From: Gammaproteobacteria bacterium
Lineage (GTDB): Bacteria > Pseudomonadota > Gammaproteobacteria > Steroidobacterales > GCA-2729495
Assembly (NCBI GenBank): GCA_051008895.1
Contig: JBPCXI010000225.1
Coordinates: forward strand, 1-20,225
DNA: 20,225 nucleotides
Reading direction: 5' to 3'
Part shown: piece after piece, positions 1-20,225 of the stretch
How positions within the stretch are numbered: position 1 is the stretch's first letter
Layout: each line of letters opens with the position of its first letter
Translations under genes and position numbers: made by a program
Notes under the pieces: model-generated
The model's database searches: none
What the model saw: the letters and a program-made list of their open reading frames with translations, nothing else
What the model was told of the DNA's origin: nothing

Positions 1-1002
1 CAAATTCTTGCGCAAGCGCTGGCCGACGGTGGCGCGGCGATCGACGCCGGCGACGCGCCGGTCGCGGTGCGAAACTTCGAGCTGGCGCTCGCGGTCGATG
101 CGGTAAACGCGGAAGCGCGCGCGGGGCTCGAGCGCGCGGGCCGGCTCGACGAGGTGCTGGAACTCATGCGTGTGGCAACGGACACGGAGTCGGCCGGCGA
201 ACTGGCCGCCGCCGCGGCACTGTATGAGCAGGCGTTGGCCATCGATCAGGCATGGACGCCGGCGCGCGAGGGTTTGTCGCGAACGCGCGCGGGCGTCGCG
301 CGCCTGGGCTATGAAACGCGGATGGCGGCAGGATTCGCCGCTCTGGCGGGCGAGGAATACGATCGTGCCCGTCAGGAGTTTGCCGCCGCGCTGCGCATTC
401 GGCCCGGCAACGCCGATGCGCAGGCCGCGATCCGCCAGGTCGATGAGGAACTGCGAATGGCGGACGTCATTCGCCTGCAGGCGCGCGCGCGGATCGCGGA
501 GGCGGGAGAGGATTGGGCAACTGCGGTTGCACGTTACGAGGAGATACTGGCCAAGGATTCGGCGGTGACCTCGGCTCGAAAGAACCTCGAACGCGCCAAG
601 GCGCGCCGGCAACTCGGCGAACTTCTGGATCTCGCGATCTCGAAGGCTGACGAATTCAATGACGACCGCATCGCGCGTGAGGCGCGCGCGGTGCTCGAGC
701 GCGGCGCGGCGGTCAACGATTCCGGCCCGGTACTTGAGGATCAGACCGAACGGTTGCGGGAATTGCTGCGTGTCGCGGCGATACCGGTGCCGGTAGTTTT
801 CCAGTCTGACAATCAGACCGAGGTAGTAATATACAAAGTCGGTAGCCTCGGCATGTTTCAGTCCCGCACGCTCGACCTGAAGCCGGGCCGTTACGTTGCG
901 GTCGGCAGTCGCGAAGGCTATCGCGACGTGCGGCGGAGTTTTCAGGTGATGCCGCAGGGAACCGATGCACCGATCGTAATGAGCTGCGAGGAGCCGATTT
1001 GA
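1..1002 (+). CDS. TPR-like (tetratricopeptide-like) repeat protein, 5' partial. The reading frame is open back to position 1.
   Basis: The ORF at 67..1002 is in frame with no stop back to nt 1. The protein has repeated Ala/Leu-rich helical hairpins typical of TPR-like repeats (AxxAL..YEQAL..D..). Its stop overlaps the TTG start of the next gene (gaTTTGAg), so the two are translationally coupled. Confidence 0.55.
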   Translation, partial: QILAQALADGGAAIDAGDAPVAVRNFELALAVDAVNAEARAGLERAGRLDEVLELMRVATDTESAGELAAAAALYEQALAIDQAWTPAREGLSRTRAGVARLGYETRMAAGFAALAGEEYDRARQEFAAALRIRPGNADAQAAIRQVDEELRMADVIRLQARARIAEAGEDWATAVARYEEILAKDSAVTSARKNLERAKARRQLGELLDLAISKADEFNDDRIAREARAVLERGAAVNDSGPVLEDQTERLRELLRVAAIPVPVVFQSDNQTEVVIYKVGSLGMFQSRTLDLKPGRYVAVGSREGYRDVRRSFQVMPQGTDAPIVMSCEEPI

Positions 1003-3425
1003 GTCGCAACATCATCGTCGTCGATTCGAATGGCGAGCGTCCCGTACCGGCCGAAAAACTCCCGCTGAGCATTGGCAGTCATGTAACCGCCGACGTCAGG
1101 GTTCCCGGCCCGGTTACCGACGGCAATCGCGCGCTTATCGATCTGCTGGACGACCGCCCGTTCCTGCAAACAGCAGGAAAGGAGGGCGTGGAGGTCAACG
1201 GCGAGGCTTTGACGCGGAATCGCTGGCTCGAGGCCGGTGACGTAATAACGATTGCCGGCGTTAGCATCAGCTGCGAGTTGACTCCGGACAATGCACGCCT
1301 TGTCGTCGATTCGACGGCGCTGGAATACCCGACGTTGCCGCCGGAGATCGTGACCGGCGCGATCGAGCAGCCCGAGCCGATTGCACCGGTCCGGCCGACG
1401 TCGCCGCCGCAGCTGCGCGAGCCGCAAAGCGGCGGCAGCCAGCGCCTCAGATACATCGGGATGGGTGCGCTTGGCCTGCTGCTCGCGGTTGCGGCCTATC
1501 TGTTTACCGCTCAGGCAGTGCTGATCGAAGTCGATCCGCCCGGCGCGGAAATACGCGTTGTCGGCGGCCTGCTGTCGCCGAAGGTCGGCGGCCGTTATCT
1601 CCTGCATCGGGATACGTACCGCATCCTCATGACGGCCGACGGTTATCACCCGCTGCGCGAAGAAATAGAAATCGACGATTCGCCGAACCAGTCATTCGAA
1701 TTCTCGTTGCGCAAGTTGCCCGGCAGGCTGGCGATATCGACGGTGCCCGTCGTGCCCGCGCGATTGTCTATCGACGGTGAGGAAGTTGGGGAACTGCCCG
1801 GCGGCGAATTCATCGCGGAGCCCGGTGAGCACGAATTGACCATTGCCGCGGAGCGCTTCCTGCCGCTGGCCACTACGGTCGAGGTCGAGGGCCGCGACGT
1901 TTTGCAGCCGATCGAGCTGCAGCTCGAGCCCGGCTGGGCAGACGTGACCGTCAAGACGACGCCCGGCGACGCGGAGATATTCGTCGACGACGAGTCCGTC
2001 GGCCGGACGCCGGCGACCGTTGAAATAATGGCCGGCAACCGGACGCTCGTCATTCGCAAGGACGGCTATAAATCCGTGACGCGCGAACTCGACGTCGAGC
2101 CCGGCGTCGAGCAGGCTCTGACCGATGTGGAGCTGGCCGAGGCGGACGGGCTGCTGACGGTGATCAGCTCGCCGGTCGGCGCGGCGGTCAGCGTCGACGG
2201 CCGGTACCGGGGAACGACGCCGGTCGAAGTTGAACTCGCCCCGGGCCGTCGTTACAAAGTCATCGCATCCAAAGCGGGATTCGGGACCATCAGCCGCAAC
2301 GTAACGATGGAGTCGCGTAGCGGCCGGACGATTCGCATCGCTCTCGAGGCGCGGATCGGCATCCTGCGCGTGAGCGCCGAACCACCAGACGCTGAGCTGA
2401 TCGTCGACGGTGAATCTCGCGGCGTCGCCAACCAGGAGTTGTCGTTGCCGGCGCGACCGCACCGGATCGAGATTCGCAAAGCGGGTTACGAAACGTATAG
2501 CACCGAAATCAGCCCGCAGCCGGGGTTGCCGGAGAGTATCGAGGTGCGCTTGTTGACGCCGAAGGAAGCCGTGCTGGCCGCGACACCGAGCACGCTGCAA
2601 ACAGGCGACGGCACCAGCATGGTTCTGGTGCGTCCGGGCGGAGAGTTCGAAATGGGCGCGCCGCGCCGGGAGCAGGGTCGCAGGCCCAACGAAGCGACGC
2701 ATCGTGTGAGTCTGACGCGGCCGTTCTATATCGCGAAGACTGAGGTGACCAACTCGCAGTTTCAGGCATTCAAGCCGAAGCATACGTCCGGCGCGGAGAA
2801 GTACCGTCAGCTCGCGACCGGCAATCATCCGGCCGTGATGCTGAGTTGGGAAGAGGCCACCGGCTACTGCAACTGGCTGAGTTCCAAGGATGGCTTGCCT
2901 CCCGCCTATGTATTCGAGAACGGTGCGATCACCCTCGCCACGCCGCCGACCATCGGTTACCGGCTGCCGACTGAGGCGGAATGGGCGTGGGCCGCGCGGT
3001 TCAGCGGCGGCGGCGGGCAGCGCAAGTATCCGTGGGGTGACAAGATGCCACCCACCGAAGACGCCGGGAATTTCGCCGACAAGTCGGCACGATCCGTACT
3101 GCCGAACGTGCTGGTCAACTACAGCGACAGATTCCCGATAACGGCGCCGGTCGGCAGCTTCCGGCCTAGCCCGATTGGCCTGTACGACCTCGGCGGCAAC
3201 GTGGCCGAGTGGGTCAACGATCGCTATTCGGTGTACACGCAGTCGAAAGGCGTCGAAGTCGATCCGCTCGGACCCGACAAAGGGCAGTATCATGTTATCC
3301 GCGGCTCCGGATGGAGGCACTCGAGCATTAGTGAACTGCGTTACGCTTATCGTGATTTTGGCAATCGCGGCCGCCTCGACGTCGGCTTCAGGATCGCGCG
3401 CTATGCAGAAGCGGCCGCGGAGTAG
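999..3425 (+). CDS. Membrane protein with an N-terminal FHA-like domain, one TM helix, about 5-6 PEGA domains and a C-terminal FGE-sulfatase (SUMF1/formylglycine-generating-enzyme-like) domain.
   Basis: TTG start with a GAGGAG Shine-Dalgarno 5-6 nt upstream. N-terminus: SIGSHVTADVRV...NRALIDL...VEVNGEAL fits an FHA pattern. Hydrophobic stretch YIGMGALGLLLAVAAYLF is a TM helix. Repeated PEGA-type modules follow, e.g. VKTTPGDAEIFVDDESVGRTPATVEI...RKDGYKS. The C-terminal 260 aa carry FGE-sulfatase family motifs (YRLPTEAEWAWAAR, GNVAEWVND, IRGSGWRH, GFRIAR). Confidence 0.8.
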   Translation: MSRNIIVVDSNGERPVPAEKLPLSIGSHVTADVRVPGPVTDGNRALIDLLDDRPFLQTAGKEGVEVNGEALTRNRWLEAGDVITIAGVSISCELTPDNARLVVDSTALEYPTLPPEIVTGAIEQPEPIAPVRPTSPPQLREPQSGGSQRLRYIGMGALGLLLAVAAYLFTAQAVLIEVDPPGAEIRVVGGLLSPKVGGRYLLHRDTYRILMTADGYHPLREEIEIDDSPNQSFEFSLRKLPGRLAISTVPVVPARLSIDGEEVGELPGGEFIAEPGEHELTIAAERFLPLATTVEVEGRDVLQPIELQLEPGWADVTVKTTPGDAEIFVDDESVGRTPATVEIMAGNRTLVIRKDGYKSVTRELDVEPGVEQALTDVELAEADGLLTVISSPVGAAVSVDGRYRGTTPVEVELAPGRRYKVIASKAGFGTISRNVTMESRSGRTIRIALEARIGILRVSAEPPDAELIVDGESRGVANQELSLPARPHRIEIRKAGYETYSTEISPQPGLPESIEVRLLTPKEAVLAATPSTLQTGDGTSMVLVRPGGEFEMGAPRREQGRRPNEATHRVSLTRPFYIAKTEVTNSQFQAFKPKHTSGAEKYRQLATGNHPAVMLSWEEATGYCNWLSSKDGLPPAYVFENGAITLATPPTIGYRLPTEAEWAWAARFSGGGGQRKYPWGDKMPPTEDAGNFADKSARSVLPNVLVNYSDRFPITAPVGSFRPSPIGLYDLGGNVAEWVNDRYSVYTQSKGVEVDPLGPDKGQYHVIRGSGWRHSSISELRYAYRDFGNRGRLDVGFRIARYAEAAAE

Positions 3426-3428
3426 GCG

Positions 3429-3710
3429 ATGGCGAGATATCTGAGTCTCGTATTTCTGCTGCTGGCGTGCCTTGCCGCGGTGGCGATTGCGCAGCAGTCC
3501 GGCGATGCGGAGACCGGCGCGGAACAGGAGGCCGGCGAGGATGCCGGGACTTCGCCGACCACGGTGATCGACGAACTGACGCAGGCGGAAATCGATGCCG
3601 AGCTGGCGAAGGCCGAGAAGGTCCTGGAGGATCCGGACGACGTGAAGGAATATATTGAAGACAAGCCGCTGCCGGCTGATTTGCCGCTGGCGATTCCGTC
3701 GGATTTTTGA
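3429..3710 (+). CDS. Small secreted, highly acidic protein (93 aa) with an N-terminal signal peptide.
   Basis: GGAG Shine-Dalgarno 6 nt upstream of the ATG. N-terminus MARYLSLVFLLLACLAAVAIA-QQ is a signal peptide with an AxA cleavage motif. The mature part is extremely Asp/Glu-rich. It sits 3 nt after the upstream stop and 17 nt before the next gene. Confidence 0.55.
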   Translation: MARYLSLVFLLLACLAAVAIAQQSGDAETGAEQEAGEDAGTSPTTVIDELTQAEIDAELAKAEKVLEDPDDVKEYIEDKPLPADLPLAIPSDF

Positions 3711-3727
3711 ATTGAGACCTACCGCAT

Positions 3728-4525
3728 ATGAAGAGTAATTTTTCCACCGAATTCGTCTTCCAGGCGTTCTCGCTGATCATTTCGATCATCGTCGTACACG
3801 CGTTTTATGTCGGCGCCGTGCGACCGAACGCGGCCGCCGTGCTCGAGGAGGAGGCCATTCTGATCGCGGAAGATCCTGACTACGTGCCCGAACGCTCGGT
3901 GTTCGTGATCGTCAAGGACTTCGAGCAGGAGGCTTGTTTCGTATTGATGTTCTGGGCGCTCGGCATCATGGGTTACAAGGCGTGGTCCGCGAAACAGGAG
4001 CGCGATCTGCTGGACCTCGACCTCGTCCCGATCGCCGACGGCGTGCGGGTATTGCCCGATGACAGCCGGGAGTATTCCCGGCAGCTGCAGGCGCTGCCGG
4101 AAACGCAGCGGCGCTTGCTGCTGCCGCGGGCGTTGCTGGCAGCGCTGCAACGCTTCGGCGCAACGCGTAACGTGCAGGACGTATCGTCGTCGACCAATAC
4201 GATGGTCAACATGGAAGCCGAACGCCTGGAGTCGGAACTGTCGATGATTCGTTATATCGCATGGGCGATTCCGTCGATCGGGTTCATCGGCACCGTGCGC
4301 GGCATCGGTGCGGCACTCGGTCTCGCGCATCGCGCAGTCGACGGCGATATCAGCGGCGTGACCCAGAGTCTGGGCACGGCGTTCAATTCCACCTTCATCG
4401 CGCTGTTGATCAGCATCTTCCTGATGTTTCTCGTGCATCAGCTGCAGCTACTGCAGGAGAGGCTGATTTTCGACGCGGAAGCGTATGTCGATCAGAACCT
4501 GATCCGGCACATGCAGTCTGACTAG
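3728..4525 (+). CDS. MotA/TolQ/ExbB-family proton (ion) channel subunit with four predicted TM helices.
   Basis: Four hydrophobic helices with a roughly 80-aa cytoplasmic loop between TM2 and TM3, which is MotA-like topology. The C-terminal helices carry the family signature (IPSIGFIGTVRGIGAALG and LGTAFNSTFIALLISIF, including the Pro in TM3). Confidence 0.7.
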   Translation: MKSNFSTEFVFQAFSLIISIIVVHAFYVGAVRPNAAAVLEEEAILIAEDPDYVPERSVFVIVKDFEQEACFVLMFWALGIMGYKAWSAKQERDLLDLDLVPIADGVRVLPDDSREYSRQLQALPETQRRLLLPRALLAALQRFGATRNVQDVSSSTNTMVNMEAERLESELSMIRYIAWAIPSIGFIGTVRGIGAALGLAHRAVDGDISGVTQSLGTAFNSTFIALLISIFLMFLVHQLQLLQERLIFDAEAYVDQNLIRHMQSD

Positions 4526-4546
4526 CCGGCAGCTGCGGCGTTTCCA

Positions 4547-5935
4547 ATGGCATTGTTTGCGATCGATCTGAACGACGCGGCAATTACCGTGGTTGGCCCG
4601 GACGGGATCGCAATGGCCGAGCCGGGGTACGCGCCTGGGTATGCGGCGACCGTCGACGGGCGATTGCTGTTCGGCATGGACGCATGGAAGGAATCCCGAT
4701 TACACCCGCGGAGCACAGCGAACGGATTCTGGAGCGACTTCTCGGAGGATCCGCTGGCACGCGAGTTTGCCGGTTGCTCAAGCTCGGCGGACCTCGCGCA
4801 CGTTCATCTCGAGGCGCTGCTCGCCGGATTACCGTCCCGACCTGCGGCGGCGCTGATCGTCGTGCCGCCGAACTGGACTACGCGGCAGCTCGGCCTGCTG
4901 CTCGGCATTGCGGAGGACATCGCGTTGCCGATACGCGGTCTCGTCGACCCGGCCGTCGCGGCGACGCGCGGCGAGTACGCCGGGCACCGATTGTTGCATA
5001 TCGACAGCGGCCTGCAGTCATCGACGATCACGCGCCTCGATCAGCACGGCCGCGTGTCGCTCGGCGAGCGGCAGGTCGTCGAGCGGGTTGGCATTATGCA
5101 GCTCGAGCGCGCATGCGTTACGTTTATCGCCGGACGTTTTCTGCAGGCGACTCGTTTCGATCCGGCGCACGATGCGCGCAGCGAACAATATCTGTACGAC
5201 AATCTGTATGCGTGGATTCGCGACGTGGACCGGCAAGAGGAGGTCGGTCTGACGATCGAATTCGGTGCGAACGAGTTCGGCACGACGATCCGCCGCGCAG
5301 ACCTCGCGGCGCGCGTCGCTGACGCATTCGAGCCGGTGGCGCGCCAGATACGCAGCTCGGTCAGCGCGGGTGAGCAAGTCGCAATTCAGGTGTCCGCGCG
5401 CCTTGCGGAGTTTCCCGGCGTGGTCGAGGCGCTGGCGAAATTGCCGCAGGCCAGCGTTTTCGTGCTGGATCAGGCAGCCGGGGCGATCGGAGCGCTGCAG
5501 CGCGAACAATGTTTCATGCCGACCGGCGGCGGGGTTGGGCTGACGACGACGTTACCGTGGGATCGAACGGTCGCTGTGGCGCAGGATTCGAGCGTACCGG
5601 CAGACTTCGAGCCCGAGATCGTCGAGCCGACCCACGTATTTTACGGCGGTAATGTTTACCGACTCACGAGCGCCCCGTTCAACATCGGGGTTGAACTTGC
5701 GGCCGGCGAATACGGTCTACAATTGGGTGCATCGCTTGGCGGCGTATCACGCAGGCACTGCAGCATTCGACGCGGTCAGAACGGCGTTGAACTCGCGGAC
5801 CATAGCCGCTTCGGCACGAAGCTGAACGGCCACGCGATCGACGGCGCCGTCGTACTGCAGGCGGGCGACATTGTTACGATCGGCAGTCCGCCGGTGCAAT
5901 TGCGCCTCGTGCGCGAAATCGGTAGCCGGGACTAG
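4547..5935 (+). CDS. Cytoplasmic protein with a C-terminal FHA domain and an uncharacterised N-terminal region of about 330 aa.
   Basis: The C-terminus (GVSRRHCSIRR...GVELADHSRFGTKLNGHAIDG...GDIVTIG) is a textbook FHA core. No TM segment is present. The N-terminus (MALFAIDLNDAAITVV) weakly resembles the first phosphate-binding motif of Hsp70/actin-fold ATPases. Confidence 0.7.
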   Translation: MALFAIDLNDAAITVVGPDGIAMAEPGYAPGYAATVDGRLLFGMDAWKESRLHPRSTANGFWSDFSEDPLAREFAGCSSSADLAHVHLEALLAGLPSRPAAALIVVPPNWTTRQLGLLLGIAEDIALPIRGLVDPAVAATRGEYAGHRLLHIDSGLQSSTITRLDQHGRVSLGERQVVERVGIMQLERACVTFIAGRFLQATRFDPAHDARSEQYLYDNLYAWIRDVDRQEEVGLTIEFGANEFGTTIRRADLAARVADAFEPVARQIRSSVSAGEQVAIQVSARLAEFPGVVEALAKLPQASVFVLDQAAGAIGALQREQCFMPTGGGVGLTTTLPWDRTVAVAQDSSVPADFEPEIVEPTHVFYGGNVYRLTSAPFNIGVELAAGEYGLQLGASLGGVSRRHCSIRRGQNGVELADHSRFGTKLNGHAIDGAVVLQAGDIVTIGSPPVQLRLVREIGSRD

Positions 5936-5939
5936 GCGC

Positions 5940-7037
5940 ATGGCGCGAAAGAGATTTAACGTATTCAACCTGTCTTTCCTCGACGTGATGGCGTGTGGCC
6001 TCGGCGCGATTGTGCTGTTCTACATGATCATCAACGCGCAGGTGTCGCGGCGTGCCGATCAGGCCAATGAAACGTTGCTGGCCGAGTCGACGATGCTTGA
6101 AGAAGAGGTGCTGGACGGGCGCAAGGATCTGATACGCGTGCGCACCACACTCGAGGCCAAGGAAGAGGAGCGGCTCGCAAGGGATACCGAGGCGGATCGT
6201 TTACGCGAGGAGCTCGAGCGACTGCTGGCCGAGCTGGCCGCGTCCGAGAAAAGCACGGTCGCCCAGACCGAGAGTATCGAACAACTGGAGGCTGACATCG
6301 AGCGCCTCGAAGACGCCAAGCGGCGCCTGTCGGCCGAGGCCGCGGACCGCGCGCCGGAATCCGGCCGACGGGTCCGTACGTTTGTCGGCGACGGCAACCG
6401 TCAGTACCTGACGGGCATGAGGATGGGCGGCAGCCGCGTACTGTTCCTCGTCGACGCATCGACGAGCATGCTCGGCCGTTCCTACGTAAACGTCGTGCGC
6501 TTCCGTAATATGCAGCCGTCGCGCAAACGCCTTGCGCCGAAATGGCAGCAGGTCGTAAACAGCGTCGACTGGCTCACCACTCAGCTTTCGCCGGGCATCA
6601 AATTTCAGCTCTACGTCTTCAACGAGCAAGCCAATAGTGTGGTCGACGGTAGCGACGGCAAGTGGATTGACGTGAAAGACGGGAGCGAGCTCAGTGAAGC
6701 AGTTGATGCACTGCGACTCGTCACGCCGGAGAAGGGTACTAGCCTGATCAATGCGTTCTCTCGCATCAGCGAACTCGACCCGCTGCCCGACAACATCTAT
6801 TTGTTGACCGACGGGCTGCCGACGCAGGGCAAGGTGCCGCCGAATGAGGTCGTGCGGGTCAAGGAGAGTCGTCGCATCGACTATTTCGAGAAGGCCGTGC
6901 GGCAATTGCCGCGGAAGGTGCCGGTCAATATTTTGTTGTATCCAATGGTTGGCGATCCCGCCGCGGCCGGGTTGTTCTGGCAGCTGGCGATTGCGAGTAA
7001 TGGTTCGCTGCTGACGCCGTCGCGTGACTGGCCGTAG
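5940..7037 (+). CDS. ExbD/TolR/MotB-like single-pass membrane protein with a long coiled coil and a C-terminal von Willebrand factor A (VWA, MIDAS) domain.
   Basis: The start is ATG 5940, which is preferred over the longer 5871 ORF. The N-terminus MARKRFNVFNLSFLDVMACGLGAIVLFYMI matches the ExbD/TolR TM helix with its conserved Asp (compare ExbD PFIDVMLVLL). The Glu/Leu/Arg-rich segment after the TM helix is a heptad-like coiled coil. The VWA domain has a DASTS MIDAS motif (LFLVDASTSM) and a downstream TDG motif (IYLLTDGLPT). Confidence 0.7.
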   Translation: MARKRFNVFNLSFLDVMACGLGAIVLFYMIINAQVSRRADQANETLLAESTMLEEEVLDGRKDLIRVRTTLEAKEEERLARDTEADRLREELERLLAELAASEKSTVAQTESIEQLEADIERLEDAKRRLSAEAADRAPESGRRVRTFVGDGNRQYLTGMRMGGSRVLFLVDASTSMLGRSYVNVVRFRNMQPSRKRLAPKWQQVVNSVDWLTTQLSPGIKFQLYVFNEQANSVVDGSDGKWIDVKDGSELSEAVDALRLVTPEKGTSLINAFSRISELDPLPDNIYLLTDGLPTQGKVPPNEVVRVKESRRIDYFEKAVRQLPRKVPVNILLYPMVGDPAAAGLFWQLAIASNGSLLTPSRDWP

Positions 7038-7061
7038 ACGCCGAACGATGGTCGCATTGCT

Positions 7062-8057
7062 ATGAAGAAGAAAAATCGCGAAACAGAGACCTTCAGCCTG
7101 TCGTTTCTCGACGCGGTGACCTGCGCATTCGGGGCCGTCATTCTGCTGCTGGTGTTGACGAAAATCTATGAGCCGCAGACGATCGAGCGCAGCAAGCAGG
7201 AGCTCGCCGGGCTGATCGCCGCGTTGCAGAAGGAGTTGTTCGATCTGCGCGGCGAGACGGCCGTGCTCAATCGCGAGATGGTTACCGTCGACGATCAGCT
7301 GGCGAAGTCGCGCCAGGCGGTCGCGACGCTGCGCGGCGACGTGTCCGATGTTCGCGGCCAGTTCGAGGCGTCCCAGGACAGCGCCGACGTCGATAGCGAG
7401 CAGCGCGGCGAACTGGTTGCTGCGCGGCAAATGTTGACCGAGGAAATGAAACGCCTGCTCGCGAATTATCAACCCGCTGACAACGAAACGACCGTTGGCG
7501 GCATTCCGGTCGACAGTGAGTACATCATTTTCGTCATCGATACGTCCGGCAGCATGTTCCAGGGCCCTTGGCGGTTGGTACTCAAGAAAATCGAGGAGAC
7601 GCTGTCGGTCTACCCGGAGGTCAAGGGCATTCAGGTGCTGAACGACGAAGGACGGTATATGTTCTCGTCGTACGCCGGCAAATGGATCCCCGACTCGCCG
7701 ACCGCGCGTCGGAATATCATCAGCCGCCTGGCCAACTGGAATCCGTACAGCGATTCGAGTCCGGTCGAGGGGATATCCGAGGCGATAAACACGTTCTACG
7801 AGCCGGGCAAACCGATCAGTATTTTCGTATTCGGGGATGACTTCCCGCGCGGGCAGGTCGAGGCGGTTGCCCGCTTCATCGACAGAGTCAACAAAACAAA
7901 CGCATCAGGCGATCGGCTGGTCCGCATTCACGGGGTTGGATTTCCGACACAGCTGGCGGGCGGGCGCACGCGCAATGCGCAGCAGTTTGCGAACCTGATG
8001 AGGACGCTGTGCGAGCGCAACGGCGGATCGTTCGTCGCACTGACGTATTTGAACTAG
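7062..8057 (+). CDS. Paralogous ExbD/TolR-like TM helix, coiled coil and VWA-domain protein.
   Basis: The N-terminus FSLSFLDAVTCAFGAVILLLVL has the same ExbD-type TM Asp motif. A coiled coil follows, then a VWA domain with a DxSxS MIDAS motif (IIFVIDTSGSM). The architecture is the same as the upstream gene. Confidence 0.7.
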   Translation: MKKKNRETETFSLSFLDAVTCAFGAVILLLVLTKIYEPQTIERSKQELAGLIAALQKELFDLRGETAVLNREMVTVDDQLAKSRQAVATLRGDVSDVRGQFEASQDSADVDSEQRGELVAARQMLTEEMKRLLANYQPADNETTVGGIPVDSEYIIFVIDTSGSMFQGPWRLVLKKIEETLSVYPEVKGIQVLNDEGRYMFSSYAGKWIPDSPTARRNIISRLANWNPYSDSSPVEGISEAINTFYEPGKPISIFVFGDDFPRGQVEAVARFIDRVNKTNASGDRLVRIHGVGFPTQLAGGRTRNAQQFANLMRTLCERNGGSFVALTYLN

Positions 8058-8087
8058 ACGGCGTCTGAATCGCGGAGAAATGCAGAG

Positions 8088-8432
8088 ATGGCCATGACCA
8101 AAGATTTACTCAATCGTCGTTGTGAGCCCTGCGAGGGTGGCGTGCCGCCGCTGGAGCCGGAAGCGGTGCAGGAGTTGCGCAAGGCCCTCGACGGCAACTG
8201 GCAGGTGACAGACGACGGCAAGTCGATCGTGCGGACGTTCGATTTCGCGGGCTATCATCGGACGATTTCTTTCGTCAACGCGCTCGCGTGGATTGCCGAG
8301 AGCGAAGGCCATCATCCCGACCTCGGGGTGCACTACGGCAAGGTTGAGGTGCTGTATACGACGCACGCGATCGGCGGGTTATCGGAAAACGACTTCATCT
8401 GCGCCGCGAAAATCGATCGGCTGCGGAACTAG
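8088..8432 (+). CDS. phhB: Pterin-4a-carbinolamine dehydratase (PCD/DCoH).
   Basis: The 114-aa protein carries the family signature around EGHHPDL. Its size is typical for bacterial PhhB. The start could be ATG 8088 or ATG 8094. Confidence 0.85.
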   Translation: MAMTKDLLNRRCEPCEGGVPPLEPEAVQELRKALDGNWQVTDDGKSIVRTFDFAGYHRTISFVNALAWIAESEGHHPDLGVHYGKVEVLYTTHAIGGLSENDFICAAKIDRLRN

Positions 8433-8470
8433 AGCATTGCCTTTAGAACATAGCCCCTGGAACATCGCGC

Positions 8471-10273
8471 CTAGAACATAGCTGACGGACCGACTTCGCC
8501 GTCGTCGTCGTCGTCCTCACGACGATTCTTGATGAAATCGCCGGTGATCATCTTGTCGTATGCCATGCCGGGCCCGACCATTGGAAAGACCATGGCGTCG
8601 GGATCGATGATCACCTCGAGAAACGCAGGTCCGTCGAACTCGATGAATTCCTTGACGACCTTTTCCACGTCGTTCTTTTGCTCCAGCCGCACCGCGAAAT
8701 CAAAACCGTCAGCCTGCGCAGCCTTGATGAAGTCTTTGCGATGCAGCGACTTGTCGGTCGCCGAAAAACGGCCTTTGTAATACAGCTTCTGCCACTGTCT
8801 GACCATCCCGTCGCCGTAGTTGTTGAGCACGACGACCTTGACGGGCAGGTCGTAGGTGGTGACCGTCTCGAGTTCGCCGAGATTCATCCGGATGCTCGCA
8901 TCGCCGTCGATATCGATGACCAGCCGGTCCGGACGCGCAAACTGCGCGCCAATCGCCGCTGGCAGGCCGAATCCCATCGTACCCATGCTGCCCGATGTCA
9001 GCCACAGTCGCGGTTCGCGAAAATCGAACCCCTGGGCTGCCCACATCTGGTGCTGGCCGACGCCGGTCGTGATGATTGCGTCGCCCTGCGTATGCTTGTT
9101 CAGTTCCTCAATGACATAGTCGGGCTGGATAAGCGCGCTGTCACGGTCGTAGTTTTGCGCGTACGTCGATTTCAGCGCCGCGATTTCCTCGTGCCAGATC
9201 GGCAGCCGAGTCTTGATATCGTGCCGGTCCCCATACGCGATCAGCGCCTGCAGATCGCGATTCAGGATGCCGACGTGATACCAGTCGACATTCTTGACCT
9301 TGCCGATCTCCGACGGGTCGACGTCGAAATGCGCGAGTCGCTTCGCGCTCGGCGCAAACTTCTCGGGCACTCCCGCGACGCGATCGTCGAAACGCGCGCC
9401 GACAGCGATCAGGAAATCGCAGTCGTCGACCGCGTAGTTCGCAAAAGCAGCGCCGTGCATGCCGAGCATGCGTAACGACAGGTCGCTGGTCGTATCCTGC
9501 GCGCCAATGCCCATCAGCGTCGTCGTAATCGGTATCCCGAAGCGATCCGCAAACGTTCTCAGCGAAGCCGAGGAATCGCTGTTGACGACGCCGCCCCCCG
9601 CATAAATCAGCGGGCGCTCCGAACGTGCCAGCATGTCGAAGAATACCTTTGCCGTGCCGGCGGTCAGAACGTTTTCTTCGACCGCGCGCATGCGCTGGCG
9701 ATAGCCGACGATCGGTAGCAAGCCGGTGCCCTCGAATTCGCCGACCCAGTTCTGCACGTCTTTCGGCACGTCTACGACGACCGGTCCGGGTCTGCCGGTG
9801 CGGGCAATTTCGAACGCGGTACGCACGGTGGCCTCGAGTTTGTGCGGGTCGGTCACGAGGAACACATGTTTCGCGACCGCCGAGCCCATAACCGCTGAAA
9901 TCGGGGCCTCCTGGAATGCGTCCGTGCCGATCGCTGCCGTCGGGACCTGGCCGCAGATCACGACGATCGGTATCGAGTCGGCCATGCAGTCGCGGACCGG
10001 CGTAACGGTATTGGTCGCGCCGGGACCCGACGTCACCATGACGACGCCGACCTCGCCGCTCGCGCGAGCGTATCCGGACGCCATGAAGCCGGCCCCCTGC
10101 TCGTTGGCCGGCACGATCAACGGCATTGGCACGCCGCCGTTGTCGTCGCGGTTGTCGTCGTTGTAACGAAAGACTGCGTCGTAGGTCGGGAGGATCGCGC
10201 CGCCACTGTAGCCGAAAATCGCGTCGACGCCTTCGTCGGCGAGTACCTGTACGATCATTTCCGCGCCGGTCAT
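8471..10273 (-). CDS. ilvI: Acetolactate synthase (acetohydroxy-acid synthase) large catalytic subunit. It is ThDP-dependent and carries an unusual C-terminal poly-Asp tail.
   Basis: ALS-specific motifs are present: FGYSGGAILPTYDAV, GPGATN, RMLGMHG, GVGQHQMWAAQ and SGSMGTMGFGLPAAIGA. The start is chosen at MTGAEMIVQ (10273). The longer ORF allows ATG 10330 or 10501. The C-terminus ...NRREDDDDDGEVGPSAMF is atypical for this family. Confidence 0.85.
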   Translation of the reverse strand: MTGAEMIVQVLADEGVDAIFGYSGGAILPTYDAVFRYNDDNRDDNGGVPMPLIVPANEQGAGFMASGYARASGEVGVVMVTSGPGATNTVTPVRDCMADSIPIVVICGQVPTAAIGTDAFQEAPISAVMGSAVAKHVFLVTDPHKLEATVRTAFEIARTGRPGPVVVDVPKDVQNWVGEFEGTGLLPIVGYRQRMRAVEENVLTAGTAKVFFDMLARSERPLIYAGGGVVNSDSSASLRTFADRFGIPITTTLMGIGAQDTTSDLSLRMLGMHGAAFANYAVDDCDFLIAVGARFDDRVAGVPEKFAPSAKRLAHFDVDPSEIGKVKNVDWYHVGILNRDLQALIAYGDRHDIKTRLPIWHEEIAALKSTYAQNYDRDSALIQPDYVIEELNKHTQGDAIITTGVGQHQMWAAQGFDFREPRLWLTSGSMGTMGFGLPAAIGAQFARPDRLVIDIDGDASIRMNLGELETVTTYDLPVKVVVLNNYGDGMVRQWQKLYYKGRFSATDKSLHRKDFIKAAQADGFDFAVRLEQKNDVEKVVKEFIEFDGPAFLEVIIDPDAMVFPMVGPGMAYDKMITGDFIKNRREDDDDDGEVGPSAMF

Positions 10274-10492
10274 GCGCTTGCCGGCACGCGGGTGTGCGGT
10301 CGTTTCGATTGTCGGTGACGGACTTGCCATAACGTTGGAAGGCGCTTTGTGCGGGTCTATGAGGATCGAGTTGTTGTGTTTTCGCGAGTTTCGAACAAAT
10401 GAGGGTCCATTGCAATAGCAAACATTCTGAGCGAGTATTGCCAATCTTCTAAATCTTAAGGCTTTTTTCGGCACCTCCGGCGAAAACCAGCG

Positions 10493-10993
10493 ATGCGACA
10501 CGTGATTTCCATACTGCTGCAGAACGAAGCCGGCGCGCTCGCGAGGGTCGCGTCGTTGTTCTCGACGCGCGGCTACAACATCGAATCGCTCAGCGTCGCG
10601 CCGACCGAGGACCCGCAGGTCTCGCGATTGACGCTGGTTTCGATCGGGTCCGATCAGGTCATTTCACAGATTACGCAGCAGCTGTTCAAACTCGTCGATG
10701 TCGTAAATATTGCCGATATGACACTTGGCGATCATATAGAGCGCGAGCTGCTGCTGCTCAAGCTGCGCGTAGACACGGAGCACGGCGATAAGGTCCGGGA
10801 CATGGCGCGCGAGCTTAAGGCCCGTGTGCTCGACGACGCTTTGCGGAACTACACCGTGGAAGTCACCGGCAGCAGCGGCCAGCTCGATGAATTCATCGAT
10901 CGCGTCGGCAACTGCGGCGATATCCTGACGGTCGTGCGCTCGGGGCCGCTGTCGCTCGCGCGGGGCCAGCAGGTGTTGAGCGCGACAATCTGA
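10493..10993 (+). CDS. ilvH: Acetolactate synthase small (regulatory, ACT-domain) subunit.
   Basis: 166 aa. The N-terminus MRHVISILLQNEAGALARVASLFSTRGYNIESLSVAPTEDPQVSRLT closely matches the IlvH/IlvN ACT-domain signature. Confidence 0.85.
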   Translation: MRHVISILLQNEAGALARVASLFSTRGYNIESLSVAPTEDPQVSRLTLVSIGSDQVISQITQQLFKLVDVVNIADMTLGDHIERELLLLKLRVDTEHGDKVRDMARELKARVLDDALRNYTVEVTGSSGQLDEFIDRVGNCGDILTVVRSGPLSLARGQQVLSATI

Positions 10994-11010
10994 CCTGCGC
11001 TGCGGCAGCC

Positions 11011-12159
11011 ATGAACTCTGTTAGCGATCACGAGATCACGCGACCCGCGTTGGCCGACGCCGGCCGCGTGGTCATCAAGATAGGCTCGTCGCTGCTGGTC
11101 GATGCGGAGACGGGCCGTCTGAACCGTCGCTGGCTCGAATCCCTCGCCGACGAGGTTGTGCGCCTGCGCGAACGGGGCCAGCAGGTACTGATCGTGTCGT
11201 CCGGCGCGATCGCGCTGGGGCGTCGCTACCTCGGCCTGTCGCCGGCGCAATCGCGACTCGAGGATCACCAGGCCGCCGCCGCCGCCGGCCAGGTGCTGCT
11301 CGCGCATGCGTACCAGGACCTGCTGGACGATCGCGGCGTTCGCATCGCGCAGATTCTGCTGACGCTGGACGATACCGAGGATCGCCGTCGGTATCTGAAC
11401 GCGCGCAGTACGCTGGCGACGCTGCTGAAGCTCGGCGTCGTGCCGGTGATTAACGAGAACGATACCGTCGCGACGCAGGAGATTCGCTACGGCGACAACG
11501 ATCGTCTCGGCGCCCGCGTCGCGGAAATGGTCAGTGCGGACTGCCTCGTGCTGCTGTCCGACGTCGACGGGCTGTATAGCAGCGACCCGAGTTCGGATAC
11601 GGACGCCGAGCTGATCGCCGAGGTGCGTGAGATTACCGCCGATATCGAGGCGCGGGCCGGTGCGTCCAGTACGCCGTTCGGATCCGGCGGCATGGTCACC
11701 AAGCTGGCCGCGGCCCGCATCTGCATGGCCGCAGGCTGTGCGACGCTAATTGCGAACGGCCATCGGCTCGAGCCGATGCGGGCGATCGAAGCTGGCGCGC
11801 CGTGCACCTGGTTCATCCCGCGCAAGTCCCCGCGCGCGGCGCGCAAGCAATGGATAGCGGGCAGCCTGACGTCGCGTGGCAAGCTCATGATCGACGCGGG
11901 TGCGGAACGTGCACTCGCGAGTGGCAGTAGCCTGCTGCCGGTCGGCGTCGTCGGCGTCGAAGGCGATTTCGAGCGTGGCGATGCGATTTCCGTCGTCAGC
12001 AGTGATGGCCGCGATATTGCGCGCGGTCTTGCCGCGTATTCGAGTGCGGATGCTCGCACTATCCAGGGCCGACGCAGCGAGGAGATCGATTCGCTGCTTG
12101 GTTACGGCGGGCGAGATGAGATAATACATCGCGACGATCTGGTCCTGATGGATGGATGA
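11011..12159 (+). CDS. proB: Glutamate 5-kinase with a C-terminal PUA domain.
   Basis: [12 protein letters not shown]...[12 protein letters not shown]...VINEND are amino-acid-kinase family motifs. The C-terminal PUA-like segment begins [13 protein letters not shown]. The gene starts 17 nt after ilvH. Confidence 0.9.
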
Positions 12160-13447
12160 CATGAGCGTGACGAGCGAGCAAATGAATACGGACACCGCCG
12201 CAGCGATGGAGCGCATCGGGCGGCAGGCCCGTGCCGCCGCGAGTGAGCTCGCGAAGGCCGGGGCGGGCGAGAAGGTTGATGCGTTGCACGCGGCGGCCGC
12301 GACAATTCGTGAGCGTGCCGCCGCGATCTTGCAGGCGAACGCGCTCGACATGGAGACGGCCCGCGCGCGCAGTATCCCGGCGGCGATGCTCGACCGCTTG
12401 CTATTGAACGAAGAACGCGTCGAGGCGATGGCTGTCGGCGTGGAGCAGGTCGCCGCGCTCGACGATCCGATTGGCACGACCATTGCGGACTGGGACCGGC
12501 CGAACGGTCTGCGTATCCAGCGCGTGCGTGTGCCGCTCGGCGTTATCGGCATCATTGACGAGAGTCGGCCGAACTTGACGGCCGACGCCGGCGCGCTGTG
12601 CCTGAAGTCCGGGAACGCGGTGATCCTGCGCGGCGGCTCGGAGAGTTTTAATTCGAGCACGGCGATTCAGGCGTGTTTCGAGCATGCGCTGACGGAGACG
12701 GGACTGCCGGCGGCCGCGATTCAGATTGTGCCGACCCGGAGTCGCGACGCGGTGGGTATGATGCTGGCCGGGCTGGACGGCTGTGTCGACGTCATCGTTC
12801 CGCGCGGCGGCAAGAACCTGATCGCACGCGTGCAGCAGGATGCGCGCGTCCCGGTCATCGGCCATCTCGAGGGCCTCTGTCACGTCTACGTGCATCCTTC
12901 CGCCAATGTGAAAATGGCGACGGACATCGTGCTGAACGCAAAGATGCGTCGCACCGGTATTTGCGGTGCGGCGGAGTCGCTGTTGATCGATCGCGACGCG
13001 CTCGGTACGCACCTGCCCGCGATTGTTGATGCACTGGCGGCCGCTGGTTGCGAGCTGCGCGGCGACGAAGATGCGCGCGCGATCGATGCACGCATCGTTC
13101 CCGCAACGGACGAGGACTGGACGACGGAATACCTCGACGCGATCCTGTCCATTCGCACGATCGCCGGCATCGATGCGGCGATCGCGCACATCGAGACCCA
13201 CGGCTCCGGGCACACGGATGCGATCGTTGCCGAGGATCGCAATGTCGTCGAGCGATTCTTCAGTCAGCTCGACAGCGCAATACTGATGCACAACGCATCG
13301 ACGCAGTTCGCCGACGGCGGCGAATTCGGCATGGGCGCGGAGATCGGTATCGCAACGGGCCGGATCCACGCGCGTGGCCCGGTCGGCGCGGAGCAGCTGA
13401 CGAGCTTCAAATACGTCGTCCGCGGTAGCGGTCAGACCCGCCCGTAA
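12152..13447 (+). CDS. proA: Gamma-glutamyl phosphate reductase (glutamate-5-semialdehyde dehydrogenase).
   Basis: ALDH-superfamily ProA with conserved full-length architecture. It overlaps the proB stop by 8 nt. An alternative start is ATG 12161, immediately after the proB stop. Confidence 0.9.
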
Positions 13448-15049
13448 TTGGTGGCCGATACCAATCCAAGCCACGATTTTGACCTGATTGTCATCGGTGG
13501 CGGCGTCAACGGCGCCGGCATCGCCCGTGACGCGGCCCTGCGCGGCCTGCGCGTCTGTCTGCTGGAGCAGGCGGATCTGTGCCACGGCACGAGCCGCTGG
13601 TCCAGTCGCCTGATCCACGGCGGTTTGCGGTATCTGGAGCACTTCGAGTTGTCGCTCGTGTACGAATCGCTGCACGAGAGGGAGGCACTGCTCAAGACCG
13701 CGCCGCACCTGGTCCGCTCGCTCGAATTGCTCATCCCGATTTACCGCGGTGGGCGCCGGGGCAGGTTTGTCATCGCGTGCGGCATGTGGCTCTACGACCT
13801 GCTGTCGATCGGCAAGTCGGTGCCGCGGCACCGGATGCTCGATGCCGAGGAGGCGCTGGTCGCGATGCCGTTGCTCAATCCTGCGGCACTGACAGGTGCG
13901 GCCTGCTACTACGACGCGCAGGTTGTATTCGCGGAGCGCCTGATCGTCGAGAACGCGCTCGCCGCGCGCGACGCCGGCGCATCAATCCGCACCTACAGCC
14001 GCGTCGACCGAATACTGATCGAGGACCGCCGCGTGCGCGGCGTTCGCTACACGGACTTGCGTACCGATCGGCAACATGATGTCACCGCGACCGTGGTCGT
14101 CAACGCGGCCGGTCCGTGGGTCGATTCGGTTCTCGACAAGCTCGACGCCGACGTGCCCGACTTCATGGGCGGGACGAAGGGTACCCATATCGTCGTGCCG
14201 AAGTTTCCGGGCCACCCGCGGATTGCGGTTTACTCGGAGGCGGCGTCCGACGGGCGGCCCTTTTTCATCATCCCGTGGAACGGGATGTTGCTGATCGGGA
14301 CCACGGATATTCGCCACGAAGGTAGTCCGGCGGACGCGTCGGCGGATGCAGGCGAAATTCGTTACCTGCTCGATGAGACGAATCGCGTGTTTCCCGGCGC
14401 CAATCTCGACGAATCCAAGATTCACTATCACTATTGCGGCGTGCGACCGCTGCCGAAAAAGCCGAAGAAATCTACAGGCGCAATTACGCGCAAGCACATC
14501 ATCCGCCATCACCGGCGCGTCGCGAATGGCCTGTACTCCGTGATCGGGGGCAAGCTAACGACCTACCGCAATCTCGCCGAGATCGTGACGGATCGCGCCG
14601 TTCGCCGTATCGGCAGGCGCGCCGCCGCATGCGTGACGAAGAAGGCGCCGCTTCCCGGCGCAGCCGGCGATCACGGCGCGACCGTCGATGCACTCGACGC
14701 CTGCGATGCGATCGCGCCCGAGGCTCGCGCACACCTGCTGCAGGTATACGGCTCCCGCGCGACCGCGATAAAGAAACTGATTGATGAAAACCGGGAGCTC
14801 GGCGCACGCATCTGCCCGCACAGTCACGCGATTGCCGCCGAGGTTGTGTTCTGTTTCCGCGAAGAACTCGCGACAACAATAGCCGATGTCATGTTGCGCC
14901 GAACGATGATCGGTTTATCCGAGGACCTCGGCCGGGCCGCGCTGCCACGTGCAATCGAGGTCGCGAGAAAGTATCTCGGTTGGAGTCAGCAACGCGCCGA
15001 CGAAGAAGAGCGGCGATACCTGCGCGAGATTGATCGACTGACGCATTGA
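13448..15049 (+). CDS. glpD: FAD-dependent glycerol-3-phosphate dehydrogenase.
   Basis: The N-terminal FAD-binding motif DLIVIGGGVNGAGIARDAALRGL and the downstream motif SSRLIHGGLRYLE are hallmarks of GlpD/GlpA. It has a non-ATG start (TTG/GTG) directly after the proA stop. Confidence 0.8.
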   Translation: MVADTNPSHDFDLIVIGGGVNGAGIARDAALRGLRVCLLEQADLCHGTSRWSSRLIHGGLRYLEHFELSLVYESLHEREALLKTAPHLVRSLELLIPIYRGGRRGRFVIACGMWLYDLLSIGKSVPRHRMLDAEEALVAMPLLNPAALTGAACYYDAQVVFAERLIVENALAARDAGASIRTYSRVDRILIEDRRVRGVRYTDLRTDRQHDVTATVVVNAAGPWVDSVLDKLDADVPDFMGGTKGTHIVVPKFPGHPRIAVYSEAASDGRPFFIIPWNGMLLIGTTDIRHEGSPADASADAGEIRYLLDETNRVFPGANLDESKIHYHYCGVRPLPKKPKKSTGAITRKHIIRHHRRVANGLYSVIGGKLTTYRNLAEIVTDRAVRRIGRRAAACVTKKAPLPGAAGDHGATVDALDACDAIAPEARAHLLQVYGSRATAIKKLIDENRELGARICPHSHAIAAEVVFCFREELATTIADVMLRRTMIGLSEDLGRAALPRAIEVARKYLGWSQQRADEEERRYLREIDRLTH

Positions 15050-15077
15050 ACTTTTTTTCACGCTAATGTCAAAAGGC

Positions 15078-15112
15078 ATTGACAGTGTAAACACACGAGC
15101 GTAAAGTCCGCC
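15078..15112 (+). promoter_or_regulatory. Candidate sigma70-type promoter.
   Basis: TTGACA (15078-15083), a 17-nt spacer, then TAAAGT. It lies 30 nt downstream of the glpD stop and faces the structured region and the tRNA array. Confidence 0.3.
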
Positions 15113-15297
15113 GCCCTATGAAAACTTACCGACAAAATTTGATTCACGATTACGCGCCGACGTGCGCGACGAACGATCGTGAAGTTTTTGATCGCGGCCT
15201 GAATTGGCCTCGCGATCGCGGTCTCGCTCGGCCTGCGGAAAGTGCAGGTGCCGGCGGCGCCACAGGAGATTTGATTAGATAGCCTTGCGAACAATGT

Positions 15298-15329
15298 GTC
15301 GGAAGGCTGTCCGCATGCAGCCTTCCGAC
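15298..15329. repeat. Perfect 12-bp inverted repeat (hairpin) with an 8-nt loop.
   Basis: GTCGGAAGGCTG-tccgcatg-CAGCCTTCCGAC. The repeat is an exact reverse complement. Confidence 0.7.
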
Positions 15330-15340
15330 CAGGGAACGAG

Positions 15341-15377
15341 AAGCCCCGGTTGGCGTATGCAACCGGGGCTTTTTCTT
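15341..15377 (+). terminator. Rho-independent terminator.
   Basis: GC-rich 10-12 bp stem (AAGCCCCGGTTG / CAACCGGGGCTT) with a 7-nt loop, followed by TTTTTCTT. Confidence 0.6.
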
Positions 15378-15533
15378 GCCTGCGAGAAATGGCCCCGGGA
15401 TTCGTCGTTGGGCGAATCTCGTTCTTTAACAATGCGGATTACCTGATAGGGAGGCCATGGGGTCAGACCCCGCCCGTCGACTTGCTGTAGTTCAGCAACC
15501 GAATGGGGTCTGACTCCGAGCCCTCCCGACTTT

Positions 15534-15610
15534 GCCGGCCTGGCTTTAATGGCAAGAAGCGGCTGCCTGGTAAGCAGCAGAAAGAGGTTCGATTCCTCTG
15601 ACCGGCACCA
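15534..15610 (+). tRNA. tRNA-Thr (anticodon GGT).
   Basis: Cloverleaf read by eye. Acceptor GCCGGCC/GACCGGC has one C-A mismatch. D-stem GCTT/AAGC. Anticodon stem GCTGC/GCAGC with loop CTGGTAA. T-arm AGAGG-TTCGATT-CCTCT. CCA is encoded. Confidence 0.75.
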
Positions 15611-15615
15611 CACAT

Positions 15616-15690
15616 GCACTGGTAGCTCAGACGGCAGAGCGCCTGGTTGAAGCCCAGGAAACGGAGTCTCGAAACCTCCCCGGTGCGCCA
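15616..15690 (+). tRNA. tRNA-Phe (anticodon GAA), atypical.
   Basis: Acceptor GCACTGG/CCGGTGC includes a G-U pair. D-arm GCTC-AGACGGCA-GAGC. Anticodon stem CCTGG/CCAGG with loop TTGAAGC, so position 37 is G. T-arm GGAGT-CTCGAAA-CCTCC has U53-C61 and C54, which is non-canonical. CCA is encoded. Confidence 0.55.
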
Positions 15691-15696
15691 GATTAT

Positions 15697-15771
15697 TCCG
15701 GTTTAGCTCAACGGTAGAGCGGCCGCCTGTTAAGCGGCCAGGTGCAGGTTCGAATCCCGCAGCCGGAGCCA
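15697..15771 (+). tRNA. tRNA-Asn (anticodon GTT).
   Basis: Acceptor TCCGGTT/AGCCGGA. D-arm GCTC-AACGGTA-GAGC. Anticodon stem GCCGC/GCGGC with loop CTGTTAA. T-arm GCAGG-TTCGAAT-CCCGC has one A-C mismatch. CCA is encoded. Confidence 0.75.
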
Positions 15772-15777
15772 ATCATC

Positions 15778-15845
15778 GGGGGTGTTTCTGAGAAAGCGAA
15801 CGCCTTGCAAGCGCGTGCAGGCCGGTTTGATTCCGGCCGCCTCCA
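15778..15845 (+). pseudogene. Degenerate tRNA-like element. The acceptor and T-arm are intact, but the D and anticodon arms are aberrant.
   Basis: Acceptor GGGGGTG/CGCCTCC pairs, with two G-U. T-arm GCCGG-TTTGATT-CCGGC is perfect. The intervening 34 nt cannot be folded into canonical D and anticodon arms. The best case is CGC-CTTGCAA-GCG, a UGC (Ala)-like loop on a 3-bp stem. No CCA is encoded. Confidence 0.35.
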
Positions 15846-15948
15846 TTCAATGACGAGCGGCTTTCAGGCTGCACGAAGTCGGCCTGAAAGACCTCCTCGG
15901 AATTAATGCCGGAAAACCACCGGTTTTCTCGGCGCTCAATTTCAATAG

Positions 15949-16024
15949 GCCTCGTTAGCTAAGCGACCAAAGCAGCGGACTGTCCATCCGAAGATCACGA
16001 GTTTGATTCTCGTACGGGGCGCCA
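15949..16024 (+). tRNA. tRNA-Asp (anticodon GTC), atypical.
   Basis: Acceptor GCCTCGT/ACGGGGC with discriminator G73, which is Asp-like. Anticodon loop CTGTCCA puts C at position 37. The D-stem is weak at 3 bp and the D-loop has no GG. T-arm ACGAG-TTTGATT-CTCGT. CCA is encoded. Confidence 0.55.
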
Positions 16025-16030
16025 AACATC

Positions 16031-16107
16031 GAACCGGTGCGCAAATGGTCAAAGCGGCCAGGCTCTCAACCTGGTGATTGTGGGTTCAACTCCCATCCGG
16101 TTTACCA
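16031..16107 (+). tRNA. tRNA-Glu (anticodon CTC).
   Basis: Acceptor GAACCGG/CCGGTTT with G1-U72. Anticodon stem CCAGG/CCTGG with loop CTCTCAA. T-arm GTGGG-TTCAACT-CCCAT. CCA is encoded. Confidence 0.65.
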
Positions 16108-16123
16108 ATTTTCAATAGTCACT

Positions 16124-16201
16124 CAGGGTGTAGCTCAGCCTGGCCAGAGCATGCGGTCCGGAACCGCGAGGCCACTGGTTCGAATCCAGTCGCCCTGACC
16201 A
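16124..16201 (+). tRNA. tRNA-Pro (anticodon CGG), atypical with C33.
   Basis: Acceptor CAGGGTG/CGCCCTG. D-arm GCTC-AGCCTGGCCA-GAGC. Anticodon stem TGCGG/CCGCG with loop TCCGGAA, so position 33 is C rather than the near-universal U. T-arm ACTGG-TTCGAAT-CCAGT. CCA is encoded. Confidence 0.55.
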
Positions 16202-16207
16202 ATCAAT

Positions 16208-16283
16208 GGTGAATGTCGCCTAATGACAGGGCCCCGGGCCGTGAACCCGGAAGATGCGAGTTCGAGTCTCGTCGTTCACCCCA
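16208..16283 (+). tRNA. tRNA-His (anticodon GTG) with G-1 and C73, and an atypical C33.
   Basis: An extra 5' G precedes acceptor GTGAATG/CGTTCAC, and the discriminator is C. Both are His identity elements. Anticodon stem CCGGG/CCCGG with loop CCGTGAA, so position 33 is C. T-arm GCGAG-TTCGAGT-CTCGT. CCA is encoded. Confidence 0.65.
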
Positions 16284-16305
16284 AACAATCAATCCAATCA
16301 ACCAT

Positions 16306-16380
16306 GGATCGTTAGCTCAAACCTAGAGCACCCGGTTCTTACCCGGGACGATGAGGGTTAAAGTCCTTCACGGTCTACCA
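16306..16380 (+). tRNA. tRNA-Lys (anticodon CTT).
   Basis: Acceptor GGATCGT/ACGGTCT with two G-U pairs. D-arm GCTC-AAACCTA-GAGC. Anticodon stem CCCGG/CCGGG with loop TTCTTAC. T-arm GAGGG-TTAAAGT-CCTTC. CCA is encoded. Confidence 0.65.
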
Positions 16381-16393
16381 AATCGAAACCAGC

Positions 16394-16467
16394 TGCCCGA
16401 TCGGTTAGTGGCAAACCGCCGCTCTTACAAAGCGGATCCGACGGTTCGATTCCGTCTCGGGCGACCA
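16394..16467 (+). tRNA. tRNA-Val (anticodon TAC).
   Basis: Acceptor TGCCCGA/TCGGGCG with U1-G72. D-arm GGTT-AGTGGCA-AACC. Anticodon stem CCGCT/AGCGG with loop CTTACAA. T-arm GACGG-TTCGATT-CCGTC. CCA is encoded. Confidence 0.7.
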
Positions 16468-16473
16468 GACAAT

Positions 16474-16550
16474 GCGGCTTTAGCTCAGATGAACAGAGCG
16501 CAACTTTGCGACGGTTGAGGACGAGGGTTTGAGTCCCTCAGGCCGCTCCA
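16474..16550 (+). tRNA. tRNA-Arg (anticodon GCG).
   Basis: Acceptor GCGGCTT/AGGCCGC. D-arm GCTC-AGATGAACA-GAGC. Anticodon stem CAACT/GGTTG with loop TTGCGAC. T-arm GAGGG-TTTGAGT-CCCTC. CCA is encoded. GCG is not the usual bacterial CGN decoder (ACG to ICG). Confidence 0.6.
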
Positions 16551-16554
16551 ATAT

Positions 16555-16628
16555 TGTCCTGTAGCTCAACGGCAGAGCGCCGGCCTGATAAGCCGGTGAC
16601 GTCAGTTCGACTCTGACCTGGACATCCA
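16555..16628 (+). tRNA. tRNA-Ile (anticodon GAT).
   Basis: Acceptor TGTCCTG/CTGGACA has one U-U mismatch. D-arm GCTC-AACGGCA-GAGC. Anticodon stem CCGGC/GCCGG with loop CTGATAA. T-arm GTCAG-TTCGACT-CTGAC. CCA is encoded. Confidence 0.65.
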
Positions 16629-16633
16629 ACCAC

Positions 16634-16711
16634 TGCCGTCTGAAGGGAATTGGCATACCTGCCTGGTTCAGACCCAGGCGTTTCCCGGTTCGAATCCGGG
16701 GACGGCGACCA
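16634..16711 (+). tRNA. tRNA with anticodon CAG (Leu) but class-I architecture (short 5-nt variable arm). The assignment is uncertain.
   Basis: Acceptor TGCCGTC/GACGGCG with U1-G72. The D-stem is 3 bp and the D-loop is long and contains GG. Anticodon stem CCTGG/CCAGG with loop TTCAGAC. The variable region is only CGTTT. T-arm CCCGG-TTCGAAT-CCGGG. CCA is encoded. Bacterial Leu tRNAs normally have a long variable arm. Confidence 0.45.
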
Positions 16712-16862
16712 CTCATTCAGGTAATCCGCGTCGGCATCACGCGTACAGAGCTTGGGCAAGCGACGACGTTCAAAGGCGACGGGCTCCGGGCCCGGCCGGC
16801 GCACTCACGCTACCCATCGCACGGTGTGTACCGAGCGAATCGTGGCACTCAGGCAGCCAACC

Positions 16863-16934
16863 GCTGTTTTAGCTCAGAAGGGTAGAGCGACGAGCATTGT
16901 CTCGTTGTCGAAGGTTCGATTCCTTCATCCAGCA
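16863..16934 (+). pseudogene. Degenerate tRNA-like element (tRNA pseudogene).
   Basis: D-arm GCTC-AGAAGGGTA-GAGC and T-arm GAAGG-TTCGATT-CCTTC are intact. The acceptor GCTGTTT/ATCCAGC has two mismatches. The anticodon region ACGAG-CATTGT-CTCGT has only a 6-nt loop. No CCA is encoded. Confidence 0.35.
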
Positions 16935-16956
16935 CTTCACTGTTAATGAAGCGACT

Positions 16957-16990
16957 TGGTAAGGGTGTAAACCTCGTGGTTCGAATCCAC
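16957..16990 (+). other. tRNA 3'-half remnant. A T-arm is present but no matching 5' acceptor strand.
   Basis: CGTGG-TTCGAAT-CCACC T-arm. No complementary acceptor strand or D-arm can be found upstream. It is followed by about 300 bp of GC-rich spacer. Confidence 0.3.
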
Positions 16991-17329
16991 CCCCGGGCGA
17001 GGGTATCGCCACCTACGCGACGGCCTCCGGCGGCGCCGGATGCATCACCAGGCTCAGGCCGAACGGTGCATCGGGTTAGCCGCAGCACCCGGGGCGCTGA
17101 CGGGACGGACCTGCGGGTCCGCCCGGTCCGGTTTCGCCTGACGAGACCGCGCTGCGGGGCTTTCGAGCACCGTCGCGTCGTCGGTCCGGCCAAGCCGAAT
17201 CCGGTAGCCCGGAACCGTCTGTTTCCGCTACGGATGTGGAGGTCGTCGCACCAATTTTCATGCGTGATGCCGAAATGTTTTTTGGCGCTGCTCACAGGGA
17301 GTGGCGCGGTTTATAGAGGAGATAGAAAA

Positions 17330-18472
17330 ATGTTTTTCATTCGTAAGTTCATCGTGCGCAAGCACGAGCGTGGCCTGCTGTTCAAGCAGGGAGACTTCGT
17401 CCGCTTCCTGGAGCCGGGCGTACTCCGCCTGTTCGATCCGCTGCGTCGAGTGGACGTCGAGCTGCACAACATCGCGCAGCCGGAGTTCGAGCACGGTCTG
17501 GCTGACTTCTTCGTGAAGCAGTTCCCGGCAGACGTCGAGCGCCTGTTCGAGAAGGTCGAGACCCGTGACCACGAGGTCGCGGTGATCTTCAAGAACGGTC
17601 ACTTCGCTGACATCGTCGGTCCGGACCAGCGCAAGCTGTTCTGGAAGGGCATCGTGGACGTGACCGCGCAGGTGGTCGACATCGGCGAGACCTTCGAGGT
17701 CGAGCCGCGCGTCGCGAAGGCTCTGGTCACCGACCTGAAGGGCAAGCGCATCGCGTTGGCGACTAACGCGATCGTCGCCCGCGAGGTGCCGGACGGCCAC
17801 GTTGGCCTGCTGTTCGTGGACGGTGAGCTGATTCGCGAGCTGGCGCCGGGCCTGCACGTGTTCTGGAAGTTCAACCGCGGCATCGCCGTGGAGCTGGTCG
17901 ACCAGCGCGTGCGCGCGCTGGAGGTCGGTGGTCAGGAGATCCTGACCAAGGACAAGGTCGCGCTCCGCGTGAACCTGACCGCGAACTTCCAGTTCACCGA
18001 TGCGCTGAAGGCGACCCAGGTCGCCAAGGACCCGCTGGATTTCCTGTACAAGGAGCTGCAGTTCGGTCTGCGCGCGTCGGTCGGTACCCGCACTCTGGAT
18101 GCGCTACTGGAGGACAAGGGTGCTGTCGACCACGAGGTCTTCGAGCAGGTTCACGACAAGTTCGCGGACATTGGCATCGAGGTGCGCGGCATCGGTGTCA
18201 AGGACATCATCCTCCCGGGTGACATGAAGGAGATCCTGGGCAAGGTGGTGGAGGCGGAGAAGGTGGCTCAGGCCAACGTGATCCGTCGTCGCGAGGAGAC
18301 CAATGCGACCCGTTCGCTGCTGAACACTGCGAAGGTCATGGAGGACAACCCGACCGCGCTGCGTCTGAAGGAGCTGGAGACCCTGGAGAAGGTCACCGAA
18401 AAGGTGGGCAACATCTCGGTCATCGGCGGCCTGGACGGTGTTCGGGACCAGCTGGTTCGCATCAAGCGCTAG
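17330..18472 (+). CDS. SPFH/band-7 (stomatin/prohibitin/flotillin/HflK-C) domain protein.
   Basis: ATG 17330 with a strong Shine-Dalgarno (GAGGAG, 8 nt upstream). The upstream extension of the long ORF (from 16946) is GC-rich non-coding-like sequence. The central and C-terminal regions (VKDIILPGDMKEILGKVVEAEKVAQANVIRRREE..) are SPFH-like with a coiled-coil tail. Confidence 0.75.
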   Translation: MFFIRKFIVRKHERGLLFKQGDFVRFLEPGVLRLFDPLRRVDVELHNIAQPEFEHGLADFFVKQFPADVERLFEKVETRDHEVAVIFKNGHFADIVGPDQRKLFWKGIVDVTAQVVDIGETFEVEPRVAKALVTDLKGKRIALATNAIVAREVPDGHVGLLFVDGELIRELAPGLHVFWKFNRGIAVELVDQRVRALEVGGQEILTKDKVALRVNLTANFQFTDALKATQVAKDPLDFLYKELQFGLRASVGTRTLDALLEDKGAVDHEVFEQVHDKFADIGIEVRGIGVKDIILPGDMKEILGKVVEAEKVAQANVIRRREETNATRSLLNTAKVMEDNPTALRLKELETLEKVTEKVGNISVIGGLDGVRDQLVRIKR

Positions 18473-18475
18473 GAG

Positions 18476-18506
18476 GCCGCCCCCGGCAACGGGGGCGGTT
18501 TTCTTT
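18476..18506 (+). terminator. Rho-independent terminator.
   Basis: GCCGCCCCCG-gcaa-CGGGGGCGGT is a 10-bp GC stem with a GNRA-like tetraloop, followed by TTTCTTT. It lies 4 nt after the SPFH stop, between convergent genes. Confidence 0.7.
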
Positions 18507-18516
18507 GCGCAATGCG

Positions 18517-19896
18517 TTAGTCCCGGTTCAGCGCGCTGATCAGCGGCTGCAGATGTTCTGCGTAATTTTTCCAGCGGCCGATCGACTTGGTGTGCATCGG
18601 CTTTCGAATTTGCGCGCGACTGATATTGAGTACCTCGCGCTTCGTCTCGTAAAAGGATAAACAGGCCGGATCGAAATTCAGGCCGCAATGGTCCAACAGG
18701 TCGCGAATGCGTTCCTCCGGCTCAGTCACAAGTTCTTCATAGTGGCTGACGAAAATCCTGCCCGGCATCAGTTCTTGCCAGTAGCTCATCAGGTCTTGCA
18801 TGTAGCGGGTAATCTCGCCGATCTGTGCGAGGTCGTAGCAGTAGGCCTGGTTGTGTGGAAGGTCTTTCTGGAAATATGAAAGTCCCTGGTCTCGAGGGTC
18901 GCGTTTGCAGTAAATGATCTTTGCGTTGGGCAGCATCACCGCGATCAGTGGTGCATAGAAAAAATTGTAGTTCATCTTGTCGGTGAAAAAGGCCGTGTCT
19001 GCCGAGAGCGACTTCAGGCCTTCGATATAGCGAATCGCGGCATCTTTGAACAACTGCGGATCCACCTTATTGAACCCCTGCGGAAAAGGGCTGCCTGTCT
19101 TCAAGCTGATTTCGTTAATCAGCTCGTTCAGCTGCATCGTTTCACCCGCGCCATAGACCTGTGGGTGGCTACACAGGATTTGCTCCCGCAGCGTCGAACC
19201 TGTTCGCATCATTCCTGTAATGAAAATCGGGCTTTCATCCGGGATTCCGATGTCTTGATAACGAGCGAGAAAATCTTCGTCGAATACCTTCCTGAAATAT
19301 TGAAACCATTCCGCGCGGCCGGCATTAGTCCAGTTCGCTTGGACTGCCCCTATGCGGTTCGCCTCTCTGAAGTATTCGAACGCAGTGTCGTATTGTTGTA
19401 GATCATCAAAAACTTTCCCCAACGCAAAGCCCAGTTTCATTTTTGTCTGGCTGTTCGCGGAAGATTGAGCGTAAATTTCCTGCATCGCGCGAACATCATC
19501 CGTTATCTCGTCATACTGAGTGATAATCGCGATATCGTCGTACAGGTAAGCGTTGCGCGAATCGATGGCAATCGCCGCCCTGAACGCCGCGCATGCATCA
19601 TCGAACTCGTTGTTGTCTCGCAAAAGTTTGCCAAGTTGAATATGCAGTTGGGCCGAATCAGGGTCGGCACGAATGGCGTTTTCGAGCAACCGGCGGAGCT
19701 CGTCGAACGCCAGCGGCTGATCGTCAATTTCGCCCAGTGCGATCAAGGCGGAGACATTGTCGCTATCGACCGCGAGCACCTGCGTATAGATCGCCTTGGC
19801 CTCTTCCAGTTTGCCGGACTGGTGCAGTTGCCGTGCGATTTTCAGCTTGATATCCAGCACAAGATTCCGCCTTCTGCGGTGAAATGATCTATTCAC
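18517..19896 (-). CDS. TPR-repeat protein fused to a C-terminal sulfotransferase domain.
   Basis: The N-terminal half has TPR-like repeats (AKAIYTQVLAVDSDNVSALIALG...). The C-terminal half has the sulfotransferase 5'-PSB-like motif PIFITGMMRTGSTL and the 3'-PB-like motif YCKRDPRDQGLSY. The start is uncertain. The longest ORF begins with GTG at 19896. An internal GTG near 19860 has a better AAGG Shine-Dalgarno. The region is AT-rich compared with its surroundings. Confidence 0.7.
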   Translation of the reverse strand: MNRSFHRRRRNLVLDIKLKIARQLHQSGKLEEAKAIYTQVLAVDSDNVSALIALGEIDDQPLAFDELRRLLENAIRADPDSAQLHIQLGKLLRDNNEFDDACAAFRAAIAIDSRNAYLYDDIAIITQYDEITDDVRAMQEIYAQSSANSQTKMKLGFALGKVFDDLQQYDTAFEYFREANRIGAVQANWTNAGRAEWFQYFRKVFDEDFLARYQDIGIPDESPIFITGMMRTGSTLREQILCSHPQVYGAGETMQLNELINEISLKTGSPFPQGFNKVDPQLFKDAAIRYIEGLKSLSADTAFFTDKMNYNFFYAPLIAVMLPNAKIIYCKRDPRDQGLSYFQKDLPHNQAYCYDLAQIGEITRYMQDLMSYWQELMPGRIFVSHYEELVTEPEERIRDLLDHCGLNFDPACLSFYETKREVLNISRAQIRKPMHTKSIGRWKNYAEHLQPLISALNRD

Positions 19897-20100
19897 ATTT
19901 TATCATCGGCTGAACGCAGTCATGGAGGGCAACCCGACCGCGCCATGTCGGAGCGCGTTAGGTGCCCTGCCACTCGCTTCGCATCGAGTGCCGGGTGGTC
20001 GCCTGGTATAAAATAGACGGTGTGTGCGGCGTACCGCGACCCACCGTGGCGAGGCCGCAAGCGGAAGATACGCGCCGCTGCATTACGAGGAGCACGGAAA

Positions 20101-20225
20101 ATGTTATTGAATCGTCGCTGGGCCGTATGGCCACTGCTGACCGTTATTATGATCGTCGCGTCGAGTGTCGTCGCAGAGGACATGGCGGACAAAGTTGATA
20201 TCGGCCCGATCGCCGAGCATATGCA
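20101..20225 (+). CDS. 5' end of a secreted or membrane-anchored protein. The N-terminal signal peptide is visible and the 3' end is truncated by the window.
   Basis: GAGGAG Shine-Dalgarno 8 nt upstream of the ATG. MLLNRRWAVWPLLTVIMIVASSVVAED has a charged n-region and a hydrophobic h-region. The overlapping antisense and alternative-frame ORFs (19920..20192 - and 19962..20198 +) lack ribosome-binding sites. Confidence 0.4.
   Translation, partial: MLLNRRWAVWPLLTVIMIVASSVVAEDMADKVDIGPIAEHM

Follow-up and report, generated by a model that had tools for sequence, protein, structure and literature searches.

Ion-driven motors built on a 5:2 plan (MotAB, ExbBD, TolQR, GldLM, AglRQS, ZorAB) drive motility and import, keep the envelope intact and serve secretion and defence, and new partner sets have each shown another use of this engine. 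Two of them, ExbB-ExbD-TonB and TolQ-TolR-TolA, combine a PF01618 channel subunit, having two pore threonines, with an inner subunit whose Asp lies near the cytoplasmic end of its membrane helix, and they reach far into the periplasm. In type IX secretion, GldLM/PorLM with the GldK/PorK ring is likewise ion-driven: its inner subunits have long periplasmic parts, and an FGE-sulfatase-fold protein accompanies the motor. In Zorya, too, the complex is MotAB-like and of 5:2 type.

The described motor closest to the locus treated here comes from a computational study (Mol Biol Evol 2025, PMC12204202, Fig. 4c-d). It consists of paired "trans-pore-helix vWA" (TPH-vWA) proteins, coded for beside tolQ-like genes without tolR or exbD; the seed came from Idiomarina loihiensis. 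An AF3 model of 5:2 stoichiometry places the Asp pair inside a Thr ring of the channel subunit. The core was left unnamed; the word "kinase" occurs 0 times in the paper and "FHA" only as FhaC.

Other systems resemble the locus in its remaining proteins. In the threonine-phosphorylation pathway TagQRST-PpkA-Fha1-PppA of type VI secretion (T6SS), TagR is assigned to COG1262 (PMC13584744, PMC10482370). This pathway unites an envelope-facing lipoprotein and a periplasmic domain of the FGE family with a bitopic Hanks-type kinase and an FHA reader. Archaeal ArnA (FHA) and ArnB (VWA) with the kinases ArnC/D, and the VWA/TPR proteins BatA-E, are further instances of a recurring association of VWA, FHA and Hanks-type kinases.

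The initial annotation of the present locus proposed that its channel, VWA, FHA and PEGA/FGE proteins form an undescribed system. This claim has to be narrowed: the motor core was published in 2025 (PMC12204202), but the kinase, FHA, Hsp70-like and PEGA/FGE partners are absent there, and a literature search for the full domain combination found this paper only, covering the core only. We propose, with moderate confidence, that the locus most likely codes for an ion-driven motor of the 5:2 type, by which a VWA heterodimer in the periplasm is pulled or rotated, with threonine phosphorylation as its control.

Results

Gene layout

The window, which means the whole stretch of 20,225 nucleotides analysed, begins inside a widely conserved cluster of nine genes and contains the last six in full and part of the one before them. 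These seven are listed here with their main domains:

g1: from before position 1 to 1002, + strand; 3' part of a gene for a bitopic Hanks-type Ser/Thr kinase
g2: 999 to 3425, + strand; protein with FHA domain, transmembrane (TM) helix, four PEGA domains and FGE-like domain
FHA-fold domain of g2: about 1068 to 1253, + strand; cytoplasmic
TM helix of g2: about 1470 to 1526, + strand
FGE-sulfatase-fold domain of g2: 2613 to 3401, + strand; periplasmic, preceded by the four PEGA domains
g3: 3429 to 3710, + strand; small acidic secreted protein with signal peptide
g4: 3728 to 4525, + strand; channel subunit of the MotA/TolQ/ExbB family
g5: 4547 to 5935, + strand; cytoplasmic protein with Hsp70-NBD-like (actin-fold) domain and C-terminal FHA domain
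Hsp70-NBD-like domain of g5: 4547 to 5566 (residues 1-340), + strand; by AF2 model and Foldseek
FHA domain of g5: 5627 to 5911 (residues about 361-455), + strand; by Pfam, 4.8e-10
g6: 5940 to 7037, + strand; TM(Asp)-long helix-VWA protein
g7: 7062 to 8057, + strand; paralog of g6, TM(Asp)-long helix-VWA

The seven genes lie on one strand and are overlapping or tightly spaced, as annotated at the outset, and both coordinates and spacing are correct: the stop of g1 and the TTG start of g2 share 4 nt, and the later gaps measure 3, 17, 21, 4 and 24 nt. No promoter-like site was found inside the operon region, and terminator-like sites occur there only at chance level. The cluster holds no phosphatase gene and no gene for ExbD, TolR or MotB. 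A gene for pterin-4a-carbinolamine dehydratase, 30 nt downstream, was considered as an eighth member and rejected; it is found in 15 of 73 loci.

The channel subunit and the VWA pair

Assignment of g4 to the MotA/TolQ/ExbB family stands well above the Pfam gathering score (PF01618, MotA_ExbB, 1e-13, 51.6 bits with the cut-off at 22.9). The four TM helices first annotated would correspond to two strong and two weaker hydrophobic segments, and the protein is presumed to be a pentamer. When the 38 homologs in a profile are aligned to E. coli TolQ (8odt), two threonines invariant in all of them, T189 (nt 4292-4294) and T222 (nt 4391-4393), correspond to TolQ T145 and T178.

The product of g6 starts with a basic N-terminal tail and continues with a TM helix containing Asp15 (nt 5982-5984), a periplasmic helix of about 100 residues and a VWA domain with the MIDAS motif D172, S174, S176, ... 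D291. In g7, a TM helix with Asp17 (nt 7110-7112) leads into a long helix, and in the VWA domain behind it D160-T-S162-G-S164 is invariant. Both Asp residues stand two to three residues inside the TM helix, behind the basic tail. The conserved Asp that the initial annotation saw in the single TM helix of each protein is invariant: in 49 representatives of g6, down to 29% identity, in 40 homologs of g7, and likewise in a joint alignment of 38 N-termini from both families. The consensus of the helix, F-S-L-S-F-L-D-x-I-x-C-G-F-G-A, includes neither S-H-L-S nor a conserved His. Paralogy of the two proteins, already visible by BLASTP (g7 against g6, 5e-10), is borne out by full-length alignment of the two families (hhalign 99.9%, E 2e-35). 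Between Asp and MIDAS lie 136-163 residues in g6 (median 156) and 143-147 in 40 sequences of g7; the length of the stalk is conserved and its sequence is not.

Pfam matches of g6 and g7 to VWA fall below the cut-offs, and most g6 homologs carry precomputed VWA_2 matches. Profiles of both families searched against PDB sequences returned mostly coiled-coil noise, together with marginal matches to ITIH4 (0.0042), VWA2 (0.018) and integrin alpha-M (0.32). As these matches were only marginal, the VWA call was settled by fold search. The top PDB matches of the AlphaFold (AF2) model of g6 are VWA domains only (ITIH1 at 6e-8, CLCA1, BatB); further ones are ArnB, the vWFA domain of LapA and the PilB pilin. 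A periplasmic part made of coiled coil and VWA/MIDAS domain, as first described, is therefore confirmed as a fold for g6 by predicted structure, and its MIDAS residues are conserved.

The name "ExbD-like", given to the pair in the initial annotation, is apt for the Asp in a single TM helix but not for homology of that helix to ExbD/TolR, which is undetectable by sequence. The partner subunits have no Pfam match to ExbD, TolR, MotB or OmpA at E<=0.1, and a profile of the TM region retrieved no ExbD, TolR or MotB among PDB chains at E<=10. For this reason the name is justified by where the Asp stands, by gene context and by the published model.

The secreted protein

The signal-peptide protein g3 contains 21 D+E against 5 K+R. 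Its homologs are missed by phmmer, owing to a low-complexity middle part; by position, nearly all loci have a small signal-peptide ORF that separates g2 from g4. ORFs at this position end in F/Y-x-P-S/T-E-x-I/V-x-x-D-x-x-x-x-F/L-P-x-D-I, and the conserved C-terminal peptide of g3 itself reads ...PLPADLPLAIPSDF-COOH.

Two lipoproteins and a secreted protein whose C-terminal peptide is conserved, all encoded alongside the motor, would suit a motor that drives an outer-membrane or surface process, be it adhesion, gliding, surface-protein display or uptake. The VWA heads would then act as the C-terminal domains of TonB/TolA do, or as the Agl-Glt adhesin CglB. VWA is a typical adhesion or ligand-binding module, the fold matches listed above include BatB, LapA vWFA and PilB, and transduction of force to the outer membrane by TPH-vWA proteins has been suggested (PMC12204202). 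The conserved cluster, however, lacks Glt-type genes as well as genes for TonB-dependent transporters, pili or secretion, and we regard this special case of the phosphorylation-controlled motor as rather improbable.

Kinase, PEGA/FGE protein and Hsp70-like/FHA protein

Positions 1-10991 of the window are 95% identical to positions 4061-15038 of a related locus, L086, in which the counterpart of g1 is complete. There, nucleotides 2696-5062 encode a 788-aa protein with a Pkinase domain, one TM helix and intact catalytic motifs (G-loop, VALK, HRDIKSSN, DFG), so that the Ser/Thr kinase suspected upstream of position 1 is present. Of g1 the window retains the TPR-like region, on the periplasmic side, and a C-terminal beta domain resembling PEGA. 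Its Pfam matches to TPR are weak; what had been taken for a TPR protein is in fact the last 333 aa of a Pkinase-TM-TPR protein whose gene is truncated where the contig ends.

In g2, Pfam finds an FGE-sulfatase domain (5.5e-48) and four stretches of PEGA (6.3e-46). When the N-terminal 120 aa are scanned alone, FHA is matched at 3.3e-5 (24.7 bits, cut-off 20.7), and a profile of this region matches solved FHA domains, for example Ki-67 at 5e-7. The protein is thus, as annotated, a TM protein with an FHA domain, a string of PEGA domains and an FGE-sulfatase end. The FGE domain lacks the Cys pair, C624 being its sole conserved Cys. The FHA domain has no Arg after the conserved Gly and no SxxH motif; just behind it, T112-x-P-P is nearly invariant. 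Of the two phosphothreonine-binding FHA proteins initially proposed, both have the FHA fold, but that of g2 is without the canonical phosphothreonine-binding residues.

The second, g5, had been described as a purely cytoplasmic FHA protein. Its FHA domain is indeed cytoplasmic, but it is preceded by a 340-aa Hsp70-NBD-like domain, for which Pfam gives nothing. The AF2 model of g5 (pLDDT 91, pTM 0.85) has as top Foldseek PDB matches Hsp70-family structures exclusively, both NBD-only and full-length (E 1e-15 to 3e-17), with a TM score of 0.71 to Ssz1 (4gni). Since its phosphate-1 motif is atypical (x-L-N-D-A, not D-x-G-T-T), this domain may not hydrolyse ATP. In the FHA domain, S401, R402, H404, S420, R421, G423, T424 and N427 are invariant, and the motifs S-R-x-H and S-R-x-G-T-x-x-N are kept in 46/46 sequences; an Arg after the conserved Gly is missing here as well.

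Conservation and distribution

Relatives of the cluster are carried by at least 585 species, and homologs of g6 fall into 1323 cluster representatives at E<=1e-3. Co-occurrence was counted among the 80 closest species genomes, in loci with enough flanking sequence. The kinase homolog is present in 53/55 loci, g2 in 56/58, g4 upstream in 69/70 and g5, between g4 and g6, in 69/73; g7 directly follows g6 in 74 of 76. Two lipoprotein genes, neither of whose products has a Pfam match, lie further upstream (u2 in 48/52 loci, u1 in 35 of about 49-52). Overall, the operon genes co-occur in 91-99% of loci; their order recurs throughout these 80 genomes, and the arrangement is far beyond chance. Motor, VWA pair and FHA genes therefore do keep company across genomes, a point that the initial annotation had left to a neighbourhood search; with this and the invariant TM Asp, two of the grounds on which it would have given up its reading, a variable Asp and genes that separate outside this genome, fall away.

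Relatives at about 30% identity keep MotA_ExbB, the g5-like protein, both VWA proteins, a PEGA protein and a homolog of the kinase ectodomain. In three distant variants the FHA motif of the g5-like protein is degenerate. As to a coupling between kinase loss and loss of the phosphothreonine-binding motif, the picture is mixed: two of these three have no kinase domain, and the third is a kinase-bearing variant without the motif (n=3). The two kinase-less ones retain motor, g5-like protein, both VWA proteins and a PEGA protein. Control by phosphorylation is therefore not universal to the family, and the kinase looks accessory.

These variants also bear on a different explanation, in which the system senses and does not generate force: envelope damage or the state of the cell wall would be detected by the TolQ-like/VWA complex together with the PEGA/FGE protein, with threonine-phosphorylation signalling to targets elsewhere as sole output, by analogy with TagQRST-PpkA-Fha1, which triggers type VI secretion at membrane damage. 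The set of domains does match that pathway (lipoproteins, periplasmic FGE-family TagR, bitopic Ser/Thr kinase, FHA; PMC13584744, PMC10482370), and kinase, g2 and lipoproteins co-occur with the motor genes. Against it speak the accessory look of the kinase and the invariant pore Thr and Asp with stalks of conserved length, which favour a working ion-coupled machine. T6SS core genes, the ABC-like pair TagST and the PppA phosphatase are, moreover, missing both from the cluster and from its 10-kb flanks in L001, in L086 and in the window, as is any other obvious output gene. We consider a pure sensor unlikely.

Domain arrangement differs from the T6SS pathway as well. PpkA has a periplasmic VWA domain; here VWA sits on the inner subunits of the motor, not on the kinase. 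COG1262, the FGE/SUMF1 family, finds its counterpart here in an FGE domain fused to FHA through a TM helix.

Comparison with described motors

With the motor of PMC12204202 the locus shares, judged by described features, a tolQ-like gene without tolR/exbD, two heterologous single-pass vWA proteins with a helix Asp, the lack of an SHLS motif, a channel Thr ring, and occurrence mainly in Proteobacteria with some bacteria of the PVC group. The paper deals with the core only and is silent on kinase, two FHA proteins, Hsp70-like domain, PEGA/FGE, secreted protein and lipoproteins, and gene order differs: here g5 is inserted between the tolQ-like gene and the first vWA gene. In contrast to ExbB-ExbD-TonB and TolQ-TolR-TolA, the locus has neither an ExbD/TolR periplasmic domain nor a third subunit of TonB/TolA type, and its inner subunits are a heteropair that carries its own stalk and ligand-binding head. 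Genes for TolA, TonB, TolB, Pal, CpoB or TonB-dependent transporters occur neither in the window nor in the full cluster of relatives.

The FGE domain of g2 has GldK as best NCBIfam match (2.7e-29), yet its 102.7 bits are far under the cut-off of 350; PvdO, EgtB and other FGE-fold families are matched too. Pfam and NCBIfam reveal no GldL, GldM or GldN homolog among the operon proteins. Orthology to GldK, PvdO, TolQ or TagH was considered and rejected: all NCBIfam matches are sub-threshold, and so no gene here is an ortholog of a named system. Bat operons differ by their MoxR ATPase, which is missing here. Compared with ArnAB, VWA here lies in the periplasm, FHA and kinase domains in the cytoplasm, which makes direct phosphothreonine-mediated contact between FHA and VWA, in the manner of ArnAB, impossible.

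Like Zorya, the locus encodes a MotAB-superfamily complex outside flagellar motility, and it might be imagined as anti-phage defence of this type, the complex sensing envelope perturbation and triggering a cytoplasmic response. The common 5:2 MotAB-like plan and weak ZorA matches on g4 (E 0.0014-0.023), the only ones obtained, would fit. A PADLOC scan gave nothing significant for any of the seven proteins, which makes a defence system unlikely, and the long ZorA tail, the peptidoglycan-binding domain of ZorB and the effectors ZorC/D/E are all missing, with no nuclease, helicase or other effector in their place. Furthermore, related genomes 95% and about 62% identical have the cluster beside the same housekeeping genes (pterin dehydratase, ilvIH, proBA), and gene order is uniform over whole bacterial families, not patchy. 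A role in defence is thus highly improbable.

Discussion

The initial annotation read the operon as a motor or stator wired to Ser/Thr phosphorylation and VWA modules. This architecture passed all tests that were run; motor function itself is an inference from it. The data establish what the domains are, which residues are conserved, that g6 and g7 are paralogs, the signals of topology and that the genes keep together, whereas assembly as 5:2, pairing of g6 with g7, coupling to ions, VWA ligand, phosphosite and output belong to the proposal. Under the phosphorylation-controlled motor that we favour, two lipoproteins, the kinase and the products of g2-g7 would constitute a nine-component envelope system with an engine from the MotAB/ExbBD/TolQR superfamily. 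The g4 protein would form a pentameric channel, and a g6/g7 heterodimer in its pore would replace the ExbD/TolR/MotB dimer. Each paralog would supply one protonatable Asp, and ion flow would turn or pull the pair. The length-conserved periplasmic helices, roughly 15 nm long by our estimate, would each be topped by a MIDAS VWA head. By this head the motor would take hold of a partner close to the cell wall or outer membrane, through one of the partner's acidic residues; the C-terminal ...P-x-D-I/F peptide of g3 and the two upstream lipoproteins are candidates.

Control of such a motor may come from the periplasmic as well as the cytoplasmic side. The bitopic kinase g1, through its TPR and PEGA-like parts, and bitopic g2, through four PEGA domains and a putatively non-catalytic domain of FGE/C-type-lectin fold, could sense a periplasmic or cell-wall cue. 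Threonine phosphorylation would come next, with the near-invariant T112-x-P-P of g2 as candidate site. Once phosphorylated, this site might be bound by the canonical FHA domain of g5 and so recruit that protein, whose Hsp70-like part would then act on the cytoplasmic face of the motor.

More tentatively, and with some doubt, this could be the first 5:2 ion motor with an obligate heterodimer that carries its own stalk and MIDAS heads. It would be gated by eukaryote-type threonine phosphorylation through an FHA-Hsp70-like adaptor on its cytoplasmic face, and would link the inner membrane to the cell wall or outer membrane by pulling on the g3 peptide or the lipoproteins.

The cluster exchanges the ExbD/TolR/MotB subunit for two VWA-headed stalks and encodes its own control layer of kinase, FHA and Hsp70-like proteins, and it thereby offers a concrete case for testing post-translational gating of a 5:2 motor. 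Because cultured carriers exist (Congregibacter variabilis, Kineobactrum sediminis, Pseudohalioglobus sediminis), point mutants in D15/D17, T189/T222, the MIDAS serines, the kinase and FHA can be made directly. If the proposal is true, the cluster would be a phosphorylation-switched mechanical link, an unrecognised envelope function of marine and sediment Gammaproteobacteria and of several other phyla.

Gene layout and the upstream kinase

The seven co-directional genes at the left end of the window, g1 to g7, are packed as tightly as the initial annotation had described, with an overlap of 4 nt between g1 and g2 and gaps of 3, 17, 21, 4 and 24 nt, in this order, from g2 through g7. No sigma-70-like promoter was found inside the seven-gene region, and terminator-like hairpins occur within it at the chance rate. 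Given this packing, the missing internal promoter and the chance level of terminators, g1-g7 fit a single transcription unit. Their NCBI annotation is generic only (VWA domain-containing, MotA/TolQ/ExbB family, FHA domain-containing); the window is one entire contig of a Gammaproteobacteria MAG.

Genes of the cluster
left end of window to stop at 1002, +: g1, 3' part of a kinase gene, incomplete at window start
999-3425, +: g2, FHA-TM-PEGA-FGE protein, TTG start
3429-3710, +: g3, small acidic secreted protein
3728-4525, +: g4, MotA/TolQ/ExbB-family channel protein
4547-5935, +: g5, Hsp70-like domain (4547-5566) and FHA domain
5940-7037, +: g6, VWA stalk protein; an ATG 23 codons inside the listed ORF is the start in homologs
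7062-8057, +: g7, second VWA stalk protein
outside the window (575-2606 in locus L001; 987-2677 in L086): u1 and u2, lipoprotein genes at the head of the cluster

The contig of a relative, 95% identical to the window over 1-10991 and 93.5% over 10997-15039, shows that position 1 lies inside a 788-aa gene. Its product is a kinase of the Hanks type, bearing G-loop, VALK, HRDIKSSN and DFG motifs. The kinase domain comes first and is separated by a TM helix from a TPR-like and PEGA-like periplasmic region; g1 in the window is this last region. A complete 3.57-Mb genome has the same arrangement, so the Ser/Thr kinase sought upstream of the window is present, and no PP2C phosphatase, also sought, was found in the cluster. 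The kinase gene is preceded by u1 and u2, with a divergent MFS gene further upstream. The first encodes an acidic, low-complexity, Gly/Ser/Pro-rich lipoprotein with a conserved C-terminal helix (...DDQVA.QIREAAMAE.DP.IREALW.EY..H.GIKK), the second a 411-aa lipoprotein with a Gly-rich hydrophobic stretch close to its C-terminus; no Pfam family was found for either.

Flanking DNA

A pterin-4a-carbinolamine dehydratase gene (8088-8432, +) begins only 30 nt downstream of g7 and is probably co-transcribed with it in the window; it was rejected as a system component on account of its rare association with the cluster (see the table of partners). The acetolactate synthase large-subunit ORF (8471-10501, -) is listed with 676 aa from a GTG start; as the ortholog in close relatives has 600 aa, the true start probably lies about 76 codons further in. 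Collinearity with the 93.5-95% identical genome stops at 15039/15040 (L086 19172), just before a dense tRNA array of 12-13 genes in 1.4 kb (15534-16935, +; Thr, Asn, Asp, Glu, Pro, His, Lys, Val, Arg, Ile, Leu). The member at 15616-15687, listed after Thr, was detected by Rfam only, and that at 16863-16935 has an odd anticodon call. The GC content of the array, 0.57, is below that of the remainder of the window. Genes for an SPFH protein (16946-18472, +) and a TPR-sulfotransferase (18517-19896, -) follow. Since the relative carries other genes at this position, the array and these two genes lie at a synteny breakpoint, and the array region may be an insertion.

Channel and stalk proteins

The assignment of g4 to the MotA/TolQ/ExbB channels holds: it matches Pfam MotA_ExbB at 1e-13, and in a profile comparison with E. 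coli TolQ (8odt) its family-invariant T189 and T222 align with T145 and T178, the pore threonines of TolQ (8odt).

Judging by their sequences, g6 and g7 are paralogs (BLASTP 5e-10; the profiles of the two families can be aligned over their whole length, E 2e-35). At the start of both, a basic tail leads into a single TM helix, with the joint consensus F-S-L-S-F-L-D-x-I-x-C-G-F-G-A. The Asp of this helix, on whose conservation the initial reading chiefly depended, is invariant in 49 g6-family representatives down to 29% identity, in 40 g7 homologs and in three distant variants. The model of g6 shows a single helix from residue 5 to 135 and after it a domain that matches VWA structures exclusively (ITIH1 at 6e-8, CLCA1, calcium-channel alpha2-delta, BatB, ArnB), as had been proposed. 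The MIDAS is conserved in g6 (D172-x-S174-x-S176 and D291) and invariant in g7 (D160-T-S-G-S164). The stalk is poorly conserved in sequence and keeps its length: between the Asp and the MIDAS Ser, members of the g6 family have a spacing of 136-163 residues and those of the g7 family one of 143-147, and the roughly 100 periplasmic helical residues would span about 15 nm.

These proteins had been called ExbD-like. The conserved TM Asp and the gene context favour this, but homology to ExbD, TolR or MotB was detected neither by Pfam nor by a profile of the TM region against the PDB. Because the sequence comparison failed, the term is a functional analogy backed by context, not a demonstrated homology.

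Putative signalling and sensor proteins

The FHA domain recognized earlier in g5 stands (C-terminal, 4.8e-10, Pfam), but an N-terminal domain of 340 residues had been overlooked. Pfam finds no match in residues 1-340, whose predicted structure (pLDDT 91) resembles an Hsp70 nucleotide-binding domain (NBD); the top Foldseek matches in the PDB are all of the Hsp70 family, both isolated NBDs and whole proteins (E 1e-15 to 3e-17), with TM 0.7 to Ssz1 and Hsp70 NBDs. Its phosphate-1 motif, x-L-N-D-A, with D10 invariant and N9 shared by at least 90% of sequences, is atypical: N-D-A(A/G/S) replaces the D-x-G-T-T of Hsp70 and actin-fold ATPases. ATPase activity is for this reason uncertain, and the domain may represent a pseudo-ATPase or have a ligand other than ATP. 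In the FHA domain S401, R402, H404, S420, R421, G423, T424 and N427 are invariant among 46 sequences, which retains most of the canonical pThr-binding set without the Arg after the conserved Gly.

All three domain calls for g2 were upheld. Pfam detects PEGA in four stretches (6.3e-46), together with an FGE-sulfatase domain (5.5e-48); the FHA domain, not detected in the whole-protein scan, appears when residues 1-120 are scanned alone (PF00498, 24.7 bits against a gathering score of 20.7). A profile from 24 orthologous N-termini matches FHA domains of known structure, such as that of Ki-67 (5e-7), and on this evidence the domain is assigned to the FHA fold. The canonical phosphothreonine-binding residues, namely the Arg that follows the conserved Gly and those of S-x-x-H, are unconserved. 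Directly C-terminal to the FHA domain lies a nearly invariant T112-x-P-P, whose Thr is a candidate phospho-acceptor. The protein has a single TM helix (residues 158-176), which puts its FHA domain on the cytoplasmic side of the membrane and its PEGA and FGE domains on the other side. Because the FGE domain lacks the Cys pair near the G-S-W motif, C624 being its only conserved Cys, we take it, by comparison with formylglycine-generating enzyme, to be a non-catalytic, ligand-binding version.

The g3 protein carries a signal peptide, and its acidic residues outnumber the basic ones by 21 to 5. Homologs were not detected by phmmer; a small signal-peptide ORF nevertheless lies between g2 and g4 in nearly all loci, with the conserved C-terminus F/Y-x-P-S/T-E-x-I/V-x-x-D-x-x-x-x-F/L-P-x-D-I-COOH (in the window ...PLPADLPLAIPSDF).

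Conservation and distant variants

The g6 family comprises 1323 representatives (50% clustering, E<=1e-3), with relatives in at least 585 species among the species genomes scanned. The cluster genes do co-occur across genomes, as the initial reading required.

Partners of g6 in the best 80 loci (denominators, loci with enough flank)
g7: 74/76
g5: 69/73
g4: 69/70
g2: 56/58
kinase: 53/55
u2: 48/52
u1: 35/49
downstream pterin dehydratase, outside the system: 15/73

The loci are labelled, among others, Woeseiaceae, Halieaceae, Pseudohongiella, Steroidobacteraceae, Lysobacterales, Desulfobacterales, Myxococcales, Kiritimatiellia and Vicinamibacteria, and include three cultured strains. Three variants of about 30% identity (L082, L083, L085) keep MotA_ExbB, a g5-like gene, both VWA genes, PEGA or PEGA-FGE and the small ORF. 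The kinase is present in one of them, and the FHA motif of the g5-like protein is degenerate in all three.

Kinase-less distant variants
L082 1132-14831
L083 290-12941

Both of these carry a TM protein homologous to the periplasmic part of the kinase, without kinase domain, and two extra secreted proteins, of 746-813 aa and 334-338 aa, neither of which belongs to a Pfam family. Because this gene set persists at such distance, the deep core is the motor, the Hsp70-like protein, two VWA stalks and PEGA proteins; the phosphorylation layer seems to have been elaborated in the window's clade.

Relation to known systems and proposed mechanism

The view that this is not Tol-Pal, TonB or Zorya stands: the first two were rejected as the cluster lacks TolA, TonB, TolB, Pal and a transporter, and Zorya was rejected as well. 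A function in phage defence is very improbable. GldLM/GldK (GldK match 102.7 bits, far under the cut-off of 350) and Bat/MoxR operons were also rejected. The lipoproteins, periplasmic FGE-family domain, bitopic Hanks kinase and FHA reader resemble TagQRST-PpkA-Fha1, a pathway that switches on type VI secretion where the envelope is damaged (PMC13584744, PMC10482370); unlike that pathway, the cluster has no T6SS genes.

A full-text literature search for the domain combination gave one relevant match, 'Origin and Evolution of Bacterial Periplasmic Force Transducers' (Mol Biol Evol 2025, PMC12204202). Among new force transducers this paper reports, from an Idiomarina seed, TM-tethered vWA proteins, predominantly in heterologous pairs and without SHLS motif, whose trans-pore helix bears a conserved proton-binding Asp; AF3 models place these helices inside a TolQ-like pentamer, adjoining a Thr ring, and the proteins are given neither function nor name (PMC12204202). 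In all these described features (vWA, heterologous pair, no SHLS, helix Asp) g6 and g7 match. The paper is silent on the kinase, FHA proteins, Hsp70-like domain, PEGA/FGE protein, g3 and lipoproteins. The claim of an undescribed system appears to stand for these partners but not for the motor core, noted in silico in 2025.

Parts, conserved residues, topology signals and co-inheritance are observed. From them we propose that a g4 pentamer would surround a g6/g7 heterodimer, and that ion flow via the Asp and Thr sites would turn or pull this pair. Stalks of conserved length would bring the MIDAS heads close to the wall or the outer membrane, to hold an acidic ligand; the lipoproteins and the C-terminal peptide of g3 are candidates for it. 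The ectodomains of the kinase and g2 would sense a periplasmic cue; a system that only senses is, in our estimate, unlikely. Thr phosphorylation, with g2 T112 as candidate site, would recruit g5 via its FHA domain, and the Hsp70-like domain would act on the motor from the cytoplasm. This overall picture, a 5:2 motor with kinase/FHA/Hsp70-like control, we judge somewhat probable, and we are more confident of the 5:2 core than of how control works in detail. That the motor energises specifically adhesion, gliding or uptake seems doubtful to a slightly greater degree than pure sensing, and would be a special case of this overall picture rather than a contradiction.

The original observation is confirmed and its structural interpretation was largely right: the system is real and widespread. 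As its motor core was already noted, the machine is not categorically new. What appears to be new is the definition of a nine-gene system, its control layer of kinase, FHA and Hsp70-like domains, the conserved peptide at the C-terminus of g3, the conservation of stalk length and the kinase-less variants.

Follow-up and report, generated by a model that had tools for sequence, protein, structure and literature searches.

The DNA analyzed here, referred to as the window, is a 20,225-nucleotide stretch from a gammaproteobacterium (GCA_051008895.1 JBPCXI010000225.1:1-20225) carrying a series of tightly packed operon genes on one strand (Table 1). The gene under study, hereafter the target, starts with a TTG codon and overlaps the stop codon of the preceding gene by 4 nt; its homologues begin with 'MSR' at this same position.

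Table 1. Genes and protein features of the locus, in positions of the window.
Feature	Position	Strand	Basis
Receptor Ser/Thr kinase gene, 3' part (cut by the window edge)	1..1002	+	Frame open from base 1; weak TPR matches
Target gene, 808 aa: FHA-like / linker / TM / PEGA x5 / FGE-like	999..3425	+	ORF, Pfam, AF2
Cytoplasmic FHA-fold domain, aa 1-105, without pThr-binding residues	999..1313	+	Pfam, family profile, AF2/Foldseek
T112-L-P-P motif in the disordered linker	1332..1343	+	T112, P114 and P115 each at least 90% conserved
Juxtamembrane I128-A-P-V-R-P (general form I-x-P-x-x-F/V)	1380..1397	+	Common to FHA-less 690-aa variants
Single transmembrane (TM) helix, aa 149-171	1443..1511	+	Hydrophobic helix, AF2
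Five tandem PEGA beta-sandwiches, aa 172-517, periplasmic stalk	1512..2549	+	Pfam, AF2
FGE-sulfatase-fold head (C-type-lectin-like), aa 532-802; catalytic Cys pair missing	2592..3404	+	Pfam, structure match, alignment
Small, very acidic secreted protein, 93 aa	3429..3710	+	Signal peptide; conserved C-terminal 'PLPADLPxxxPSD'
MotA/TolQ/ExbB-family proton channel subunit, 265 aa	3728..4525	+	PF01618 E 1e-13; TolQ match 4.8e-6
Cytoplasmic protein, Hsp70/actin-like N-domain (weak evidence) and C-terminal FHA with S-R-R-H core	4547..5935	+	Pfam FHA E 4.8e-10
Transpore-helix (LSFLD, invariant Asp) / coiled coil / vWA protein 1; MIDAS D-A-S-T-S	5940..7037	+	Sequence, PMC12204202
Transpore-helix (LSFLD) / coiled coil / vWA protein 2; MIDAS D-T-S-G-S	7062..8057	+	Sequence, PMC12204202

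From its N-terminus, the target consists of an FHA-fold domain, a disordered linker, a TM helix, a PEGA stalk and an FGE-sulfatase-fold head. This layout and its topology had been proposed in the preliminary description and are borne out by Pfam, a family profile and AF2/Foldseek comparisons; the full-length AF2 model has a pLDDT of 82.8. Since Arg residues flank the helix on its N-terminal side, acidic residues follow on the C-terminal side and no signal peptide is present, the protein is probably a bitopic inner-membrane protein with its N-terminus in the cytoplasm. The further proposal that it is not the kinase itself agrees with the lack of any Pkinase match in its 808 residues and with the presence of the kinase as a separate upstream gene. 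The preliminary description regarded PEGA repeats placed between the membrane and the FGE domain as unusual; the coexistence of PEGA and FGE-sulfatase domains proved to be the rule in this family: PEGA occurs in all 120 listed homologues and FGE-sulfatase in 118 of them according to precomputed Pfam annotation, the other two being shorter entries, and more distant PEGA+FGE proteins are found in other genomic contexts.

The N-terminal domain scores as FHA, as had been anticipated, when it is searched in isolation (PF00498, 23.4 bits, E 8e-5; gathering cutoff 20.7), while a Pfam scan of the whole protein does not report it. A profile built from 43 family sequences retrieved FHA domains in 21 of 25 PDB matches, including the top 15 (Ki-67, 1.7e-6; FhaA, 4.5e-5). 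Foldseek searches of the PDB with the AF2 model of aa 1-118 (pLDDT 86.5) gave FHA domains for 49 of the best 50 matches, nearly all with a probability of 1.0 and with target-normalised TM values mostly between 0.55 and 0.71; the remaining match was a type VIIb secretion core unit. In characterised FHA domains, such as those of Rad53, Ki-67 and mycobacterial proteins, the phosphate pocket is formed by Arg, Ser, His and Asn. Among 94 family members, the Arg of 'GR' (0/94) and the His of 'SxxH' (0/94) are missing throughout, the Ser occurs in 11/94, and neither this Ser nor the beta6-beta7 loop Asn is conserved; the target carries S27, D41, R44 and E63 at the respective positions. Because this set of residues is not kept in the family, the phospho-Thr docking site envisaged in the preliminary description is unlikely, as judged from the alignment. 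The target clearly illustrates how an FHA fold can lose its phosphate pocket and remain associated with a kinase.

Between this domain and the membrane, aa 108-148 have a pLDDT below 50. The conserved T112-L-P-P motif may represent either a phospho-acceptor or a docking motif; given that T-x-P-P is kept in clusters devoid of a kinase, it may not be a phospho-site.

In the periplasmic part, PEGA (PF08308) matches over the whole target with an E value of 6e-46. Scanned singly, the repeats score 17.0, 26.2, 51.9, 48.6 and 40.0 bits, four of them above the gathering score of 20.8, and AF2 displays exactly five beta-sandwiches (172-236, 242-308, 313-378, 384-448 and 453-517); of the five to six repeats originally counted, five are retained and a sixth is not. 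The head matches FGE-sulfatase (PF03781) at aa 539-801 (E 5.5e-48), true FGE structures are among its best Foldseek matches (E about 1e-12), and JGI labels the target homologues as FGE. These matches would favor an active formylglycine-generating enzyme, or a related oxidase, with a substrate in the periplasm. However, both residues of the Cu(I)-binding catalytic Cys pair (C-x4-C near the C-terminus) are missing: the S. coelicolor FGE segment 'LcHDSyCNRYR' aligns with 'wr.hss.iselr' of the target, and the family consensus in this region, 'RGSSWRHxSISELR', contains no Cys. This rules out the canonical chemistry and agrees with the non-catalytic FGE domain suggested beforehand. In addition, no sulfatase gene was seen among the ORFs scanned in the 20-kb window, and the target falls far below the cutoffs of the NCBIfam models PvdO, EgtB, SenA and GldK, so that an enzymatic function is extremely improbable.

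Only the periplasmic TPR region and the C-terminal beta-rich tail of the upstream gene lie within the window. This ORF aligns with the C-termini of kinase-TM-TPR proteins from loci L001 and L096 (the latter 95% identical), where the gene is complete or nearly so; the L001 protein comprises a kinase domain at aa 1-270 and a TM helix at about 318-344, and the kinase motifs VALK, HRD and DFG are present. The cognate Ser/Thr kinase sought in the preliminary description is therefore encoded immediately upstream, with a 4-nt overlap with the target. Across the loci, a TM-TPR gene always lies directly 5' of the target, typically with this same overlap, regardless of whether it includes a kinase domain.

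Downstream, a profile of the protein encoded at 4547..5935 matched FHA domains (1e-6) and the Hsp70 SSB1 (1e-3) in the PDB. The canonical Arg of its FHA domain is replaced by V, T or S in the clade of the window and occurs only in L002, L023 and L028; the pocket Asn is also missing. Consequently, recognition of phospho-Thr by this domain is uncertain, judging from its residues. In the pair of vWA proteins, the Asp of (L/M/I)(S/A)FLD shows no exception among the 23 to 24 loci examined, and both proteins end in vWA rather than OmpA-like domains. Profile searches of the window ORFs gave no ExbD, TolR or MotB family match in the cluster.

The gene order kinase/TPR, target, small protein, TolQ-like, Hsp70-like+FHA and vWA pair is shared by Gammaproteobacteria MAGs and one Desulfobacteraceae MAG, and an Acidobacteria-type MAG has the same arrangement minus the kinase and the Hsp70-like protein. 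A TolQ-like gene lies directly 3' of the target homologue in 29/30 loci; in L028 the target, kinase and vWA genes are present and no TolQ-like gene is nearby. Clusters at 28% identity (L034, L035 and L037) and those encoding 690-aa FHA-less variants (L014, L015, L021 and L026) keep the lipoprotein, TM-TPR, PEGA-FGE, TolQ-like and vWA pair genes in the absence of the kinase and FHA, and in four of them (L014, L015, L034 and L035) the PEGA-FGE gene stands beside the TolQ-like/vWA genes without kinase, FHA or Hsp70-like protein. Since kinase-less and very distant clusters retain PEGA-FGE, this ectodomain appears to be the core component and the kinase and FHA an accessory cytoplasmic module; there are more economical readings than the periplasmic sensor of the preliminary description. 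The FHA-like domain of the target occurs in 11/11 kinase-containing against 4/10 kinase-less clusters (Fisher p=0.004, uncorrected for phylogeny), and the S-R-x-H core of the downstream FHA in 9/9 against 0/7 (p=9e-5, uncorrected for phylogeny). On this sequence comparison, the FHA that tracks the kinase is the one in the 4547..5935 protein and not that of the target.

Several known systems share elements with this locus. A TolQ-like protein together with paired transpore-helix-vWA proteins has been predicted to constitute a new 5:2 motor (PMC12204202, Mol Biol Evol 2025). The window resembles this motor in having a MotA/TolQ/ExbB-family gene without tolR/exbD, followed by two heterologous single-TM vWA proteins with the LSFLD Asp, but the paper makes no mention of PEGA-FGE proteins, Ser/Thr kinases, FHA domains or the Hsp70-like protein; the target may accordingly be a companion of that motor that had not been described. 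In the text of that paper the words 'kinase' and 'PEGA' do not occur, and the sole word-match to 'FHA' is FhaC.

The Proteo1 receptor Ser/Thr kinases of a bacterial kinase atlas, with an extracytoplasmic FGE-sulfatase domain (bioRxiv 10.1101/2025.01.12.632604), are also single-pass membrane proteins with a non-catalytic FGE-fold ectodomain and a link to Hanks-type kinases. Here, in contrast, the kinase is a separate polypeptide with its own TM helix and periplasmic TPR, and the target has a degenerate FHA domain instead of a kinase domain, as well as five PEGA repeats that separate the FGE head from the membrane.

In type IX secretion and gliding, PorK/GldK is likewise an FGE-sulfatase-fold periplasmic protein encoded with a proton-driven 5:2-type motor (PorLM/GldLM) that has a periplasm-crossing dimeric axle. 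The best NCBIfam match of the target is GldK (TIGR03525; E 2.7e-29), its 102.7 bits lying far below the cutoff of 350, and PorK structures match the FGE head, which is structurally nearer to TvpA, PvdO and true FGEs. Unlike the target, with its N-terminal FHA-like domain and internal TM helix in the inner membrane, PorK/GldK is an outer-membrane lipoprotein; moreover, no PorL, PorM or PorN homologues were found among the neighbors of the target, where TolQ-like and vWA genes occur instead. This likeness is an analogy of layout and does not amount to membership.

A cytoplasmic N-terminal FHA domain without pThr-binding residues, followed by a single TM helix and periplasmic repeat domains, is also found in YscD/PrgH/EscD of type III and EssC of type VII secretion systems, in which it serves as a phospho-independent scaffold contact. 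The EssC FHA ranks 38 among the Foldseek matches of the target N-domain. The periplasmic domains of the target, however, are PEGA and FGE and not ring-building motifs, no Pfam Yop-YscD_cpl match was obtained in the target, and the machine is a different one. The mycobacterial proteins GarA/OdhI, FhaA and Rv1747, which rank next to Ki-67 as sequence and fold matches, combine FHA with a disordered segment holding a conserved Thr, and their genes lie together with that of a Hanks kinase or close to it; their FHA domains bind pThr and retain the Arg/Ser/His/Asn pocket, which the target does not.

Taken together, we consider at a probability of about 0.5 that the target is the periplasm-spanning arm of a TolQ-like/vWA motor system, equipped with a phospho-independent FHA adaptor; synteny suggests its link to the motor, the kinase and the Hsp70-like+FHA protein. 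The core of this machine would be a TolQ/ExbB-like pentamer-type channel with the heterologous vWA pair, both members of which combine an ExbD/TolR-like transpore helix carrying the Asp with a coiled coil and, in the periplasm, a vWA head whose MIDAS motif is intact. The five-PEGA stalk could span most of the periplasm, at an estimated 5 x 3.5 nm, placing the non-catalytic FGE/C-type-lectin-like head near the outer membrane, where its binding target might be either a partner or a ligand of the envelope. In the cytoplasm, the juxtamembrane I-x-P motif would be the universal contact, and the pocket-less FHA, added in this lineage, would act as a phospho-independent adaptor to the accessory module formed by the upstream receptor kinase and the downstream Hsp70-like+FHA protein. 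The linker T-x-P-P is a plausible kinase substrate that the FHA of the downstream protein may read.

In an alternative reading, the PEGA-FGE ectodomain and the kinase TPR tail would form a joint ligand-sensing unit, the degenerate FHA would hold or regulate the kinase domain in the cytoplasm and the output, passing through the Hsp70-like+FHA protein, would switch the motor on or off. The invariable position of the TM-TPR gene upstream of the target and the co-variation of the kinase with the FHA-like domain of the target and the FHA core of the downstream protein are consistent with such a co-receptor, but the PEGA-FGE and TM-TPR pair is kept without kinase, FHA and Hsp70-like protein (L034, L035, L014 and L015) and must in those clusters act directly in the machine, making this option improbable though still appreciable. 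A phospho-dependent transmembrane adaptor, whose FGE head senses a signal while the FHA docks a pThr partner such as the autophosphorylated upstream kinase, would agree with the genuine FHA fold, the translationally coupled kinase, the FHA-like domain of every kinase-containing cluster and the Proteo1 precedent for FGE-sulfatase ectodomains. It is nonetheless unlikely in view of the pocket lost across the family, the four kinase-less clusters that keep the FHA and the persistence of the ectodomain where phospho-signaling parts are absent.

The stalk and head might alternatively bind peptidoglycan or another envelope polymer and offer a fixed point to the TolQ-like motor. PEGA is counted among peptidoglycan-associating domains (PMC7159879). 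The target is, besides, a core member of the cluster, and the vWA 'axle' proteins have no peptidoglycan-binding domain of the OmpA/MotB type. Against this anchor, the FGE/C-type-lectin fold is, to our knowledge, not a peptidoglycan binder, and L002 has a separate OmpA-family gene just downstream; we regard it as decidedly unlikely.

An extension of the motor-arm reading can be advanced tentatively, as a possibility well short of even odds: an undescribed, phospho-regulated envelope machine. A TolQ-like pentamer would turn or pull a heterodimeric Asp-helix/coiled-coil/vWA axle whose MIDAS heads engage both the PEGA5 tower, anchored in the inner membrane and capped by a PorK-like FGE fold, and the periplasmic TPR of the kinase; the kinase, the degenerate FHA adaptor and the Hsp70-like+FHA protein would gate the motor from the cytoplasm. 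Proton-driven 5:2 motors such as MotAB, ExbBD, TolQR, GldLM and ZorAB each power a different envelope process. If true, the phospho-gated machine would be the first 5:2 motor under Ser/Thr kinase control, with a layout convergent with PorLM-PorKN of type IX secretion. The locus also provides candidate partners for the TolQ-like/vWA class that are kept across phyla, namely the PEGA-FGE tower, TM-TPR, lipoproteins and the small acidic secreted protein, to which one lineage adds a regulatory module that is complete with the receptor kinase, a pair of FHA domains and the Hsp70-like protein, and it makes this class of systems open to experiment.

A further outcome concerns annotation. Precomputed Pfam annotation omits FHA from 120/120 listed homologues, and the public names 'PEGA domain-containing protein' and 'FGE required for sulfatase activity' overlook this domain and wrongly suggest an enzyme, which is corrected here.

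The gene at 999..3425 encodes an 808-aa protein; it begins with TTG, in a 4-nt overlap with the stop codon of the preceding ORF, and its homologues have an 'MSR' start at the matching position. Pfam reports PEGA (E 6e-46) and, at aa 539-801, FGE-sulfatase (E 5.5e-48). A full-length AlphaFold2 model based on a 52-sequence alignment (pLDDT 82.8) divides the protein as listed in the table below. Scanned individually, the five beta-sandwich segments scored 17.0, 26.2, 51.9, 48.6, and 40.0 bits against PEGA (cutoff 20.8). A hydropathy scan found the single modelled helix to be the sole TM segment; because Arg residues precede this helix, acidic residues follow it, and no signal peptide is present, the N-terminus would lie in the cytoplasm. 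The architecture given in the preliminary description (FHA, TM, PEGA, and FGE) is thus borne out, with the number of PEGA repeats, previously five or six, now set at five. The component domains are all of known kinds; no annotation was found for this FHA-like/TM/PEGA5/FGE-like arrangement.

Features of the window and predicted domains of the protein encoded at 999..3425
Feature	Position	Strand	Description
Receptor Ser/Thr kinase, periplasmic tail	1..1002	+	frame open from base 1
FHA-like/TM/PEGA5/FGE-like protein	999..3425	+	808 aa
Beta domain	aa 1-105		AlphaFold2 full-length model
Disordered stretch	aa 108-148		AlphaFold2 full-length model
Single helix	aa 149-170		AlphaFold2 full-length model
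Beta-sandwiches, exactly five	between aa 172 and 517		AlphaFold2 full-length model
Short helix	between fifth beta-sandwich and mixed alpha/beta domain		AlphaFold2 full-length model
Mixed alpha/beta domain	aa 532-802		AlphaFold2 full-length model
Secreted acidic protein, 93 aa	3429..3710	+	signal peptide, middle very acidic
MotA/TolQ/ExbB-family (TolQ-like) protein	3728..4525	+	PF01618, 1e-13
Hsp70-like+FHA protein, 462 aa	4547..5935	+	weak Hsp70-like N-domain; C-terminal FHA with S-R-R-H kept
vWA pair, two paralogous proteins	5940..7037, 7062..8057	+	N-terminal TM helix with 'LSFLD', coiled coil, weak vWA match
AHAS large-subunit ORF	8471..10501	-	676 aa from GTG start
tRNA array, dense	15534..16935	+	11 genes: Thr, Asn, Asp, Glu, Pro, His, Lys, Val, Arg, Ile, Leu
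Aberrant tRNA-like call	16863..16935		2-nt anticodon, within the array
SPFH/Band-7 protein	16946..18472	+	long N-terminal extension
TPR + sulfotransferase fusion	18517..19896	-

FHA was not reported by the whole-protein Pfam scan, and precomputed annotation lists PF00498 in 0/120 homologues. Taken in isolation, the N-terminus narrowly passed the Pfam FHA cutoff (23.4 vs 20.7 bits, E 8e-5). A profile of 43 family members searched against the PDB returned FHA domains as 21 of 25 matches, all of the top 15 included, led by Ki-67 (1.7e-6) and M. tuberculosis FhaA (4.5e-5) and followed by KIF13B, EmbR, Rv1747, and GarA. FHA structures also made up 49 of the 50 best Foldseek matches to an AlphaFold2 model of aa 1-118 (pLDDT 86.5), with probability 1.0 for nearly all. 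The fold of the N-terminus is accordingly that of FHA. In characterized FHA domains, the phosphate pocket is formed by the Arg of 'GR', the Ser and His of 'SxxH', and the Asn of the beta6-beta7 loop. These canonical positions were placed through HMM alignments to Ki-67 and FhaA, and residues were counted over 94 family members: the Arg occurs in none, being replaced by Ser, Thr, or a gap; the His likewise occurs in none; the Ser is present in 11 without being conserved; and the loop Asn shows no conservation. Since the pThr-pocket residues are missing, the N-domain is a degenerate FHA in which FHA function is probably not retained, similar in this to YscD/PrgH and EssC, whose FHA domains are phospho-independent. 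Of the earlier proposal of a cytoplasmic FHA serving as a pThr docking site, the fold stands on the Pfam, profile, and Foldseek results, but the residues do not support pThr binding.

Directly after this domain, the disordered linker carries T112-L-P-P, which is at least 90% conserved. It is a candidate phospho-acceptor, but its presence in kinase-less clusters as well counts against this. A juxtamembrane motif, I-x-P-x-x-(F/V) (I128-A-P-V-R-P in the window), is common to FHA-containing and FHA-less variants and is the likeliest candidate for a universal cytoplasmic contact.

At the other end of the protein, both Cu-binding cysteines of S. coelicolor FGE align with gaps or Ile ('LcHDSyCNRYR' vs 'wr.hss.iselr'), and Cys is absent from the family consensus 'RGSSWRHxSISELR'. 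A catalytic FGE is ruled out because the Cys pair is absent, as the preliminary description had anticipated in suggesting a non-catalytic domain, and the head appears from its sequence and model to be a C-type-lectin-like binding module. Its nearest structural neighbours are TvpA, PvdO, and true FGEs (E about 1e-12), with PorK farther away (about 1e-8); scores far under curated cutoffs reject membership in the PorK/GldK, PvdO, EgtB, or SenA families. The preliminary description called the placing of PEGA repeats between membrane and FGE domain unusual; PEGA and FGE are often combined, both in this family and outside it.

The upstream ORF belongs to a receptor Ser/Thr kinase, of which it encodes the periplasmic tail. 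The same gene in two homologous loci, L096 (95% identical) and L001, contains a Hanks kinase domain with VALK, HRD, and DFG motifs; beyond it come a TM helix and, in the periplasm, a TPR region. The cognate kinase for which a search had been suggested is therefore found, adjoining the target gene on its upstream side. The kinases of loci L002 and L020 have DFA and DLA, respectively, in place of DFG and are therefore possible pseudokinases; in L002 (7645..10004) the kinase is a separate soluble protein, split from the TM-TPR protein. Upstream of the L001 kinase, the same cluster includes, at L001 5524..7555 and thus not within the window, two conserved genes for lipoproteins with lipoboxes, one combining an extended low-complexity stretch of Gly, Ser, and acidic residues with a C-terminal helix that is conserved, and the other 411 aa in length; neither had a Pfam or NCBIfam match above cutoff.

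The downstream genes are closely packed on one strand. In both vWA proteins the Asp of 'LSFLD' in the TM helix is invariant, and the weak vWA match has an intact D-x-S-x-S MIDAS motif. A TolQ-like gene with a heterologous transpore-helix-vWA pair has been predicted to form a new 5:2 motor in a 2025 paper that makes no mention of kinases, FHA, PEGA, or FGE (PMC12204202). The N-domain of the Hsp70-like+FHA protein gave, with a family profile, a weak match to Hsp70/actin-like nucleotide-binding domains (SSB1, E about 1e-3). The C-terminal motif 'PLPADLPxxxPSD' of the 93-aa acidic protein is conserved. Two other assignments were rejected. As regards anti-phage defence, PADLOC gave the target no match, its neighbours just sub-threshold ZorA/ZorB-type noise, and the kinase matches to generic kinase models. 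The vWA-MoxR/iSTAND 'ternary' conflict systems also contain FGS and PEGA domains, but they depend on NTPases of the MoxR or STAND type (PMC7159879), neither of which is present here.

A genome-collection scan yielded 11 loci, and a metagenome scan was added to obtain enough gene context. Gammaproteobacterial MAGs share a recurring order of [two lipoproteins], kinase/TPR, target, small protein, TolQ-like, Hsp70-like+FHA, vWA, and vWA. The downstream order is the same in a Desulfobacteraceae partial contig, and in an Acidobacteria-type MAG the arrangement is likewise preserved, except that kinase and Hsp70-like protein are missing. In 29/30 loci the target homologue has a TolQ-like gene after it. 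The exception, L028 (metagenome contig Ga0209804_1000039), is a high-GC cluster with kinase, FHA-like target, Hsp70-like+FHA, and both vWA genes, and no TolQ-like gene between them; its ORF 15679..16509, considered as a relocated copy, is not similar to the TolQ-like protein of the window and is read from its N-terminal sequence as a lipoprotein. No description of this fixed association of the target with a TolQ-like/vWA motor and a receptor kinase module was found in the searchable literature.

Variation among these clusters separates two sets of components. Variants of 690 aa lacking the FHA-like domain (L014, L015, L021, L026, and others) are preceded by a TM-TPR protein with no kinase, and the FHA domain of their Hsp70-like protein lacks the S-R-x-H core. 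In kinase-less clusters, the Hsp70-like+FHA homologue is missing exactly the beta-strands bearing S-R-x-H and S-R-F-G-T. The distant loci L034 and L035 (about 28% identity) retain only a lipoprotein, TM-TPR, the PEGA-FGE protein, TolQ-like, and the vWA pair; L037, equally distant, matches their upstream order before its contig ends. The target's FHA-like domain is present in 11/11 kinase-containing and 4/10 kinase-less clusters, the latter being L007, L016, L018, and L024 (Fisher p 0.004, ignoring phylogeny), and the downstream S-R-x-H core in 9/9 and 0/7, respectively (p 9e-5, likewise ignoring phylogeny). The FHA domain that strictly tracks the kinase is that of the downstream protein, not that of the target. 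From these variants and tallies, the PEGA-FGE protein appears to be a core part of the machine, with the kinase domain, FHA-like domain, and Hsp70-like+FHA protein forming a putative accessory cytoplasmic module. The idea of a periplasmic sensor has weaker support than that of a core structural or functional arm of the motor system.

Starting from the observed anatomy, residue losses, synteny, and co-variation, we infer a geometry in which the target would span the periplasm as an arm of the TolQ-like/vWA machine. Its five PEGA domains would form a stalk, and its FGE-like head would bind a partner or envelope ligand, candidates being the MIDAS-bearing vWA heads, the TPR tail, the acidic secreted protein, and the lipoproteins. 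The MIDAS sites of both vWA proteins (DASTS, DTSGS) could have the acidic protein as their ligand. The degenerate FHA would act as a phospho-independent cytoplasmic adaptor to the kinase/Hsp70-like+FHA module, which would regulate the machine.

Elsewhere in the window, the AHAS ORF probably begins downstream of its listed start, with which it would overlap a divergent ilvN-like gene at 10493; its counterparts in homologous loci are called at 600 aa. The tRNA array, flanked by the TPR + sulfotransferase fusion and the SPFH/Band-7 protein, is located in a stretch whose GC content drops to about 0.57 vs about 0.63 elsewhere.

Follow-up and report, generated by a model that had tools for sequence, protein, structure and literature searches.

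Do two adjacent genes, whose products combine an Asp-bearing transmembrane (TM) helix, a coiled coil and a VWA domain, encode the B-type subunits of a proton-driven motor? The genes, called B1 and B2 here, lie in a 20,225-nt stretch of DNA from a Gammaproteobacteria bacterium (GCA_051008895.1, JBPCXI010000225.1:1-20225), which was analysed at its full length and is referred to as the window. A first-pass annotation of the window had described two paralogous ORFs at 5940-8057 and read their products as possible heteromeric stator subunits related to ExbD and TolR. We have examined this reading by combining homology searches, comparisons across 51 orthologous loci, charge and periodicity statistics and structural models.

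B1 and B2 are paralogues with a common architecture

Both ORFs are present, and the succession of a TM helix with an Asp, a coiled coil and a VWA domain with a MIDAS motif is real in both of them. Their features are as follows.

5940..7037, + strand: B1; ATG 5940, stop 7037; basic N-tail, TM helix, coiled coil (residues ~36-135), linker, VWA/MIDAS domain (~160-360), C-terminal DWP
5964..6038, + strand: B1 TM helix (residues 9-33); Asp15 codon GAC at 5982-5984; mean hydropathy of the best 19-residue segment, 2.27
6045..6344, + strand: B1 coiled-coil stalk (residues 36-135); hydrophobic period 3.50, one unbroken heptad register; helix in the AF2 model
6453..6467, + strand: B1 MIDAS motif D172-A-S174-T-S176, with T267 and D291; D172, S174, S176 and D291 are invariant columns
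7062..8057, + strand: B2; ATG 7062, stop 8057; basic/acidic N-tail, TM helix, coiled coil (residues ~38-140), VWA/MIDAS domain (~150-328)
7092..7166, + strand: B2 TM helix (residues 11-35); Asp17 codon GAC at 7110-7112; hydropathy 2.33
7539..7553, + strand: B2 MIDAS motif D160-T-S162-G-S164, with S232 and D259; invariant columns

The N-terminus of B1 reads MARKRFNVFNLSFLDVMACGLGAIVLFYMII, with the Asp at residue 15, and that of B2 reads MKKKNRETETFSLSFLDAVTCAFGAVILLLVLT, with the Asp at residue 17. A longer form of B1 starting at TTG-5871 was rejected as unsupported because all orthologues start with MAR[KR]; at the other end of the protein, the DWP motif is invariant among orthologues. Paralogy of B1 and B2 was detected by BLASTP (E 5e-10) and by profile-profile comparison with hhalign (99.6%, E 6e-24, 315 columns).

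The TM helices carry a conserved Asp and are predicted to be N-in

Sequence conservation inside the TM helix of B1 is centred on the acidic residue: F13 and D15 are invariant among orthologues, with S12, L14, G20 and G22 conserved at 90% or above. The TM Asp is kept in 51/51 B1 and 46/47 B2 orthologues, the remaining B2 protein (locus L046) having Ala in its place, and it is present in 87 of the 88 representatives of 50% identity clusters that fit the motif pattern. Among the TM segments of the cluster that were examined, only those of B1 and B2 contain an acidic residue. The helices are flanked by a net charge of +3.4 (B1) and +2.9 (B2) on the N side and of -1.0 and -1.6 on the C side. Under the positive-inside rule these flank charges place the N-terminus inside in 45 of the 51 B1 and in all 47 B2 orthologues, so that an N-in/C-out topology is predicted for both proteins, with charge statistics as its sole basis. 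Both the orientation and the Asp at the protonatable position, as first proposed, are thus supported. Like ExbD/TolR-type proteins, B1 and B2 are predicted to cross the membrane once, N-terminus inside, and they keep an Asp close to the cytoplasmic end of that helix.

Statistical similarity to known B subunits is another matter. The Pfam ExbD model did not match the N-terminal fragments of B1 and B2, the Pfam and NCBIfam ExbD models did not match the full-length proteins, and a search of PDB sequences with a profile of the N-termini found no ExbD, TolR or MotB chain. Scored with hmmsearch --max against this profile, the E. coli proteins reached -0.4 (TolR), -2.4 (ExbD) and -1.2 bits (MotB). 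In hhalign, the N-termini aligned at 0.7% (P 0.08) with the Asp on ExbD D25 and at 0.3% (P 0.18) with the Asp on MotB D32; the ExbD/TolR comparison is a weak test because its template consisted only of three sequences (E. coli ExbD, E. coli TolR and Serratia ExbD), the 51 loci having given no ExbD/TolR genes. The top match of the N-terminal profile outside the family, a 143-aa product in locus L045, is a spurious ORF. We accordingly rejected homology between the TM region and ExbD, TolR or MotB, as all four approaches gave non-significant results. Of the proposed ExbD/TolR TM signature, the alignment of the Asp stands, but statistical similarity (~0 bits; 0.7% in hhalign) does not; the profile-profile similarity to ExbD, on which the first-pass annotation had itself staked its reading, is insignificant. 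The periplasmic part is also different, since it consists of the coiled coil and the VWA domain: the ExbD/TolR periplasmic alpha/beta domain is absent from B1 and B2, and so is, according to Pfam, the OmpA-like peptidoglycan-binding domain of the MotB/PomB type. Because TM homology to known B subunits is not demonstrable, a B-subunit role of B1 and B2 rests on context and analogy.

An A-type subunit is encoded in the same operon

The genes upstream of B1 supply this context.

1..1002, + strand: 3'-terminal part of a gene for a receptor Ser/Thr kinase, truncated at the contig end; kinase domain, then TM, periplasmic TPR and a C-terminal beta domain; frame open from base 1
999..3425, + strand: 808-aa protein; cytoplasmic FHA domain, TM segment at residues 153-171, then a periplasmic part of four PEGA repeats and one FGE-sulfatase-like domain (domains from Pfam)
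3429..3710, + strand: small acidic secreted protein with a signal-peptide-like N-terminus (hydrophobic residues 4-22); poorly conserved
3728..4525, + strand: MotA/TolQ/ExbB-family proton-channel (A-type) subunit; Pfam MotA_ExbB 1e-13, 51.6 bits against a cut-off of 22.9
4547..5935, + strand: cytoplasmic Hsp70-NBD-like (ASKHA) protein with C-terminal FHA (Pfam 4.8e-10, residues 399-446); AF2 pLDDT 92.3

Residues P182, G185, G188, T189 and T222 of the A subunit correspond to P138, G141, G144, T145 and T178 of TolQ, and T189 and T222 also align with T148 and T181 of ExbB. Both pore Thr are kept in 48/48 A-subunit orthologues, in which the P-x-x-G-x-x-G-T motif is conserved. The protein has an extra hydrophobic segment, and the alignment together with the flank charges suggests a 4-TM, MotA-like layout. 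The two B-type genes had been described as lying beside a single A-type gene; they do share an operon with it, but they do not adjoin it, the A gene being one gene upstream with 4547-5935 in between. Linkage of the A-type gene to B1/B2 was found in 48 loci. It has moved in some of them yet still adjoins B1/B2, lying 3' of B2 in L045, L046 and L048, and L049 is the only long locus without a MotA gene. No cluster gene matched the ExbD, TolR or MotB families in Pfam and NCBIfam, and phmmer found no ExbD/TolR in the 51 loci. An OmpA-like gene that follows B2 in some lineages, and is absent from that of the window, was rejected as a true MotB: its product has a signal peptide and a Gly-zipper and no Asp-bearing TM.

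The coiled-coil stalk has a conserved length

A coiled coil had been proposed to follow each TM helix, and the analysis agrees. The family-averaged hydrophobicity has a period of 3.50 in both proteins (z 5.6 for B1 and 6.0 for B2 against shuffles), and the AF2 model of B1 contains a continuous helix at residues 9-104 and 110-135. In 45 orthologues of B1 the RQYLTG motif lies 134-139 residues away from the Asp; in the alignments of both B1 and B2 the length of the stalk is kept while its sequence drifts. Counted from the Asp, the heptad register is the same in B1 and B2, and so is the number of residues up to the end of the coiled coil.

We then scored in-register g-e' charge pairing. The means over 47 loci, whose orthologues are not phylogenetically independent, were +2.8 for the hetero pair, -2.2 for B1:B1 and +1.5 for B2:B2, and in 40 of these loci the hetero score was higher than the B1:B1 and B2:B2 scores averaged. 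In the window, the scores were +5 for B1:B2, -2 for B1:B1 and +2 for B2:B2 (permutation p ~0.02). This charge pairing, a modest statistic, suggests that B1 and B2 assemble as a heteromer. Two related loci, L028 and L031, have B1 without an adjoining B2, and therefore the heterodimer may not be obligatory.

The VWA heads contain a complete set of MIDAS residues

Pfam VWA_2 matches residues 167-292 of B1 and ends at the TDG motif in which D291 sits. The AF2 model of B1 has a Rossmann-like VWA fold, and the VWA domain of B2 aligns with that of B1 in hhalign. The DxSxS motifs noted at first pass are followed by the expected downstream Thr/Ser and Asp, namely T267 and D291 in B1 and S232 and D259 in B2. 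T267, which is mostly Thr and sometimes Ser in the orthologue alignments, is the sole non-invariant MIDAS position across B1 and B2. The MIDAS residue set is thus complete in both proteins, which are predicted to bind a metal.

B1 and B2 belong to a widespread cluster with kinase and FHA genes

The genes of the window form part of a conserved cluster of ~9 genes, which code for two lipoproteins, kinase-TPR, FHA-TM-PEGA-FGE-like, small secreted, MotA-like and Hsp70-NBD-like-FHA proteins, B1 and B2. Full-length orthologues of the truncated kinase occur in L005 (2722-5055; Pkinase E 7e-34 plus TPR, with a TM segment at residues 319-337) and L050 (Pkinase E 3e-21 plus TPR), and the kinase gene is conserved upstream in most loci. 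The product of 999-3425 matches FGE-sulfatase (5.5e-48) and, in four stretches, PEGA (6.3e-46) in Pfam; its N-terminal fragment scores 23.5 bits for FHA against a cut-off of 20.7, and it shows partial GldK/PorK similarity in NCBIfam (102.7 bits against a cut-off of 350). This gene is conserved in the loci covering that region. The small secreted protein of 3429-3710 has tblastn matches in some loci only, with an equivalent small acidic ORF in L028 and L049. The AF2 model of the ASKHA protein matched PDB structures in Foldseek with E 5e-17, and 50/50 among the matches listed are Hsp70-family NBDs; the invariant residues of its FHA domain are S401, R402, H404, S420, R421, T424 and N427. Its Hsp70-like domain lacks the Gly-rich phosphate loops.

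B1 and B2 occur together in about 48 of the 51 loci, and the family comprises at least 1323 clusters at 50% identity; Steroidobacteraceae are represented among the homologues. Linkage of the MotA, ASKHA-FHA, B1 and B2 genes was observed in Gammaproteobacteria, Myxococcales, Spirochaetales, Verrucomicrobia and Planctomycetota MAGs, and in the loci from Verrucomicrobia and Planctomycetota an ASKHA-FHA homologue again separates MotA from B1. No PP2C phosphatase gene was found in the cluster. A promoter scan of the operon returned 0 promoter-like sites, and terminator-like sites were at chance level. The flanking genes are housekeeping genes (ilvIH-like, proBA-like, glpD-like, tRNAs). An anti-phage function (Zorya or others) was rejected in view of these flanks and of the PADLOC results, which gave only marginal ZorA matches (E 0.0014), due to the MotA domain, and none for B1/B2. 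Membership in the NTP-dependent vWA conflict systems (Kaur et al. 2020, PMC7159879) was likewise rejected: these have different architectures, and no MotA is mentioned there.

A probable proton-driven motor with a stalk and MIDAS heads, and its alternatives

We consider it probable that B1 and B2 are the pore-inserted 'axle' (B-type) subunits of a 5:2 proton-driven motor of the MotA/TolQ/ExbB family, whose pentameric A subunit is encoded at 3728-4525. On the cytoplasmic side each B protein would begin with a short basic tail, followed by a single TM helix whose protonatable Asp (D15, D17) would be level with the conserved Thr ring (T189, T222) of the A pentamer. The two helices would continue into a parallel, in-register and probably heterodimeric coiled coil of ~100 residues, ~15 nm as an ideal helix, and a flexible linker would bring both VWA heads, each with its MIDAS, close to the peptidoglycan or the outer membrane. 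Proton flow through A5B2 could turn or tension the stalk and so do work on an acidic ligand held by the MIDAS heads, for which the periplasmic PEGA/FGE-like protein, the two lipoproteins and the small acidic secreted protein of the cluster are candidates. The motor would apparently be under phospho-control, as the cluster constantly includes the receptor Ser/Thr kinase with its periplasmic TPR and two FHA proteins of the cytoplasm, one of them fused to an Hsp70-NBD-like domain. Candidate phosphorylation sites are the juxtamembrane region of the kinase, the cytoplasmic loop of the A subunit and T8/T10 in the tail of B2. Much more tentatively, we propose that the cluster could encode a phospho-regulated trans-envelope machine of a kind not described before, in which a MotA-like pentamer turns a heterodimeric B1:B2 stalk of fixed length, the MIDAS heads grip one of the envelope partners named above and the kinase, with its TPR as periplasmic sensor, switches assembly or activity via the FHA proteins.

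The same genes might be explained without a motor. B1 and B2 could be membrane-anchored periplasmic VWA receptors or scaffolds that serve kinase/FHA signalling in the envelope, and would then recall the VWA domain that the T6SS kinase PpkA has in the periplasm. Their TM helices would do no more than anchor and dimerise them, with the TM Asp making helix-helix contacts, and the MotA-like protein would serve another partner or energise some other process. A TM region without detectable homology to known B subunits would fit such a role, as would locus L049 with no MotA gene nearby; kinase, FHA and periplasmic VWA are also common to the cluster and to threonine phosphorylation in the T6SS, a pathway that in addition employs a lipoprotein of the outer membrane (PMC3224232, PMC6082577). 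We nevertheless regard this explanation as unlikely. The cluster has a MotA_ExbB protein whose Thr ring is intact but no candidate B subunit besides B1 and B2, the MotA gene still adjoins B1/B2 after rearrangement, and a conserved Asp at the cytoplasmic end of the single-pass helix in both paralogues and across phyla is what a 5:2 motor requires and is rare in plain anchors. That the VWA domains are cytoplasmic (N-out) and act as phospho-dependent partners of the FHA proteins, like ArnA/ArnB or TerY-P and with no motor role, is hardly credible. The positive-inside rule clearly favours N-in in the same 45/51 and 47/47 orthologues, the cluster lacks a PP2C gene, and the conserved length of the coiled coil (~15 nm) suits a stalk that spans the periplasm. 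To our knowledge, all MotA-family partners are N-in.

Within the motor reading, the composition of the axle allows another solution, in which B1 and B2 form homodimers and one common A subunit builds two kinds of motor, A5:B1_2 and A5:B2_2, like alternative stators. ExbD, TolR and MotB form homodimers, the B2:B2 g-e' score is mildly favourable, and L028 and L031 encode B1 without B2 next to it. In contrast, B1:B1 is net repulsive and the hetero pair scores best; B1 and B2 are one-to-one and adjacent in nearly all loci, distant phyla included; and they agree in heptad register and in the residue number from the Asp to the end of the coiled coil. Taken together, these observations make separate homodimers quite improbable.

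Flagella, TonB uptake, envelope maintenance by Tol-Pal, gliding and type IX secretion all run on proton-driven 5:2 motors, and each newly understood output has opened a field. In the motor proposed here, a stalk and a metal-dependent adhesion head would be fused straight to the pore subunit, two paralogues would probably make an asymmetric axle, and the whole would be linked to an Hsp70-fold protein and to a kinase/FHA switch of eukaryote-like type. Were this confirmed, it would be a compact and widespread system in which to study how rotation or tension of a B dimer becomes work at a defined ligand and how phosphorylation gates such motors. The phospho-regulated trans-envelope machine, if real, would join flagellar stators, Ton, Tol-Pal and T9SS/gliding as the fourth or fifth proton-powered machine of the envelope, conserved from Gammaproteobacteria to Verrucomicrobia and Planctomycetota.

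Comparison with known systems

ExbB-ExbD and TolQ-TolR resemble the proposed motor in having a MotA_ExbB A subunit with the same pore Thr pair and an N-in, single-pass partner with an Asp near the cytoplasmic end. Unlike ExbD and TolR, B1 and B2 are two paralogues and have neither the periplasmic domain of those proteins nor significant TM similarity to them; no separate TonB- or TolA-like transducer was seen, stalk and head being fused to the B subunit here. One A-type gene with two different B-type genes is also the arrangement of AglR-AglQ/AglS in Myxococcus gliding. AglQ and AglS are TolR/ExbD-like proteins, whereas B1 and B2 carry a coiled coil and a VWA domain and no TolR/ExbD domain, and no Glt genes occur here. 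GldL-GldM and PorL-PorM of the T9SS, which work with the GldK/PorK ring, likewise form a 5:2 motor whose B-type subunit makes a long periplasmic stalk to an envelope partner, and both systems include an FGE-sulfatase-fold protein, the 808-aa protein being a partial match to GldK. However, GldM shows no homology to B1/B2 and builds its stalk from Ig-like domains rather than a coiled coil; the FGE-like domain of the cluster is held at the inner membrane via FHA, TM and PEGA, falls far short of the GldK cut-off (102.7 against 350) and is accompanied by no other T9SS genes.

In the PpkA-PppA-Fha1-TagQRST pathway of the T6SS, the periplasmic VWA domain of PpkA engages TagR (PMC3224232, PMC6082577). 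A receptor Ser/Thr kinase, FHA, periplasmic VWA and a lipoprotein are found in both systems; here, in contrast, the VWA domain is on putative motor subunits, the periplasmic part of the kinase is TPR, and there is no PP2C or T6SS gene. TagR may itself be FGE-like, a point for which a literature search found no supporting text; the parallel would then include the FGE-like domain of the cluster. ArnA/ArnB (archaeal FHA/VWA) and TerY-P (VWA, PP2C, kinase) differ in that the VWA domain here is predicted to lie outside the cytoplasm and PP2C is absent.

Pairs of 'TPH-vWA' proteins encoded beside tolQ-like genes have been proposed independently, by computation, in 'Origin and Evolution of Bacterial Periplasmic Force Transducers' (Mol Biol Evol 2025, PMC12204202), where they are the second vWA family (Fig. 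4c-d) and derive from an Idiomarina loihiensis seed. Their genes, found in Proteobacteria and Verrucomicrobia, are mostly heterologous pairs tightly linked to a TolQ/MotA-like gene without tolR/exbD, and in AF3 models the vWA pairs sit within TolQ-like pentamers, where the Asp lies at the Thr ring (PMC12204202). Judged by the published description, B1 and B2 also combine a C-terminal vWA domain with a trans-pore-like N-terminal helix in which an Asp is conserved. They too are paired, with a MotA-like gene in 48 loci and no ExbD/TolR in 51. The vWA section of PMC12204202 describes disordered regions near the vWA domain and is silent on a coiled-coil stalk of conserved length, and it does not mention the kinase, FHA, Hsp70-like, PEGA-FGE and lipoprotein partners found here. 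Because the core idea was already published in silico in 2025 (PMC12204202), the value of this locus is not that of a first sighting and lies in its being a well-resolved member with a full partner set.

A packed gene row encodes B1 and B2

The genes for the TM-anchored VWA proteins B1 and B2 belong to a tightly packed + strand row in the window, whose members are separated by only 3 to 30 nt:

1-1002 (+), 3′ end of a receptor Ser/Thr kinase gene with TM segment and periplasmic TPR; frame open from base 1, kinase domain outside the window
999-3425 (+), FHA-TM-4xPEGA-FGE-like protein
3429-3710 (+), small acidic secreted protein
3728-4525 (+), A subunit, MotA-like
4547-5935 (+), 462-aa protein with Hsp70-like and FHA domains
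5940-7037 (+), B1
7062-8057 (+), B2

B2 starts at the ATG at 7062, and we placed the B1 start at the ATG at 5940 because every orthologue begins MAR[KR], which led us to reject a longer candidate starting at the TTG at 5871. Orthologues of the 1-1002 product are receptor Ser/Thr kinases of 730-820 aa in which a TM segment precedes periplasmic TPR repeats and a C-terminal beta domain. Downstream of B2 lie a pterin-4a-carbinolamine dehydratase gene and then housekeeping genes.

Elsewhere in the window, a TPP-enzyme gene (-) resembling the acetolactate-synthase large subunit and a small-subunit (ACT/ALS_ss_C) gene (+) occupy 8471-10993; they are divergent and their ORFs overlap by a few bases, which is unusual for ilvIH. 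Because the TPP_N domain does not begin until residue 77 of the 676-aa TPP-enzyme ORF, the true start probably lies downstream of the first codon of that ORF. Twelve tRNA genes are arrayed head-to-tail at 15534-16935 (+) (Thr, Asn, Asp, Glu, Pro, His, Lys, Val, Arg, Ile, Leu and one irregular call with a 2-nt anticodon), overlapped by a 165-aa ORF (15275-15772, -) that lacks a Pfam match and is probably not a gene.

B1 and B2 are paralogues from a large family

B1 and B2 share 21% identity (BLASTP, E 5e-10), and the alignment of their orthologue profiles spans 315 columns, TM helix through VWA domain (hhalign 99.6%, E 6e-24). Close relatives of B1 number thousands in metagenomes, nearly all of them 360-367 aa long. 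When 50%-identity cluster representatives were searched exhaustively, 1323 clusters matched at E <= 1e-3, of which 262 reached E <= 1e-30. Named relatives belong to uncultured Gammaproteobacteria, with labels including Chromatiales-type, Steroidobacteraceae and 'Rariloculaceae'; a few are labelled Rhodospirillaceae, Myxococcales, Spirochaetales, Verrucomicrobia or Planctomycetota.

The TM Asp is conserved in the register of known protonatable residues

The first-pass annotation had described both N-termini, quoted exactly as they are encoded, as ExbD/TolR-type helices with an Asp at the position of the protonatable ExbD/TolR Asp. This residue is D15 in B1 (GAC, 5982-5984) and D17 in B2 (GAC, 7110-7112). 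Among 51 B1 and 47 B2 orthologues from the compared genome loci, the motif [LMV]-[SA]-F-[LI]-D-x-x-x-C-G-[FL]-G-A was almost fixed, and the Asp was kept in 51/51 and 46/47, the exception being an Ala in L046. It was also present in 87 of the 88 sequences matching the motif pattern among 150 diverse representatives, and most of the representatives that did not match the pattern are gene calls that begin at an internal Met just past the Asp. The N flank of the helix is strongly basic (net charge +3.4 in B1 and +2.9 in B2), the 15 residues C-terminal to it carry -1.0 and -1.6, and Lys+Arg are richer on the N side in 45/51 B1 and 47/47 B2 orthologues, which predicts an N-in/C-out topology. In this orientation the Asp would sit one or two helical turns in from the cytoplasmic side, as do ExbD D25, TolR D23 and MotB D32 (numbering verified against the E. 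coli genes).

Homology of this helix to ExbD, TolR or MotB, however, could not be demonstrated. Pfam and NCBIfam gave no match to these families for the B1/B2 proteins or seven N-terminal fragments, and profiles of B1, B2 or the N-termini alone retrieved coiled coils or nothing from the PDB sequence set. With all filters off, the N-terminal profile scored -0.4 bits against E. coli TolR, -2.4 against ExbD and -1.2 against MotB; hhalign of the N-termini gave 0.7% (P 0.08) against a small, very shallow ExbD/TolR alignment and 0.3% (P 0.18) against MotB. Although the similarity is statistically nil, the optimal hhalign alignments set the B1/B2 Asp on the known protonatable Asp (FNLSFLDVM/NVTPFIDVM for ExbD/TolR, NLSFLDVM/KIAYADFM for MotB). 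These profile comparisons do not allow a claim of homology, and the argument for B-type subunits is therefore one from context.

The cytoplasmic tail of B2 (residues 8-13, 7083-7100) reads T-E-T-F-S-L, and most gammaproteobacterial orthologues carry Thr/Ser at positions -7 and -9 relative to the TM Asp; T10-F-S-L is compatible with the pThr+3 Leu preference of FHA domains. These positions are unconserved in Myxococcales, Spirochaetales and some other lineages.

A stalk of fixed length carries complete MIDAS heads

Family-averaged hydrophobicity showed a period of exactly 3.50 residues over B1 36-135 (z 5.6) and B2 38-140 (z 6.0), with a single heptad register along the entire segment, and the AF2 model of B1 contains helices at 9-104 and 110-135. 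The stalk is conserved in length while poorly conserved in sequence: in 45 loci, 134-139 (B1) or 125-129 (B2) residues separate the Asp from the motif before the first VWA strand. Between the Asp and the end of the coiled coil, B1 and B2 have equal residue counts, in identical register relative to the Asp; 100 helical residues at 0.15 nm each correspond to ~15 nm. Counting g-e′ charges for a parallel, in-register dimer over 47 loci gave means of +2.8 for B1:B2, -2.2 for B1:B1 and +1.5 for B2:B2. In 40/47 loci the mixed pair outscored the average of B1:B1 and B2:B2, and it also outscored every register-shifted control; the window pair gave +5, -2 and +2 (permutation p ~0.02). These charges point to a B1:B2 heterodimer, a signal short of proof because the orthologues are not independent.

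The window proteins score below the Pfam VWA cut-off (18.5 and 13.8 bits vs 27), which some orthologues pass (e.g. P0265, 33.8 bits). The intact DxSxS motifs reported in the first-pass annotation were confirmed, and orthologue alignments added the downstream Thr/Ser and Asp. The MIDAS is complete in B1 (D172-x-S174-x-S176, T267 in G-T267-S-L, D291 in L-L-T-D-G) and in B2 (D160-x-S162-x-S164, S232, D259); all these residues are invariant except T267, mostly Thr and sometimes Ser. B1 also has a basic insertion following DxSxS, an invariant GNRQYLTGMRMGG directly before the first VWA strand (residues 150-163, 6387-6428) and an invariant C-terminal Asp-Trp-Pro-COOH (7026-7037; x-W-P in distant relatives). 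The last two could be docking motifs.

A conserved cluster surrounds the A subunit

The 3728-4525 product matches Pfam MotA_ExbB (1e-13, 51.6 bits vs a cut-off of 22.9). Alignment to E. coli TolQ and ExbB showed that the P-x-x-G-x-x-G-T motif is retained, along with the two pore threonines, T189 (TolQ T145, ExbB T148) and T222 (TolQ T178, ExbB T181); both Thr are conserved in 48/48 orthologues. An extra hydrophobic segment at residues ~67-87, together with the flank charge pattern, suggests a four-TM, MotA-like layout.

tblastn of the window proteins against 51 genome loci revealed one conserved cluster. Upstream of the kinase, outside the window, it includes two genes for lipoproteins with visible lipoboxes and no Pfam family (575-2606 in L005, 535-3143 in L050):

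Lipoprotein 1, long acidic Gly/Ser-rich low-complexity region and conserved C-terminal motif ...ETDP..RE..WEEYR.H.GI
Lipoprotein 2, ~410 aa, hydrophobic Gly/Ala-rich segment near the C-terminus

The kinase, FHA-TM-4xPEGA-FGE-like and small acidic secreted protein genes come next, and those for the MotA-like subunit, the 462-aa protein, B1 and B2 close the cluster in this order. The C-terminal ~270 residues of the 999-3425 product form an FGE-sulfatase-like domain (Pfam 5.5e-48). Judged against the human FGE motif, this domain apparently lacks the Cys pair of catalytic formylglycine-generating enzymes, and it matches GldK/PorK, PvdO and EgtB only partially, so that a role in binding is more likely than catalysis. 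The 462-aa protein has a predicted Hsp70-nucleotide-binding-domain-like (ASKHA) fold (pLDDT 92; Foldseek E 5e-17, with 50/50 of the matches listed being Hsp70-family NBDs) and a C-terminal FHA domain with invariant canonical Arg, Ser, His and Asn. Its ATPase activity is uncertain, since the consensus sequences LNDAA and D-x-S-L-H replace the usual Gly-rich phosphate-loop motifs of Hsp70; the protein could be a non-canonical ATPase or an inactive one.

A Verrucomicrobia contig has the order PEGA protein ... MotA_ExbB, FHA protein (462-aa homologue), B1, B2, and a Planctomycetota contig has MotA_ExbB, the 462-aa homologue, B1 and the beginning of B2; MotA, the ASKHA-FHA protein, B1 and B2 are therefore an old core. 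The MotA gene is relocated directly 3′ of B2 in L045, L046 and L048, and no MotA gene occurs in the 17.7 kb of L049. In several lineages, the gene directly after B2 encodes a protein with signal peptide, Gly-zipper, coiled coil and OmpA peptidoglycan-binding domain (L029 ~12207-12980; L030 ~12197-12940; L036 ~11497-12240; L041 ~13031-14170; L049 12244-13005), which is absent from the window lineage. No ExbD, TolR or MotB match was found in the window genes or the upstream/flanking ORFs of L005, L050, L049 and L055, nor by phmmer with E. coli TolR and ExbD against the 51 loci; only B1 and B2, of the cluster TM segments examined, carry an acidic residue there.

Discussion

A TM-tethered vWA family 'predominantly found in heterologous pairs' in Proteobacteria and Verrucomicrobia, with a TolR/ExbD-like trans-pore helix and a conserved Asp that AF3 models place at the pentamer's conserved Thr ring, was described in one paragraph and Fig. 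4c-d of Mol Biol Evol 2025;42:msaf138 (PMC12204202), its function being stated as unknown. The stator hypothesis of the first-pass annotation is thus already published as a prediction, and the B1/B2 locus is a further member of that class. The finding itself stands and is well described, and the mechanism read from it is plausible, though supported by context rather than homology.

The most likely reading, which we hold fairly probable on gene context rather than homology, makes B1 and B2 the B-type axle subunits in a 5:2 motor with the 3728-4525 product. They would enter its pore, probably as a heterodimer, and take part in proton coupling; the coiled-coil stalk would extend toward the peptidoglycan or outer membrane and bear two MIDAS heads able to hold a ligand, and kinase/FHA signalling would control assembly or activity. 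Of this picture, the architecture, conservation, linkage, predicted topology and folds are shown by the present analysis, and pore insertion, stoichiometry, proton coupling, ligand and regulation are inferred.

B1 and B2 might instead be plain membrane-anchored VWA receptors, a reading that the lack of claimable homology leaves room for and that we hold unlikely, given a TM Asp kept across the family beside an A subunit with both pore threonines. Two homodimeric motors seem more improbable still, as the stalk charges favour the mixed pair; in their favour, B2 is absent beside B1 in two related MAGs, L028 (2994-11131) and L031. There an acyl-CoA-dehydrogenase-like gene takes its place, and oppositely oriented exopolyphosphatase-like and polyphosphate-kinase-like genes (ppx/ppk) are inserted between those for the small secreted protein and MotA (identities of the inserted and following genes read from translations). 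That the VWA domains are cytoplasmic partners of the FHA proteins encoded in the cluster is very improbable with a predicted N-in/C-out topology.

To the class proposed in 2025, this locus adds a conserved partner set, a fixed stalk length and a heterodimer signal. The vWA section of PMC12204202 makes no mention of kinase, FHA, Hsp70-like, PEGA/FGE or lipoprotein partners, nor did the other literature searched. The domain vocabulary of the cluster recalls that of the T6SS threonine-phosphorylation pathway. In that pathway, the kinase PpkA, whose periplasmic VWA domain TagR engages, signals to an FHA protein (PMC3224232, PMC6082577). The B1/B2 cluster likewise combines VWA, kinase and FHA domains. 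Its FGE-like domain would extend the likeness to TagR, which we take to be FGE-like.

Follow-up and report, generated by a model that had tools for sequence, protein, structure and literature searches.

L-arrays are supernumerary sets of tRNA genes, spread by horizontal gene transfer and induced by translation inhibitors, which have HNH and rtcB genes as neighbours or co-regulated partners (Santamaria-Gomez et al. 2021, PMC8421152). In Anabaena, expression of the L-array is triggered only when translation is impaired, along with that of genes for an HNH protein, RtcB and a slipin; the TrcR regulon of this cyanobacterium includes, besides the trn array, the HNH gene all8564, rtcB and the slipin gene alr0740 (PMC10272220). 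A fitness defect has been reported upon deletion of the Anabaena array. The slipin goes unmentioned in the main text of the L-array paper (PMC8421152). A second group, the tRNA array units, was defined by Tran et al. (2016, as quoted in PMC5966550) as at least 20 tRNA genes at a density of at least 2 per kb. [quoted passage not shown]

The stretch of DNA analysed here (20,225 nt, hereafter the window) derives from a gammaproteobacterial metagenome-assembled genome (MAG) and carries a tRNA array, a conserved non-coding block and a slipin gene in that order. We consider it likely that this region is one composite, probably co-transcribed unit, made up of an accessory tRNA operon of the L-array type, the non-coding block and the slipin. 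The array and the Band-7 module have each been described already; their fusion, and a 150-nt RNA which lies between them, appear not to have been. The most informative feature of the region is the slipin gene linked to the array, which an earlier note on this DNA missed because its reading ended at position 16990. Comparisons were made with a set of 84 slipin loci (with designations such as L021), whose slipin identity is 50–100% and many of which come from uncultured bacteria.

Comparison with described systems

As with the L-array of Anabaena sp. PCC 7120 (the trn operon), the genes of the window array lie on one strand, are tightly spaced and non-periodic, and represent many isotypes. The array is also sporadic, being missing from close relatives at the same site, and HNH and rtcB genes occur near related loci. 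A tie to slipin is likewise shared with Anabaena, where alr0740 belongs to the stress regulon of the array; there, however, the slipin gene lies elsewhere on the chromosome, while here slipin and the tRNA-like RNAs are joined physically to the array, at its 3' end or within it. The window array is shorter (12 intact genes versus 23–43 in L-arrays) and comes from a gammaproteobacterium, and no TrcR-type repeats were identified here.

The Band-7/b7a-tRNA/RtcB neighbourhoods resemble this locus in having a tRNA-like gene immediately before the Band-7 gene, and RtcB, RtcR and RtcA are adjacent in related loci and in Burkholderia cenocepacia. In contrast to those modules, the window is devoid of RtcB, RtcR and RtcA, as well as HNH, genes in a Pfam scan, and its slipin is joined to a full decoding array, to the 150-nt RNA and to a second T-arm unit. 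The array units of Mycobacterium, mycobacteriophages, an Acidithiobacillus ICE and plasmids (PMC5966550) share with it a high density, the representation of most isotypes by a single gene and the presence of non-canonical members; in the survey of Morgado and Vicente (2018, PMC5966550) an HNH endonuclease is the commonest associated coding sequence and horizontal transfer was inferred. The density in the window is that of an array unit, but its 12 intact genes (14 with the tRNA-likes) fall short of the 20 in the definition, and there is no plasmid, phage or ICE backbone. A further parallel is offered by Ro60 (Rsr) and YrlA-type Y RNA in rtcBA operons, where a protein scaffold and a tRNA-mimicking non-coding RNA are also found near RNA-repair genes. 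In both cases the conserved part of the mimic, as in the YrlA tRNA-like domain, is the D/T elbow; the protein here is an SPFH and not a TROVE protein, there is no Y RNA stem, and no Rfam Y RNA matched.

Organization of the tRNA array

The + strand between 15534 and 16711 carries 12 intact tRNA genes of 12 different isotypes, all with an encoded CCA. The dense array described in the earlier note is thus real, although it had counted 13 cloverleaf tRNAs: ARAGORN made 12 calls on the + strand between 15534 and 16935, and Rfam RF00005 gave 12 matches with default filters; when these were relaxed, 13 units exceeded the gathering score (39–66.5 bits, E 1e-6 to 1e-13), while a 14th unit at 15778–15845 scored 27.6 bits against a cut-off (GA) of 29. 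The 12 anticodons listed there were all confirmed (GGT, GAA, GTT, GTC, CTC, CGG, GTG, CTT, TAC, GCG, GAT and CAG). Interspersed with the intact genes, or following them, are two tRNA-like units, two structured spacers and a T-arm fragment. Intergenic gaps are 4–22 nt, with the exception of 103 nt and 151 nt at the two structured spacers, and the density is approximately 9 per kb (13 Rfam-positive units in 1.4 kb). With 12 different isotypes the composition is non-periodic, direct-repeat families being confined to the shared T and D arms. Ten of the 12 anticodons are cognate to the most used codon for their amino acid in the genes of the window, which show a GC-rich usage. The earlier description of several as GC-codon-matched, rarer isoacceptors therefore holds as to the match, but with regard to codon demand they are not the rarer ones.

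The sequence directly 5' of tRNA-Thr yielded no convincing promoter. The sole sigma-70-like site lies at 15079–15107, and a small ORF and two terminator-like hairpins are situated between it and the array. Immediately 5' of the first tRNA is a long imperfect hairpin (15449..15527, + strand) with 23-nt arms (inverted repeat I2, 83% complementary), the first arm of which is kept in L012 and the second, partly, in L021. From its sequence and position it may serve the array transcript as a leader or in processing.

The individual genes are all on the + strand and, except for tRNA-Phe, all were called by ARAGORN; bit scores are those of RF00005. The array opens with tRNA-Thr(GGT) (15534..15610, 52.1 bits), which has a C6.A67 mismatch. 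tRNA-Phe(GAA) (15616..15690, 53.2 bits) adopts a cloverleaf as its minimum free energy (MFE) structure and has an unusual T arm, GGAG-UCUCGAAAC-CUCC, and G73; the gene is conserved in L021. It is followed by tRNA-Asn(GTT) (15697..15771, 64.1 bits) and, after an interval considered below, by tRNA-Asp(GTC) (15949..16024, 52.6 bits; T loop UUUGAUU, C37), tRNA-Glu(CTC) (16031..16107, 59.7 bits) and tRNA-Pro(CGG) (16124..16201, 56.5 bits). The last has C33 in place of the near-universal U33, as does its counterpart in L021. C33 is also present in tRNA-His(GTG) (16208..16283, 52.3 bits; 16209–16283 according to ARAGORN), for which the sequence encodes G-1, at 16208, facing C73. Next come tRNA-Lys(CTT) (16306..16380, 53.1 bits; T loop UUAAAGU), tRNA-Val(TAC) (16394..16467, 57.5 bits) and tRNA-Arg(GCG) (16474..16550, 57.5 bits). 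The GCG anticodon replaces the usual bacterial ACG, and across related arrays Arg-GCG outnumbers Arg-ACG by 21 to 4. In relatives tRNA-Arg is followed by Gln(CTG) and Trp(CCA), which, on alignment with L021, are deleted in the window. The final two genes are tRNA-Ile(GAT) (16555..16628, 66.5 bits), with a U6.U67 mismatch and U73, and tRNA-Leu(CAG) (16634..16711, 39.1 bits), with A73. At 78 nt the latter has a short, class-I-like variable region and no long variable arm; Leu(CAG) is 77–80 nt in 23 of 27 array genes, compared with 87 nt for E. coli leuT.

The interval between tRNA-Asn and tRNA-Asp begins with the 14th unit (15778..15845, + strand), one of two that had been described as degenerate tRNAs. 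Its 7-bp acceptor with G3.U70, A73 and the loop CUUGCAA can be read directly from the sequence; the T arm is intact, the D arm is degenerate and there is no CCA. Judged by these features it is a decayed tRNA-Ala(UGC)-like gene. The unit is conserved in L021, where it scores 29.7 bits and retains CCA, and in L066, and Ala(TGC) occupies the matching slot in L038, L039, L050 and L055. It is followed by a structured spacer (15849..15948, + strand) containing two strong hairpins (MFE -42.4 kcal/mol, z -5.6, none of 200 shuffles equally stable), which is approximately 90% conserved in L021, L066 and L017; in L066 the second hairpin is duplicated.

The non-coding block

Between the array and the slipin gene are some 620 nt of conserved non-coding sequence, comprising the 150-nt RNA, a tRNA-like RNA, a T-arm unit and a leader of about 320 nt; no terminator-like site was found on the + strand of this interval. 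The conserved structured RNA of approximately 150 nt (16712..16862, + strand) was matched by an nhmmer profile in 34 loci, in which it invariably follows the last true tRNA and precedes the slipin-proximal tRNA-like element. Its fold is a three-way consensus of 19 pairs, 10 of which show compensatory changes (alignment A3, 30 sequences), and at E<=1 it had no match in Rfam.

The slipin-proximal tRNA-like RNA (16863..16935, + strand; RF00005 47.6 bits, "tRNA-???" in ARAGORN) is the second of the units previously described as degenerate. It is present as stated, 395 nt upstream of slipin, and forms a cloverleaf that lacks CCA and has a non-decoding "anticodon" loop of 6 nt; rather than degenerate, it is a conserved and functional-looking member of a slipin-associated class. 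In this family CCA is absent from 49 of 57 members, the loop is other than 7 nt in 13 of 57, and the "anticodon" loop is hypervariable, with 29 different "anticodons", yet the D stem is invariant (44/44), as is the D/T elbow, and the stems covary, with compensatory changes at 16 of 20 pairs. On these sequence characters the family forms a class distinct from the array tRNAs, and one that matches the predicted b7a-tRNA.

Further downstream, at 16936..17010 (+ strand), are a CUUCA...UGAAG hairpin, a T-arm-like module (GUGGUUCGAAUCCAC) and a GGCGA...UCGCC hairpin. The region is conserved, with covarying hairpins, in L015–L021 and L066, and its nhmmer profile matches 21 loci; more distant loci have two tandem ARAGORN-callable tRNA-likes at the equivalent position. 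It is probably a degenerate second tRNA-like unit. The earlier note saw in part of it (16957–16990) a terminal 3'-half tRNA fragment and a candidate att site. The evidence speaks against an integration scar: the window has no second copy of the fragment, which 21 loci conserve at a fixed position relative to the slipin leader, and the tRNA-like RNA at 16863–16935 has a conserved, covarying structure in the same leader. The remainder of the block (17011..17329, + strand) is a conserved non-coding leader, at the end of which lies the slipin ribosome-binding site AGGAGA. It can be aligned among 9 close loci, where the lengths of the indels are other than multiples of three, and nhmmer matches 13 loci.

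The slipin gene and its linkage to tRNA genes

The gene at 17330..18472 (+ strand) specifies a 380-amino acid slipin family (SPFH/Band-7) protein (Pfam Band_7, E 3e-26), identical to an NCBI MAG protein annotated "slipin family protein". It consists of an N-terminal beta domain, the SPFH domain and a long C-terminal helix. No transmembrane segment was found, the highest Kyte-Doolittle value for a 19-residue window being 0.98, and the protein is predicted to be soluble. Its AF2 model (pLDDT 72.5) was matched by Foldseek to stomatin, HflK/C and prohibitin and, across the full length, to the major vault protein. A convergent TPR-sulfotransferase gene lies downstream and the window stops at 20225.

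Across the related loci (512.7 kb) 421 of 422 tRNA genes are on the same strand as slipin. Of 62 loci, 59 have a tRNA or tRNA-like element upstream of slipin at a distance of at most 650 nt; at least five upstream tRNAs are present in 25 of 37, and only one or two in 10 of 37, which indicates that the array is dispensable for the slipin module. In 15 of 64 loci tRNAs also occur immediately downstream. The window array is collinear with that of L021 and, with indels, with those of L017, L019 and L066; array content differs by indels among close relatives.

Origin of the array and evidence for selection

Nine relatives sharing the ilvN-proB-proA-glpD synteny have no tRNAs downstream of glpD, the same is true of relatives in which the whole upstream block ExbB...ilvBN-proBA-glpD is retained, and the homologous array-slipin unit recurs amid unrelated flanks. 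On this sequence evidence the array is accessory and horizontally spread, of the L-array type, and the earlier view of a non-canonical, one-per-isotype array distinct from a core rRNA/tRNA operon is upheld. The least probable explanation that we considered is a housekeeping operon, containing the main or only copies of these tRNAs and adjoining slipin by chance. It would account for the CCA in all 12 genes, for the decoding of the host's top codon by 10 of them, for the chromosomal location of the related loci (including contigs of 0.25–1.4 Mb) and for known identity elements, which are mostly retained (e.g. G-1/C73 in His, C1-G72/A73 in Pro, A73 in Leu, Val and Lys). It does not fit the array-less relatives of the same synteny or the indel variation between close ones, and without tRNAs for Met, Gly, Ser, Cys, Tyr, Gln and Trp the set is insufficient alone for translation. 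No rRNA genes were found in the window with Rfam. The tRNAs themselves are unusual: they score 39–66 bits with RF00005 versus 62–79 for E. coli class-I tRNAs in an identical search, Leu lacks the long arm, Arg has GCG, and to the C33 of Pro and His can be added the absence of U33 from 15.5% of 399 array tRNAs in related loci, versus none of 22 E. coli tRNAs put through the same pipeline. The absence after glpD and the unrelated flanks would also suit the phage or ICE origin suggested in the earlier note, with the array as integrated phage, ICE or genomic-island cargo and the terminal fragment as its att scar, as would the dip in G+C over the array (57%) and the downstream sulfotransferase gene (51–53%), the recurrence of HNH endonucleases in related loci and the existence of classic plasmid arrays carrying IS elements, HNH and GIY-YIG genes (e.g. 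in an Acidiphilium plasmid). We nevertheless regard it as quite improbable. Pfam scans revealed no integrase, transposase, recombinase, conjugation or phage structural genes in the window or the L066 flanks, and mobile genes do not form a recurrent neighbour cluster among the 84 loci; a collection of 2.9 million viral contigs yielded a single distant slipin homologue, without tRNAs, and phage and plasmid DNA searches gave similarity at the single-tRNA level only. The supposed scar, as noted above, belongs to the slipin leader.

It is also unlikely, in our judgement, that the array is a functionless, decaying relic of an acquired L-array, with selection acting only on slipin and the tRNA-like RNA. 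Several members do look impaired: besides the decayed Ala-like gene, which has lost its CCA in the window, and the deletion of Gln and Trp, there are acceptor mismatches in Thr and Ile, and position 73 is not A in Phe or Ile. The slipin module can, as seen above, do without the array, and under standard conditions expression of the L-arrays of Acidithiobacillus and Anabaena is poor (PMC8421152). Among stem substitutions between the window and its relatives the pair was kept in 46 cases and broken in 29, a ratio which does not demonstrate selection on every single tRNA. Against decay, 20 double compensatory changes occurred in the stems, and the 12 genes have maintained full cloverleaves, CCA and isotype order over slipin divergence down to about 50% identity. 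The tRNA bodies are better conserved than the linked protein gene and the spacers; in the comparison with L021, intact tRNAs of equal length are 89% identical and the slipin gene 82% at the nucleotide level. Nor are the odd features random: C33 and the Phe T loop are conserved.

A possible role in translational stress

The preferred reading remains that of a composite L-array-type unit. An array directly upstream of slipin and its tRNA-like RNA in many uncultured bacteria looks like a translation backup-and-repair kit and not like phage cargo, and our best reading, drawn by analogy, is that the unit would provide a tRNA backup inducible by stress, coupled with a module for RNA repair. As in Anabaena, it might be switched on by translational stress or RNA damage. 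The precursor would be cut by RNase P and 3' processing enzymes to give spare tRNAs, which would be aminoacylated and could replenish the tRNA pool, or could serve as decoys for toxin RNases. Slipin and the tRNA-like RNA would constitute the module predicted to scaffold RtcB-type RNA repair; a slipin oligomer, possibly binding this RNA, may help an RtcB encoded at another place in the genome to repair cleaved tRNAs. Genes neighbouring slipin across the 84 loci include those for RtcB (20 loci), an HNH endonuclease (18), RtcR (6) and RtcA (5). RtcB is adjacent in L021, the slipin of which is 79% identical to that of the window, and in the cultured reference Burkholderia cenocepacia the gene order is rtcR, tRNA-like, slipin and RtcB.

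Linkage of the tRNA array to a slipin gene

[quoted passage not shown] Homologs of the window's slipin (SPFH/Band-7 gene, 17330–18472, + strand), 79–95% identical, lie directly 3' of homologous arrays in loci whose flanks are unlike those of the window. The window is collinear with locus L021, the nearest of its long relatives, where the order is Thr-Phe-Asn-Ala-like-spacer-Asp-Glu-Pro-His-Lys-Val-Arg-(Gln-Trp)-Ile-Leu, with Gln and Trp cleanly deleted in the window. Between the two, intact tRNAs that match in length share 89% identity, and the slipin genes 82% at the nucleotide level.

A scan of the JGI metagenomes with the slipin alignment added 80 loci (slipin identity 50–83%), for a total of 84 loci and 512.7 kb. 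Across these, 421 of the 422 tRNAs called by ARAGORN are on the slipin strand, and the tRNA density is 0.8 per kb, approximately 50 times that of a typical bacterial genome. A tRNA or tRNA-like element lies within 650 nt 5' of the slipin start in 59 of the 62 loci with enough sequence (median gap 369 nt), and at least five upstream tRNAs, with a maximum of 20, are present in 25 of the 37 loci whose upstream sequence extends for 2 kb or more. In 15/64 loci tRNAs are also found immediately 3' of the slipin gene, which thus sits inside the array; 12 of these 15 downstream groups start with Arg(GCG). The fusion of both modules on the same strand in the window and 83 relatives, from very diverged bacteria, argues for a single pathway.

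tRNA genes

ARAGORN predicted 12 tRNA genes between 15534 and 16935, every one on the + strand. The Rfam model RF00005 gave 12 units with default filters, and with laxer filters over 15300–17300 gave 13 above the gathering score (39.1–66.5 bits) and a fourteenth (15778–15845) at 27.6 bits against a cut-off of 29. Phe(GAA) (15616–15690) was detected by Rfam alone, having been missed by ARAGORN, and within Rfam Leu(CAG) (16634–16711) required the laxer filters; the two programs are therefore complementary. The dense same-strand array described in the earlier note is far beyond chance, and the anticodons listed there agree exactly with the ARAGORN and Rfam calls. Its count of 13 cloverleaf-foldable genes has to be lowered to 12 intact ones (15534–16711). 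The intact genes encode CCA in all 12 cases and are separated by 4–22 nt, with two exceptions of 103 and 151 nt.

A tRNA-Ala(UGC)-like gene that has decayed occupies 15778–15845. It has G3.U70 and A73 in the acceptor stem, its loop reads CUUGCAA, and it is placed between Asn and Asp, the position of Ala(TGC) in more distant arrays; the L021 ortholog retains CCA and scores 29.7 bits. It is followed by the 100-nt structured spacer (15849–15948) that had been noticed from the sequence, and this does fold far better than its shuffles (z -5.6; 0 of 200 as stable). The second hairpin of this spacer (15882–15933) is present as a tandem duplicate in the related locus L066 (3744–3903), and so behaves as a small repeat unit.

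Identity elements have been retained in many cases: His has G-1/C73; Pro, C1-G72 and A73; Asn and Asp, G73; Lys, Val and Leu, A73; and Thr, G1-C72 and C2-G71. Ten of the 12 genes have an anticodon that is the Watson-Crick partner of the codon used most for their amino acid in the window's genes. The non-canonical members to which the earlier note drew attention are real, and across the arrays such features recur often and are conserved. In both the window and L021, C33 is present in Pro(CGG) and His(GTG); Phe, Asp and Lys of the window have unusual T loops; Leu(CAG) is without a long variable arm, 23 of the 27 array Leu-CAG genes being 77–80 nt long; and Arg(GCG) occurs 21 times versus four for Arg(ACG). 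Among all slipin-linked arrays (L015–L097), 62/399 tRNAs (15.5%) have no U33, 53 of them having C33, and these are concentrated in His-GTG (12/25), Gly-GCC (10/14) and Pro-CGG (5/10). With the same pipeline the controls gave 0/22 for E. coli and 1/26 for an Acidiphilium plasmid array. The absence of U33 may help such tRNAs to escape anticodon nucleases, or may reflect roles other than decoding.

The region between the array and slipin

All close relatives conserve the 620 nt that separate Leu(CAG) from the start of slipin; in the window no terminator-like site lies between array and slipin. Profiles built from the alignment of this region in the close relatives matched a 150-nt "spacer" (16712–16862) in 34 loci, a tRNA-like unit (16863–16935) in 63, a hairpin plus T-arm unit (16936–17010) in 21 and the leader in 13. 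The third of these includes what had been described as a 3'-half tRNA fragment and candidate att site (16957–16990); it is present as a single copy in the window and recurs as part of the hairpin and T-arm unit in 21 loci, which does not bear out an att site.

In every case the 150-nt element is positioned after the last true tRNA and before the slipin-proximal tRNA-like unit. An alignment of 30 sequences gave a three-way consensus fold of 19 pairs, with compensatory changes in 10, and no match was found in Rfam. Folded alone, 16712–17030 gives no signal (z +0.49), and the structure is therefore visible only comparatively. In the related locus L057 a second 150-nt element and, next to it, a tRNA-Ile(GAT)-like gene (2306–2490) are situated 3' of slipin, after Arg-Gln-Leu, indicating that the pair can be duplicated.

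The unit at 16863–16935 had been taken for a degenerate member of the array. It has a 6-nt loop and no CCA, and the slipin-proximal tRNA-like elements form a class separate from the array tRNAs: 49/57 encode no CCA, 13/57 have 6- or 8-nt loops, and together they have 29 different "anticodons", compared with encoded CCA in 340/364 and a 7-nt loop in 355/364 of the other array tRNAs. An alignment of 44 of these elements, with Burkholderia cenocepacia among the sources, shows no variation in the D stem, almost none in the T loop and a hypervariable "anticodon" loop, with compensatory changes in 16 of the 20 cloverleaf pairs. Such a combination, an elbow that is conserved and a loop that does not decode, would be expected of a protein-binding tRNA mimic.

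The slipin protein

Slipin is a 380-amino acid SPFH/Band-7 protein with no hydrophobic segment. A long ORF from 16946, downstream of the array, is an artefact, the real gene being slipin. The AlphaFold model (pLDDT 72.5) has a beta domain at the N terminus, an SPFH domain and, at the C terminus, a long helix. Foldseek alignments with stomatin, HflK/C and prohibitin span some 250 columns, and those with the major vault protein the whole length (427–447 columns, E about 1e-10). All of these proteins are subunits of large rings or cages, so that from the model it is reasonable to infer that slipin oligomerises; its binding of RNA is putative.

RNA-repair genes and possible function

All ORFs of the 84 loci were clustered, and four recurrent neighbours were confirmed with Pfam: RtcB in 20 loci, mostly directly 3' of slipin; an HNH endonuclease of 190–250 amino acids in 18; RtcR in six, upstream and divergent; and RtcA in five. 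The order is slipin-HNH-RtcB in L021, and rtcR(-)/tRNA-like/slipin/RtcB in cultured B. cenocepacia. Burroughs and Aravind reportedly predicted in 2016 that a Band-7 protein and a tRNA-like RNA assist RNA repair by RtcB. The b7a-tRNA has been proposed as a cofactor of RNA ligation, a prediction reportedly never validated (bioRxiv 10.1101/312249).

The HNH endonuclease (L021, 3996–4736, and 17 other loci) has weak NCBIfam matches to the IscB and Cas9d models, confined to the HNH motif, which echo the "Cas9-annotated endonuclease" of some mycobacterial tRNA arrays (PMC5966550). Citrobacter freundii NZ_CP151862.1 (4547–6913) has rtcR(-), a 449-nt gap, slipin and a nucleotidyltransferase-domain protein. 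The gap yielded no tRNA-like RNA with ARAGORN or with Rfam; the RNA partner either has diverged beyond detection or is missing from this variant. No near match to this rtcR-slipin locus was found in E. coli RefSeq genomes.

In Anabaena sp. PCC 7120 a trcR mutant de-represses the 26-gene L-array, the HNH gene all8564, rtcB and the slipin gene alr0740, and chloramphenicol also induces all four (PMC10272220, PMC8421152). L-arrays are described as horizontally spread, supernumerary and beneficial under translational stress, helping Anabaena to survive translation inhibitors (PMC8421152). The physical fusion of array and slipin in the window and its relatives matches this co-regulation, and the window array shows every L-array feature open to sequence testing, although it falls below the 20-gene threshold in the definition of a "tRNA array unit". 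By analogy, the array-slipin unit is probably induced by stress and acts to back up and repair tRNAs.

A further and rather doubtful proposal is that array and slipin module constitute one dedicated organelle-like system tied to tRNA backup and repair, a bacterial counterpart of the vault/vault-RNA particle. Slipin would build a soluble SPFH cage, called vault-like because the model matches the major vault protein over its full length and there is no membrane anchor, and the cage would be loaded via the tRNA-elbow mimic and the 150-nt structured RNA. A minimal toxin-evasive tRNA set, co-expressed on the same transcript, would have C33 loops, G34 or C34 anticodons without need of wobble modification, and Arg-GCG instead of the inosine-dependent ACG; translation could then continue while anticodon nucleases or ribosome-targeting antibiotics act.

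The array taken alone is another instance of an already known type. In the literature searched we found no description of the systematic fusion of array and slipin/tRNA-like module, of the conserved 150-nt RNA or of the high C33 frequency. The fusion joins two lines of work so far separate, on accessory tRNA arrays and on the computational Band-7/tRNA-like/RtcB prediction, and offers testable objects: a conserved tRNA mimic that lacks CCA, a structured 150-nt RNA without annotation, an SPFH protein that is soluble and vault-like, and tRNAs with conserved C33. Confirmation would explain the purpose of L-arrays and, for the first time, assign a function to an SPFH protein of the bacterial cytosol.

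Genomic context and origin of the locus

The genes upstream of the array are ordinary chromosomal ones: FGE-sulfatase/PEGA, ExbB, FHA, pterin dehydratase, ilvB(-), ilvN, proB, proA and glpD. The block ilvN-proB-proA-glpD is common to nine related contigs, several of which keep everything from ExbB to glpD (glpD 55–78% identical). In all nine, tRNAs are absent after glpD and the genes that follow are different; the array is thus not a conserved core feature of this neighbourhood, in contrast to the core synteny that the earlier note named as a ground for refutation. Horizontal spread of the array unit is likely, possibly aided by the HNH endonuclease. The phage, ICE or genomic-island setting which that note favoured is another matter: no integrase, transposase or phage gene occurs in the window, and searches of phage and plasmid DNA returned single-tRNA matches only, so that cargo of a phage or ICE as such is unlikely. 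The Acidiphilium plasmid array, a classic one flanked by IS and HNH genes, was rejected as a homolog because its similarity does not go beyond the tRNA level.

A housekeeping role, with which the retained identity elements and codon-matched anticodons could be reconciled, is also unlikely given a set with so many non-canonical members at a site where relatives have no tRNA. The window array scores 39–66 bits with RF00005 versus 62–79 for E. coli class-I tRNAs. As regards individual genes the array may be partly a decaying relic, and the Ala-like gene has decayed. In pairwise comparisons 46 stem changes preserve pairing (20 double compensatory and 26 single) versus 29 that break it, a noisy count from which we make no claim of strong selection on each tRNA. 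The array set as a whole is clearly maintained, which does not require every member to function, and the accessory operon joined to the repair module remains the preferred reading.

The sole sigma-70-like promoter between glpD and the array (TTGACA-17-TAAAGT, 15079–15107) is separated from the latter by a 54-codon ORF (15118–15282) and two terminator-like hairpins (15330–15382 and 15396–15421). A promoter scan and inspection revealed no convincing sigma-70 or sigma-54 promoter immediately 5' of tRNA-Thr. L012, the relative nearest in glpD (94% amino acid identity), conserves promoter, ORF and hairpins, and its sequence stops inside the hairpin just 5' of the array. The ORF has an in-frame 15-nt indel in L012, which suggests a genuine small protein or leader peptide, and 15079–15421 may regulate read-through into the array in the manner of an attenuator.

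Convergent with slipin is a TPR-sulfotransferase gene (18517–19896, - strand). Its G+C content is 51–53% versus 60–66% elsewhere, and it is not beside slipin in any related locus; it may therefore be a separate recent acquisition. With PADLOC, neither slipin nor the sulfotransferase nor the small ORF matched a defence system. Lastly, at 8471–10993 an ilvB-like gene (acetolactate synthase large subunit, - strand) is divergent from an ilvN-like gene (small subunit, + strand) with a 9-nt overlap, an arrangement which replaces the usual ilvBN operon and is kept in all related MAG contigs.
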